This document shows, in pieces, positions 1 to 64,000 of a stretch of 64,000 nt of DNA. A program made the position numbers and the translations under genes. The stretch's first letter is position 1; each line of letters begins with the position of its first letter. Source of the stretch: Myxococcota bacterium (GTDB lineage: Bacteria; Myxococcota_A; UBA9160; UBA6930); assembly GCA_965223415.1 (NCBI GenBank), contig OZ245002.1:5632001-5696000 (forward strand), in the 5' to 3' direction. The notes under the pieces were generated by a model, which ran no database searches, had not been told where the DNA came from, and worked only from the letters and a program-made list of their open reading frames with translations.

Positions 1-93
1 CCGCGGCCGATCCGATCCGGCGACGGAGCGGGTGACCCGCTGACGGCGGGCCAGCTGCTGGGCGCGGCGGGGATTCCTGATCTTCCTCTTCAT
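1..93 (-). CDS. rplR: 50S ribosomal protein L18, N-terminal part (runs off window start)
   Basis: ATG at 93; reads MKRKIRNPRRAQQLARRQRVTRSVAGSDRPR; directly downstream of rplF as in the spc operon. Confidence 0.85.
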   Translation of the reverse strand, partial: MKRKIRNPRRAQQLARRQRVTRSVAGSDRPR

Positions 94-113
94 CTCTTCC
101 TGCCTTCGCGGAC

Positions 114-653
114 CTAGCCGACCGCGGCCTTGCCGACCTTGCGGCGGACGTGTTCGTCGACGTAGCGGACGCCCTTGCCCTTGTAGGGCTCCGGCGGACG
201 CAGGGCGCGGACCTCGGAGGCGAACTGGCCGACCAGCTCCTTGTCCGCGCCCTCGATCTTCACCTTCGTGTTCTCCTCGACGGCGACCGAGAGCCCCTCA
301 GGCACCGGCACGTCGACCGGATGCGAGAAGCCGAGCAGGAGCTTCAGGGTCTTGCCGGCGGCCTCGGCCCGGTAGCCGACGCCGACGATCTCGAGCTCTT
401 TCGTGAAGCCCTGGGTCACGCCTGTGACCATGTTCGCCAGGAGCGCCCGCGCCAGACCGTGGAGGGCTCGGGTCTTCTTGCTCTCGTCGGGTCGGGTGAG
501 GGTCACGCTGCCGTCGCCCACGTCCACCTGGATCTCGGCGGGGAGACGGTTCGAGAGGGTTCCCTTCGGCCCCTTGACCTCGACGACGTCGCCTTCCCGC
601 TTGACGGAGACGCCGCTCGCCAGCTCGATGGGCTGCTTGCCGATGCGCGACAT
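114..653 (-). CDS. rplF: 50S ribosomal protein L6
   Basis: MSRIGKQPI...RPPEPYKGKGVRY. Confidence 0.98.
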   Translation of the reverse strand: MSRIGKQPIELASGVSVKREGDVVEVKGPKGTLSNRLPAEIQVDVGDGSVTLTRPDESKKTRALHGLARALLANMVTGVTQGFTKELEIVGVGYRAEAAGKTLKLLLGFSHPVDVPVPEGLSVAVEENTKVKIEGADKELVGQFASEVRALRPPEPYKGKGVRYVDEHVRRKVGKAAVG

Positions 654-655
654 CT

Positions 656-1051
656 TCACCAGACCTCGCAGACGACTTCGCCACCGACGTTCTGCTCGCG
701 GGCGGAGTCGTCGGAGAGCACGCCCCGGGGCGTGGAGAGGACCGCGACGCCCAGGCCGTTGCGCACCTTCGGCACCTGCTTGGCGCCCACGTAGACGCGC
801 CGGCTGGGCTTGGAGACTCGGCGCAGGCCGTCGATGATCATCCGGCCGTCGTGGCCGTAGCGCAGGGTGAGGCGAAGCAGCGGCTTGCCCTCGTTGGCCT
901 CGACGCTGACGTCCTCGAGGAAGCCTTCGTCCCGCAGGACGCCGGCGATCGCCAGCTTGAGTTTGGAGGAGGGACAGGTCGTCTCCGCATGGCGGGCGAC
1001 GCCCGCGTTGCGAATGCGGGCCAGCATGTCGGCGACGGGATCGGTCATCAT
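656..1051 (-). CDS. rpsH: 30S ribosomal protein S8
   Basis: MMTDPVADMLARIRNA...RVSKPSRRVY...GGEVVCEVW; start trimmed from ORF 656..1315. Confidence 0.97.
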   Translation of the reverse strand: MMTDPVADMLARIRNAGVARHAETTCPSSKLKLAIAGVLRDEGFLEDVSVEANEGKPLLRLTLRYGHDGRMIIDGLRRVSKPSRRVYVGAKQVPKVRNGLGVAVLSTPRGVLSDDSAREQNVGGEVVCEVW

Positions 1052-1056
1052 GGTGC

Positions 1057-1605
1057 TTACCCCTGGTTCCGGAACGGCATGCCGAGGTGGGCGAGCAGCG
1101 CCTTGGCCTCGGCGTCGGTGCCCGCGGAGGTCACCACGGTCACGTTCATGCCGGTGATCTTCTCGACCTGGTCGTAGTCGACTTCCGGAAAGATGATCTG
1201 CTCCCGGATGCCGAGGGTGTAGTTGCCGCGCCCGTCGAAGGCCTTCGGCGACGTGCCGCGGAAATCGCGCACGCGGGGGAGCGCCACGTTCATGAGGCGG
1301 TCGAGGAACTCCCACATGCGCGCTCCGCGCAGGGTCACCATCGTGCCGATAGGCTGGCCCTGGCGCAGCTTGAAGTTCGCGACGGACTTCCGCGCCCGGC
1401 GGATGATCGCCTTCTGACCGGTGATCATCGCCAGCTCCTCCGCCGCCTTCTCCAGCAGCTTGGGATTCTGGGTGGCCTCGCCGAGGCCCACGTTCACCAC
1501 CACCTTCTCGACGGTGGGCACCTGGTGCGCGTTCCCGTAGTTGAACTCGGCGCGGAGCTTCCCGTGGATCTCGGAGCGATAGCGCTCGAGGAGACGCGGC
1601 GTCAT
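1057..1605 (-). CDS. rplE: 50S ribosomal protein L5
   Basis: MTPRLLERY...[13 protein letters not shown]...[22 protein letters not shown] overlaps the rplN stop (TGATG). Confidence 0.97.
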
Positions 1606-1973
1606 CACAGCACCTCCGGTGCGAGAGAGATGATCTTCATGAAACGCCGGGCCCGGAGCTCCCGGGCCACCGGCCCGAAGATGCGGGTCCCGACCGGCTC
1701 CTTGGCCTGGTCGAGGAGGACGGCCGCGTTGTCGTCGAACTTGATGTACGAGCCGTCCGGTCGCGAGATGCCCTTGCGGGTGCGAACGACGACGGCTCGC
1801 CGAACCTCGCCCTTCTTGACGCGGGCGTTCGGAATGGCGTCTTTTACGGCCACGACGATGATGTCCCCGATCGAGGCGTACTTGCGCCGGGTGCCCCCGA
1901 GCACGCGGATGCAGGCGACCTTCCGCGCGCCCGAGTTGTCGGCGACTTCCAGCGTCGATTCCGGCTGGATCAT
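1605..1973 (-). CDS. rplN: 50S ribosomal protein L14
   Basis: [16 protein letters not shown]...[12 protein letters not shown]. Confidence 0.98.
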
Positions 1974-2029
1974 GCCTTTTCTCCACGAGTCTGGAGTTCC
2001 GGCTGGATCATGGTTCCTTCTCCGCCCGC

Positions 2030-2293
2030 CTAGACCTGGGTCGACTTCTCGAGGGTCGACTGCACCTTCCAGCGCTTTCGCTTGGAGAGCGGCCGATGCT
2101 CGATGATCTGGACCCGATCGCCCACGGCGCAGCCATTTTCCTCGTCGTGGGCCATGAAACGGGCATGGCGCCGCACGTACTTCTGGTAGCGGGGATCCTT
2201 GACGAGGCGCTCGACGCGAACGACGACGGTCTTGTCCATCTTGTCGCTCACGACAACGCCTTCCAGGGTCCGTCGACTTCCACGCTCACTCAC
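2030..2293 (-). CDS. rpsQ: 30S ribosomal protein S17
   Basis: GTG start; [14 protein letters not shown]...RPLSKRKRW. Confidence 0.96.
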
Positions 2294-2488
2294 CGGTCTT
2301 CTCCACGCTCTTCTCACGGAGGATCGTCTCGACGCGGGCCACGTCGCGGCGGAGGGTCCGCAGCTTCGCCGTGTCCTCGAGCTGGCCCGTAGCCTTTCGC
2401 AGGCGGATGCTCACCAGCTCGGTCCGCAGCTCCTCGCCCTTCGCCAGGAGCTCCTCCGTCGACAGGTCTCTCAGCTCTCCCGCCGTCA

Positions 2489-2489
<1 letters not shown>
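2286..2489 (-). CDS. rpmC: 50S ribosomal protein L29
   Basis: [14 protein letters not shown]...[12 protein letters not shown]; lies between rplP and rpsQ. Confidence 0.95.
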
Positions 2490-2902
<413 letters not shown>

Positions 2903-2904
2903 GC

Positions 2905-3585
2905 CTACCTCACCCCGTCGTCGGTGATGCGCTGGGTGAGCGTGCCCTGCCGCAGCTCGGTGGGGGCCACGTCGCCCTTGAAGATCCAGACCTTCACGCC
3001 GATCACGCCGTAGGTCGTCTTGGCTTCGGCGGTCCCGAACTCGATGTCGGCGCGCAGCGTGTGGAGGGGGACGCGCCCTTCGGCATAGCGCTCTCGGCGC
3101 CCCATCTCCGCGCCGCCCAGCCGGCCGCCGCACTCGATGCGGATTCCCTTGGCCCCGAACTTCATCGTCGAAGTCATCGCCTTCTTCATCGCCCGTCGGA
3201 ACGCCACCCGGCGCTCGAGCTGGAGCGCGATGTTCTCGGCCACGAGCTGGGCGTCGAGCTCCGCCTTCCGGATCTCCTTGATGTTGATGAAGATCTCGTG
3301 GGGCGTGTGCTGCTTCAGCTCCGCCCGCAGCACCTCCACCTCGGCGCCGCGCTTCCCGATCAGGATGCCGGGACGGGCCGTGTGGATGTTGATCACGCAC
3401 TTCTCGCCGGTGCGGTCGATGACCACCTTGGAGATGCCCGCGTGGTAGAGCTTCTTCTTGATGTGCTTGCGGATGGCGTGGTCTTCGAGGACCTGGTCGG
3501 CGTAGCGACGCTCCTCGTACCAGTTGGACTTCCATCCGTAGAGGGTCCCCAGGCGGAATCCATAGGGGTGGACTTTTTGTCCCAC
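2905..3585 (-). CDS. rpsC: 30S ribosomal protein S3
   Basis: [13 protein letters not shown]...[12 protein letters not shown]...[10 protein letters not shown]. Confidence 0.98.
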
Positions 3586-3936
3586 CTAGCGCTCCTCCAG
3601 CTCGACGGCGATGTGACTGGTCTTGTGCTGGATCCACGCGGCGCGGCCCTGGGCCCGCGCGCGGATCCGCCACATCTTCGACCCTTCATCCACCGTGATC
3701 TTCGAGACGATCAGGTTGTCGATGTCGATGCCCGCCTTGTCGCGGGCGTTCTTCTCTTCGGCGTTTGCCACGGCAGAACGCACGAGCTTGGCAAGCGGGC
3801 GGGCGACACGCTTGGGCGACAGGTCGAGCAGGTTGAGCGCGTCTTCGACTTGCCGGCCCCGGATCACGTCCGCCACGAGCCGCGCCTTGCGCGCGCTCAC
3901 GCGGTAGTTGTTGAGCTTGGCGATCGAGGAGGCCAT
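3586..3936 (-). CDS. rplV: 50S ribosomal protein L22
   Basis: [16 protein letters not shown]...RARAQGRA...TSHI. Confidence 0.97.
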
Positions 3937-4211
3937 CAGCGCCTGACCTTCTTGTCCGTGGCATGGCCCGTGAACTTGCGCGTGGGCGCGAACTCGCCGA
4001 GGCGGTGGCCTACCATGTTCTCCGTCACGTAGACGGGCATGAAGAGCTTGCCGTTGTGGACGTGAAAGGTGAGCCCGACCATTTCGGGTGTGATCATCGA
4101 GCGCCGCGACCAGGTCTTGATGACCTGCTTCGAATCCGTCGCCACGGCGGCATCGACCTTCTTCTGAAGGCTCGTATCGACGAACGGGCCCTTCTTGAGT
4201 GAGCGCGCCAC
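3936..4211 (-). CDS. rpsS: 30S ribosomal protein S19
   Basis: GTG start; [11 protein letters not shown]...IKTWSRRS...[11 protein letters not shown]. Confidence 0.97.
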
Positions 4212-5041
4212 TACTTCTTCCCCCGCCGCTTGACGATGTACTTGTCGGAACGGTGGTTGCTGCGGGTCTTGTGACCCTTCGTGGGCTTGCCCCACGGCGT
4301 ACACGGATGGCGGCCGCCGGAGCTCTTGCCCTCGCCGCCGCCCATGGGATGATCCACCGGGTTCATGGCCACTCCCCGGACGTTGGGGCGCTTGCCCTTC
4401 CAGCGGGCGCGCCCGGCCTTGCCGATGCGCTGGTTCTCGTGCTCCAGGTTGCCCACCTGGCCCACGGTCGCCATGCACTTCACGTGGATCATGCGGTTCT
4501 CGCCGCTCGGCATGCGCAGGGTCACGTACTTGCCCTCGCGAGCCATCAGCTGGGCGCCTGTCCCGGCGGCCCGCACGAGCTGCGCGCCCTTGCCGGGCTT
4601 CATCTCGATGGCATGGAGGACCGTGCCCAGGGGAATCCTCTCGAGGGGCAGCGCGTTGCCGGGCCGGATCTCGGCCTCGGGACCGGACTGCACCGTATCC
4701 CCCACCCGCAGGCCGGCGGGCGCCAGGATGTAGCGCTTCTCGCCGTCGGCGTAGTGGAGGAGCGCGATCCGCGCCGAGCGGTTCGGGTCGTACTCGATCC
4801 CCGCCACCTTGGCCGGCACGCCTTCCTTGTTGCGCCGGAAGTCGATCGCCCGGTAGCGGCGCTTGTGGCCGCCGCCCCGGTGCCAGGAGGTCACGCGGCC
4901 GTAGCCATTGCGACCGCCGCTCTTCTTGACGAGACCCGTGACGAGCGACCGCTCGGGCTTCGCACGGGTCACTTCCGCGAAGTCCGAGACGCTCATCTTG
5001 CGTCGCCCCGGCGACGTCGGCTTGTAGATGCGAACCGGCAC
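4211..5041 (-). CDS. rplB: 50S ribosomal protein L2
   Basis: [13 protein letters not shown]...[17 protein letters not shown]. Confidence 0.98.
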
Positions 5042-5045
5042 GACT

Positions 5046-5333
5046 CTAGACTCCTTCGTAGAACTCGATGGTCTGGCCCTCGGCCAGCGTGACCATCGCC
5101 TTCTTCCACTCCGACTTGCGGCCGGTGAACTTCCCCACCCGGCGGCTCTTTCGGGGCATCCGGATCGTGCGCACGTCCAGGACGTCCACCTGCCAGATCG
5201 CCTCGACGGCCTGCTTGATCTGCGCCTTGTTCGCGTGGGGATTCACGGCCAGGGTCACCACGTTCGCGAGCTCGCGGGAGATGGTGCTCTTCTCCGTGAC
5301 CACCGGGCGCAGCACGATGTCCTGGACCTTCAT
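5046..5333 (-). CDS. rplW: 50S ribosomal protein L23
   Basis: PVVTEKS...[11 protein letters not shown]...WKKAMVTL. Confidence 0.96.
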
Positions 5334-5977
5334 GCCGAGGCCTCCGGGGCAGCGCCGAGGCGCGCATGGATCTTCTCGAGCGCGCCCTGCACGATCAGCA
5401 GCTTCTCGTGACGCAGCACGTCGTGGACGTTCAGGCCCTCGGCGCGGACCACGCCGACCCGCGGCAGGTTCCGGGCGGAACGCTCGAGCTGCGGCGCCGG
5501 CTCGGGAATCACGATCAGCACGCTCGCATCGCCCAGGCCCAGGGCGTTCAGACCCTCGACGACGCGGCGGGTCTTGAACTCGTCCAGCTCGAAGGCATCG
5601 GCCACGGCGACGGCGCCTTCCCGCTGGCGCAAGGAGAGCGCTCCGCGCAGGGCGGCGCGGCGGGTCTTCTTCGTGAGCTTGTGCTCGTAGCCTCGCGGCA
5701 CCGGCCCGAAGACCGAGCCGCCGCCCGCGAACTGGGGCGCCCGGGTCGTGCCTTGCCGGGCGCGTCCGGTGCCCTTCTGGCGGTAGGGCTTCGCACCGCC
5801 GCCGGAGACCGCGGAGCGGTTCTTCGTGGCATGGGTGCCCGCCCGGCGCCGGGAGAGCTGACGCCGCACCTCGGCGTGGAAGAGATGGGGCTTCACGGCA
5901 GCCTCGAACACCACCGGATCGAGATCGGCCGAGCCGGCCTTGCCCCCAGAGGTCGTCGTGACGTCTACGGTCGCCAT
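5330..5977 (-). CDS. rplD: 50S ribosomal protein L4
   Basis: [30 protein letters not shown]. Confidence 0.97.
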
Positions 5978-5979
5978 GG

Positions 5980-6294
5980 CTAGAGCTTGATCTCCACGTC
6001 CACGCCGGCGGCCAGCTCGAGCTTCATCAGGGCGTCCACGGTCTGCGGCGTGGGATCGAGGATGTCGATCAGCCGCTTGTGGGTGCGCATCTCGAACTGC
6101 TCCCGCGACTTCTTGTCGATGTGGGGGCCGCGCAGCACGGTGTACTTGTTGATGGCCGTCGGTAGCGGAATCGGTCCCGCCACCCGGGCGCCGGTCCGAA
6201 TGGCCGTATCGACGATCTCCCCGGCGCTCTGGTCGAGGAGCTTGTAGTCGTAGGCCTTCATCCGAATCCGGATCTTCGCTGAAACATCCGCCAT
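5980..6294 (-). CDS. rpsJ: 30S ribosomal protein S10
   Basis: [14 protein letters not shown]...GPIPLPT...[16 protein letters not shown]. Confidence 0.98.
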
Positions 6295-6298
6295 GTTG

Positions 6299-7489
<1,191 letters not shown>

Positions 7490-7555
7490 CCTGCTCTCCG
7501 TTGATGGGGCCGTGGGCCCGCCGGTCATTGCCGTTGCTGGCGGTCGGCCCGCCGG

Positions 7556-9634
7556 TCAGTAGATCTTCACGATCCCGCCGGCGACAGCCGGCGGAACTTC
7601 CGAATAGGTCGAGAACTGCATCGTGTAGTTCGCGCGCCCCTGGGTCATGGAACGCAGCGAGTTCACGTAGCCGAACATCTCGGCGAGGGGCACTTCGGCC
7701 CGGATCACCTGGGCGCCGCCCTGCAGATCGAGGCCGGTGATCTGGCCGCGGCGGCTGTTCAGGTCACCCTGCACCGGGCCGACGAACTCCTCCGGCGTCA
7801 CCACCTCGACGCTCATCATCGGCTCCAGGAGCACGGAGCCCGCGCTGCGCAGGGCCTCCCGCGTCGCGATCGAGCCGGCGATCTTGAAGGAACGCTCCGA
7901 GGAATCCACGTCGTGGGCCTGGCCGTCGAGCAACGTCACCTTCACGTCGACCACCGGGAAGCCCGCGAGCTCGCCGGCGGTGCAGGCCTCCTCGCAGCCC
8001 TGGCGCACCGGCCCGACGAACTCCTTCGGGACGGCGCCACCTTTCACCGCGTTCTCGAAGGTGAAGCGGCTTCCCGGCTCACCGGGCTCGAGGGCGAGCT
8101 TCACCACCGCGTAGTCCCCGGAGCCGCCGGTCTGCTTGATGTAGCGGCCCTCGGCCTTCGCGGTCCGGGTGACCGTCTCCTTGTAGGCGACCTGGGGCCG
8201 GCCGACGTTGGCGCTCACGCCGAACTCGCGCACCAGGCGATCGGTGATGATCTCCAGGTGCAGCTCGCCCATGCCGGAGACGAGGGTCTGGCCCGTCTCC
8301 TCGTCCGTCGTCACCTGGAAGGTCGGATCCTCGGCCGCCAACCGGTCGAGGGAGGTGGCCAGCTTCTCCATGTCGGCCTTGGTCTTGGCCTCGACGGCGA
8401 TCGAGATGACCGGCACCGGGAAGTCGATGGACTCGAGCAGGATCGGGTGCTGGGGGTGGCAGAGGGTCTGCCCGGTGGCGACGCCCTTCAGTCCGACCAC
8501 CGCAGCGATGTCGCCGGCGAAGATCTCCGGGATCTCTTCGCGCTTGTTCGCGTGCATCTGCAGCAGGCGCCCGATGCGCTCCTTCTTCCCGGTCACCGCG
8601 TTCAGCACCTGATCGCCGGTCTTGGCCCGCCCCGAGTAGACGCGGATGTAGGTCAGGTGGCCGACGTGCTTGTCCGTGGCGATCTTGAAGGCGAGGGCCG
8701 AGAAGGGCTCGCTGAGATCGGGCTTGCGGAGGACCTTCTCCTCCTTGCCCGGAACCGTTCCCTCCACCGGCGGTACGTCCAGGGGCGAGGGCAGCAGGTC
8801 GACCGCCGCATCGAGGAGGGGCTGCACGCCTTTGTTCCGGAAGGCGGAGCCGCACAGCACCGGGACGATCTGGAGCGACAGGGTCGCCTCGCGCAGCGCT
8901 TTCACGACGGACTCGACCGGGATCTCGGCGCCGTCCAGGTAGGCCGCCATCAGGTCCTCGTCGACGTCCGCCGCCGCCTCGATCGCCTTCTCGCGGTGCT
9001 CCGAGGCCGTGTCCTGGAGGTCCTCGGGGATCGGCTCCTCGTGGAAGGTCGCGCCGAGCTCGGTGCCGTCCCAGACGAGCGCCTTCTCACGGACCAGGTC
9101 GACGACACCGCGGAAGTTCTCGGCCTCGCCGATCGGCAGCTGGAGGGCGATGGGGTTGGCACCCAGACGCTCGCGGATCATCTCGAGCACGCGGGGAAAG
9201 TCCGCACCGACCCGGTCCATCTTGTTCACGAAGGCGATGCGCGGCACCCGGTAGCGGTCGGCCTGGCGCCAGACCGTCTCGGACTGGGGCTCGACGCCGC
9301 CCACGCCACAGAACACGGCGACCGCACCGTCGAGGACGCGGAGCGAGCGCTCCACCTCGACCGTGAAATCCACGTGGCCCGGTGTGTCGATGATGTTGAT
9401 GCGGTGGTCCTTCCAGAAGCAGGTCGTCGCGGCGGAGGTGATCGTGATGCCCCGCTCCTGCTCCTGCTCCATCCAGTCCATGGTGGCGGCGCCGTCGTGG
9501 ACCTCGCCGATCTTGTAGGTGACGCCCGTGTAGTAGAGGACGCGCTCGGTCGTGGTCGTCTTCCCGGCATCGATGTGCGCCATGATGCCGAGATTGCGCG
9601 TGCGCTCGAGAGATGTGGTCGGGGTCGGGGTCAT
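7556..9634 (-). CDS. fusA: Elongation factor G
   Basis: [32 protein letters not shown]; between rpsG and tuf. Confidence 0.97.
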
Positions 9635-9678
9635 GGTTCGACTCGCGCTGCTGCGCTCTACGCCGTCGCCTCCCTCGC

Positions 9679-10149
9679 CTACCAGCGGTAGTGCGAGAAG
9701 GCCTTGTTGGCATCCGCCATGCGGTGGGTGTCTTCGCGCTTCTTCACGGCCTCGCCCTGCTCGTTGGCCGCGTCGATCAGCTCGTTGGCGAGCTTGTCCT
9801 TCATGCTCTTGCCGCTGCGGGAACGCGCCGAGCTCACGAGCCAGCGCATCGCCAGGGAGGTGGCGCGCTCCGGGCGCACCTCGATCGGAACCTGGTAGGT
9901 CGCACCGCCGACGCGGCGAGACTTCACCTCGATCCGCGGCCGCACGTTGTCCAGGGCCCGCCGGAACATCGCCAGGGGGTCGTTGCGGGTCTTCTGCTCG
10001 ATTTCGTCGAAGGCGCCGTAGAGGATGCGCTCCGCGGTGCTCTTCTTGCCGTCGAGCATGATGATGTTCATGAAGCGGGTGACCATCCGGTCCGCGTACT
10101 TGGGGTCCGGAAGGACTTCGCGCTTGGGGACTTCTCGGCGTCGCGGCAT
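9679..10149 (-). CDS. rpsG: 30S ribosomal protein S7
   Basis: MPRRREV...[13 protein letters not shown]...[15 protein letters not shown]. Confidence 0.98.
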
Positions 10150-10204
10150 GCGTTCCTCGAGACGGCTCGCGGCGACCGGGAGGGCCCGATCGCCGCGGCG
10201 AAGA

Positions 10205-10576
10205 TTACTTGGGTCGCTTGGCTCCGTACTTGGAGCGGCTCTGGTTCCGGTCGGCGACCCCCGTCGAATCCAGGGTGCCGCGCACGATGTGGTAGCGGAC
10301 GCCCGGGAGATCCTTGACGCGGCCGCCCCGCACGAGCACCACCGAGTGCTCTTGAAGCGTGTGGCCGACGCCGGGGATGTAGGCGTTCACTTCCCGGCCG
10401 TTGGTCAGCCGCACCCGCGCGACCTTGCGAAGCGCCGAGTTGGGCTTCTTCGGCGTCGCCGTGAAGACGCGGATGCACACGCCGCGCCGCTGGGGACACG
10501 ACTGCAGGTCCGGAGCCTTCGAGAGCTTCGGCTTGCGGGCGCGGCCCTTGCGGATGAGCTGTTGGACGGTGGGCAT
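10205..10576 (-). CDS. rpsL: 30S ribosomal protein S12
   Basis: [12 protein letters not shown]...[11 protein letters not shown]...[12 protein letters not shown]. Confidence 0.98.
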
Positions 10577-10782
10577 GGAATCTCCGCGTGTCCGGGTAGG
10601 TCCCGGCTTGCGAGGGGTTCGGGTGTGGAGGACGCGGTGTGCGGAGGGGCGCGAAACGACAACGAGCCCTTGCGGCGACACCCTTCACCCGCGAGGAGAC
10701 CGGAGCCGGGGCTCGGGAGATTCTCCTCGCCGGCGAGGCGGCCGAAGGTGGCAACTACCCTCGCAGACCGAGAAACCGCAGC

Positions 10783-10810
10783 ATCTTAACGGGCTTGCGA
10801 TCCCTGTCAA
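10783..10810 (-). promoter_or_regulatory. Sigma70-type promoter for the str/S10/spc transcript
   Basis: Minus strand reads TTGACA-N16-TAAGAT in the rpoC-rpsL intergenic region. Confidence 0.7.
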
Positions 10811-10864
10811 CGTGCCCGAGAAGGGCCAGAAGGTGAGGAAGCGGGGCCAAAGGGACCCGCTGAA

Positions 10865-15031
<4,167 letters not shown>

Positions 15032-15044
15032 GTGATCGGTCCCC

Positions 15045-19232
<4,188 letters not shown>

Positions 19233-19319
19233 TCTGTCACCTCGGTTGGAGGTTGCGGACACGGTACGGACGCGGCAGGACGCCCCGGGCGCGCGCCCGG
19301 GACGCCTCGGGAGCAGGAG

Positions 19320-19697
19320 CTACTTGACGTCGACCTGACCGCCGGCGCCCTCGATCTGCTCCTTGATCTTGTCCGCCTCGTCCTTCTCGACGCCTTCCTT
19401 CACGGCCTTCGGAGCGCCCTCGACGAGCTCCTTGGCCTCCTTCAGGCCCAGGCCGGTGATCGCGCGGACCTCCTTGATGACCTGGATCTTCTTGTCGCCG
19501 GCGGACAGCAGGATCACGTCGAACTCGGTCTTCTCCTCGGCGGCGGCCTCGCCGCCGCCGGCGCCGGGCGCAGCCGCCACCGCGACGGGCGCGGCAGCGG
19601 TGACGCCCCACTTCTCCTCGAGAAGCTTGGAGAGCTCCGCCGCTTCCATGACGGTGAGCTCCGAGAGCTGGTCGGCAATTGCGTTCAGATCGGCCAT
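19320..19697 (-). CDS. rplL: 50S ribosomal protein L7/L12
   Basis: [10 protein letters not shown]...[24 protein letters not shown]. Confidence 0.98.
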
Positions 19698-19792
19698 GGT
19701 GGTTCTACCTTCCAATGTCGGGCGGTCCGAGCGGATCCCAGGGGACCCTCCCGCCCCGTGCAGGGGTTGACTGTGAAACCTGGACGGCGCGC

Positions 19793-20335
19793 CTAGGCGC
19801 CGCCGGACTCCTCGAGCTGGGCTCGGCGGGCGTCCGTCACCCGGGCGAGCTGGGACGCGGGGGCCGCGAGGACCGCCGCGATCTTCTGGGCCGGCGCCTG
19901 GAGCAGGCCGACGATCTTGCCGCGCAGCTCATCGAGCCCGGGCAGGGTGGCGAGGGTGCCGATCTCGCCGGTGTCGACCGCGCGGCCGTCGAGCAGGCCG
20001 CCCTTGATCTCGAAGGCCTCGTTCTCGTCGGCATAGCCGACGAGAACCTTCGCCAGGCCCACCGGATCTCCGTAGGAGATGGCCACCGCGGTCGGTCCGA
20101 CGAAGTGCTCGTTCAGCGCCTCGGCGGAGCTTCCCTCCGCAGCGCGCTTCAGCACCGAGTTCTTGACGACCCGGTACTCGTACTCGCCGTCCCCCTCGGT
20201 GTGGAGCTGGCTTCGGAGGCCGTTGACCGACATCACGTCGATGCCGCGGTAGTCGGCCAAAATGATGGTGCTCGCCTTCTCGAACTTCTCCTTGAGTTCG
20301 GCGACGGCTTCCTGCTTCTTTGCGTAGGTCAGCAT
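19793..20335 (-). CDS. rplJ: 50S ribosomal protein L10
   Basis: KQEAVAEL...ADYRGI...YRVVKNSV...GPTAVA; between rplA and rplL. Confidence 0.96.
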
Positions 20336-20351
20336 TTCGTTGCGCTCCCGC

Positions 20352-21056
20352 TCACGCGGCCTTCTCGACCGAGGACGGATCGATCCGGATGCCGGGGCCC
20401 ATCGTGGTCGAGATCGAGATCTTCTTGAGGTAGGTGCCCTTCGCGGCGGCTGGCTTGGCCTTCAGCACCGCGTCGATGAGGGCACTGGCGTTCGCGAGCA
20501 GCTGGTCGGCCTCGAAGGAACGCTTGCCGATCGAGGCGTGGATGATCCCGTTCTTGTCCACGCGGTACTCGACCTTGCCCGCCTTGTTCTCGGAGACGGC
20601 GCGGCCGACGTCCTGGGTCACGGTGCCGAGCTTGGGGTTCGGCATGAGGCCGCGGGGGCCGAGCACCTTTCCGAGCCGGCCGACCACGCTCATCATGTCC
20701 GGCGTGGCGATCACCCGCTCGAACTCGAGCCAGCCCTCGTCCTGGATCTTCTTGGCCAGGTCCTCGGCGCCCACGTAGTCGGCGCCGGCCTCGGTGGCCT
20801 CCTTCTCCTTCTCGCCCTTCGCGAACACCAGGATGCGCATGTCGCGGCCCGTGCCGTGGGGGAGCACGATCGCTCCGCGCACCATCTGGTCGGCGTGCTT
20901 CGGATCGACGCCCAGGTTCATCGCGATGTCGACGCTCTCATCGAACTTTGCCGGCGGCGCACCCTTCAGGATCTCGATGCCCGCATTCAGCTCGTAGAGC
21001 GTGTCACGATCGAGGCCCTCGGAGGCCGTGTTGTAGCGCTTGCTATGCCTCGGCAT
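20352..21056 (-). CDS. rplA: 50S ribosomal protein L1
   Basis: [28 protein letters not shown]...[11 protein letters not shown]...STTMGPG. Confidence 0.98.
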
Positions 21057-21058
21057 GC

Positions 21059-21484
21059 CTAGCCCTCCACCTCGATGCCCATCGAGCGGGCCGTGCCCGC
21101 GACGATGTTCATCGCCGCCTCGATCGTGTGGGCGTTGAGGTCGGGCATCTTCGTCTGGGCGATCTCCTCGACCTGGGCCTTCGTGACCGTCCCCACCTTG
21201 TTCCGGTTCGGCTCGCCAGAGCCCTTCTCGAGCTTGGCCGCCTTCTTGAGCAGCACCGCTGCCGGCGGCGTCTTCAGCTCGAAGGTGAAGGAGCGGTCGG
21301 CATAGACGGTGATCAGCGCGGGGATGATCAGGCCGGCCTGATCCTGGGTCCTCGCGTTGAACGCCTTGCAGAACTCCATGATGTTGACGCCGTGCTGGCC
21401 CAGGGCGGGTCCCACCGGCGGCGCGGGGTTCGCCTGCCCCGCCGGACACTGGAGCTTGATCTGTCCAATGACCTTCTTTGCCAT
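21059..21484 (-). CDS. rplK: 50S ribosomal protein L11
   Basis: [44 protein letters not shown]. Confidence 0.99.
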
Positions 21485-21500
21485 TCAGGGTTTCCTCTCG

Positions 21501-21536
21501 CGGGTTCGAGCGGGCGCCGCGAAGGCGCCCTCCCCG
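21501..21536 (-). promoter_or_regulatory. Putative L1-binding autoregulatory RNA leader of rplK-rplA
   Basis: Minus strand CGGGGAG-GGCGCC-TTCGC-GGCGCC-CGCTCGAACCCG just upstream of the rplK RBS: a hairpin on an asymmetric internal loop, resembling L1 target sites. Confidence 0.5.
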
Positions 21537-21585
21537 TCGTTCGAGTCGCTCGCGGGCACCGGGACGCACCGCGAGGATGCGGCCC

Positions 21586-22116
21586 TCAGGCCTTCTCCAC
21601 GTTCACGTAGTCGAGCATCACCGGGGTGGCCCGACCGAACACCTGCACCATCACGCGGACCTTCTCCTTCTCCGGAAGGACTTCGTCCACGAATCCCGAG
21701 AAGTTGGCGAAGGGGCCGTTCACGACCCGCACGCTCTCGCCTTCTTCGAAAATGATCTTGGGCTTCGGCTTCGCCGCGCCCTCCTTCATCTGCTGCGTCA
21801 TGCTGGCCACGTCTTCGTCCGGGATCGGCGTCGGTCGCTCGCCGCCTCCCACGAAGCCCGTGACCTTGGGCGTGTCCTTCACGATGTGCCACGTCTCGTC
21901 CGTCAGGTTCATGTGGACGAGGATGTAGCCGGGAAAGAACTTCCTCTTCGAGGTCTGCTTCTTGCCCTTCACGACTTCGACGACGTTCTCCTCGGGGATG
22001 AGGATCTCGTCGATCTCCGCCTCGTGACCGAAGGTCTTGGCCCGCTCCAGCAGCGACTGCTTGGCCTTGGCCTCGTGGCCCGAGTACGTATGGACGATGT
22101 ACCACTTCTTGTCCAT
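21586..22116 (-). CDS. nusG: Transcription termination/antitermination factor NusG
   Basis: [12 protein letters not shown]...KFFPGYILV...TPKVTGFVG...GPFANFSG (KOW). Confidence 0.98.
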
Positions 22117-22129
22117 GGACCTCATGCCC

Positions 22130-22336
22130 TCAGTCGAGGAGCAGCTCCATCACGCTCGTGAGTCCGGCGTCGATCAGCCCGAGCGCGAGGGTCAGGAAGA
22201 TGACGATCACGACCACGCCGACGGTCCCTCCCACGTACTCCCGCTGGCCCGGCCAGGTGATCTTGTTGAACTCGCTCCGGACCTCGGACAGGTAGGTCCT
22301 GCCCTGCTGGATCCAGACTGCGGGGTTCATTTCCAC
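22130..22336 (-). CDS. secE: Preprotein translocase subunit SecE
   Basis: [12 protein letters not shown] plus one TM helix; between tRNA-Trp and nusG. Confidence 0.93.
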
Positions 22337-22386
22337 GGCTGCTTCGCGCCTTCCAGTTTCCGGTCTTCAAGCCGTCGTTCGAACGA

Positions 22387-22462
22387 TGGCAGGTGCGGAG
22401 GGACTCGAACCCCCAACCTCCGGATTTGGAGTCCGGTGCACTACCAGTTGTGCTACGCACCT
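22387..22462 (-). tRNA. tRNA-Trp (CCA)
   Basis: AGGTGCGTAGCACAACTGGTAGTGCACCGGACTCCAAATCCGGAGGTTGGGGGTTCGAGTCCCTCCGCACCTGCCA. Confidence 0.96.
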
Positions 22463-22598
22463 ATTGTTTCGCGATTCTTCGCTCGCCTTCGGCTCGCTGC
22501 GCGCCCCGGCAGGGCTTGCGGTCGCACCGGCTCGCGGCTCTCGCCGCTCGCTCACCTGCCCGCATGCACGACTAGGGAGGCCTCGAGCGTCTCCAGCG

Positions 22599-23789
<1,191 letters not shown>

Positions 23790-23876
23790 TCGACTCTCTC
23801 GACTCCCTGTTGGGCCCTCCCCGTCGATCCCGCCGCTGGGCAGGAGCTGGACCGGGATGGGATTGGGTGGACGATC

Positions 23877-23952
<76 letters not shown>

Positions 23953-23961
23953 GATTGAAAA

Positions 23962-24038
23962 TGGAGCGGGAAACGGGACTCGAACCCGCGACCCCGAGCT
24001 TGGAAGGCTCGTGCTCTAGCCAACTGAGCTATTCCCGC
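23962..24038 (-). tRNA. tRNA-Gly (TCC)
   Basis: GCGGGAATAGCTCAGTTGGCTAGAGCACGAGCCTTCCAAGCTCGGGGTCGCGGGTTCGAGTCCCGTTTCCCGCTCCA. Confidence 0.96.
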
Positions 24039-24065
24039 CTCGGAGACAACGGGGAAGGCCTGGGC

Positions 24066-24151
24066 TGGTGGAGAGGGGAGGATTCGAACCTCCGAAGTCA
24101 TAAGACAGCAGATTTACAGTCTGCCCCGTTTGGCCGCTTCGGTACCTCTCC
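24066..24151 (-). tRNA. tRNA-Tyr (GTA)
   Basis: GGAGAGGTACCGAAGCGGCCAAACGGGGCAGACTGTAAATCTGC, long variable arm, ends GGTTCGAATCCTCCCCTCTCCACCA. Confidence 0.96.
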
Positions 24152-24424
24152 ACGCCTCTCGAGGGCGCGCCCCGAACGAAACTGTGTCTTCCTTTCGGTT
24201 TGGGCTGACTTGAACGAATGGAAAGCAAGCGAAAGCGTAGAGCCCACCATCGCCCGCCTCGCCGCTTCGCGCTCTCGAGTGTTTCGAGGGATGCTAGTTC
24301 GGCGAGGGACCGTGGCGAGATCGAACGCTGTCGCTCTCGTTGATCGATGTTGGTTTGTGCGGGCGAAGGCCGCGCCGCCCCTCTCGGCTGGCGAACCCCC
24401 CGGCACTCCCGCAGTTCCCCCGGT

Positions 24425-24500
24425 TGGAGCTGGCGGAGGGACTTGAACCCACAACCTGCGGATTACAAATCCGCCGCTCTACCGGTTGAGCTACGCCAGC
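24425..24500 (-). tRNA. tRNA-Thr (TGT)
   Basis: GCTGGCGTAGCTCAACCGGTAGAGCGGCGGATTTGTAATCCGCAGGTTGTGGGTTCAAGTCCCTCCGCCAGCTCCA. Confidence 0.96.
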
Positions 24501-24520
24501 CTGGGGCCGACCGAGCGGGG

Positions 24521-24549
24521 ATCATAGGCGCCGCCGCCCGGCCCCGCAA
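24521..24549 (-). promoter_or_regulatory. Sigma70-type promoter of the tRNA-tuf operon
   Basis: Minus strand TTGCGG-N17-TATGAT followed by a GC-rich discriminator, 20 nt upstream of tRNA-Thr(TGT). Confidence 0.65.
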
Positions 24550-24575
24550 CGCGCAAACCACCCCATTCCGGGGAC

Positions 24576-25313
24576 TTACGGGCGAAGTCGCGGCCCCCCG
24601 CGGCGCACGGCCTCGTACAGGAGCACGGCCGCGGCGGTCGACACGTTCAGCGACGCCATGTGGCCCAGCATGGGGAGTCCCACCCGGAAGTCCACTGCCT
24701 CCCGAACCCCTTTGCGAAGCCCCTTGCCCTCGGCGCCGAGCACGAACACCAGGGGCCCGGTCCAGATCCGGTCCTCGGTCTCGAAGAGAGAGGGGGCGTC
24801 GGCATCGCCGCCGATCGACCAGAAGCCTCCTTCTCGGAGGCTCACCAGGGCCCGCTTCAGGTTGGGCACCCGCCCCACGGGGAGGTGCTCGATGGCGCCG
24901 GCGCTGGCCCGGGAGACCGCGGCGGAGAGGGGCGGCGCGTGCCGTCGGGTGAGGAGGAGGCCCGCGCACCCGCCGGCCTCGGCGACCCGGGCGATGGCGC
25001 CGACGTTGTGGGGGTCCTCGACCCCGTCGAGGGCGACCAGCCAAGGCGTGGCCGCCCCGGCGCACAGGGCCGCGAGCGGCTCCAGATCGAGCTCGGGCAG
25101 TGCGCCCACCTCGAGCCGCACGCCCTGGGTCTCCTCCGAGCCGCGCTCCGGGGCGAGCTCGGAAATCGCGAGGCCCTGCTCCCCTGCCAGACGGCGGATC
25201 TCCGCGAGCTCGTCCCGCTCGCCCCGGCCGGGCCGCAGCTCCAGCCGGCGCAGCGCCCGGCGCCGGGCACGCAGCGCCTCCAGCACCGAATGCACCCCGG
25301 TCAGCCACTCCAC
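24576..25313 (-). CDS. rlmB: 23S rRNA Gm2251 methyltransferase (SpoU/TrmH family)
   Basis: LDGVEDPHNVGAIAR, SRASAGA, VLGAEGKGLR, SLNVSTAAAVLLYE; GTG start. Confidence 0.92.
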   Translation of the reverse strand: MEWLTGVHSVLEALRARRRALRRLELRPGRGERDELAEIRRLAGEQGLAISELAPERGSEETQGVRLEVGALPELDLEPLAALCAGAATPWLVALDGVEDPHNVGAIARVAEAGGCAGLLLTRRHAPPLSAAVSRASAGAIEHLPVGRVPNLKRALVSLREGGFWSIGGDADAPSLFETEDRIWTGPLVFVLGAEGKGLRKGVREAVDFRVGLPMLGHMASLNVSTAAAVLLYEAVRRGGPRLRP

Positions 25314-25341
25314 GAGGGCGGAGGATGGCAGGAATCCCGCC

Positions 25342-26613
25342 CTAGGCGAGGCCCTCGCGGCGAAGGCCGCGGAGGCCTTCCAGGACGTCGTCGGGTCGGG
25401 GCACCCGCGGGTGGTTCTTGATCTCGAACTCGAGGTAGGCAATGAGCTCGCCCAACGCCCCGACCAGCTGCTCCTCCCGATCGCCGGGAAGCTTCAGGGC
25501 ACGGGCGACGAGAACGTCGGCGTCCAGGGCGCCTCGGGCTCCGAGGGTCACCCCGGTCAGCAAGGCTGGGAAGCGGCCGGTCGCATCGTCGAGCACCCGG
25601 CCCAGCCGCTCGAGCACGGCCGTCTCCGCTCTCTCCACGCCGGCGAGCACGCCGACCAGCTCGGCCACCAGCTTGGTGAGGGCCGCCACCCGCTCCCGGA
25701 GGACCTCGGGATCGATGTCCCGCAGCTCGCCCTCCACGAGGACGCCGCCGCTCTCGGGCAGGCGCATGAGCTGCACCGCCCCGACCAGGCGCAGGAGCTG
25801 GATGCTGCGGGCCGCGGAGGCCGGGTCGAAGTCGAGCAGCCGGCACACGTCGTCGAAGGAGCGGCCGGCGCCGATGGCGTCGGCCAGGGCCCGCTCGTTC
25901 CCGCCCAGATCGGCGTGGAAGCCCTCGACCCGGGCCAGACCCACCCGCGGATCCCGCAGGACGGCCAGGAACTTCGCCAGCTCCTCGCTGCGCAAGAGCC
26001 CCTCTTCGACCAGGCGTCCCGTCTCGAGGGCCAGCCGCACCACGTTGTCGGGCTCGACCTCGCCCTCCCAGAACCAGACCGTGCCGCTCGCGTAGGCGAA
26101 GAGCGAGCGCACCACCTCCTCGACCTGGTACTTCACGCCGTTCCAGAGCTCGCGGGGCGTGAGCAGACCGTGCTCGACCAGGACCTTGCCGAAGCGGTCG
26201 CCGGCTTCGGTGGGACGGAAGTGGCGCTCGGCCTCGCGGAGCTGACCCAGGTCGATGACCCCGGCCCGCAGCAGGCACTCTCCGAGCCGATCGACGCGTT
26301 GGTTCGAGGTGGCGAACACCACCTCGCCGCGCTGGAGATAGACGGTCTTCCGGTGGTCGCGGTAGCGGAAGCGCAGCAGGCCCGAGCGGCCCGAGCCGTG
26401 GATCGCCCGCAGCACGAAGGCCAGGGGGAAGGTCTCGATCTCCGCCCGAAGGACCGGCGCCGACGCCGGCAGGGCCTCGCCCTCCCCGCTCTCCCGCGAG
26501 AGTAGAACCGAGGTCGGGGTCACCTCGACCAGCCCGAGGCGATCTCCCTCCGGCAGACCCAGCCGCTCGCGCAGCGTCTCTCCAAGCGTTCCCAGGCTTC
26601 CGGCCACAGGCAT
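25342..26613 (-). CDS. DUF4388 (PatA-N-like) domain protein
   Basis: FPLAFVLRAIHGSGRSGLLRF...KTVYLQRGEVVFATSN..DRLGECLLRAGVI...RFGKVLVEHGLL...SGTVWFWEG. Confidence 0.75.
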   Translation of the reverse strand: MPVAGSLGTLGETLRERLGLPEGDRLGLVEVTPTSVLLSRESGEGEALPASAPVLRAEIETFPLAFVLRAIHGSGRSGLLRFRYRDHRKTVYLQRGEVVFATSNQRVDRLGECLLRAGVIDLGQLREAERHFRPTEAGDRFGKVLVEHGLLTPRELWNGVKYQVEEVVRSLFAYASGTVWFWEGEVEPDNVVRLALETGRLVEEGLLRSEELAKFLAVLRDPRVGLARVEGFHADLGGNERALADAIGAGRSFDDVCRLLDFDPASAARSIQLLRLVGAVQLMRLPESGGVLVEGELRDIDPEVLRERVAALTKLVAELVGVLAGVERAETAVLERLGRVLDDATGRFPALLTGVTLGARGALDADVLVARALKLPGDREEQLVGALGELIAYLEFEIKNHPRVPRPDDVLEGLRGLRREGLA

Positions 26614-26684
26614 GCCCTCCCGCCGGCCGAACCGGCCGCGACTCCGGCTCCATCGACCTCGGGCCGCCCATCCTTGAGGCGATC

Positions 26685-26700
26685 TGCACTCAAGTTGCCG
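26685..26700 (-). promoter_or_regulatory. Putative sigma54 -24/-12 promoter for the DUF4388 gene
   Basis: Minus strand CGGCAACTTGAGTGCA, with GG and GC 10 nt apart. Confidence 0.4.
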
Positions 26701-26736
26701 GTTGGTGAGGGCGATGATGCGGAAAGGGGGAACGCC

Positions 26737-27129
26737 ATGACGGACTCGTTCGATCGCTCGCGACGCCATCGCCGCGTCTCGGTCCACGTCCCGGTCCATC
26801 TCTCGACGATCGATCCGGAAACGGATCCGCGCACCGGCCGGCCCTACTTCCGGGACACCCGCGAGTACGTGGCGAACGTTTCGCGCGGCGGCGCGTTCAT
26901 CCGCACCGACGACCCGCCCACGCCCGGGCACCGGGTGCTGGTTCGCATCCACGTGCCCGACGCGGAGCCGATCGAGACGGTCGGCCGCATCGCCTGGTCC
27001 AAGAAGGTGCTCGCCGCGCCGGGGAACGCGGAGGACGACGAGGGCGGAGTCGGCATCGAGTTCCTGCCGGACGGGGCCGACCTCGACGCGATCGGCCGGG
27101 CCCTGGACCTGCCGAGCGAGGACCGCTGA
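26737..27129 (+). CDS. Single-domain PilZ protein (c-di-GMP receptor)
   Basis: RRHRR (RxxxR) and NVSRGG (D/NxSxxG) motifs; GRIAW...GVGIEF. Confidence 0.85.
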   Translation: MTDSFDRSRRHRRVSVHVPVHLSTIDPETDPRTGRPYFRDTREYVANVSRGGAFIRTDDPPTPGHRVLVRIHVPDAEPIETVGRIAWSKKVLAAPGNAEDDEGGVGIEFLPDGADLDAIGRALDLPSEDR

Positions 27130-27163
27130 CCCGCCACGCCCGCCCGCCGGGCGGACCGCTGGG

Positions 27164-27246
27164 TGCCCGGGGCAGGACTCGAACCTGCACGGCCAATGGC
27201 CAGACGATTTTAAGTCGTCCGCGTCTACCCGTTTCGCCACCCGGGC
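27164..27246 (-). tRNA. tRNA-Leu (TAA)
   Basis: GCCCGGGTGGCGAAACGGGTAGACGCGGACGACTTAAAATCGTCTGGCCATTGGCCGTGCAGGTTCGAGTCCTGCCCCGGGCA; followed by CCC, not CCA. Confidence 0.93.
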
Positions 27247-27267
27247 GAGGTGGACCGGGGGTTCAGC

Positions 27268-27570
27268 CTAGCCCGCGATCTCGATGCGCTCCCGCACCCC
27301 ATCCTGGGCCAGCAGCTCCTCGAGGGTGTCGCGGTCGAGGAGGGTGGTGCGCTGGTATCCCCATTCGGGAGCGTCGATCTCGAGCCGGAAGATCTCGCGG
27401 GGACGCTCGAAGATCTGACGGATCCGAACCGTGCCTTCGCCGCCCTGGATCTCCGCCAGAAGCGAGTGCAGGATGCGCTCCACGCGCCGCGCCGAGCGCA
27501 CTGCGGGGTGCAGGTGCTGCTCGTAGGAGCGGTTGCGACTGGGCACTCGGAAACGGCCGGTCTGGCTCAT
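27268..27570 (-). CDS. Hypothetical protein (about 100 aa)
   Basis: MSQTGRFRVPSRNRSYEQHLHP...YQRTTLLDRDTLEELL; protein-like composition, fills the gap between hsp20 and tRNA-Leu. Confidence 0.65.
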   Translation of the reverse strand: MSQTGRFRVPSRNRSYEQHLHPAVRSARRVERILHSLLAEIQGGEGTVRIRQIFERPREIFRLEIDAPEWGYQRTTLLDRDTLEELLAQDGVRERIEIAG

Positions 27571-27653
27571 CGAAGAGAGCATGCCGTGCGGCGCCGGGCC
27601 GATCAAGCGAGCTCGACGAACCGCCCGGGCACGTGTCGACCGAGCGAGGCGAT

Positions 27654-27682
27654 CCGGCGGCCTGGCCCTGCCGGGCCGCCGG
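27654..27682. terminator. GC-rich hairpin downstream of the Hsp20 gene
   Basis: CCGGCGGCCTGGC-CCT-GCCGGGCCGCCGG (13-bp stem, one wobble), flanked by ACGTGTCG/CGACACGT; no U-tract. Confidence 0.35.
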
Positions 27683-27710
27683 CGACGACACGTCGCGTCG
27701 GACGCCTTCG

Positions 27711-28121
27711 CTAGTGCACCGCGATGGGGATCTGTCGCGGCTTGCGGCGCTCGCTCTTCGGGACGCGCACCGTCAGCACGCCGTCCTTGAAGCTCGCCTC
27801 GATGTGCTCCACGTCGACCTCCTCCCGGAACACCACGCTGCGTGCGAACTCGCCGCTGCGGCGCTCGGCGCGGAAGACGCGGCCCTCGGTGACCTCGGGC
27901 GCGGCCCGCTCGCCTCGGATCGTGAGGGTGCCGTCGTTGAAGGCCACGTCGACCTTCTCCTGCTCGACGCCGGGCAGGTCCGCCAGGATCTCGTAGCGAT
28001 CCGCGTACTCGAGCATGTCGATGGCCGGCGTGAAGAGCCCGGCCGGCGTGGCGCCCTGGAGCGCCCCGTCGAGGTCGTTGAACCAGCGATCGAAGAGCGT
28101 GGGAACGGAAACCGTCCGCAT
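27711..28121 (-). CDS. Hsp20/alpha-crystallin small heat-shock protein
   Basis: PAIDMLE...ADLPGV...LTIRGER...ERRSGEFARS...ASFKDGVLTVRVPK...IPI; AAGGAGG RBS. Confidence 0.95.
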   Translation of the reverse strand: MRTVSVPTLFDRWFNDLDGALQGATPAGLFTPAIDMLEYADRYEILADLPGVEQEKVDVAFNDGTLTIRGERAAPEVTEGRVFRAERRSGEFARSVVFREEVDVEHIEASFKDGVLTVRVPKSERRKPRQIPIAVH

Positions 28122-28223
28122 GGATGTGTCCTCCTTCGGCAGCATGTCTGTGCACCGCCACGGAGGCGTCAAGCCGGGGGTCGGCCCGCGGGGAGCCCGC
28201 CCGGTCGGGCCGCCGGAGCCGGC

Positions 28224-29672
28224 CTAACGGCGCCAGAACGAGGGCGCGAAGAGGACCAGCAGGGTGAACAGCTCGAGCCGCCCGGCGAGCATCAGCCCGG
28301 AGAGGCACAGCTTCGCGTAGGCGGGCAGGTGGGAGAAGTCGTCGCTCGGCCCCACGGCGCCGTAGCCGGGGCCCACGTTGGAGACGGCGGTGAGCGAGGC
28401 GGAGACCGCGCTCAATACGTCGTAGCCGGCGGTGCTCATCATCAGCGCGCCGAGAAAGGTGAGCATCAGGTAGGCGAAGACGAACACCCCGACGCCGCCG
28501 AGCACGTCCTCGGGAATCGCGCGCCCGTTGAAGCGAACGGTGTGGACCGCATGGGGGTGGATGATCCGCAGCAGGGCGACCCGGAAGCTCTGCAGCCCGA
28601 GGACGACCCGCAGCGACTTGATGCCGCCGGCGGTGGAGCCCGCCATCCCGCCCAGCGCGAGCAGGGGCACCAGCAGGAGCTGGGGCAGGGCCGGCCAGGT
28701 CTCGTAGTCCGCCGTCGCGAAGCCCGTCGTGGTCAGCAGCGAGACGACCTGGAAGGCGGCGTCGCGAAGCGGCGAAGCGGCGTCCGTCCCGAGGAGCCCG
28801 AGCGCCACCGCCGCCGTCCACAGCAGGGCAACGGCCAGGAAGAAGCGCAGCTCCGCATCTCGGCCGACCTCACGGAAGCGCCCGGCCAGCAGCCGGTAGT
28901 GCAGCACGAAGTTGATTCCGGCCACGAGCATGAAGCCGGCCACCACCCACTGCACGCTCGCCGGAAACGCCCCGATGGAGGCGCTGCGCGTGGAGAAGCC
29001 GCCGGTGGCCAGGGTGGTGAGCGCGTGGCAGAGCGCGTCGAAGGGCCCCATGCCGGTCAGCCACAGGGCCGCGAACGCCAGGACGGTCAGGCCGACGTAG
29101 ATGAGCCAGAGCCGGCGGGCCGTGTCGGCCACCCGAGGCGTCAGCTTGTCGGTGATCGGCCCCGGCACCTCGGCCTTGAAGAGCTGCATGCCGCCGATGC
29201 CGAGCAGGGGCAGGATCGCGACGGCGAACACGATGATGCCCATGCCGCCGACCCACTGGCTGAGCGAACGCCAGAAGAGGAGCGCATGGGGCGCGGCCTC
29301 GATGTCGACGAGCACCGTCGAGCCCGTCGTCGTGAACCCGGAGGTGGACTCGAAGAACGCGTCGGCAGGCGAGAGCGCGCCGGCCAGCACGTAGGGCAGC
29401 GCACCGAAGGCCGAGGCCAGGAACCAGCCGAGCCCCACCACCAGAAAGGCATCCCGGTGACGCATGCGGCGGCCGGAGGCCTCCGGCGTCCTCGCCGAGA
29501 GCGCCATCGGCAGCCCGATCACCGCAGCGGTCGCCGCGGAGAGCAGGTAGGGCGCGGCGGCCTCTCCGGCGCCCCAGGCCACGGCCGCGGGCAGGCCCAG
29601 CAGGCCGGCGAACCCGACCAGCAGCCAGCCCAGGATCTCGAGATCCAGGAGCAGGTTCAACGTCACCCCCAC
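28224..29672 (-). CDS. trkH: TrkH/KtrB potassium uptake membrane protein
   Basis: FESTSGFTTTG, SQWVGGMGII, TLATGGFS, TTTGF, GSTAGGIK, SNVGPG, MLAGRLE. Confidence 0.93.
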   Translation of the reverse strand: MGVTLNLLLDLEILGWLLVGFAGLLGLPAAVAWGAGEAAAPYLLSAATAAVIGLPMALSARTPEASGRRMRHRDAFLVVGLGWFLASAFGALPYVLAGALSPADAFFESTSGFTTTGSTVLVDIEAAPHALLFWRSLSQWVGGMGIIVFAVAILPLLGIGGMQLFKAEVPGPITDKLTPRVADTARRLWLIYVGLTVLAFAALWLTGMGPFDALCHALTTLATGGFSTRSASIGAFPASVQWVVAGFMLVAGINFVLHYRLLAGRFREVGRDAELRFFLAVALLWTAAVALGLLGTDAASPLRDAAFQVVSLLTTTGFATADYETWPALPQLLLVPLLALGGMAGSTAGGIKSLRVVLGLQSFRVALLRIIHPHAVHTVRFNGRAIPEDVLGGVGVFVFAYLMLTFLGALMMSTAGYDVLSAVSASLTAVSNVGPGYGAVGPSDDFSHLPAYAKLCLSGLMLAGRLELFTLLVLFAPSFWRR

Positions 29673-29737
29673 CTAGAGCGGGCGGTAGCTTCACGCCCGC
29701 GCCGCGCCGCCGCAATGGCGGCACGGAGGAGCGGCGG

Positions 29738-30667
29738 TCAGGCGCGCCTGCCTTCGTAGGCGCCGAGCAGGGCCGCGGCGAAGATCCGCAGCTCCCGGTC
29801 CCGGGACGCATCGTCCACGCCGGGGCGGAGGGCCTGGGGCGTCCTCGCCAGCGTCGGGAGGCAGGCCAGGGCCAACGCGATCGGTCCCAGACGGTCGGGC
29901 TCGGCGGGCGCGGACGCCCGCAGGAGGAGTGCCCGCATCTCTGCCAGCCCATGGTGGGATGCGGGAAGCGCGGAGGGGCCGGGGGCCTCGTGCCAGGCCC
30001 GCGCGACCTCCTCGGCCAGCGGGTGATCGGGCGCGGGAGTCGCCAGGGCGCGCGTCCAGACCTCGCTGAGGGGCCCGAGCAGGGAGCTCGCACTCAGGTC
30101 GGGCTGGGGACGCGCCGCGGCCTGGAAGGTGATGGCCTGGGTGGCGGCCATCAGCACCCAGAGGGTGGCGGCCAGATCGTCGCGCCGGATCTCGTCCCAG
30201 TGCTCGATGGCCAGCTGCTGGAGGGCGGCGGGCACCGCGCTCTGGACCGCGAGGATGCGCTCCAGGGCAGACGTGTCGCCGAGCTCGGCGCCCTCGTCGG
30301 CCAGGATGCGCGGGATGTGGCTGTCCATCCAACGGCTCTGGAGCAGAAACTCGATCATCGCCGCCACCCCGCTCTCGAGGGGCTCACCGCCCTGGCTGGC
30401 CAGGCACTCGGCGACGAGCTCGTCCTCACGGACGAGGACCCGGTCGATCAGGGTCCGCACCACCGATTCCTTGTCGGCGAAGTACTGGTACAGCGAGCCG
30501 ACGCTGTAGCCGGCGACCTGGGCGATGCGATTGGTGGACGCCGCCTCGTAGCCCTCTCGGCGCAGCACGCGATCGGCGGCTTCGAGGATCGACTCGACGG
30601 TCCGGCGCGAACGGGCCTGGATCGGCTTCTTGCGGAGGTGACGGTGGGATTCGGACGTGGCCAACAC
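29738..30667 (-). CDS. TetR/AcrR family regulator with extended C-terminus (309 aa)
   Basis: RKKPIQARSRRTVESILEAA...STNRIAQVAGYSVGSLYQYFADKE; GTG start with AGGAG RBS. Confidence 0.88.
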   Translation of the reverse strand: MLATSESHRHLRKKPIQARSRRTVESILEAADRVLRREGYEAASTNRIAQVAGYSVGSLYQYFADKESVVRTLIDRVLVREDELVAECLASQGGEPLESGVAAMIEFLLQSRWMDSHIPRILADEGAELGDTSALERILAVQSAVPAALQQLAIEHWDEIRRDDLAATLWVLMAATQAITFQAAARPQPDLSASSLLGPLSEVWTRALATPAPDHPLAEEVARAWHEAPGPSALPASHHGLAEMRALLLRASAPAEPDRLGPIALALACLPTLARTPQALRPGVDDASRDRELRIFAAALLGAYEGRRA

Positions 30668-30707
30668 GTGATGCTCCTGGCTGGGGCCGCCCGGTTGGAC
30701 GGCACCC

Positions 30708-30789
30708 GTGGGTGGTCGCGGGCTCGGACCAGGTTCCACGTTTCGCTCAGATGTTGCTTGGAACCCTGTTGGCCGCGAGGGGCACCCAC
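30708..30789. promoter_or_regulatory. Pair of divergent ECF-type promoter motifs TGGAACC-N17-CACCCAC
   Basis: Minus-strand copy 30738..30708 faces tetR; plus-strand copy 30759..30789 faces the TPR/barrel operon; identical boxes and spacing, different spacers. Confidence 0.6.
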
Positions 30790-30900
30790 AGGTCACCGAT
30801 AGCGGGGTGTACAAGGGACCTCGTTGGCCCCCCTGGGGACCCGTCCGGGCGGCGCCCTGCCACGGTGGTAGGGTTTCCCTTTACCCGAGGCCCATCTGGG

Positions 30901-32541
30901 ATGGATCGACGTCGACGCGAACGCAGCCGCTGGGTGCCGCCGCTGGCGCTCGCGCTGGCGGCGGCCGCTGCCTCTGCCGAGCTTCCGCGGGAGCAGCTGC
31001 TCCAGCGTGTGGCCGAAGGCCGCTGTCCCTCGGCCCTTCCTGCGCTCCGGGCCCAGGACCCGGGCCGGGACCTCTCGCTCTGGTGGGCCCGGGCGCTCTG
31101 CGAGAACGCCACCGGCGAGTCGGCCGCGGCCCTGGAGGCCGTGCGCTCCGCGACCGCCCTCGGGCTCGGGAGCGCGGAGCTCGCCCTTCAGGAAGGCATC
31201 GCCCACTTCCAGCTGGGCGATCTCGATTCGGCGCGCGAGGCCCTTGGCCGCGCCGCCGAGGGCGACGCCTCACCGCCCGAGCGCCTGCTCTTCGAGGGCC
31301 TCGTCGCCCTCGCCCAACGCCGCCCGGCCGAGGCCAGCCAGGCCCTCGAACGGGCCCGGCGGCTCGACCCGGTCCACGTGGAGCCCGTCGCCTCCTACTA
31401 CATGGGCCGCGCCCGGGCCGAGCTGGGCGAAGCGGCCGAGGCTCGCGAGATCCTGGCGCGGGTCCAGCGCGAATGGCCCGACACACCCTGGGCCGAGCAG
31501 GCGGGCCGGGCCCTGACCAGGCTCGAGCCGGACGGTCCCCGCCCCTGGCTCAGCCTGGAGATCGGCGGCGAGTACGACGACAACGCGGTGCTGCGGGGCG
31601 CCGGCGTGCGCCTGCCCTCCGAGATTCCGGGCCAGCGGGACCATCGGCTGGTCTGGCGGGCTCATTCCGGCGCCGAGCTCTTCCGCCGGGGCCCGTGGGC
31701 CGCAGGCGGGCTGGTGGAGGCGAACGGCTGGCTCCACGACCAGCTGCACGACTTCGACACCACGGAGCCGCTCGTCTCGGTGTGGCTCGACCGTGCCCTG
31801 CGCCGCGACACCCTGGCCCGCCTGGAGCTTACGACGGCCTACGCCTGGGTCGACGGCGATCCCTTCCGCAGCTCCCACGCCGCCACCGCGACCCTTCTGC
31901 ACGCCTGGAACGACGCGTCCACCACGTCCGTCCGCGTCGGCCTCCGGCGAGACGACTACCGCTTCGACGACGAGGACGTGCCGGACGGGATCGGCCGACC
32001 GGGCGCTCCCTGTCTCGACCCGGCCCACCTGGTCTGCTCGCCGCCCGGGCTGGACGAGAGCCGCGAACGGAACCGGGACGGCCAGGGGAGCTGGATCGGC
32101 GCCCTCCACGAGCTGCGCCTCGGCGAAGGCGCCACCGCGTGGGGCGGCTATCGCTACCAGCGCTACGCGGCGCGGGGAAGCGAGTACTCCTTCGACGCCC
32201 ACGAGTGGGAGGTCGGCTTACGCGTGGCCCTGCCGGCCCGCTTCGACCTCGAGGCCAGCGGTCACTACGCCCGCCGCGCCTTCCGACACGAGAGCACCTT
32301 CCCGGAGCCGGACGCGCTGATCGCCGGACGGGAGTACGGCCTGGACCGCGGCGCCCACCGGGAGCGGGAGGTGCGAACGCGCCTCGTGCTGGGCCGCGAC
32401 CTCGGCCGGCGCCTGCGGGTCGAAGCACGTTGGATCCACGAGCGCGCGCGCTCGAACGTTTCCGTGTTCGACTATCGTCGCGACCAGTTCGGGGGCTTCG
32501 TGATCCTCGCCCTGGGGCACGTCGCAGGAGACCCATCGTGA
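30901..32541 (+). CDS. TPR-repeat plus outer-membrane beta-barrel protein (Slam/DUF560-like)
   Basis: Signal peptide; helical TPR region (ASYYMGRARAELG); then PWLSLEIGGEYDDN and alternating aromatic beta strands to SNVSVFDYRR. Confidence 0.7.
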   Translation: MDRRRRERSRWVPPLALALAAAAASAELPREQLLQRVAEGRCPSALPALRAQDPGRDLSLWWARALCENATGESAAALEAVRSATALGLGSAELALQEGIAHFQLGDLDSAREALGRAAEGDASPPERLLFEGLVALAQRRPAEASQALERARRLDPVHVEPVASYYMGRARAELGEAAEAREILARVQREWPDTPWAEQAGRALTRLEPDGPRPWLSLEIGGEYDDNAVLRGAGVRLPSEIPGQRDHRLVWRAHSGAELFRRGPWAAGGLVEANGWLHDQLHDFDTTEPLVSVWLDRALRRDTLARLELTTAYAWVDGDPFRSSHAATATLLHAWNDASTTSVRVGLRRDDYRFDDEDVPDGIGRPGAPCLDPAHLVCSPPGLDESRERNRDGQGSWIGALHELRLGEGATAWGGYRYQRYAARGSEYSFDAHEWEVGLRVALPARFDLEASGHYARRAFRHESTFPEPDALIAGREYGLDRGAHREREVRTRLVLGRDLGRRLRVEARWIHERARSNVSVFDYRRDQFGGFVILALGHVAGDPS

Positions 32542-33194
32542 CTCGACGCATCCCCTGTCTCTGCGCGGCCACCGCCTTCACGCTCGGGTTGGCCGGGCCG
32601 GCGGCGGCGGCGGAGATCGCACCGCCCGGCGCGTGTGCGGAGCCGGACCCCCCGGGGCTCGTCATCCGGCCGGAGGCCGAGGAGAGCGACGGAGATCCTG
32701 CCGCCCGAGCGAGCAGGGGTGGGGACGAAGGCGGGCACATCGGAAGCTCGGGCGGCCAGGCCGGCGCCTCGCCGGGATCGGCCGCGACGCCGGGATCGGG
32801 CAGCGGCCCGAAGGCCACGGCCGGGCCTCCCCCCGGCGGCAGCGGCCCACTCACGGCGACGGTCGTCGGGCCGGTCCGGCATCGCTTCGTTCCCACCGCC
32901 GTCGGCGCGGGCCTTCCCCGGGTCGCGGTGACCCTCGGCCCGCCGACGAACCGCCGCACCCCGCACCCGGGGGCCTGCGGGAGCGCGGGGCGCGTCTGCG
33001 TGGGCCGGATCCAGCCGGCCCCGCCGAGGGCGCCGCTCCCTCGCGTGATGAGCCGACGGCCGCGGCGACGCGTCGCCGTCGTGGATCCCGGGCCCGGAGG
33101 CGGTTGCGGCGGGCCCGGCTTCCCCTGCACGGGAGGCGGAGGGAGCACCCAGAGCGTGCCCGGCTCCCGCACCGGCAAGGGGCTCACCCGATGA
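32538..33194 (+). CDS. Secreted Pro/Gly-rich protein with two C-x6-C pairs
   Basis: GTG overlaps the upstream stop, AGGAG RBS, signal peptide ending PAAAA, stop overlaps the sigma ATG. Confidence 0.6.
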   Translation: MTRRIPCLCAATAFTLGLAGPAAAAEIAPPGACAEPDPPGLVIRPEAEESDGDPAARASRGGDEGGHIGSSGGQAGASPGSAATPGSGSGPKATAGPPPGGSGPLTATVVGPVRHRFVPTAVGAGLPRVAVTLGPPTNRRTPHPGACGSAGRVCVGRIQPAPPRAPLPRVMSRRPRRRVAVVDPGPGGGCGGPGFPCTGGGGSTQSVPGSRTGKGLTR

Positions 33195-33760
33195 ACGGGG
33201 ACGGATCGGACCGCCTGCTGCTGGAGCGCGTCGCGCGCCGGGACGAGGAGGCCTATCGGGACCTCTTCCAGCGCTACTACCCCCGGGTCTTCGCCTTCGT
33301 GAACCGGCGCCTCGGCAACCCGGACCTGGCCGAGGAGGCCGTCTCGGACGTGTTCTTCGAGGTGTGGCGCGGCGCGGCCACCTTCCAGGGTCGCTCGCGA
33401 GTCTCCACCTGGATCCTCGGCATCGCCACCTTCAAGTGCCGGGAGGCCATCCGCGCCAAGGGGCGACTGAAGCGCTCGTCGGTCGTGGCCACCCCGATGG
33501 AGAGCCTGGCCGCCGTCGCCGACGGGGCGGACCTCGAGAGCCGCGTGTTGGCTCGGGACGAGCTGCGCTGGGCCAAGCATCGCATCGACGAGCTGCCGGA
33601 AGAGCAGCGCAAGGTCGTCGAGCTGTCCATCGTCGACGGCCGGAGCACGGAAGACATCGCCCGGCGCCTGCGGGTCTCGAGCGGCACCGTGAAGTCGCGC
33701 CTGTCCCGGGCGCGGCGACAGCTGCGCTCCAGCCCGCGTTCCCATGGAAAGGAGTCCTGA
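33191..33760 (+). CDS. ECF (sigma70 group 4) RNA polymerase sigma factor
   Basis: DRLLLERVARRDEEAY..LF...AEEAVSDVFFEVWR...STWILGIA...LPEEQR...EDIARRLRVSSGTVKSRLSRAR. Confidence 0.95.
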   Translation: MNGDGSDRLLLERVARRDEEAYRDLFQRYYPRVFAFVNRRLGNPDLAEEAVSDVFFEVWRGAATFQGRSRVSTWILGIATFKCREAIRAKGRLKRSSVVATPMESLAAVADGADLESRVLARDELRWAKHRIDELPEEQRKVVELSIVDGRSTEDIARRLRVSSGTVKSRLSRARRQLRSSPRSHGKES

Positions 33761-33762
33761 GC

Positions 33763-34386
33763 ATGGCCACCCTTCGTGCCGCCACATGCCCGGAAGAGGT
33801 CCTCGACTGGATCGCCTGGTACGCCGAGCCCGAGCTGCCGAGCGAGGTGCGCAGCGCCATCGATCGCCACGCCGCCGAGTGCCTGGCCTGCCGCGAGGAG
33901 CTCGGCTGGATCCAGACCGAGGTCAGCGAACACGGGGACAACGGCCCGCGCGGCGAGCGCGTCGTCGCCCAGCTGATGGCGCGGATCCGGCAGCCGGAGA
34001 CCCTGCAGGCGCCGGCCACGACACGGCATCGCCCGCGCGGACAGGCGACGCCGTGGCTCGCCGCGGCCGCCGCCGCGCTGATCCTGCTGGGCGGCGCCTG
34101 GCTGGGTACCCGTCTCGCCGTGCCGCAGCCGTTGCACACCGCGACCGCCGGCGCCCCGCCCGTGGCCGCCGGGCCGGCGCTCGAGGTCCTCTTCCGGGAC
34201 GATGCCTCCTGGGCGGCGATCCGCAGCACGCTGGAGCGCGCGGACGCTCGCCTGGCATCGGGCACGGCGCAGGCACCCAGCGGACGCCTTCGGCTGGTGC
34301 TCCCGCCGAGCACGGATCCCGCGGCAGCCCTCGGCGTGCTCCGCGAGAGCGGCCTCACCTTGTTCGCCGAGCGCGCAGTCCGCTAG
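33763..34386 (+). CDS. Zinc-binding (zf-HC2/ZAS) transmembrane anti-sigma factor
   Basis: HAAECLAC (HxxxCxxC), one TM (WLAAAAAALILLGGAWL), small C-terminal domain; 2 nt after the sigma gene. Confidence 0.88.
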   Translation: MATLRAATCPEEVLDWIAWYAEPELPSEVRSAIDRHAAECLACREELGWIQTEVSEHGDNGPRGERVVAQLMARIRQPETLQAPATTRHRPRGQATPWLAAAAAALILLGGAWLGTRLAVPQPLHTATAGAPPVAAGPALEVLFRDDASWAAIRSTLERADARLASGTAQAPSGRLRLVLPPSTDPAAALGVLRESGLTLFAERAVR

Positions 34387-34396
34387 CGAATTCCCG

Positions 34397-35686
34397 ATGC
34401 GCCTCCTCCTCACGCTGCCTCTGGCCCTGGGCCTGCTGCTCGCGCCGAGCCGTGCTCCCGGGGCGAGCGACGAGGCGGAGTGCGCGCCCCTTCCCGAGGC
34501 CGCGCCGCGCGTGAGCGCGGCACTCGAAGCGCCGGCCGGGCCCCCCGGCGCCAGCGCGCTGTGGGTGCTGCCGAAGGTCGCGCTCGAGGCCCTCGACGAG
34601 CCGGACGCGCCGCTCGCGGCGGGCGTCGTGATCGAGGACTCGTACTGGAGCCCGATCCTGTGTGCCTCGGTCGTCCGGCTTCGCGGCCCCGCCGGCGCGT
34701 CGCCCGGCTCTCTCCTGGCGACGGTTCCGAAGGGCTCGATGCTCGTGCCGGACGACACCTATTTCACGAGCGCGGCGAGCAACGAGGGCTCGGTCACGAG
34801 CGCTCCGCCCGGCGAGGCGTCGGTGGAAGACGCGATGTCGGGCCCGGACCCGTATCGCCCGCTCCAGTTCGCCCTGGACGAGCTGGGTGTGGACGCGGCC
34901 CGGGCCGTCTCGTCCGGAGCGGGCACGCGGATCGCGTTGCTCGATTCGGAGCCCGAGGTCGGCCACCGGGACCTCCGGCGCGTGGCGATCCCGGCGCGCA
35001 GCGTCCCTCCCGGGGTCGCCCATCACGGCACGATGGTCGCCGGCATCCTCGCTGCGGAGGCGGACAACCGCTTCGGCATCGCCGGCGTGGCGCCGGAGGC
35101 CGAGCTCCTCGCGATCCCCGTCTGCGTCCCCGGCTCGCCGGAGCGCGGCGACGCGTGCGCCCTGTTCGACGTGCTCCGGGGGCTCGACGCGGCATGGGAG
35201 CAGCGCGCCCACGTGATCAACCTCTCGCTGGCCGGCCCCTCGAACCCGCTCCTCCAGGGCGCCGCCGACCGGCTCGACGGCTTCGGCGTCACCCTCGTGG
35301 CGGCGGCCGGCAACGACGGAACGACCGATCCCCTCTACCCGGCGGCCTATCCCAGCGTCATCGGCGTGGGAGCGTCGGGGCGCGGCGGAACGGCCTACGC
35401 CCAGGGCAACCGCGGGCCGGGCCTCGAACTCGTGGCGCCGGGAGCGGACATCGTCTCCACCGCGAAGGGCGGCGGGTTCGCCTTCGCCGACGGCACCAGT
35501 CTGGCGACGGCCCACGTCTCCGGCGTGCTGGCGCTCCTCGCCTCGGCCGCCGGCGATCTCACCCTCGCACGCCAGACCCTGCTGCTCGAGGCGCGACGCC
35601 ATCCCCGCGCCGACGGTCGGGTCGGCGTCCTGCCGCGGGTGTGCCACCTGCTCGAGCAGCTCGACCGCCCCTGCCCCGAGCCCTGA
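34397..35686 (+). CDS. Secreted subtilisin-like serine peptidase (S8)
   Basis: Signal peptide; IALLDS (Asp), HGTMVAG (His), INLSL, AAAGND (oxyanion Asn), DGTSLA (Ser). Confidence 0.92.
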   Translation: MRLLLTLPLALGLLLAPSRAPGASDEAECAPLPEAAPRVSAALEAPAGPPGASALWVLPKVALEALDEPDAPLAAGVVIEDSYWSPILCASVVRLRGPAGASPGSLLATVPKGSMLVPDDTYFTSAASNEGSVTSAPPGEASVEDAMSGPDPYRPLQFALDELGVDAARAVSSGAGTRIALLDSEPEVGHRDLRRVAIPARSVPPGVAHHGTMVAGILAAEADNRFGIAGVAPEAELLAIPVCVPGSPERGDACALFDVLRGLDAAWEQRAHVINLSLAGPSNPLLQGAADRLDGFGVTLVAAAGNDGTTDPLYPAAYPSVIGVGASGRGGTAYAQGNRGPGLELVAPGADIVSTAKGGGFAFADGTSLATAHVSGVLALLASAAGDLTLARQTLLLEARRHPRADGRVGVLPRVCHLLEQLDRPCPEP

Positions 35687-35791
35687 CCCGGGGCACGATC
35701 CTGCCATCGGCCTGCCTCCACCTCGTCACGGAGGCGCCTGACCGACGCCCGACCCGTCGGCTCTCCTTGGAGCACTCCCAGGAGAGAGCCC

Positions 35792-38182
35792 ATGCACGTC
35801 CCTCGCCGATCGCCGCCCTCCCCCTGGCTGACGGGCCTCTGCGTCGCCGTGGGCGTCGCCCTTCCCGTCGCCGCGATCGCGGTCGAGCTGGCCGCGCACC
35901 TGGGCTTCCTCGTGTTCATCGACCCGCTGCCGAGCCTCGGACACGTCGCCCTGGCCGGCGCCGTCCCGGCGGCCGTGGCGGCCGGGCTGCTCGGCCTGCA
36001 CGGCCGCGCGATCGTCGGCGGGCGTGCGGCGGAGCGTGCCCTGGCCTTCGGCTTCGGGGCCGGTGCGGCGTTCTGCGTCGTCCTCTGGCCGCTGGTCCTG
36101 GCCGGCGCGATCGGGGCAATCGCCGGGTGGGCGGCGGGCTGGAGCGAGCCCGACGTGCAGGCGCCGTGGGTGCTGGGCCTGGCGTGGCTCGCCCTCGCCC
36201 CCGCCACCGGCGCGTTCGCCGCCGCGCTGACGCGCTTCCGGGTGAGGCGGCGGGCACCGGGGACGCGCTTCGACCTGGGCTGGGCCGTGCTGGGGATGAT
36301 CGCTCTCGGTTTCCTCGAACTCCCCCTCCAGCGCGACCTCCAGAACGCGCCGACCCTGGAGTGGACCCGGGGACTCGTCAGCGAGGGCCAGCACCTGCGC
36401 GCCCACGACCTTCCCCCGCGCCAGCTCGGCACCGCGCTGATCCTCGGCGGCGGCCCGCTGGCCCGCAGGCCGGAGCGGCTGCGCACCCTCGAGCTGTTCC
36501 GGGCGACCGGGCGGCTGCGGGGCGAGCTGGGCGCCCTGCGGCTGCCCGGCGCCGACGCGCCGAACGCCGACCGCCTGCGTTCCCTCGGCCTCGAGCCCTG
36601 GGGCGATCGTCTGCGCGGCGGCTTCCAGGTCGGCTGGCTCGAGCGCGGCCTCGCCCTCGAGCGCTCCTCGCTCGCGATCGACGTGCACGGGGGCCGCGCC
36701 TTCGGCTACGCGGAGTGGACCTGGACCCTCGCGAACCGGGCCGGGAGCCCGCTCGAAGCCCGCGCGGTCGTGGAGCTGCCGGCCGGCGGCGTGGTCTCCC
36801 GCGCCACCCTGTGGGTCGCCGGCGTGCCGCGAGAAGCCTCCTTCGGCGGGCGCGAGCGCGTGACCGAGGCCTACCAGAACGTAGTGGCGACGCGCCGGGA
36901 TCCGCTGCTCGTCACGGCCCACGGCGACGACGCGGTGTTCGTGAACGCCTTTCCCGTTCCCGCCGAAGGCGAGATGACCCTACGCTTCGGCATCACCTTC
37001 CCCTTGGCCGTGGCCGAGCCCGGCCACGCGGCGGGCTTCCTGCCCCGGCTGGGAGAGCGGAACTTCGGCGTCCCCCCGGCCGGTCACGGGGTGCGCCTTC
37101 GCTCCCTGGACGGAAGCCGCCTCCGGCTGCAGGCCCGGGAAGGAAGCCCGCCCGTGCCCTCCCCGGACACCGGGTGGACGATCGGCGACCGGGTCCTCGC
37201 CCGCGGGGTGGTGCTCGACGCGACCGGCGGCTCCTCGTCCGCCGGCCCGCTCCGGGACCTGCGGAGCGCGGGAGCGCCCGGTCTCCGCCAGAGCGTCGAT
37301 GCCGTCCCGATGCCGGCGGACGAGAAGGGGAAGCCGGGCTGGATCGTCGTCCTGGACGGCTCCAAGGCCTTGGACCCGCACCGGGCGACCCTTGCGACAT
37401 GGCTCGAAGGGCAGGCCGCAAGTGATCGGATGCAGGTGATTCTCTCCGGCGATACCGTGCTGACCGGATCGTCCGAGGAAATCGCACGGCAGCTGCGCTC
37501 GCATCGGCTTCGCGGCGGCCACGACCCGCTCCCGGCCCTGGCCCGCGCGGCCGCAGGCGCCGAGGGCCGGCCGGTCCTGTGGATCCACGGGCCGCAGCCG
37601 CGGCGCGGCGGGGTGCCGGACGGCCCGGTCCCGCTGTGGCTCACGCTGCCGCTGGGCCCCGGCCCGGATCCGCTCCCGGACCTCCCGCGGGCGAACCGGA
37701 CCGTCGTCCCCTGGACCGGCGACCTCGCCGCGGACCTCGCTCGCCTGGATGCGCAGCGGCGACGCGGCGTGGCCGGCTGGGTCGCGCGGGTGACGCGGGC
37801 CCCCGAGCCCAGCGGAACCGGGCGCGAGCCCGAGGCGATCCATCTCGCGCGCCTGCTCGCACGCCGGGAGGCGCTGGACGCCGGTGCCGCCGGACGGCGC
37901 GCCGAGGCCCTCGCCCTCGGCACGCGCTACGAGCTGGTCTCGCCCTGGACCGGCGCAGTGGTACTGGAACGGGATGCGGAGTACGCGCGAGCGGGCCTCG
38001 CGCCGCCCGCCCGGGATCCGGACGATCCGGGCGCCGACGACGTCGTCACGCGTGCAGCCGCTGGCGAGAACGTGGTGCCCCGGGGTCCGGCGACACCGGT
38101 GCCGGAGCCCGGCGCCGCCCTGCTCTTCGGCGTCGCTGCCCTCGCGCTCCGCTGGCTCGGACGACGCGGACGCCTGGGGTAG
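35792..38182 (+). CDS. Multi-TM protein with VIT domain, vWA-like region and C-terminal PEP-CTERM sorting signal
   Basis: About 5 N-terminal TMs; EWTWTLAN...EARAVVELPAGGVVSRATLWVAGVPREA (VIT-like); IVVLDGS; ELVSPWTGAVVLE; VPEPGAALLFGVAALALRWLGRRGR. Confidence 0.75.
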   Translation: MHVPRRSPPSPWLTGLCVAVGVALPVAAIAVELAAHLGFLVFIDPLPSLGHVALAGAVPAAVAAGLLGLHGRAIVGGRAAERALAFGFGAGAAFCVVLWPLVLAGAIGAIAGWAAGWSEPDVQAPWVLGLAWLALAPATGAFAAALTRFRVRRRAPGTRFDLGWAVLGMIALGFLELPLQRDLQNAPTLEWTRGLVSEGQHLRAHDLPPRQLGTALILGGGPLARRPERLRTLELFRATGRLRGELGALRLPGADAPNADRLRSLGLEPWGDRLRGGFQVGWLERGLALERSSLAIDVHGGRAFGYAEWTWTLANRAGSPLEARAVVELPAGGVVSRATLWVAGVPREASFGGRERVTEAYQNVVATRRDPLLVTAHGDDAVFVNAFPVPAEGEMTLRFGITFPLAVAEPGHAAGFLPRLGERNFGVPPAGHGVRLRSLDGSRLRLQAREGSPPVPSPDTGWTIGDRVLARGVVLDATGGSSSAGPLRDLRSAGAPGLRQSVDAVPMPADEKGKPGWIVVLDGSKALDPHRATLATWLEGQAASDRMQVILSGDTVLTGSSEEIARQLRSHRLRGGHDPLPALARAAAGAEGRPVLWIHGPQPRRGGVPDGPVPLWLTLPLGPGPDPLPDLPRANRTVVPWTGDLAADLARLDAQRRRGVAGWVARVTRAPEPSGTGREPEAIHLARLLARREALDAGAAGRRAEALALGTRYELVSPWTGAVVLERDAEYARAGLAPPARDPDDPGADDVVTRAAAGENVVPRGPATPVPEPGAALLFGVAALALRWLGRRGRLG

Positions 38183-38206
38183 ACTGCGCGGCCCGAAGGA
38201 GGACCC

Positions 38207-38617
38207 ATGGGCCAGGCCAGCGTCACCCGCACTGTCGACGTCCCCGCGGACGCCCTCTGGAAACTGATCGAGGACTTCGGCGACACGAGCTGGATGCCCG
38301 CGGGAACACCCTCCGAGGTGGTCGGTGAGGGGCCGGGCATGGCGCGACTGATCGGCCCGCCGGACCAGGCGATCCGCGAGCAGCTGGAGAGTGTCGACCC
38401 GGCGAGCCGCACCCTCGTCTACACGATCCCCGAGAACGTCCCCTTCCCGGTATCGGGCTACCGCTCGACCCTGCAGGTGCGCGAGGCGGGGACCGGCAGC
38501 GAGCTCACCTGGAGCTGCGAGTTCCAGCCCGACGGCTCCGAGGACGAAGCCCGCGCCGCCATCGAGCAGATGTACGGCGTGATGATCGGCTGGATCGCGG
38601 AGCGGGCCTCGAGCTAG
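38207..38617 (+). CDS. SRPBCC/polyketide cyclase-like ligand-binding protein
   Basis: VDVPADALWKLIEDFG..SWMP...GEGPGMAR...IREQL...RTLVYTI...YRSTLQV; AAGGAGG RBS. Confidence 0.85.
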   Translation: MGQASVTRTVDVPADALWKLIEDFGDTSWMPAGTPSEVVGEGPGMARLIGPPDQAIREQLESVDPASRTLVYTIPENVPFPVSGYRSTLQVREAGTGSELTWSCEFQPDGSEDEARAAIEQMYGVMIGWIAERASS

Positions 38618-38636
38618 GCGCCTCCCGGGGCGCCCC

Positions 38637-40769
38637 TCAGAGCTCCGGCGCTGGAGCCACGTTCACCGGGATGGCGCTCTGCCGCGCCATTCCGCTGATC
38701 GGATCGAAGTCGACCTCGTTGCTCACGAGCGCGTTGGTGCTGCTGCCGATCTCCCGGACGTCCTTGCCCCGGGCGCCCGGGTCGCCCCAGGCGTGGGCCA
38801 TCGAGACGACGCCGCTCGGGACGTCCTCCGCCGGCTCCGCCACCCCCAGGATCGCGCCGTGGGCGGAGCGGATCTCGACCAAGGCGCCGGCCCCGACTCC
38901 GAGCTCGTCCAGGTCCAGCGGGTTCATGTAGGCCGGGTTGGTGGTCCCCCGCGCCCGGATGGCTTCGAGCTGCCGGCCGGAGGAGTTGTAGACATGACCG
39001 AGACGCCGGCTGACCAGGCGATGGCTGAACCCGTCTCCGTCCACGCCGGCGAGGACCGTCTCGAGCTCGTCGAGCACGCCCTCCGGCGCCAGCGCGAAGC
39101 GGGCGTCCGCACCGGCGGCCGCAGGCGCCACGACCTCGGCGATGGGGTCGAACACGTGTCCGCCTTCCTGGGCGCGAACCTCCGCGAGCGGCACGCGCGA
39201 CCCGGCGGTCATCGCGTCGAGCACCGTGTCCTTGTCGAGGGGCCGGCCGAGGTCGAGGGCGCCTCCGGCGAGCTCGATGGGGGTCCCGCGCCGGCGTGCC
39301 AGCTCGGTGTAGAGCTCCCACTCCTCGATCGTGTCGTCCGGCGGGGTGGCGACCGCCGGCGTGTAGTGGGCGTAGGGCGTCTCGTACCAGGTGTCCGTGA
39401 GCCAGGTGATGTCCGGCCGCTCCAGGCACAGGCGCGGCGCCAGCACGTAGTCGGCCCGGCGCGCGGTGGCCGAGAGCCAGGCGTCCACGCACACGAGGAG
39501 CTCGAGCTCGTCCAGCGCGCGCAGGGTCTTCGCCTGGTCCGGGAAGGCCACGACCGGGTTGCCGCCGATGCACAGCAACGCGCGCACCTGCCCTTCGCCA
39601 GGCTCGAGGATCTCGTCGGCCAGGGCCGCGGTGGGCATCTCGCCGACGACCTGCCCGAGCCCGCGCACCCGCGAGCGGGGACCGTGGCCGAAGGCGGGGC
39701 GCGGTGCGACCACCTGGGCGCGGCGCGTGTAGGGCCCGGTGAGCACGCCCGGGTTGGACACGGGCTCGCCTTCCCGGTTCACCCGGCCGCACACGACGTT
39801 CAGGGCGATGACGAGGTGCTCGGTCAGGTTCGGGCGCGGCGACATGTCCGGGCCGGTGCCGGTGGTGGCGATGCCGCGGGGCCCGGCGGCGAACAGGCGT
39901 GCGGCCTCGGCGATGCGCTCCGCCGGAACGCCGGTGCGTGCGGAGGTCGTCTCCAGGTCGAAGGGGGCCACGGCCCGGCGAAGCTCCACGAGCCCGTCGA
40001 CGTGGGCGGCGCAGAAGTCGGCGTCGTTTCGCCCCTCGGCCAGGATGAGGCGGATCATGCCGGCCAGCAGGGCCGGGTCTTCGCCGGGCCGAACGGCCAG
40101 GTGCAGGTCCGAGCGCCGGGCCACCTCGCTCCGGCGCGGGTCGACGCAGATCACCCGCAGTCCCCGGCGCCGGGCGTCGCGCAGGCGCTTGGCCGGATTG
40201 AACGGGGAGAGACCGCCCCAGGGCGCGTACTTGGAGACGAGGGTGTTGCAGCCGATCACCATCACCACGCCGGCGGCGGCAGCGGCGCTCTCGAAGCCGT
40301 GCATGCCCGCGCTCCAGAAGCCCGTGCGCGAGAGCGCCACGAACTTGCCGGGCTGGTCGATGGTGATGCTCGAGTAGAACGAGGGCGAGCCGGCGCCCCG
40401 GTGCCACGCCTGGGCCACGGCTAGGGCGGCAGCGTTCTGGAAGGCGTGGGTGCCGCAGTAGGTGGCCACGGCGCGGGGGCCGTGGGCCTCGACGATGGCA
40501 TCGACCCGGTCGGCGATCTCCCCCAGGGCGGCCCCCGTGGCGACGGGCTCGAGCTCGCCGTCCACGCCACGCCGGAGCGAGCGCCGCACCCGCTCCGGGT
40601 GGGCGAGCAGGGCCGGCAGCTGCCGGCCCTTGATGCAGGTGTAGCCGCCGTAGACCGGATCGGCGGCGTCCCCGCGCACGGCCGTGACCCGGCCGTCGTC
40701 CACGTCCACCTCGAGGGCGCAGTAGGCGTGGCAGACGCGGCAGTAGGATGTTCGGGTCCGGGTCGACAT
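38637..40769 (-). CDS. Molybdopterin (Mo/W-bisPGD, DMSO reductase superfamily) oxidoreductase
   Basis: N-terminal CRVCHAYC...CIKG Fe-S motif, DPRRSE, GGNP, C-terminal AYMNP.D..GVVSMAHAWG; no Tat signal. Confidence 0.9.
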   Translation of the reverse strand: MSTRTRTSYCRVCHAYCALEVDVDDGRVTAVRGDAADPVYGGYTCIKGRQLPALLAHPERVRRSLRRGVDGELEPVATGAALGEIADRVDAIVEAHGPRAVATYCGTHAFQNAAALAVAQAWHRGAGSPSFYSSITIDQPGKFVALSRTGFWSAGMHGFESAAAAAGVVMVIGCNTLVSKYAPWGGLSPFNPAKRLRDARRRGLRVICVDPRRSEVARRSDLHLAVRPGEDPALLAGMIRLILAEGRNDADFCAAHVDGLVELRRAVAPFDLETTSARTGVPAERIAEAARLFAAGPRGIATTGTGPDMSPRPNLTEHLVIALNVVCGRVNREGEPVSNPGVLTGPYTRRAQVVAPRPAFGHGPRSRVRGLGQVVGEMPTAALADEILEPGEGQVRALLCIGGNPVVAFPDQAKTLRALDELELLVCVDAWLSATARRADYVLAPRLCLERPDITWLTDTWYETPYAHYTPAVATPPDDTIEEWELYTELARRRGTPIELAGGALDLGRPLDKDTVLDAMTAGSRVPLAEVRAQEGGHVFDPIAEVVAPAAAGADARFALAPEGVLDELETVLAGVDGDGFSHRLVSRRLGHVYNSSGRQLEAIRARGTTNPAYMNPLDLDELGVGAGALVEIRSAHGAILGVAEPAEDVPSGVVSMAHAWGDPGARGKDVREIGSSTNALVSNEVDFDPISGMARQSAIPVNVAPAPEL

Positions 40770-40790
40770 GGGGCCTCCGCGGGCTCCATG

Positions 40791-42647
40791 TTACTCCGGG
40801 CGCCGATAGCGCCAGACGTGCCGGGTGCGGTCGGCGGAGAAGCCCGGCAGGACGGCCACCTTCTCGAAGCGCTCCGGGTCCTCCACCATCTCCATCAGGT
40901 CCGGGTGGCGCTTCCAGCCCAGGCCGAGGCGCCCGATGTTCACGAACAGCTCGCCACCCTCCCGGCGGGTGCGGCGCATGTGCCGCCGCAGCTCCTTCTC
41001 GGTGCCGATCAGCTGGACCTGGGGGTCGTAGTAGAAGGGGCCGGACACCCAGGTGACGGTCGTGATGCGCTGGTTCTCCGCGGCCAGCGGGTCGCGGACG
41101 GGGCGCGTGGCCTCGACGGACTCGCGCAGCGGGTAGAAAGGACGGGTCCACTGGGTGTGGTGGACGGGCCAGGCCAGGGCGAAGGCAAGCCCCAGGAAGG
41201 CGGCGCCGGCCGCCGCCCCGACCCACGGCCGGCGCAGCGCCGCGCCCAGGCCGTCGAGCCCGAGGGCCACGAGGGCCGCCGCCGGCGGAAGGGCGAAGGT
41301 GAGGTACCAGACGTAGAGGTGGTCGCTGCGCAGGCAGGACTGGAGCCAGGTGAGCGGCGCGGCGAGCAGCAGCACGACCAGCAGGCCGGCCCGCAGGCCG
41401 CCGGCCCGGGCCAGGCGCATCGCCCCGAATGCGAGTGCGGCGGCGGCGAGCACCGCCACCGCGACGAAGAGCGCGGTCGGGGCGTCCCGGAGCTGGGGAT
41501 AGAAGAGGGCCGCGTCCGCCTGGGGCCTGCCCCAGCCGACGCCGGCCAGGAGGTGGGCCCCGACCGCCTTCAGGTAGCGCAGGCCCAGGTCCGAGATGCC
41601 CTGGGCCTTGGCCGCATACTCGCGGTACTGGAAGAAGTTCGGCGTCATCATCAGCACGAAGAAGAGCGCCCCGGCCAGGTCGACGAAGACGAGCCGCGTG
41701 AGCTGGGAGCGCAGCGCCGGGCCGCCCCGGTCCCGGATCCACAGGAAGCCCGCCGCCACGGCGTTCATGAGCAACACGTGATAGAGGGTGGCCGGATAGG
41801 TCCAGAGCAGCAGCAGCTGGGCCACCCCGAAGGCGATCCAGCGCCGCCAGCTCCCCCGATGGAGCGCGGCCACGGTGAGCACCAGCGTGACCGACACCAG
41901 GCACATGGCCAGGGAGTAGCCGCGCGCCTCGGACAGGTAGCGGATGTGCCAGGGGTGCAGGGCCAGGAGCCAGGCGGCGAGGGCGCCGGCCCCGGCGAAG
42001 CCCAGCCGCCACAGGAGCCAGGCGACGGCGGCGATCGAGCCGGCGCCGGCGAGCAGGGCGGGCAGCCGCAGGACCGGCTCCGAGACGAAGCGGAGCGGCG
42101 GATCCGCCAACGCGCCCCAGACCGTGAGCGAGGCCCGCGCGAGCAGGGTGTGGACGACGTGGTTGTTCGGCTTTCGGTAGTACCAGAAGCTGTCGCGCAG
42201 CTTGATGCCCTTGGCTTCGAGCTGGCCCTCGCCGTCGTCGAAGTAGCCGCCCCAGATGGCCCGCCGCACGTTGTACACCTCGTCGTCCCACAGGCTGTCG
42301 TCGAGACGCGGCAGGCCCGCGCCGACGCCGGCCAGGACCGCGAGGCCGACCCCCGCGACGATCCAGCGGGAGGGCCGCGCCGGCGGGGCCAGGTCCGGGC
42401 GCTCCGGGGGCTCCCGGCGGTCGAACCAGAAGCGGGTGGTCGCGAGGAGCAGCGCGGTCACCGCCGCGACCCCGGCCGCGACCCAGTAGCCGTAGGCGAC
42501 CCACAGGTCCACGGGACGCACCGGGCGGCCGTCGGCGTGGCGCTCCACCTCGCCCGGGACCCACGGGTGGTCGCCGAAGATCAGGTGCGCGACCAGCACG
42601 AGGAGGATCACGCCGAGAGCGATCTGCATCGGGCGGGCGGCCTGCAT
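40791..42647 (-). CDS. GT-C fold membrane glycosyltransferase (GT39/ArnT-like)
   Basis: SLWDDE loop motif, NNHVVHTL, LRLPALLAG, HIRYLSEARGYSL, many TM helices. Confidence 0.8.
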   Translation of the reverse strand: MQAARPMQIALGVILLVLVAHLIFGDHPWVPGEVERHADGRPVRPVDLWVAYGYWVAAGVAAVTALLLATTRFWFDRREPPERPDLAPPARPSRWIVAGVGLAVLAGVGAGLPRLDDSLWDDEVYNVRRAIWGGYFDDGEGQLEAKGIKLRDSFWYYRKPNNHVVHTLLARASLTVWGALADPPLRFVSEPVLRLPALLAGAGSIAAVAWLLWRLGFAGAGALAAWLLALHPWHIRYLSEARGYSLAMCLVSVTLVLTVAALHRGSWRRWIAFGVAQLLLLWTYPATLYHVLLMNAVAAGFLWIRDRGGPALRSQLTRLVFVDLAGALFFVLMMTPNFFQYREYAAKAQGISDLGLRYLKAVGAHLLAGVGWGRPQADAALFYPQLRDAPTALFVAVAVLAAAALAFGAMRLARAGGLRAGLLVVLLLAAPLTWLQSCLRSDHLYVWYLTFALPPAAALVALGLDGLGAALRRPWVGAAAGAAFLGLAFALAWPVHHTQWTRPFYPLRESVEATRPVRDPLAAENQRITTVTWVSGPFYYDPQVQLIGTEKELRRHMRRTRREGGELFVNIGRLGLGWKRHPDLMEMVEDPERFEKVAVLPGFSADRTRHVWRYRRPE

Positions 42648-42667
42648 GGCGGCGCAGAGTACTGGAG

Positions 42668-42777
42668 AAGCGGGTCCGGGGGCGCCCCTCTACTTCACGC
42701 GAGACAAGCGGGTCCGGGGCGCCCCTCTACTTCACGCGAGACAAGCGGGTCCGGGGCGCCCCTCTACTTCACGCGAG
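42668..42777. repeat. Tandem repeat, about 3 x 37 bp (AAGCGGGTCCGGGGCGCCCCTCTACTTCACGCGAGAC)
   Basis: Copies at 42668-42705 (one extra G), 42706-42742 and 42743-42777 (partial); no spacers; the last copy carries the CoA-transferase stop codon. Confidence 0.95.
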
Positions 42778-45186
42778 GATGCCTCGGGCGGCCCAGTCGG
42801 CGATCTGCTCGGGGGAGTGGCCCAGCAGGCCCTCGAGGACGGCCCGGTTGTCGGCGCCGGGGTGGCAGGCGCGCTCGGGCACGCGGGCCGGAGCGCGGGA
42901 GAGGCGCAGGCGGGAGCTCTCCACCCAGCTCGTCTGGTAGAGCGCGTGGGCCACCTCCTGGAAGTGTCCGCGTGCCTGGAGGTGGGGATCCTCGAAGAGC
43001 GAGGGGGTGTCGAGCACCTCGGCCGCGGGCACGTCCACGGCCTGGAGCCGCGCCTCGACCTGCGCCGCCTCGAGAGGCGCGACCCAGCTCGCCAGCGCCT
43101 CGGGTGCGGCGGCGTCGGTGCGACGCCTGCGCCACGCGGGGCGATCCAGTGCCGCGCACAGGCGCTCCCAGTCCGCGTCGTCGCGCACCGCGATCGCCAC
43201 CCAGCGGTCGTCTCCGGCACAGGCGAACACGTCGTGGGGGAAGCACACCCAGTCCGCGTTGCCCCGGGCCGGCACCGGTCCCGAACCTCCTGCCGTCGCC
43301 TCGAGGAGACTCGGCGCCAGGAAGTGGAGCGACGCCTCTGCCTGGGCCATGTCGATGTGCTGGCCCTCGCCGGTTCGCTCCCGGTGCTCGAGAGCCGCCA
43401 GGATCGCGATGGCGTTGTAGCGGGCGGAGATGAAATCGGTGTAGGCGCCGTAGGGCCCGGAAGGCGGCTGCCCCGGCCAGCACGCGAGCTGCTGGAAGCC
43501 GGTCACGCTGGCGGCCAGATTCCCGAAGCCGGTGAAGTCCCTCCACGGACCGGTCTGGCCCATCAGGCTGCTCGAGATCATGATCAGCCCCGGGTTGCGC
43601 TCGCGGAGCGCCTCCCAGCCGAGCCCGTAGCCGTCGATCACCCCGGGCGAGAAGGACTCGGTGACCACGTCGGCCCAGTCGGCCAGCTCGAGCGCGATCT
43701 CGCGTCCTTCCGGGTGCGCCAGGTCGAGGGTCACGGCCAGCTTGTTCACGTTGGCGGTGTGGAAGCCGCCGGCGCCGTCCGGGTGCGGATTGTTGAACTG
43801 GTATGGAGGAATGACCCGTAAGGTGTCGAGACGACTGGTGGATTCGACGCGAACCACCTGGGCGCCATAGTCCGCCAGCAGGCGCGTGGAGCCGGGGCCC
43901 GCCAGCACCCAGAAGAGGTCGAGGATCTTCACCCCGGCCAGGGGGCCGGCCTCCCCATCGCCACGGGGCGTGGCGGCGAGCCGGGCGGGAGGCGCCTCCG
44001 CCCGCACCTCCGCCCCGTGCTCGTCGAGCCGGGGCGCCGGGCGGCCGTTGCCCAGCGGGCTGGCGGGCAGGTGCGCGAAAGGGCCGGGGACCCGCAGGCG
44101 CCCGGCGCCGGGAACCTCGATCTCCGGTGCGGCGCCCCGCTCGGCGAGCTGATCGCTCCGGGCCAGCTCGTCGACCCCCAGGATCGGCGCCACCAGCAGC
44201 TTGCGCTTCACCGCCTCGGCCATCAGCCGGGCCTTGTCGTGCCGGCGGAAGAAGGCGTCGAGGATCGTCTCGACCCGGCGCCAGTCGGCCTCGGTCCGTT
44301 CGCCGCGGATCAGGTTCAGGGCGAACTGGCCCCACGCCTCCTCGTGGAGATCGACCGGGACCTCCTGCTCTTCGGCGACCCACGCCAGCAGCCGGGTCAT
44401 GAAGTGACCGGTCGACGGCAGGAACACCGGACCCAGCGTGACCCAGCCGTCCGCCGCCTCGTAGCGCGTGCGCAGCAGGACACCGCCCGCCACGGCGCCG
44501 CCGGAGATCCGCCGGGCTGGCACCTCGCCCAGGGGCGCGTCCAGGGAGCGGAACATGGTGGCCAGGGTGACGGACTGCTGGGCCGAGACGTCCACGTGCT
44601 GGCCGCGCCCCGTCCGCTTGCGCGCGAAGTGGGCGAGGAGCGCGCCGCAGGCCGCGTCCGCCCCCGCGTGGGCGTAGGCCTGGGGCGCCTGGACGCGCAG
44701 GGGGCGCGATTCCGACTCCCCGGAGAGATAGAGCGCGCCGCCGGTGGCCATCGCCGTGAGGTCCGTGCTGGCGTGGCCGGCCTTCGGTCCGGTCTGGCCG
44801 AAGGGCGAGATCGAGATGTACACCAGGCCCGGGTTCAGGGCTGCCAGGTCCTCGTACCCGAGCCCGAGCGCTGCCAGCCGGCCGGGGCGCTCGCTCTCGA
44901 TCCAGAAGTCCGCGCCGCGGGCGAGCTCCCGAAGCCGTTCGCGGTCCACCTCCGCTGCCAGGTCGAGTACCGCACTGCGCTTGCCGCGGGCGTAGGCCTG
45001 CCAGAAGAGGGAGCGCTCCGGCCCCGGCTCACCCCCCAGCCAGGGGCCCTGGGCCCGGGCGCGGGAGCCTTCGGGCGGCTCGATCTGCACCACGTCGGCG
45101 CCCAGGTCGGCCAGGATCTGACCGCACAGGAGACCCTTCTCATCGGTCAGGTCCAGAACGCGCCGGCCATCGAGCACGCCCGTCAT
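42769..45186 (-). CDS. Family III (CaiB/BaiF) CoA-transferase, two-domain fusion
   Basis: Two copies of the family N-terminus: LDGRRVLDLT...LADLGADVVQIEPPEG and PLAGVKILDL..VLAGP...LADYGAQVVRVES; 805 aa. Confidence 0.92.
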   Translation of the reverse strand: MTGVLDGRRVLDLTDEKGLLCGQILADLGADVVQIEPPEGSRARAQGPWLGGEPGPERSLFWQAYARGKRSAVLDLAAEVDRERLRELARGADFWIESERPGRLAALGLGYEDLAALNPGLVYISISPFGQTGPKAGHASTDLTAMATGGALYLSGESESRPLRVQAPQAYAHAGADAACGALLAHFARKRTGRGQHVDVSAQQSVTLATMFRSLDAPLGEVPARRISGGAVAGGVLLRTRYEAADGWVTLGPVFLPSTGHFMTRLLAWVAEEQEVPVDLHEEAWGQFALNLIRGERTEADWRRVETILDAFFRRHDKARLMAEAVKRKLLVAPILGVDELARSDQLAERGAAPEIEVPGAGRLRVPGPFAHLPASPLGNGRPAPRLDEHGAEVRAEAPPARLAATPRGDGEAGPLAGVKILDLFWVLAGPGSTRLLADYGAQVVRVESTSRLDTLRVIPPYQFNNPHPDGAGGFHTANVNKLAVTLDLAHPEGREIALELADWADVVTESFSPGVIDGYGLGWEALRERNPGLIMISSSLMGQTGPWRDFTGFGNLAASVTGFQQLACWPGQPPSGPYGAYTDFISARYNAIAILAALEHRERTGEGQHIDMAQAEASLHFLAPSLLEATAGGSGPVPARGNADWVCFPHDVFACAGDDRWVAIAVRDDADWERLCAALDRPAWRRRRTDAAAPEALASWVAPLEAAQVEARLQAVDVPAAEVLDTPSLFEDPHLQARGHFQEVAHALYQTSWVESSRLRLSRAPARVPERACHPGADNRAVLEGLLGHSPEQIADWAARGILA

Positions 45187-45187
45187 T

Positions 45188-45685
45188 CTACGCGGGCGCG
45201 GCCCCTTCGGGCGCCTTTCTGAGCTCGGCGGCGGCATCCAGCACCGCTCGAACGATCTTGTCGTAACCCGTGCAGCGGCAAAGGTTTCCGGCCAGCCAGA
45301 AGCGCACGTCGCGCTCGCTCGGATCCGGCTGGCGATCGAGCAGGGCCTTGGCCGCCACCACGATGCCCGGCGTGCAGACCCCGCACTGGAGGCCGGCGTG
45401 CTCGAGGAGCTTCTGCTGCACCGGGTGCAGGCGGCCCGCCTCGGCCACGCCTTCGACCGTCTCGACCGACCGACCCTCGACCTCGGCCGCCAGGGTGAGG
45501 CAGGAGCAGACCAGCCGGCCGTCGAGCAGCACCGAGCAGGCCCCGCAATCGCCGGTGCCGCAGCCCTCCTTGGTTCCGGTCAGCTGGAGCTCGTCCCGCA
45601 GCACGTCGAGGAGCGTCTGGTGGGGCTCGCAGAGGAAGTCGGCGGGATCGCCGTTCACGACGGTCGTCACGTGGAGGCGAGGCAA
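45188..45685 (-). CDS. Xanthine/CO dehydrogenase family 2x[2Fe-2S] small subunit (CoxS-like)
   Basis: GTKEGCGTGDCGAC...SC, QCGVCTPG, GNLCRCTGY. Confidence 0.96.
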   Translation of the reverse strand: MPRLHVTTVVNGDPADFLCEPHQTLLDVLRDELQLTGTKEGCGTGDCGACSVLLDGRLVCSCLTLAAEVEGRSVETVEGVAEAGRLHPVQQKLLEHAGLQCGVCTPGIVVAAKALLDRQPDPSERDVRFWLAGNLCRCTGYDKIVRAVLDAAAELRKAPEGAAPA

Positions 45686-45716
45686 GAAGGCTCTCCTGTA
45701 GGCAGGGGCAGAGAGG

Positions 45717-46601
45717 TCACGAGGGCTCTCCAGCCGCGCGAGAGGCGGCGATCCGGGCGGCGCGCGTCAGGAGCACGCCGGCCACGTGGGTGCGGTAGTC
45801 GGCGGGCCCGCGCACGTCGTCGATCGGGCGGCAGGCGGCGCGGGCGGCCGCGGCGGCGGCCTCCAGGGCGGCGTCGTCCAGACGGCTACCGACCAGTGCC
45901 TCGGCCGCGGCCGGGACGAGGAGCGCGGTCGGCGCCACGGCGCCGAGGGCGACCCGCGCGGCGGCGCAGCGCCCTTCCCCGTCGAGTCCGATCTGCACCC
46001 CCGCCCCGGCGACGGCGATGTCCATCTCGGTGCGCGGGATGAGCCGCAGGTAGGCGTCGGCGGTGCGGTCCGGCGGGCGCGGCACGCGGAGCTCGACGAG
46101 CAGCTCGCCCGGGCCGAGCACGGTCTCGCCGGGCCCAGTGCAGAACGCCTCCACCGGCACCTCCCGGGTGCCGCCGGGAGCGGCGATCCGACCGACGGCC
46201 CCCGCGGCGATCAGGGCCGGCACCGTATCCGCTGCCGGGGAGCCGTTGCACAGGTTCCCGCCCAGACTCGCGCGGCCCTGGATCTGCTCGGAGCCGATCA
46301 GCTCGGCGGCTCCGACCAGGCCCGGCCAGATCGCGCGGATCTCCGGGCGCTCGCGCAGCTCCGCGCTGGGGAGGGCCGCGCCGAGCCGCAGGCCCTCCGG
46401 CCCGAGCTCGCAGGCCGTGAGATCCGGAATCCGCTTCACGTCCACGACCAGCCGCGGCCGCCGACGGCCCGTCTGCATCTGGACGATCAGGTCGGTCCCT
46501 CCGGCCAACACCCGGCCGTCCGGCCCGGCCTCCGCCAGCAGGGCCACGGCCGCATCGACGCTCTCCGGGGCGGCGTAGGCCGCGCTCGTGCTCAAGGCCA
46601 T
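45717..46601 (-). CDS. Xanthine/CO dehydrogenase family FAD-binding medium subunit (CoxM-like)
   Basis: LAGGTDL, IQGRASLGGNLCNGSPAADT, PIDDVRGPADYR. Confidence 0.94.
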   Translation of the reverse strand: MALSTSAAYAAPESVDAAVALLAEAGPDGRVLAGGTDLIVQMQTGRRRPRLVVDVKRIPDLTACELGPEGLRLGAALPSAELRERPEIRAIWPGLVGAAELIGSEQIQGRASLGGNLCNGSPAADTVPALIAAGAVGRIAAPGGTREVPVEAFCTGPGETVLGPGELLVELRVPRPPDRTADAYLRLIPRTEMDIAVAGAGVQIGLDGEGRCAAARVALGAVAPTALLVPAAAEALVGSRLDDAALEAAAAAARAACRPIDDVRGPADYRTHVAGVLLTRAARIAASRAAGEPS

Positions 46602-46604
46602 CTC

Positions 46605-46853
46605 CTAGCCTCCCGAGACCACCGGGAGGAAGTGGAGCTCGCTGCCGGCGGGCACCGGCTCGAGCCAGGGATCGTGGACGACCTCGCCGTCGATCGCGAC
46701 GGCGAACTCGGCTCCCAGCGCCGTACCGAAGCCCGGGAAGCGCTCGTCGAGCGCCCGCACGACGGCCCGCACGCTGCCCGCGGGCACCTGGACGTGCAGC
46801 AGCCCGTCGCAGTGCCCGCGCAGAGCACGGGGAATCTCCACGAGGCAGTTCAC
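46605..46853 (-). CDS. MoaD/ThiS ubiquitin-like sulfur carrier (82 aa)
   Basis: VEIPRALR...GSVRAVVRALDERFPG...VAIDGE...ELHFLPVVSGG with C-terminal GG; GTG overlaps the large-subunit stop. Confidence 0.85.
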   Translation of the reverse strand: MNCLVEIPRALRGHCDGLLHVQVPAGSVRAVVRALDERFPGFGTALGAEFAVAIDGEVVHDPWLEPVPAGSELHFLPVVSGG

Positions 46854-49111
46854 GAAGCCGCCCCGCCCTCCCGGAGGGCCGCGAGCAGGCGCGGCGGCGA
46901 GATCGGCAGCCTCGCCATGCGCACGCCGGCCGCGGCGTGCACCGCGTTGGCCACGGCGGCCAGCGGCGGGACGATCGGCGTCTCGCCGACGCCCCGCACG
47001 CCGTAGGGGTGATTCGGGTTCGGCACCTCGACGACGACCGTGTCGATCATCGGCAGGTCCGAGGCGACCGGCACGCGGTAGTCGAGGAAGCCCGGATTTG
47101 CGAGCACCCCGTCGGCATCGAACACGTACTCCTCGTTCAGCGCCCAGCCGATGCCCTGGGCCGCGCCGCCCTGCATCTGACCCTCGACGTAGCTCGGGTG
47201 GATCGCGCGCCCGGCGTCCTGCACCGCGGTGTAGCGAACCACGTCCACCCGCCCGGTCTCCGGGTCGATCTCCACGTCGCACAGGTGGGTCGCGAAGCCG
47301 GGGCCGGCGCCGCGGGCGGTGAGCTGGGCCTGGCCGCCCAGGGGCCCCCCGGTCGACGCCGCCTTGCGGGCCACCTCGGCCACCGTGAGCGGATCCTCCG
47401 CGACACCCGAGCCCTCCGCGGGCACACAGCGGCCGTCGACGAAGTCCACCTGGTCCGGCGCGCAGTCCCAGAGCTTGGCCGCCCGGCTGCGCAGCTCGCG
47501 CACCACCTGGCGCGAGGCCTCGATCACCGCCTGACCGGTGGCGAACGTGACGCGACTGCCGCCGGTGACGTCGGCATAGCCGATCGACTCCGTGTCGGCG
47601 ACGACCGGACGCACGTGGTGGACGTCGATCCCGAGCTCCTCCGCGCACAGGATCGCCATCGACGCGCGGGAGCCCCCGATGTCCGGGTTGCCGGTGACCA
47701 CCACCGCCGTGCCGTCCTCGTTCAGGTGCACCTCGGCGCTCGAGCTCATCCCGGCGTTGAACCAGAAGCCCACCGCGACCCCGCGGCCCTGGTTCGGGCC
47801 CAGGGGCGCCCCGTAGTGCGGGTGGTCGCGGGCGGCTTCGAGGGTCTCGATCAGCCCGATGCGCTTCAGGGTCGGCCCGTAGGGAGTCTTGGTTCCCTCC
47901 TTCGAGGCGTTGGCGAGGCGCAGCTCGATCGGGTCCTGGCCGAGCTTCGCCGCCAGCTCGTCCAGGGCGCTCTCGATCGCGAAGGCCGCCTGGGGCGCGC
48001 CTGGCGCCCGGTAGGCGGTGGTCTTGGGTTTGTTGCACACGACGTCCAGAGACTCGATGTGATGGTTCGGCACGTCGTAGGGGGTGATCACGGTCATCGC
48101 CGCCGCAACCGCCGGTGCGCCGGGGAAGCCGCCGGCCTCGAAGGCCATGCGCACCCGCGCCGCCAGGAGCGCTCCGTCCTTGCGAGCCCCGAGCTCCACC
48201 TCCATCAACGTCGCGCCGCCGGGCCCGGTGGCGCGGAAGACCTCCTCCCGGGTCATCACCATCTTCACCGGCCGCGCCGCCTTGCGCGAGAGCAGCACCG
48301 CCAGCGGCTCGAGGTAGACCGTGGTCTTGCCGCCGAAGCCCCCGCCGATCTCGCTGGGGATGACCTTCAGCTGGGAGATGTCGAGGCCCAGGAGGGCGGC
48401 GCAGTAGGCGCGCACCTGGAACTGGCCCTGGGTGCAGCACCACAGGACCGACTGGCCGTCCTCACCGGTGCGGGCCAGCGCGGCGTGGGGCTCGATGTAG
48501 CCCTGGTGCACGGTCTGGGTGCGGTAGGTGCGGCGCACCACGGCCGCGGCTTCGGCCAGGCCCGCGTCCACGTCGCCGCGCTCGTAGGTCGTGACGGAGG
48601 CGACGTTCGTCGGCCCGGTGTCCGACGCGCCCTTCGTGCGCAGGTCGTCGTGCAGGATCTCGGCGCCCGGGGCCATCGCGTCCTCGACGTCCAGGACCAC
48701 CGGCAGCGGCTCGTAGGCGACCTCGATCGCTTCGAGGGCGCGCTCGGCGGCGGCCTCGCTCGTCGCCGCCACCGCCGCCACCGCGTGCCCGTGGTAGAGC
48801 ACCTTCTCCCGGGCCAGCACGTTCCGGGAGAGGTGGGCCATGTTCACCTGCCCGCCGCCGGGAGGGAGGTCGGGCAGGTCCGCCGCCGTCACCACGGCCT
48901 TTACCCCGTCCATGGCGAGGGCGGCGCGGGTGTCGATCGAGGTGATGCGCGCATGGGCGTGGGGGCTGCGCAGGACCCGGCCCCACAGCATGTCCGGGAG
49001 CGAGAAGTCCGCACCGAACTGAGCGCGGCCGGTCACCTTGTCCACGCCGTCGTGGCGGATGGGACGCGTGCCCACCCAGCGGAACTTGGGCTGTCCGTTC
49101 TCGTCGGCCAC
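46850..49111 (-). CDS. Xanthine dehydrogenase family molybdopterin large subunit (CoxL-like, not form I CODH)
   Basis: DKVTGRA, LRSPHAHARI, QGYIEPH, IGGGFGGK, AYRAPG, VEGQMQGG..QGIGWAL, GVGETP. Confidence 0.94.
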   Translation of the reverse strand: MADENGQPKFRWVGTRPIRHDGVDKVTGRAQFGADFSLPDMLWGRVLRSPHAHARITSIDTRAALAMDGVKAVVTAADLPDLPPGGGQVNMAHLSRNVLAREKVLYHGHAVAAVAATSEAAAERALEAIEVAYEPLPVVLDVEDAMAPGAEILHDDLRTKGASDTGPTNVASVTTYERGDVDAGLAEAAAVVRRTYRTQTVHQGYIEPHAALARTGEDGQSVLWCCTQGQFQVRAYCAALLGLDISQLKVIPSEIGGGFGGKTTVYLEPLAVLLSRKAARPVKMVMTREEVFRATGPGGATLMEVELGARKDGALLAARVRMAFEAGGFPGAPAVAAAMTVITPYDVPNHHIESLDVVCNKPKTTAYRAPGAPQAAFAIESALDELAAKLGQDPIELRLANASKEGTKTPYGPTLKRIGLIETLEAARDHPHYGAPLGPNQGRGVAVGFWFNAGMSSSAEVHLNEDGTAVVVTGNPDIGGSRASMAILCAEELGIDVHHVRPVVADTESIGYADVTGGSRVTFATGQAVIEASRQVVRELRSRAAKLWDCAPDQVDFVDGRCVPAEGSGVAEDPLTVAEVARKAASTGGPLGGQAQLTARGAGPGFATHLCDVEIDPETGRVDVVRYTAVQDAGRAIHPSYVEGQMQGGAAQGIGWALNEEYVFDADGVLANPGFLDYRVPVASDLPMIDTVVVEVPNPNHPYGVRGVGETPIVPPLAAVANAVHAAAGVRMARLPISPPRLLAALREGGAAS

Positions 49112-49249
49112 GTCTCACCTCCGGATCCGGGGAGCGTACCCCAGGCCGCGCACGGCGAGAGCCGGTCTCGGAATCGTGAAGCGCGTACCGGCCCTCCTCG
49201 AGGAGACGGGCACGCTGGATATTTCTGGGACGGGCTCTAGCCTCGCCCC

Positions 49250-50602
49250 GTGGAGCTGCGATTGCCCGATCCCGCGCTCCGCGACGCCCTGCACACGGTC
49301 TGCGAGCGCGTCGCCGCCGCCGGGGGGCGCGCCCTGGCCGTGGGCGGCTGCGTGCGCGACAGCGCCCTCGGCCGCACCGCAAGGGACGTGGACGTCGAGG
49401 TGTTCGGTCTCGCCCCGGAGCGGCTGGGCGAGGTGCTCGGGGCGGCCGTCCCGGTTCTTCGGGTCGGCCAGGCGTTCCCGATCTTCCGCCTCGGCAGGCT
49501 GCCTCTCGACGTGGCCGTTCCGCGGCGGATCGGCGAGCGCGAGGCCTGGGACCCGGATGCGACGCCCGAGACGGCCGCCTTGCGCCGGGACTTCACGCTG
49601 AACGCAATCGCCCTGGACCCGCTCACGGGCGAGGTGATCGATCCGCTGGGCGGCCTGGGCGACCTGCGTGCTCGCCGCCTGCGCCACGGCTCGCCCCGCT
49701 TCGACGAGGACCCGCTGCGGGTGCTGCGGGCGATGCAGCTCTCGGCGCGCTTCCGCCTGGACGTCGCGCCGGAGACCGTCCTTCGCTGCCGGCGACTCGA
49801 CGCCGACGGGCTCGCCCGGGAGCGCGTGTTCGGCGAGTGGCGGCGGCTGCTGCTCGAAGGCGAGGAGATCTCCCGCGGCCTCCGCTTCCTGCGCGCCTGC
49901 GGCTGGACGCGCACGGTCCCGGAGCTCGAGGCCCTGATCGACGTGCCCCAGGATCCGACCTGGCATCCCGAGGGCTGCGTGTGGACCCACACCCTCCATT
50001 GCATGGACGTGTTCGCCGCCGAGCGCACCGGCGAGGAGCGGGACGACCTCGTGGTGGGCCTGGCCGTGCTCTGCCACGACCTCGGCAAGCCCGTGACGAC
50101 GCGGGTCGACGAGGACGGCCGGGTGCGCTGCCTCGGCCACGAGCGGGCGGGCGAGGCCCCGACCCGCCGGCTGCTCGCCCGCTGGACCGACGAATCGGCC
50201 CTCGCCGGCGAGGTGGTTCCCCTGGTGCTGGACCACCTCGCGCCGGTGCAGCTCCACGCCGCCGGCGCTGGCCCCGCCGCGGTCCGGCGGCTCGCCCGGC
50301 GTGCCGGCCGTATCGACCGGCTCGTGCGGGTGGCCTCGGCGGACCAGCAGGGCCGCCCGCCCCGGGTCATGGGCGCGTTCGAGGCGGGCGACTGGCTCCT
50401 CGCCCGCGCCGCCGAGCTGGGCGTGCTGCACGCCCCTCCGGAGCCTCTCGTGCAGGGGCGCCACCTGATCGCGCTGGGCCTCGAGCCGGGGCCGCCGTTC
50501 GGCCCCATCCTCGAAGCCTGCTATGCCGCCCAGCTCGACGGCCGCATCCGCGACGAGGCGGAGGGCATCGCCTTCGCAGAGGCCCGCATCCGGGAGTCTT
50601 AG
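49250..50602 (+). CDS. cca: Class II tRNA nucleotidyltransferase with HD domain
   Basis: VGGCVRD..G...DVDVE, RRDFTLNA, DPLGG..DL, EDPLRVLRA, WHPEG.VW.HT, LCHDLGK. Confidence 0.85.
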   Translation: MELRLPDPALRDALHTVCERVAAAGGRALAVGGCVRDSALGRTARDVDVEVFGLAPERLGEVLGAAVPVLRVGQAFPIFRLGRLPLDVAVPRRIGEREAWDPDATPETAALRRDFTLNAIALDPLTGEVIDPLGGLGDLRARRLRHGSPRFDEDPLRVLRAMQLSARFRLDVAPETVLRCRRLDADGLARERVFGEWRRLLLEGEEISRGLRFLRACGWTRTVPELEALIDVPQDPTWHPEGCVWTHTLHCMDVFAAERTGEERDDLVVGLAVLCHDLGKPVTTRVDEDGRVRCLGHERAGEAPTRRLLARWTDESALAGEVVPLVLDHLAPVQLHAAGAGPAAVRRLARRAGRIDRLVRVASADQQGRPPRVMGAFEAGDWLLARAAELGVLHAPPEPLVQGRHLIALGLEPGPPFGPILEACYAAQLDGRIRDEAEGIAFAEARIRES

Positions 50603-51654
50603 CCGAGCCGTCCCACGACCCGCTCCATGGCGGCCCGCTGCGCCTCCATCGAAGCCAGCAGCCGAAGGTGCACGCGGGTGCGCCGGAGGTTGTGCTCCGG
50701 GTCGCGGATGCGGAAGTAGCGGTCGCCGTCGAGGTAGTCGGCGAGGAAGCGCAGGGCCAGCTCGTAGGTCATCACCAGGGCGCCGGGCACGAGGGAGGCG
50801 CGCTCCTCAGCGGTCATCCACCCGCCGGCGGAGGCCGACCAGCCCTCGGCCAGCGCCTCGAACACGTCCATGCGCAAGGCGACCCGGGCGACGTCCGCCT
50901 CGTCCTCCCGGGCGGCGTTGCCGGCGGAGCGCACCAGGTCGCCGAAGTCCCAGGCCAGCAGGCCGGGCATCACCGTGTCCAGGTCCACCACCGCCACCGC
51001 CCGCTGCGTCTTGCGGTCGAAGAGCACGTTGTTCGCCTTCGTGTCGTTGTGGGTCGAGCGCTCCGGAAGGCCCGCCACGTCGAGGCAGGTCGCGAGGGCA
51101 GCGCGGGCGCCCAGGCCCTCGATCTCGGCGCCCGCCGCCGCCACCCGGCCGACACGATCGGCGCGAACGGCCTCCTCCAGCGCGCTTCGGCGCGCCACCG
51201 TGTCGTGGAAGCCGGGCAGGGTGGCGTGGAGGGGCGGCGGGGGGAGGTCGGCCAGCCCCGCGGCGAAGGCGCCGAAGGCGCGCCCGATCTCCCGGGCGGT
51301 GTCCGCGTGCTCGACCAGGTCGAAGCTCTCGGCGTCCGGCACCCGCTCCCAGGCCCGCCAGCACGCACCGTCCGGCGTGCGCACGAGAACGTCGCCCCGC
51401 GGCGTCGCGACCAGGCGCGGCACCCACGCCGCTACGCTGGGATGGGAGGTCACGCGGACCAGGTTCTCCATCAAGCGGTCCGGGTCCGGGAACACGTGGG
51501 TGTTCAGCCGCTGGAGGACCAACGCGCGGGGCCCAGAGTCGGTGGCGAGGTCGATCCCGAAGGTGGCGTGGATGTGCCCCGAGCCGAGGGGCCCGCTCGC
51601 CCTCACCGCCCCGGCGACGAAGCGGGTCGCGGCCTCGGCGGCGCCATCGCTCAT
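50599..51654 (-). CDS. APH-fold phosphotransferase, N-acetylhexosamine 1-kinase (NahK)-like
   Basis: GSGHIHAT, LQRLNTHVF, THNDTKANNVLF, VDLDTVMPG, DFGDLVR, RFLADYLDGDRYF. Confidence 0.8.
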   Translation of the reverse strand: MSDGAAEAATRFVAGAVRASGPLGSGHIHATFGIDLATDSGPRALVLQRLNTHVFPDPDRLMENLVRVTSHPSVAAWVPRLVATPRGDVLVRTPDGACWRAWERVPDAESFDLVEHADTAREIGRAFGAFAAGLADLPPPPLHATLPGFHDTVARRSALEEAVRADRVGRVAAAGAEIEGLGARAALATCLDVAGLPERSTHNDTKANNVLFDRKTQRAVAVVDLDTVMPGLLAWDFGDLVRSAGNAAREDEADVARVALRMDVFEALAEGWSASAGGWMTAEERASLVPGALVMTYELALRFLADYLDGDRYFRIRDPEHNLRRTRVHLRLLASMEAQRAAMERVVGRLG

Positions 51655-51962
51655 GCCGGGAGCCACAGGATCGCGGCGACCGCCCCGAGACCGGACAGCG
51701 ACCAGATCCCGACCAGGACGCCGAGCAAGCCGCGCCGACCGCTCTTCCAGAGACGGAAGCCGCCCTGGGCGCTCACCACGATTACGATGGCCAGGGCCGC
51801 CATGGCGAAGGGATTGCGGTCGCCGAAGACGAGCACGAGGAGCGCGGCGCCCAGGGTGGAGACGATGCCAACCGCGACGATCAGGACCGGGCGCAGAGTC
51901 GGGTCGGAGACCCAGCTCCGCAGCCACGCGTCGAGGCTGGCCGGCTCCCGCTCGTCCTCCAC
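51651..51962 (-). CDS. Small membrane protein (3 TM)
   Basis: DPTLRPVLIV...RNPFAMAAL; hydrophobic; stop overlaps the kinase ATG. Confidence 0.65.
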   Translation of the reverse strand: MEDEREPASLDAWLRSWVSDPTLRPVLIVAVGIVSTLGAALLVLVFGDRNPFAMAALAIVIVVSAQGGFRLWKSGRRGLLGVLVGIWSLSGLGAVAAILWLPA

Positions 51963-52003
51963 GCAGGGAACGTAGCGGCCGGGCCCGTCCGACCGGCACC
52001 GGC

Positions 52004-52204
52004 TCAGGGCGCGCGGCGACTCCGCGCGAGGCCCACCACGAGGGCGGCCCCGAGGGCGAAGACCGCGGCGGCCGTCGGCTCCGGCACCGCCGGCATCGGC
52101 CGGATCGCCACGACCGGCTTCTGGGCCGTCAGCACCTGGGCCACGGCGGGGTGGGCCAGCAACATGACGGCGAGGGGAAGGATGCGATACAGCAGGGTCT
52201 TCAT
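52004..52204 (-). CDS. 66-aa PEP-CTERM microprotein
   Basis: MKTLLYRILPLAVMLLAHPAVA-QVLTAQKPVVAIRPMPA-VPEP-TAAAVFALGAALVVGLA-RSRRAP; GAGGA RBS. Confidence 0.75.
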   Translation of the reverse strand: MKTLLYRILPLAVMLLAHPAVAQVLTAQKPVVAIRPMPAVPEPTAAAVFALGAALVVGLARSRRAP

Positions 52205-52295
52205 CGGGAGATCCTCGACGACGGGAGGGAAAGGCCCCGCCATCCTACCGCGTCCCGAGCCAGATCGGGGGAATTTTTCCCCTCGAAAGGACACC

Positions 52296-53174
52296 ATGAC
52301 CCTGCCCACCCTGCCCTTCGGCCGCACCGGCCACCAGAGCACCCGCGTGCTGTTCGGCGCCGCCGCCCTCGGCGGCATGCGCCAGGAGAAAGCCGATGCC
52401 GTGCTCGAGCAGCTCCTCCTTGCCGGCGTGAACCACCTCGACACGGCGGCCTCCTACGGCGAGGCGGAGCTGCGGATCGGGCCCTGGATGCGGGAGCACC
52501 GCGGGGACTTCTTCCTGGCTACGAAGACCGGCGAGCGCACTGCCGCCGGGGCGCGGGAGAGCCTGCACCGCTCCCTCGAGCGGATGCGGGTGGACGCCGT
52601 CGACCTGATCCAGCTCCACAACCTGGTCGACCCGGCCGACTGGGAGACGGCCCTCGGTCCGGACGGCGCCGCCGAAGCCCTGGTGGAGGCCCGCGATCAG
52701 GGACTGGTGCGCTTCCTCGGCGTCACCGGCCACCGCTGGAACGCGGCCACCATGCACCTGCGCAGCCTGGACCGGTTTCCCTTCGACTCGGTGCTCTTTC
52801 CGTACAGCTACACGATGCTGGCCCAGCCGGACTACGCCGCCTCGGTCGAGGCGTTGATCGCGCGGGGCCAGGCCGACGGCGTCGCCCTCCAGACCATCAA
52901 GTCCGTCGCGCGGCGTCGCTGGCAGGACGGGGACCTGCGTAAGTTCAGCTGGTACGAGCCGCTCCTCGACCCGGAGCCGGTGCGACGGGCCGTGCACTTC
53001 GTGCTGGCCCAGGAGGGTCTCTTCCTGAACACGTCGAGCGACGCGCGGCTCCTGCCGACGATCCTCGCCGCCGCCGCCGAGCCCCCCGAGGCCCCGGCGC
53101 CGGACGCCCTCGAGGCCGACGTGGCGCACTACGAGATGGAGCCGCTGTTCCCACCGGGCGTCGACGCGATCTGA
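52296..53174 (+). CDS. Aldo/keto reductase
   Basis: FGRTG, GVNHLDTAASYG.AE, FLATKT, SLERM.VDAVDLIQLH, GLVRFLGVTGH; AAAGGA RBS. Confidence 0.92.
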   Translation: MTLPTLPFGRTGHQSTRVLFGAAALGGMRQEKADAVLEQLLLAGVNHLDTAASYGEAELRIGPWMREHRGDFFLATKTGERTAAGARESLHRSLERMRVDAVDLIQLHNLVDPADWETALGPDGAAEALVEARDQGLVRFLGVTGHRWNAATMHLRSLDRFPFDSVLFPYSYTMLAQPDYAASVEALIARGQADGVALQTIKSVARRRWQDGDLRKFSWYEPLLDPEPVRRAVHFVLAQEGLFLNTSSDARLLPTILAAAAEPPEAPAPDALEADVAHYEMEPLFPPGVDAI

Positions 53175-53183
53175 CCGCGGCGC

Positions 53184-54473
53184 CTACGCCCCCGCCTCCG
53201 GGTCCGCGTACACCGACGCGTCGAGCTGGCCCTCGGCCTTCGCGACGATGCAGGTCACCGCCGCGTCGCCGGTGATGTTCACCGCGGTGCGCACCATGTC
53301 GAGCAGGCGGTCGATGCCGATGATGAGCCCGATGCCCTCCACCGGCAGGCCCACCTGGCGCAGCACCATGGCGAGCATGATCAGCCCGACGCCGGGCACG
53401 CCGGCGGTGCCGATCGAGGCCAGGGTCGCCGTCAGCACCACCATCAGGTAGCCGGTGGGCCCGATGTCCACGGCGTAGGCCTGGGCGATGAACACGGTGG
53501 CCACGCCCTGCATGATGGCGGTGCCGTCCATGTTGATGGTCGCGCCCAGGGGAACGGTGAAGGAGGCCACCCGGTTGTCGACGCCGAGACGGCGCTCGGT
53601 GGTGCGCAGGGTGACGGGCAGGGTGGCCCCGGAGCTGGCGGTGCTGAAGGCCACGACCTGGGGCGAGCGCATCTTGCGGAAGAACATCAACGGATCGAGA
53701 CGGGCCAACACGGCGAGCAGCGCGGGATAGACGCCGGCCCCGTGCACCAGCAGCACCCCGAACACGACGAAGAAGTACTTGAGGAGGGGCTGGAAGGCGT
53801 CGAAGCCCTGCTGGGCGAAGACCTTCGCGATCAGGCAGAAGACGCCGATCGGCGCGATACGCATGAGGAGCGCGACCAGCCGCATGATCACCGTGTTCGC
53901 GTCCTCGAAGAACGAGAGCAGGCGGGTGCCGGCGGTCCCGGCCATCGTCATGGCCAGCCCGAAGAGCACGGCGAAGACGATGATCTGGAGCATGTTGCCC
54001 TCGGCCATCGCCTTCACCGGGTTGGTCGGGAAGATCTGGATCAGCGTGTCCGAGAGCGGGGGCGCCTCGCGGCCCTCGAATTGAACGTCCGTGGGCAGGT
54101 CGAAGCCGGCGCCGGGCGCCACCAGCACCGCCGCCGTGATCGCGATGGTGATCGCCACCGCGGTGGTGAACAGGTAGAGGAGCAGCGTGCGCCCGCCGAG
54201 CCGGCCCAGGCGAGAGAGATCGTCCAAGGCGGCCGTGCCGCACACCAGCGAGACGAAGACCAACGGCACCACCAGGAGCTTCAGGCTCGCCAGGAAGACC
54301 GCGCCGCCCACGTGCAGCAGGCCCTGCACGAGGAACTGGGAGACGAAGCCCGCCCGGGAGATGCCGAAGGCGTTCAGCACCAGGCCGAGGGCCAGGCCCG
54401 CCCCCATGCCCACCAGGATCCGTCGCGTGAGCCCGCTGGCTCCGAGGTCGTCCTGCGGCTCGGCACTCGCCAT
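53184..54473 (-). CDS. Dicarboxylate/amino acid:cation symporter (DAACS/GltP family)
   Basis: AFSTASSGATLP, PLGATINMDGT, SIGTAGVPG, IDRLLDMVRTAVNITGD. Confidence 0.95.
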   Translation of the reverse strand: MASAEPQDDLGASGLTRRILVGMGAGLALGLVLNAFGISRAGFVSQFLVQGLLHVGGAVFLASLKLLVVPLVFVSLVCGTAALDDLSRLGRLGGRTLLLYLFTTAVAITIAITAAVLVAPGAGFDLPTDVQFEGREAPPLSDTLIQIFPTNPVKAMAEGNMLQIIVFAVLFGLAMTMAGTAGTRLLSFFEDANTVIMRLVALLMRIAPIGVFCLIAKVFAQQGFDAFQPLLKYFFVVFGVLLVHGAGVYPALLAVLARLDPLMFFRKMRSPQVVAFSTASSGATLPVTLRTTERRLGVDNRVASFTVPLGATINMDGTAIMQGVATVFIAQAYAVDIGPTGYLMVVLTATLASIGTAGVPGVGLIMLAMVLRQVGLPVEGIGLIIGIDRLLDMVRTAVNITGDAAVTCIVAKAEGQLDASVYADPEAGA

Positions 54474-54513
54474 GGCACCCCCCTACCCCGGAGGATAGGA
54501 ACCCGGCGCCGGA

Positions 54514-55328
54514 TCACCCGACGACTTCGAGCCGCTCGTCGAAGTCGTGCCGGCCCTCGCCGCGCCGCAGCACCCGGGGCAGGATGGTCGGGATGCTGCG
54601 GGGATCGAGCCGCGTCTTCGCCTGCACCAACGCGCGGGCGGAGTCGTAGCCGCACAGACCGCGCAGGTTGGTGAGGGTCGGCGAGATCATCGGCATCTCC
54701 TCCGCCTCGAAGCGCGCCAGGGCCTCCTCGGGGCGGATCCACAGGCTGTGCACCGCCTCGTGGCCGTCGTGGATCGCCTCTTGGTGCTCGGGCGCCAGGG
54801 CCACGAAGAAGCGCGTGTCGAAGCGGGACGGGTTGTCGATGGGCGTGATCCAGTGGGCGACGTAGGCGAGGCGGTCGGTGGCGAGGCGCAGGTCCTCGCG
54901 CTGGCACAGCTCCTCGAGGGCACCCTTCTCGCCGGCGTTCAGGCGACCGCGGTCGACGCCGAGCTGCTGCCGCACCTCCGGATCGCGCAGCTCGAGGAGC
55001 TTGCCGTCGGCACGGGTCGCGAGCAGCAGGCCCGCCTCCTCGAAGCACTCGCGAAGCGCCGCCACCCAGTAGGCGAGACCGCCGGTGGGGAGGTTCAGGG
55101 TGGTGTTTGCATCGAGGGGTCGCGGGCCCTGGCACAGGGCGCAGGCGGCGGGCCCGGCGTCGGCCGGATCGACCTTGCCGCCGGGGAACACGAAGAGGCC
55201 GCCGAAGTCACCGAACGACGAGCGCTCCATCATGAACACCTCGATGCCGGCGTCGCCGTCCCGCACGAGCATCACCGTGGCGGCGGGCTTCGGGATCCCG
55301 CTCTTCAGCGGGGCGACAGACTCCCCCT

Positions 55329-55332
<4 letters not shown>
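54514..55332 (-). CDS. NUDIX hydrolase (NUDT19-like, possible acyl-CoA diphosphatase)
   Basis: PAATVMLVRD, VFPGGKVD, AALRECFEEAGLLL, HWITP...RFDTRFF; GTG overlaps the upstream stop. Confidence 0.85.
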
Positions 55333-56504
<1,172 letters not shown>

Positions 56505-56505
56505 G

Positions 56506-57585
56506 CTAGGCCTCCCCGTGCGAGAGCTGCACGGCCCCGCCCGTGGCACACAGCGCCGCACCCGCGTCGTCCCGCGCGGCGTCGATGCCACCGCAGGTCT
56601 GGGCGAGGGCGCGGGCCTCGCGCATGAACTTCTCCACCGGATAGTCCGCCATGAAGCCGTGGCCCCCGAGGATCTGCACGCCGCTCGGCCCGATCAGCCG
56701 CGAGGCCTCGATCGTCTCGGCGAAGGCGGACGCCGCTTCGCCTTCCCCGAGGAGACCGGCGTCGAGACGCCAGGCGGCGTCGTGCACGAGCAGCCGGGCG
56801 CCGTCGAGGGCCATCTGCATGTCGGTGATCAGGAAGGCCAGCGCCTGATGATGGGCAATGGGCCGGCCGAAGGCCTCGCGCTCGAGGGCGTAGGCCCGGG
56901 AGAAGTCGCAGGCGGCCCGAAGCACACCGAGGAGCAGCGAAGCCGTGTGGATCCGCGTCCGGGCCCGCGCGCGAGCGCCGCCGGCCGCACCCTCGAAGCG
57001 GGCCGCGATCGGGGCGCCCTCCAGCCGCAGGGCCGACGCGCCGGCCGCCCGGAGCCCCGCGCCCCGCAGCGACTCGACGGCGATGCCCTCCCGGACCACG
57101 ACCGCGCCCGCGGCGCCCTGCACCACGAGCAGCTCCACCCGGTCCGCCGGCACCCACGGCACCTCCCCGTCCAGCCGCTCGCCGGTGAGGGCCAGGTGCG
57201 CGTCGCGCTCGTCGACGAGGACCGCCCGCCCGTCACCGGCCAGCAGCGGGGCGAGCCACGCCTCCACCGCCTCGTCGCCGCCGAGCTCGGCCAGCGGGTA
57301 CAGGGCGGGACCGATTCGGTCGAGGGCCAGGGCCGCGCCTGCGTCCGCCGCGCCGAGCTCCTCATTCACGAGGGCGCGGGCCAGGCTGCCGAGGGCCGCG
57401 CCGCCCGCCGCCTCCGGCAGCTCCAGGCCCGCGAGACCGATCTCGTCGAAGGTCGCCTGCACGCCCGCGTCCACGCCGCGAGCCTGCTCGGCCTCGCGCA
57501 GGGCCGGCGTGAGCGCCTCCGCCGCGAAGCTGCGTGTCGTCTCGACGAGGAGCGCCAGCTCCTCGCCCGGATCCAGGTCGAACAT
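56506..57585 (-). CDS. Acyl-CoA dehydrogenase-like protein (degenerate subunit)
   Basis: REAFGRPIAHHQAL, VQILGGHGFMADYPVEKFMRE; lacks the TEP..GSD and EGT motifs. Confidence 0.85.
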   Translation of the reverse strand: MFDLDPGEELALLVETTRSFAAEALTPALREAEQARGVDAGVQATFDEIGLAGLELPEAAGGAALGSLARALVNEELGAADAGAALALDRIGPALYPLAELGGDEAVEAWLAPLLAGDGRAVLVDERDAHLALTGERLDGEVPWVPADRVELLVVQGAAGAVVVREGIAVESLRGAGLRAAGASALRLEGAPIAARFEGAAGGARARARTRIHTASLLLGVLRAACDFSRAYALEREAFGRPIAHHQALAFLITDMQMALDGARLLVHDAAWRLDAGLLGEGEAASAFAETIEASRLIGPSGVQILGGHGFMADYPVEKFMREARALAQTCGGIDAARDDAGAALCATGGAVQLSHGEA

Positions 57586-57642
57586 CCAGTGAGGGTATCG
57601 CGTCGCGGGAATCGCGGCGCCGCGCGCCCTACCCTCGGCCTC

Positions 57643-57833
57643 ATGAAGCTGGCGAAGCCCCGCGTGGACGTGGCCCTGTTCACGAGCACCGACGAGCCCA
57701 TGCTCGCGTTCTGGCAGGGCGAGGTCGGCCTTCCCTACCAAGAGCCCCTCCCCACCGGCGGCGGCAACATGCAGCATCGCCACGATCTCTCGGGCTCGGT
57801 GCTGAAGCTGAACCATGCCCGCGACGGCGTCCC
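57643..57833 (+). pseudogene. Truncated VOC/glyoxalase family gene (5' part only)
   Basis: MKLAKPRVDVALFT...MLAFWQGEVGLPY...QHRHDLSGSVLKLNHARD, then reads abruptly into the antisense of the transposase fragment. Confidence 0.6.
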
Positions 57834-58160
57834 AGCTCCTGGGCGATCTGGCGCAGGCCACTGCAGCCGCGCATGCGGAAAAACAGCGTCTCCAGGAGGT
57901 CGGGAGCGCGGAGCCAGTAGGTGGGGGAGAACGTCGGTTCACTGAACGAGCGGCGGCAGTGTTGACAGAGGTACCGCTGGACGCGGTCGCCGCGGCGGGG
58001 GCGGGAGAAGAAGCCCTTCTTCTTGAACCGCCAAGGGCCCGAATTCGTGTGGGAATCACATGTGGGACTCGGACAGTGCGGGGGAACGAAGGTAGCGCCG
58101 GCGGTCGGCATGACCGCCCTTCACCGCACGTTTCATGCCGGACCCATTCTTCGATCCACA
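57830..58160 (-). mobile_element. IS1-like transposase remnant (Zn ribbon plus broken HTH; ATG at 58111)
   Basis: PPHCPSPTCDSH...KKKGFF...VQRYLCQHCRRSFS...GLRQIAQELG, then similarity ends; no DDE domain; element boundary approximate. Confidence 0.65.
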
Positions 58161-58162
58161 AC

Positions 58163-59113
58163 TCAGTCCTTCGCGGTGAGCCTCCGACGGAGCGCCCCGA
58201 TCACCTCTTCGGCGTTACGCCGCGAGGCGTCGGCGGTGGGAATCAGCGCCGAGCCGTGGAAGGTGCCTGGGTAGCTGTGCAGCTCCACGGACACGCCGGC
58301 CTGGAGCAGCCGCTGGGCGTAGAGGATTCCCTCGTCGCGGAGCGGATCGAACTCCATGGTCGAGACGTAGGCCGGCGGAAGCCCGGTCAGGTCCTCGGCC
58401 CGGGCCGGCGCCGCGTAGGGCGACACCGGGCCCTGGTGATCCGGGCCCAGGTAGTGCTTCCAGCTCCACACCGCGTTGGGGCGGTTCCAGAGCGGCGTGT
58501 CCGTGAACTGGAGCATCGAGGGCGTGTCGAGCCGGTCGTCGAGCTCCGGGATCTCGAGCACCTGGAAGCAGAGGGCGGGGCCGCCGCGGTCGCGGGCCAT
58601 GAGCGCCGCGCCCGCCGCCAGGCCGCCGCCGGCGCTCTGGCCGGCGATGGCGATCCGGCCCGGGTCGATACCGAGGGACGCGACGTTCCCGGCGGTCCAC
58701 ACGAGACCCGCATAGCAATCCTCGATGCCGGCGGGGAACGGATGCTCCGGCGCCAGCCGGTACTCCACCGAGACCACCACCGCGTCGATCTCGGCGGCCA
58801 CCTTCTGGCACCAGGAGTCCATCATCTCGATGCTGCCGGTCATGAAGCCGCCGCCGTGGATCTCGTAGACCGCGGGCCGGGGGCCGCCTCCCGCCTTGGG
58901 CCGGTAGATGCGGATCGGCACCTCCGGTGCGCCAGCGGGGCCGGGGACGCTCCGGTCCTCCTTCACCACGTCAACCCGGTCCTCCACCGGCGCCGCGAAG
59001 TTCAGGGCCCCGGTGCGGGTCTCCTGCACCTTCTCCACGCTCGAGAAGTCCAGCACCGTCGGAAGGGCTGGGAGGATCTCGGCGAAGTCGGGGTCGTAGT
59101 CGCGCTGGGTCAT
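58163..59113 (-). CDS. Alpha/beta hydrolase, HSL/Aes-type esterase
   Basis: IHGGGF, VEYRLAPEHPFPA, GQSAGG, FDPLRDEG, HGS. Confidence 0.93.
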   Translation of the reverse strand: MTQRDYDPDFAEILPALPTVLDFSSVEKVQETRTGALNFAAPVEDRVDVVKEDRSVPGPAGAPEVPIRIYRPKAGGGPRPAVYEIHGGGFMTGSIEMMDSWCQKVAAEIDAVVVSVEYRLAPEHPFPAGIEDCYAGLVWTAGNVASLGIDPGRIAIAGQSAGGGLAAGAALMARDRGGPALCFQVLEIPELDDRLDTPSMLQFTDTPLWNRPNAVWSWKHYLGPDHQGPVSPYAAPARAEDLTGLPPAYVSTMEFDPLRDEGILYAQRLLQAGVSVELHSYPGTFHGSALIPTADASRRNAEEVIGALRRRLTAKD

Positions 59114-59124
59114 CGGTGAGCTCC

Positions 59125-59928
59125 TCAGAGTCGCTTGCCCGAATCGATCGCCGGGGGGATCCAGGCGGGGGAGCGCTTCTCGGCGAAGGCGCGCATGCCC
59201 TCCCGGGCCTCGCTCCCCTTGAAGAGCGACCAGTCCATGCTCATGCGGTCGACGGCGCCGTAGCGCGCGTGGATCAGGCGCTTCACGTGCAGCCGGGCCT
59301 CCGGCGCCGTGCGCAGGATGTCCTCGGCCACCGAGCGGGCGGCCTCGTGGAGCTCGTCGTGGGGGACGACCCGGGAGACGAGCCCCATCGCCCTCGCCTC
59401 CTCGGCCTCCAGCCGGCGGCCGGTCAGCAGCAGGTCGCGGGCGTTGGCGATGCCCACGTGGGGCGGCAGATAGGCGGCGTAGCCGGTGTCCGCGATCCCG
59501 CGCAGCAGCTCCGGCGCGCGGAAGGTGGCGCGGTCGCTCGCCACCGCCACGTCCGAGAGCATCGCGATCAGCAGACCGCCGCCCTGGCAGATACCGTTCA
59601 CGGCCGATACCACCGGCGCGGCGCTGTGCCGCACCGCCTCGAAGGGCGTCACGTCCTGGCCGGCCAGCTGGTCCACGACCGGGTTCGGGTCCTCCCGCAC
59701 GCCGCGCAGCTCGCCGCCGGGCGCGAACACGTCCGCCATTCCGGTCAGGACGAGGGCGGTGGGCTCCTGCCGCCCGTTCACCCACTCGACGGCGCGCTTG
59801 ATGCCGTAGTACATGGCCGGGCTGAGGGCGTTGCGACTGGCGGGTCGGTCGATCGTGCACCAGGCCAGATGATCCCGGCGCTCCAGGCGCAGGAAGGGCG
59901 TTCCGAGATCGACGGTCTCCGCGCTCAC
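59125..59928 (-). CDS. Enoyl-CoA hydratase/isomerase family protein
   Basis: IDRPASRNAL, PVVSAVNGICQGGG, PELLRG, LLLTGRRL.AEEA..MGLVSRVVP, EGMRAFAEKR. Confidence 0.9.
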   Translation of the reverse strand: MSAETVDLGTPFLRLERRDHLAWCTIDRPASRNALSPAMYYGIKRAVEWVNGRQEPTALVLTGMADVFAPGGELRGVREDPNPVVDQLAGQDVTPFEAVRHSAAPVVSAVNGICQGGGLLIAMLSDVAVASDRATFRAPELLRGIADTGYAAYLPPHVGIANARDLLLTGRRLEAEEARAMGLVSRVVPHDELHEAARSVAEDILRTAPEARLHVKRLIHARYGAVDRMSMDWSLFKGSEAREGMRAFAEKRSPAWIPPAIDSGKRL

Positions 59929-60473
59929 GACGGCCGGCGGCGGATCGGTTGGAGGGCGGTGCGCGGGTTCCAGAGGGCGGCGAGGTTGCTCGGCCCTTCG
60001 AGGGGCGGCAGGTCGGCCACCCGCGCATAGTCGGCGGCGCGGCTCTCGGGCAGGGTGCCGAACACGCGATCCCAGAGCCGGGTCGTGACACCGTGATAGG
60101 CCTTCGCATTCACCAGATGGTGCGCCAGGTGGTGCTCGCGGAGCAGGCGCTCGCGCGGGCTGCGCGGGAGCCGGAAGTGCATGCGCCAGTGAAGCCACTC
60201 GTAGCGGGCGAAGCCGGCGAGCAGCGCCGCGAAGAAGCAGCCGCCGAGCCGCGGGCCCGCCACGACTACCGCGGCGGCGAGCAGCAGCAGCGCCGCCGGC
60301 ACCCACGCCAGCGGCGACGTGAAGACCGCCCGCGGGTCGACGTGATGGCTGCCGTGGAGCGGCGTCACGAAGGTGCGGTAGCGGTGGGCGAGGATGCCGT
60401 GCACCAGGTACTCGACGAAGCCCCATGCGAAGCCCCCCAGGGCCGCTGCAGCGACGCAGGCAGCCAACGTCAC
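59925..60473 (-). CDS. Sterol desaturase/fatty acid hydroxylase family (His-box di-iron) protein
   Basis: EYLVHGILAH, HGSHH, EWLHWRMH, HHLAHH, GVTTRLWDRVFGT. Confidence 0.85.
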   Translation of the reverse strand: MTLAACVAAAALGGFAWGFVEYLVHGILAHRYRTFVTPLHGSHHVDPRAVFTSPLAWVPAALLLLAAAVVVAGPRLGGCFFAALLAGFARYEWLHWRMHFRLPRSPRERLLREHHLAHHLVNAKAYHGVTTRLWDRVFGTLPESRAADYARVADLPPLEGPSNLAALWNPRTALQPIRRRPS

Positions 60474-62419
60474 GGCGTGTACCAGATCGGCGAGGTCCAG
60501 GCCCGCTCCTGGATCGTCTTCGGCACGCGCGGGTCGCGACAGCCGTCGGGGCGCTCGGCTTCGGGAAGCGCGAGGCATTGCCAGGTGGACCAGCGGCAGC
60601 TCGGGTTCTCCACGACCCGAGCGTAGTAGACCGCCGCCCGCTCCGCGTCGAAGGCCGGATCGCTCCAGACCGCGCACAGGGCGTCGGCGCCGGCGCCCCG
60701 GGGCGTGCAGCTCGCGAGGTCGACGTCCGCGTCGTTCGGCCCCCCCGCCACGTCCAGGAGCTGCTGGTGAAAGCGGCCGTCGTCGCCCACCCAGCCCTTC
60801 ACGATCTGGATGCGCTGCAGGAGCCCACCCGAGTGCCCGGACACCCCGGCGTCTCGCAGCGCCGAGACGGCGAAGACCGGGCCCGCCGCGCCCTCTGGCC
60901 GGGGCCCGAGCGTGCCGCCCATCGGCACGGCCTGGTCGTAGCCCATGGCCACCGCGTCGGAGCGCGCGCACCAGTCCGAGGGAAGCTCCCAGCCGCCGAA
61001 GAAGCGCGGCGCGATGCGCGGGCCGCTGGTGGCGAAGGCCTCCCGCCGCCGCATGGCGTCGAAGATCGACTCGCGGGTGTTCTCCTCCGCCCACACCGCC
61101 GCGAGGCCCCCCGGATTCCAGCCGATCCGCGGACGCTTCTCGTCGCCCATGGTGAGCCGGCCCACCGGCTCGGAGATGAACTTGCCCTGGAAGGCGTACT
61201 CGGCGACGGCGCCGGGCGTTCCGCGGTGGGTATCGGTGCTGCCGATGAAGCCGAATCGCAGGGGGTTCACGCCGATCCGCGCCTCCTCGCGCAGACCCTC
61301 GACGAGGGCGTAGCGCACGTGGTCCATTCGCGAGATGCAGCCCCGCGCGGCTTGCGCACCGGAGCCCGTGCCTTCTCCGCAGTCCTCGTGGGCGTACCCG
61401 GTGAGATCGCGGATCTTCTCGAAGCCGCAGAGCTCGTCGGGCCCGCCCGTCACCTCGAACATGCCGTTGCGGCACTCGCTCTCGCCCTTGATCTGCATCA
61501 TCTCGACGATGGGCTCGAGGCGCGCGCGGAGGGCGGCCTGGACCTTCTGCTCCTCCAACGGGAGCTCCCGGTAGGCGACGCTCAGCCCCTGGCCGTTCGA
61601 CAGGTTCGGGTTGTGGGGGATGGCGATCGCGTCGCAGCCGGTCCCGGTCTCGAGGCAGTGGTCGCGCAGCTTGGCCCGCAGCTCGGGCTCCGTGGGCGTA
61701 TCGAGCCAGGAGAAGGGGATCTCGGACACCGACGCGCTGCGCAGGATCACGTTGCGGTGGATCTTGGTGCGGTCCGGCGACCGGCTGTACTCCCAGGCGT
61801 GGAAGGTCGTGAAGGCGCAGCGGCTGGTGCGGTCGTAGTGACGCTCGGCGGAGGCCTGCAGCTCCCGCCACACCGCAAGGAGGGTCTCCCGACAGCGGCT
61901 GCCGTCCTCGCCGCACACCTCGTCCGGCCGACCGGAGAGCCCGACGACGCCCGCGAGCTTGGCGGCGAAGCCCTGCAGCCGTAGCGCCCTGGCGAGTAAG
62001 CTCCGCTTCTCGCCGCGATAGATCTGGCATGCGCGGGTCGCGTAGGCCTCGGGCGAGAGCTCCGGACGGGTGCACAGGGCGACCTCCGAGAGCCACTCGG
62101 CATGGTCGGTCACCGCGGCGAAATCGAGGGGCCGGTCGATCTGGCCGGCAGGGATCGCCTCGCCCCGGGCGTAGCGGTAGGCCTCGTCCGGCGTGGTGAC
62201 CGTGCCGAGCGCCCGCGCGTCCATCGAGAAGCCCGTGTGGACGTGGAGATCGCCGTAGAGGGGGCGCCGCATGGGGTCGCGCTGGGCGCAGGTCTCCCGA
62301 GGCGGCTCGGCTGTGGCGGAGGCCGGGCCGCCGGGCGGCACCCACTCCTGTCCGGACGGGTCCAGGCCGCAAGCGAGCGACGCGAGCACTGCGATCGGAA
62401 CCAGGGAGCGGGTGAGCAT
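60470..62419 (-). CDS. DUF3604 family (PHP-fold metallohydrolase-like) lipoprotein
   Basis: LAC lipobox; YGDLHVHT.FS.DA, LDFAAVTDHAE, IHRNVI, IPHNPNLSNG, GSTDTH, YYARVVENP, QERAWTSPIWY. Confidence 0.85.
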   Translation of the reverse strand: MLTRSLVPIAVLASLACGLDPSGQEWVPPGGPASATAEPPRETCAQRDPMRRPLYGDLHVHTGFSMDARALGTVTTPDEAYRYARGEAIPAGQIDRPLDFAAVTDHAEWLSEVALCTRPELSPEAYATRACQIYRGEKRSLLARALRLQGFAAKLAGVVGLSGRPDEVCGEDGSRCRETLLAVWRELQASAERHYDRTSRCAFTTFHAWEYSRSPDRTKIHRNVILRSASVSEIPFSWLDTPTEPELRAKLRDHCLETGTGCDAIAIPHNPNLSNGQGLSVAYRELPLEEQKVQAALRARLEPIVEMMQIKGESECRNGMFEVTGGPDELCGFEKIRDLTGYAHEDCGEGTGSGAQAARGCISRMDHVRYALVEGLREEARIGVNPLRFGFIGSTDTHRGTPGAVAEYAFQGKFISEPVGRLTMGDEKRPRIGWNPGGLAAVWAEENTRESIFDAMRRREAFATSGPRIAPRFFGGWELPSDWCARSDAVAMGYDQAVPMGGTLGPRPEGAAGPVFAVSALRDAGVSGHSGGLLQRIQIVKGWVGDDGRFHQQLLDVAGGPNDADVDLASCTPRGAGADALCAVWSDPAFDAERAAVYYARVVENPSCRWSTWQCLALPEAERPDGCRDPRVPKTIQERAWTSPIWYTP

Positions 62420-62438
62420 GGGCACCTCCGGGCAGACA

Positions 62439-63662
62439 CTAGGGCGCCCAGCGCCGCGTCGCGTGGGCCCGTCGCGCCGCGATCTCCGCCCGGCGCTGCT
62501 CGCGCGTCACGGTCGGGGTGTCGGGCGGGAGCGCGGCCCGCAGCTCGGCGACGGGCACGAGGCGCGCCTCGGGCTTGGGTGCGTTCTTCGATTGCTGGTA
62601 GCGGTAGAGGATCGCGCCTTCCGGGTGGCTGGCCGGGTCGAGCCAGTTCGGCACGCCCGGGTCTTCCCGGGCCACGACGATGCGGTAGCGCCCGTCGCTG
62701 CTCGCCACCGCCTGGTGGCCGTTCAGGCTGCCGGTGCGGTTCACGTAGTCGAGGGACTCCCACCAGAAGTTGCCGAGCTGGAAGCTCCAGAGGAGGGCGT
62801 CCGGTGCGTCGAGCTCGATCAGGAGCGCCTCGTCCCGGGAGATCTGGAACCAGCCCTGGCCGTAGACGTTGTCCTTGAGGCCCTGCTCCGTGGCCTCGGG
62901 CGGTCCGCGGAAGTCGTTCACGACCCAGGAGCGCACGCGGCCGCTCCGCTGGAGCCACATCGGGGCGCGGTGGGCGAAGCCGTCGGCCATGCGCTCGAGG
63001 CGACCGGCCAGATCCGGGGCAGGGGGCGCGGCGGGAACGTCGAGCCGCTCGAGGAAGAGCTCCGACGGCGTCTCGTTCTCCCAGTCAGCGAAGTACTCCC
63101 GAACGAACAGGTCCGTGGCCTCCGGATCGGTGGGGAGCCAGGTGCCCGACCAGCCTTCCGGCCGTTCGGCCGAGATGCGCAGGTCGATGCGCCCGTCGGG
63201 AGCCGCCTGCCAACCGTCTCCCGAGAGCGAGGCGAAGGGCCGGTATTCCGGATCCATCGTGAAGGTCTGGAGCGCGATCAGCGTCGCGCTGCCGAGCCGC
63301 CCGTGAAGACGGTAGACGCCGTCGCCCCGGATGCGCGCGGTCAGGTACTTGGCGTCGGCGCCGTCGAGGCCCCACTTGTCGATCGTGCTGGCACCGAGGC
63401 GCAGCAGCGGGAAGCTCGCGTCCTCGGCCACGAGCACGTCCTGAACGCTGTGGGCGACCTGCTGGGCCAGGTAGCCGAGCGCCTCCTGCCGATCGATGGC
63501 GTGGGGCTGCGGGTAGTCCTTCAGAATCTCCACGCCGGTGGCCTTCAGTCGGTCGCAGTAGGCCTCCCAGGCGGCGATCTCCGCGTCGCTCGCAGGCGGG
63601 GGTGCACACCCGATCATCGCGACGACGGCAGCGAAGCGGGCGAATCGGACGAGGGGGGACAT
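62439..63662 (-). CDS. DUF1214-domain lipoprotein
   Basis: IGC lipobox-like; KWGLDGADAKY, FVREYFADW, WESLDY..R.GSLN...DG.YRIVVA.EDPGVPNWLD. Confidence 0.75.
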   Translation of the reverse strand: MSPLVRFARFAAVVAMIGCAPPPASDAEIAAWEAYCDRLKATGVEILKDYPQPHAIDRQEALGYLAQQVAHSVQDVLVAEDASFPLLRLGASTIDKWGLDGADAKYLTARIRGDGVYRLHGRLGSATLIALQTFTMDPEYRPFASLSGDGWQAAPDGRIDLRISAERPEGWSGTWLPTDPEATDLFVREYFADWENETPSELFLERLDVPAAPPAPDLAGRLERMADGFAHRAPMWLQRSGRVRSWVVNDFRGPPEATEQGLKDNVYGQGWFQISRDEALLIELDAPDALLWSFQLGNFWWESLDYVNRTGSLNGHQAVASSDGRYRIVVAREDPGVPNWLDPASHPEGAILYRYQQSKNAPKPEARLVPVAELRAALPPDTPTVTREQRRAEIAARRAHATRRWAP

Positions 63663-63701
63663 GGCGACACCTCCAGCCCGATGGGTAGCATCCGCCCGCT
63701 C

Positions 63702-64000
63702 ATGACGAACCTGTTCGAGACCCTGCGGGAGGGCTCCGCCGACGACCCCGCGCGGCCCTTCCTCGCGCCGCCCGGCGAGGGCGCGCTGAGCTATGCGGAG
63801 GTGGACGAGCGGTCGGCCCGGATCGCCGGCGGCCTACGCGCCGCGAGGGTCGCCTGCGGCGACCGGGTGCTGGCCCAGGTTCCGAAGTCGCCGGACGCCG
63901 TCGCTCTCTATCTCGCGTGCCTGCGGATCGGCGCCGTCTACGTCCCGCTGAACGTGGCCTACACCGCAGAGGAGGTCGCGTTCTACCGGGAGGACGCGAC
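63702..64000 (+). CDS. AMP-dependent acyl-CoA synthetase, MatB (malonyl-CoA synthetase)-like, partial
   Basis: MTNLFETL...GDRVLAQVPKSPDAVALYLACLRIGAVYVPLNVAYTAEEVAFY; runs off the window end. Confidence 0.8.
   Translation, partial: MTNLFETLREGSADDPARPFLAPPGEGALSYAEVDERSARIAGGLRAARVACGDRVLAQVPKSPDAVALYLACLRIGAVYVPLNVAYTAEEVAFYREDA

Follow-up and report, generated by a model that had tools for sequence, protein, structure and literature searches.

The window, i.e. the whole 64-kb stretch of DNA that was analysed, carries on its minus strand a long series of translation genes that includes the S10 ribosomal protein cluster and genes of the adjoining spc part (Table 1). At the junction of rpsJ and rplD the stop codon TAG of rpsJ (5982-5980) is followed by the two nucleotides CC (5979-5978) and then directly by the ATG of rplD (5977-5975). 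The spacer between the two genes is 2 nt long and rplC, the gene of L3, is absent there. This arrangement had been pointed out in a sequence-only reading of the same DNA and is borne out by the sequence itself as well as by the full-length Pfam matches of S10 and L4. From rpsS to rpsQ (2030-4211) the gene order is canonical, as judged from Pfam matches and start codons. Upstream, the minus strand carries in this order four tRNAs, tuf, tRNA-Trp, secE, nusG, rplK, rplA, rplJ, rplL, rpoB and rpoC. A block of oxidoreductase genes (38637-49111, minus strand) adjoins the translation genes and is unrelated to the rplC gap. According to Pfam it encodes a molybdopterin oxidoreductase, an 822-aa family III CoA-transferase fusion and a three-subunit enzyme of the xanthine-dehydrogenase/CO-dehydrogenase type with 2Fe-2S, FAD and Mo-binding subunits.

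Table 1. Genes and junctions of the str, S10 and spc parts in the window, in the direction of transcription.
Feature	Position	Strand	Basis or remark
rpsL	10205-10576	-	upstream of tuf and rpsJ
rpsG	9679-10149	-	upstream of tuf and rpsJ
fusA	7556-9634	-	upstream of tuf and rpsJ
tuf copy A (EF-Tu), 396 aa from ATG at 7489	6299-7489	-	Pfam; start codon checked
rpsJ (S10), 104 aa	5980-6294	-	Pfam PF00338 Ribosomal_S10, 1.4e-37, profile 1-98 of 98
rpsJ-rplD junction	5975-5982	-	TAG + 2 nt + ATG; identical type in 14 related loci
rplD (L4), 215 aa	5330-5977	-	Pfam PF00573 Ribosomal_L4, 2.3e-61, profile 2-189 of 190
rplW (L23)	5046-5333	-	Pfam PF00276, 3e-31
rplB (L2)	4211-5041	-	Pfam PF03947 + PF00181
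rpsS	3936-4211	-	Pfam
rplV	3586-3936	-	Pfam
rpsC	2905-3585	-	Pfam
rplP	2489-2902	-	Pfam
rpmC	2286-2489	-	Pfam
rpsQ	2030-2317	-	Pfam
rplN	1605-1973	-	Pfam + sequence
rplN-rplE junction, rplX absent	1603-1607	-	rplN stop TGA overlaps rplE ATG by 1 nt
rplE	1057-1605	-	Pfam + sequence
rplE-rpsH junction, rpsN absent	1049-1059	-	stop TAA, 5 nt, ATG
rpsH	656-1051	-	Pfam + sequence
rplF	114-659	-	Pfam + sequence

We searched the window for L3 in three ways. With E. coli L3 as query, tblastn gave no match in the 64 kb at E ≤ 10; the same query found L3 in 50 related loci. From 48 of these L3 sequences together with E. coli L3 an HMM was made, and its filter-free search (hmmsearch --max) of the six-frame stop-to-stop segments of at least 25 aa in the window returned zero matches at E ≤ 10. 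Ribosomal_L3 was also not among the Pfam matches of the 61 ORFs covering the window. The searches are in agreement with the earlier claim that no L3-like ORF occurs in the 64 kb. Given the 2-nt spacer, a hidden or broken gene has no room between rpsJ and rplD.

The spc part lacks two further genes, rplX (L24) and rpsN (S14), at the junctions given in Table 1. Neither protein was found anywhere in the 64-kb window, using the E. coli proteins as tblastn queries as well as HMMs made from 53 L24 and 48 S14 sequences of the related loci. The only trace in this search was the KOW domain of NusG with E = 1.2.

Between the stop codon of tuf and the start of rpsJ there are only 4 nt (6295-6298), such that the str genes run straight into the S10 cluster, which has no leader or promoter of its own. 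A scan of the window at Rfam gathering scores gave six tRNAs only and no ribosomal-leader RNA family. In pattern scans, which provide weak evidence, no terminator-like site was seen on the minus strand within 1-11000, and the sole promoter-like site of this region was located before rpsL (10810-10783, minus strand). The two tuf copies of the window (6299-7489 and 22599-23789, both on the minus strand) are identical over 1191 of 1191 nt, with the identity ending exactly at the limits of the coding sequence. As far as sequence can tell, such a pattern fits gene conversion. The contigs of at least six relatives start within the 3' end of tuf; short-read assemblies are probably interrupted by this repeat, directly before rpsJ. 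In seven of the outer L3-less loci described below (L023, L026, L029, L032, L043, L047 and L061) rpsJ comes after fusA and a tuf gene is missing between the two, unlike the order in the window and in Myxococcus xanthus.

Related loci were collected by scanning one genome per species with the L4 of the window, which provided 80 loci. For each of them the DNA around the cluster was inspected, up to 10 kb on either side. L3 lay directly upstream of L4 in 50 of the 80 loci, while the other 30 had no L3 in the flanking DNA examined. The sequence-only reading put forward as a rule that L3 is almost always located between rpsJ and rplD; this is true of the former part of the sample and fails for the latter. 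S10 abutted L4 in 29 of the 30 L3-less loci; the thirtieth (L006) is uninformative, as its sequence begins 30 nt before L4. The spacer between S10 and L4 was 2 nt in 14 of the 29 loci and 8-104 nt in another 14, and one locus (L019) had a 1-nt overlap. None of these spacers could house a gene of about 630 nt. Two of the L3-less loci belong to complete chromosomes, L007 (OZ252299.1) and L019 (OZ245015.1), and the set further includes bins from many separate projects.

To place the window among its relatives, a maximum likelihood tree (quick search, LG+G4) was calculated from S10, L4, L23, L2, L22 and S3 with 81 rows and 1003 columns; M. xanthus was not included. The window is found in a clade of 22 rows with an SH-aLRT support of 100, in which all rows are L3-less (L006 being uninformative). 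Its closest row is L018 with 90% identity over 1000 columns, and the loci nearest to it are titled Myxococcota bacterium or Deltaproteobacteria bacterium. Judged from these protein sequences, the organism of the window is a member of Myxococcota. The remaining L3-less rows form the groups L035/L023/L047/L061 and L026/L029/L032/L043 plus the single row L028. They adjoin the 22-row clade. With weak support they are intermingled with rows that carry L3, and the L3 proteins of those rows match entries named Thermodesulfobacteriota or Syntrophaceae. Mapping the presence and absence of L3 onto the tree gives three state changes, two of which are forced by well-supported branches. A single clade of all 31 L3-less rows, i.e. 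one origin for all of them, was marginally rejected (p-AU 0.026). A single clade of 30 rows with L028 left out was not rejected (p-AU 0.417).

Row L028 (CAYOYU010000003.1, 56-979) shows an L3-less S10-L4 junction with a 9-nt spacer and has kept L24 and S14. It has a long branch and an odd composition, and the tree puts it among L3-bearing rows. It may be that rplC left the cluster independently here, or that the row is a Myxococcota-like lineage in a wrong position of the tree.

The labels of several loci (L004, L016, L017, L026, L029, L032 and L043, labelled as Spirochaetaceae, Geobacter or Rickettsiales) conflict with the ribosomal-protein tree, in which these loci group with Myxococcota-labelled rows. 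For the group labelled Rickettsiales the nearest named relative of L4 (that of L032) is a protein of a Myxococcota bacterium with 65% identity, such that the Rickettsiales bin labels are probably wrong. From the tree and this one named homologue, the outer L3-less groups would belong to Myxococcota as well.

The distribution of L24 and S14 follows the tree more narrowly. All informative L3-bearing loci possess both proteins (L24 in 43 of 43, S14 in 41 of 41). L24 is absent in 19 of the 29 informative L3-less rows, and these correspond precisely to the window plus 18 loci of the inner clade. The absence holds for 18 of 18 informative inner-clade loci, while the outer L3-less groups keep L24. 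Of the 28 informative L3-less rows, 21 have no S14, namely those of the inner clade except L017, which retains S14 although it belongs to the same clade as the window, and in addition L023, L025, L047 and L061. Public protein data contain about 71 clusters related to the L24 of the sister locus L025, with identities of 59-99%. Four of these clusters are named, three as Myxococcota bacterium and one as Proteobacteria bacterium.

M. xanthus, a member of the class Myxococcia within the phylum Myxococcota, has the same gap in its S10 cluster. According to the accessible portion of the published data for strain DK1622, the genes of S10 (MXAN_3299, 3854626-3854934) and L4 (MXAN_3300, 3854988-3855611) are consecutive (PMC6791715). 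The L3 gene, MXAN_3370 (MXAN_RS16315, 3913660-3914304), shares the strand of rplD and lies 58 kb further downstream, between genes that are annotated as hypothetical proteins and are separated from it by spacers of 177 nt and 324 nt (PMC6791715). The same source assigns S10, L4 and L3 all to developmental expression group 6 (PMC6791715). Over 0-96 h the RPKM values given there are about 1043, 690, 2260, 2682, 1766, 1565 and 1456 for L3 and 1455, 522, 2213, 2779, 1893, 1921 and 1803 for L4, such that L3 closely tracks L4 (PMC6791715). Mxan_3370 is located just upstream of the sporulation locus nfsA and its transcription pattern differs from that of nfsA, as stated in the available part of a further report (PMC2875238). 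The rplC gap is thus an order that is typical for the phylum and normal for the lineage, and it has been visible for years in the public annotation of M. xanthus DK1622. In the open-access literature searched we found no explicit description of rplC outside the S10 cluster in myxobacteria.

To our knowledge L3 is universal and essential. From this universality and by analogy with M. xanthus, the genome of the window would carry rplC at a distant locus. We consider it very probable that the window displays an inherited order of the Myxococcota lineage, in which rplC left the S10 cluster long ago and is nowadays a separate chromosomal gene elsewhere. That the gap is common to the cultured M. xanthus and to the uncultured clade of the window points to an old event, and the exit of rplC probably took place in or near the ancestor of the phylum. 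The sequence-only reading had left the choice between a relocated rplC and a wrong assembly. Relocation is favoured, by analogy with M. xanthus only, and the assembly error is dismissed by the same order in 29 relatives and in M. xanthus.

An artefact of assembly or binning would mean that rplC was skipped or deleted by a misjoin at the rpsJ-rplD junction. The region is indeed hard to assemble, given the 100% identity of the tuf copies and the frequent contig breaks near tuf in relatives. However, a stop codon, 2 nt and an ATG make up the junction in 14 independent assemblies, S10 and L4 abut in 29 including the two complete chromosomes, and the finished genome of M. xanthus shows the same order (PMC6791715). 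This recurrence argues against an assembly error; moreover, a misjoin would not be expected to yield two intact and tightly spaced reading frames. We therefore give the artefact practically no weight. It is equally hard to conceive that the window does contain an L3 obscured by extreme divergence, recoding or a split gene, since the six-frame search without filters found nothing at E ≤ 10, the spacer measures 2 nt, and both S10 and L4 have a normal length and match their Pfam profiles over the full length. A loss of uL3 from the genome, with a ribosome that functions without it, could draw on the negative result only, i.e. on the absence of L3 from the 64 kb and from the DNA around the cluster (at most 10 kb per side) in 30 relatives. 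The general universality and essentiality of L3 stand against such a loss, as does cultured M. xanthus, which has the same operon gap and expresses L3 from elsewhere (PMC6791715); its probability appears negligible.

In a xenologous displacement, a horizontally acquired L3 at a different locus would have replaced the native copy, which was then deleted from the operon. The M. xanthus L3 resides among hypothetical proteins without ribosomal neighbours, a position equally compatible with an insertion and with a translocation. Its expression is close to that of L4, as expected of a long-integrated gene either way. We also searched a set of 5.8 billion proteins with a profile of seven L3 sequences from the nearest L3-bearing loci. 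No Myxococcota L3 was among the best 120 of 7998 scored matches; the matches listed closely resembled the queries, and those with a name belonged to Thermodesulfobacteriota, Syntrophaceae or Deltaproteobacteria. The ESM Atlas, queried with the same L3, returned generic uL3 clusters only, which were commonest in Bacillota. We regard displacement as unlikely.

Under the preferred reading of an old, inherited relocation, the excision of rplC would have brought rpsJ and rplD directly together. The exit itself may have occurred by translocation of the native copy, or an acquired copy may have taken over before the native one was deleted. A GGAG is found about 12 nt upstream of the rplD start inside the 3' end of rpsJ. 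Because of this motif and the 2-nt spacer, L4 would most likely be made by translational coupling to the termination of S10. The pattern scans suggest that the genes from rpsL to rplF may be read as one long transcript. The stoichiometry of L3 would then be kept by a co-regulated promoter of the stand-alone rplC rather than by co-transcription.

The absence of rplX and rpsN is a less ordinary observation than the rplC gap. The genes seem to have left the cluster stepwise: rplC first, a step common to M. xanthus, rpsN next and rplX last. That rplX and rpsN were relocated rather than lost in the clade of the window is by far the likeliest explanation. uL24 was found neither in the 64-kb window nor, for 18 relatives, in the up to 10 kb inspected on either side of the cluster. 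A stepwise dismantling of the most conserved cluster of prokaryotes, which in the clade of the window went as far as a complete absence of uL24 from the genomes, appears very improbable. If true, it would mean that a free-living bacterium assembles its large subunit without uL24. In any case, with rplX and rpsN having left the cluster as well, this clade offers a natural series for asking why the cluster is otherwise so stable.

The rplC gap is a real biological feature and reproducible. Rather than an assembly fault or a unique event, it represents a further member of a known arrangement, such that annotators should not read it as an error in Myxococcota. As L3 of Myxococcota lies off the syntenic stretch of ribosomal genes on the contig, ribosomal-protein trees built from single contigs and completeness checks based on the operon will miss it. 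The tracking of L4 by L3 from a distance of 58 kb in M. xanthus furthermore illustrates that an essential and stoichiometric ribosomal protein can stay balanced without co-transcription.

Compared with the canonical S10 operon of E. coli, as described in the available part of the source, the window has 10 of the 11 genes, all on one strand and in unchanged order (PMC3616713). rpsJ is the first gene in both cases, and the window differs in having no rplC between rpsJ and rplD. The E. coli operon possesses an L4-responsive leader upstream of rpsJ, whereas in the window rpsJ starts 4 nt after tuf and has none. S10 leader RNAs are mostly confined to Gammaproteobacteria, as far as this part of the source goes (PMC3616713). 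With the canonical spc operon the window shares rplN, rplE, rpsH and rplF in this order. It differs by the absence of rplX between rplN and rplE and of rpsN between rplE and rpsH, where the junctions measure -1 and 5 nt. For S14 a turnover of paralogues is known, with zinc-binding and zinc-free copies of which one is often found outside the cluster. By analogy, such a turnover would explain an spc cluster without rpsN through a copy elsewhere; in difference to it, the window shows neither S14 type.

The closest counterpart is the cluster of M. xanthus, for which we again refer to the accessible portion of the source. Its spacers are wider than those of the window, with 53 nt vs 2 nt between S10 and L4 and 201 nt vs 4 nt between tuf and S10, and L24 as well as a type-Z S14 are located inside the cluster, both of which the window lacks there (PMC6791715). 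In both cases S12, S7, EF-G and EF-Tu precede S10, which is followed directly by L4 with L3 outside of the cluster, and the order then continues with L23, L2, S19, L22, S3, L16, L29, S17 and L14 onward (PMC6791715).
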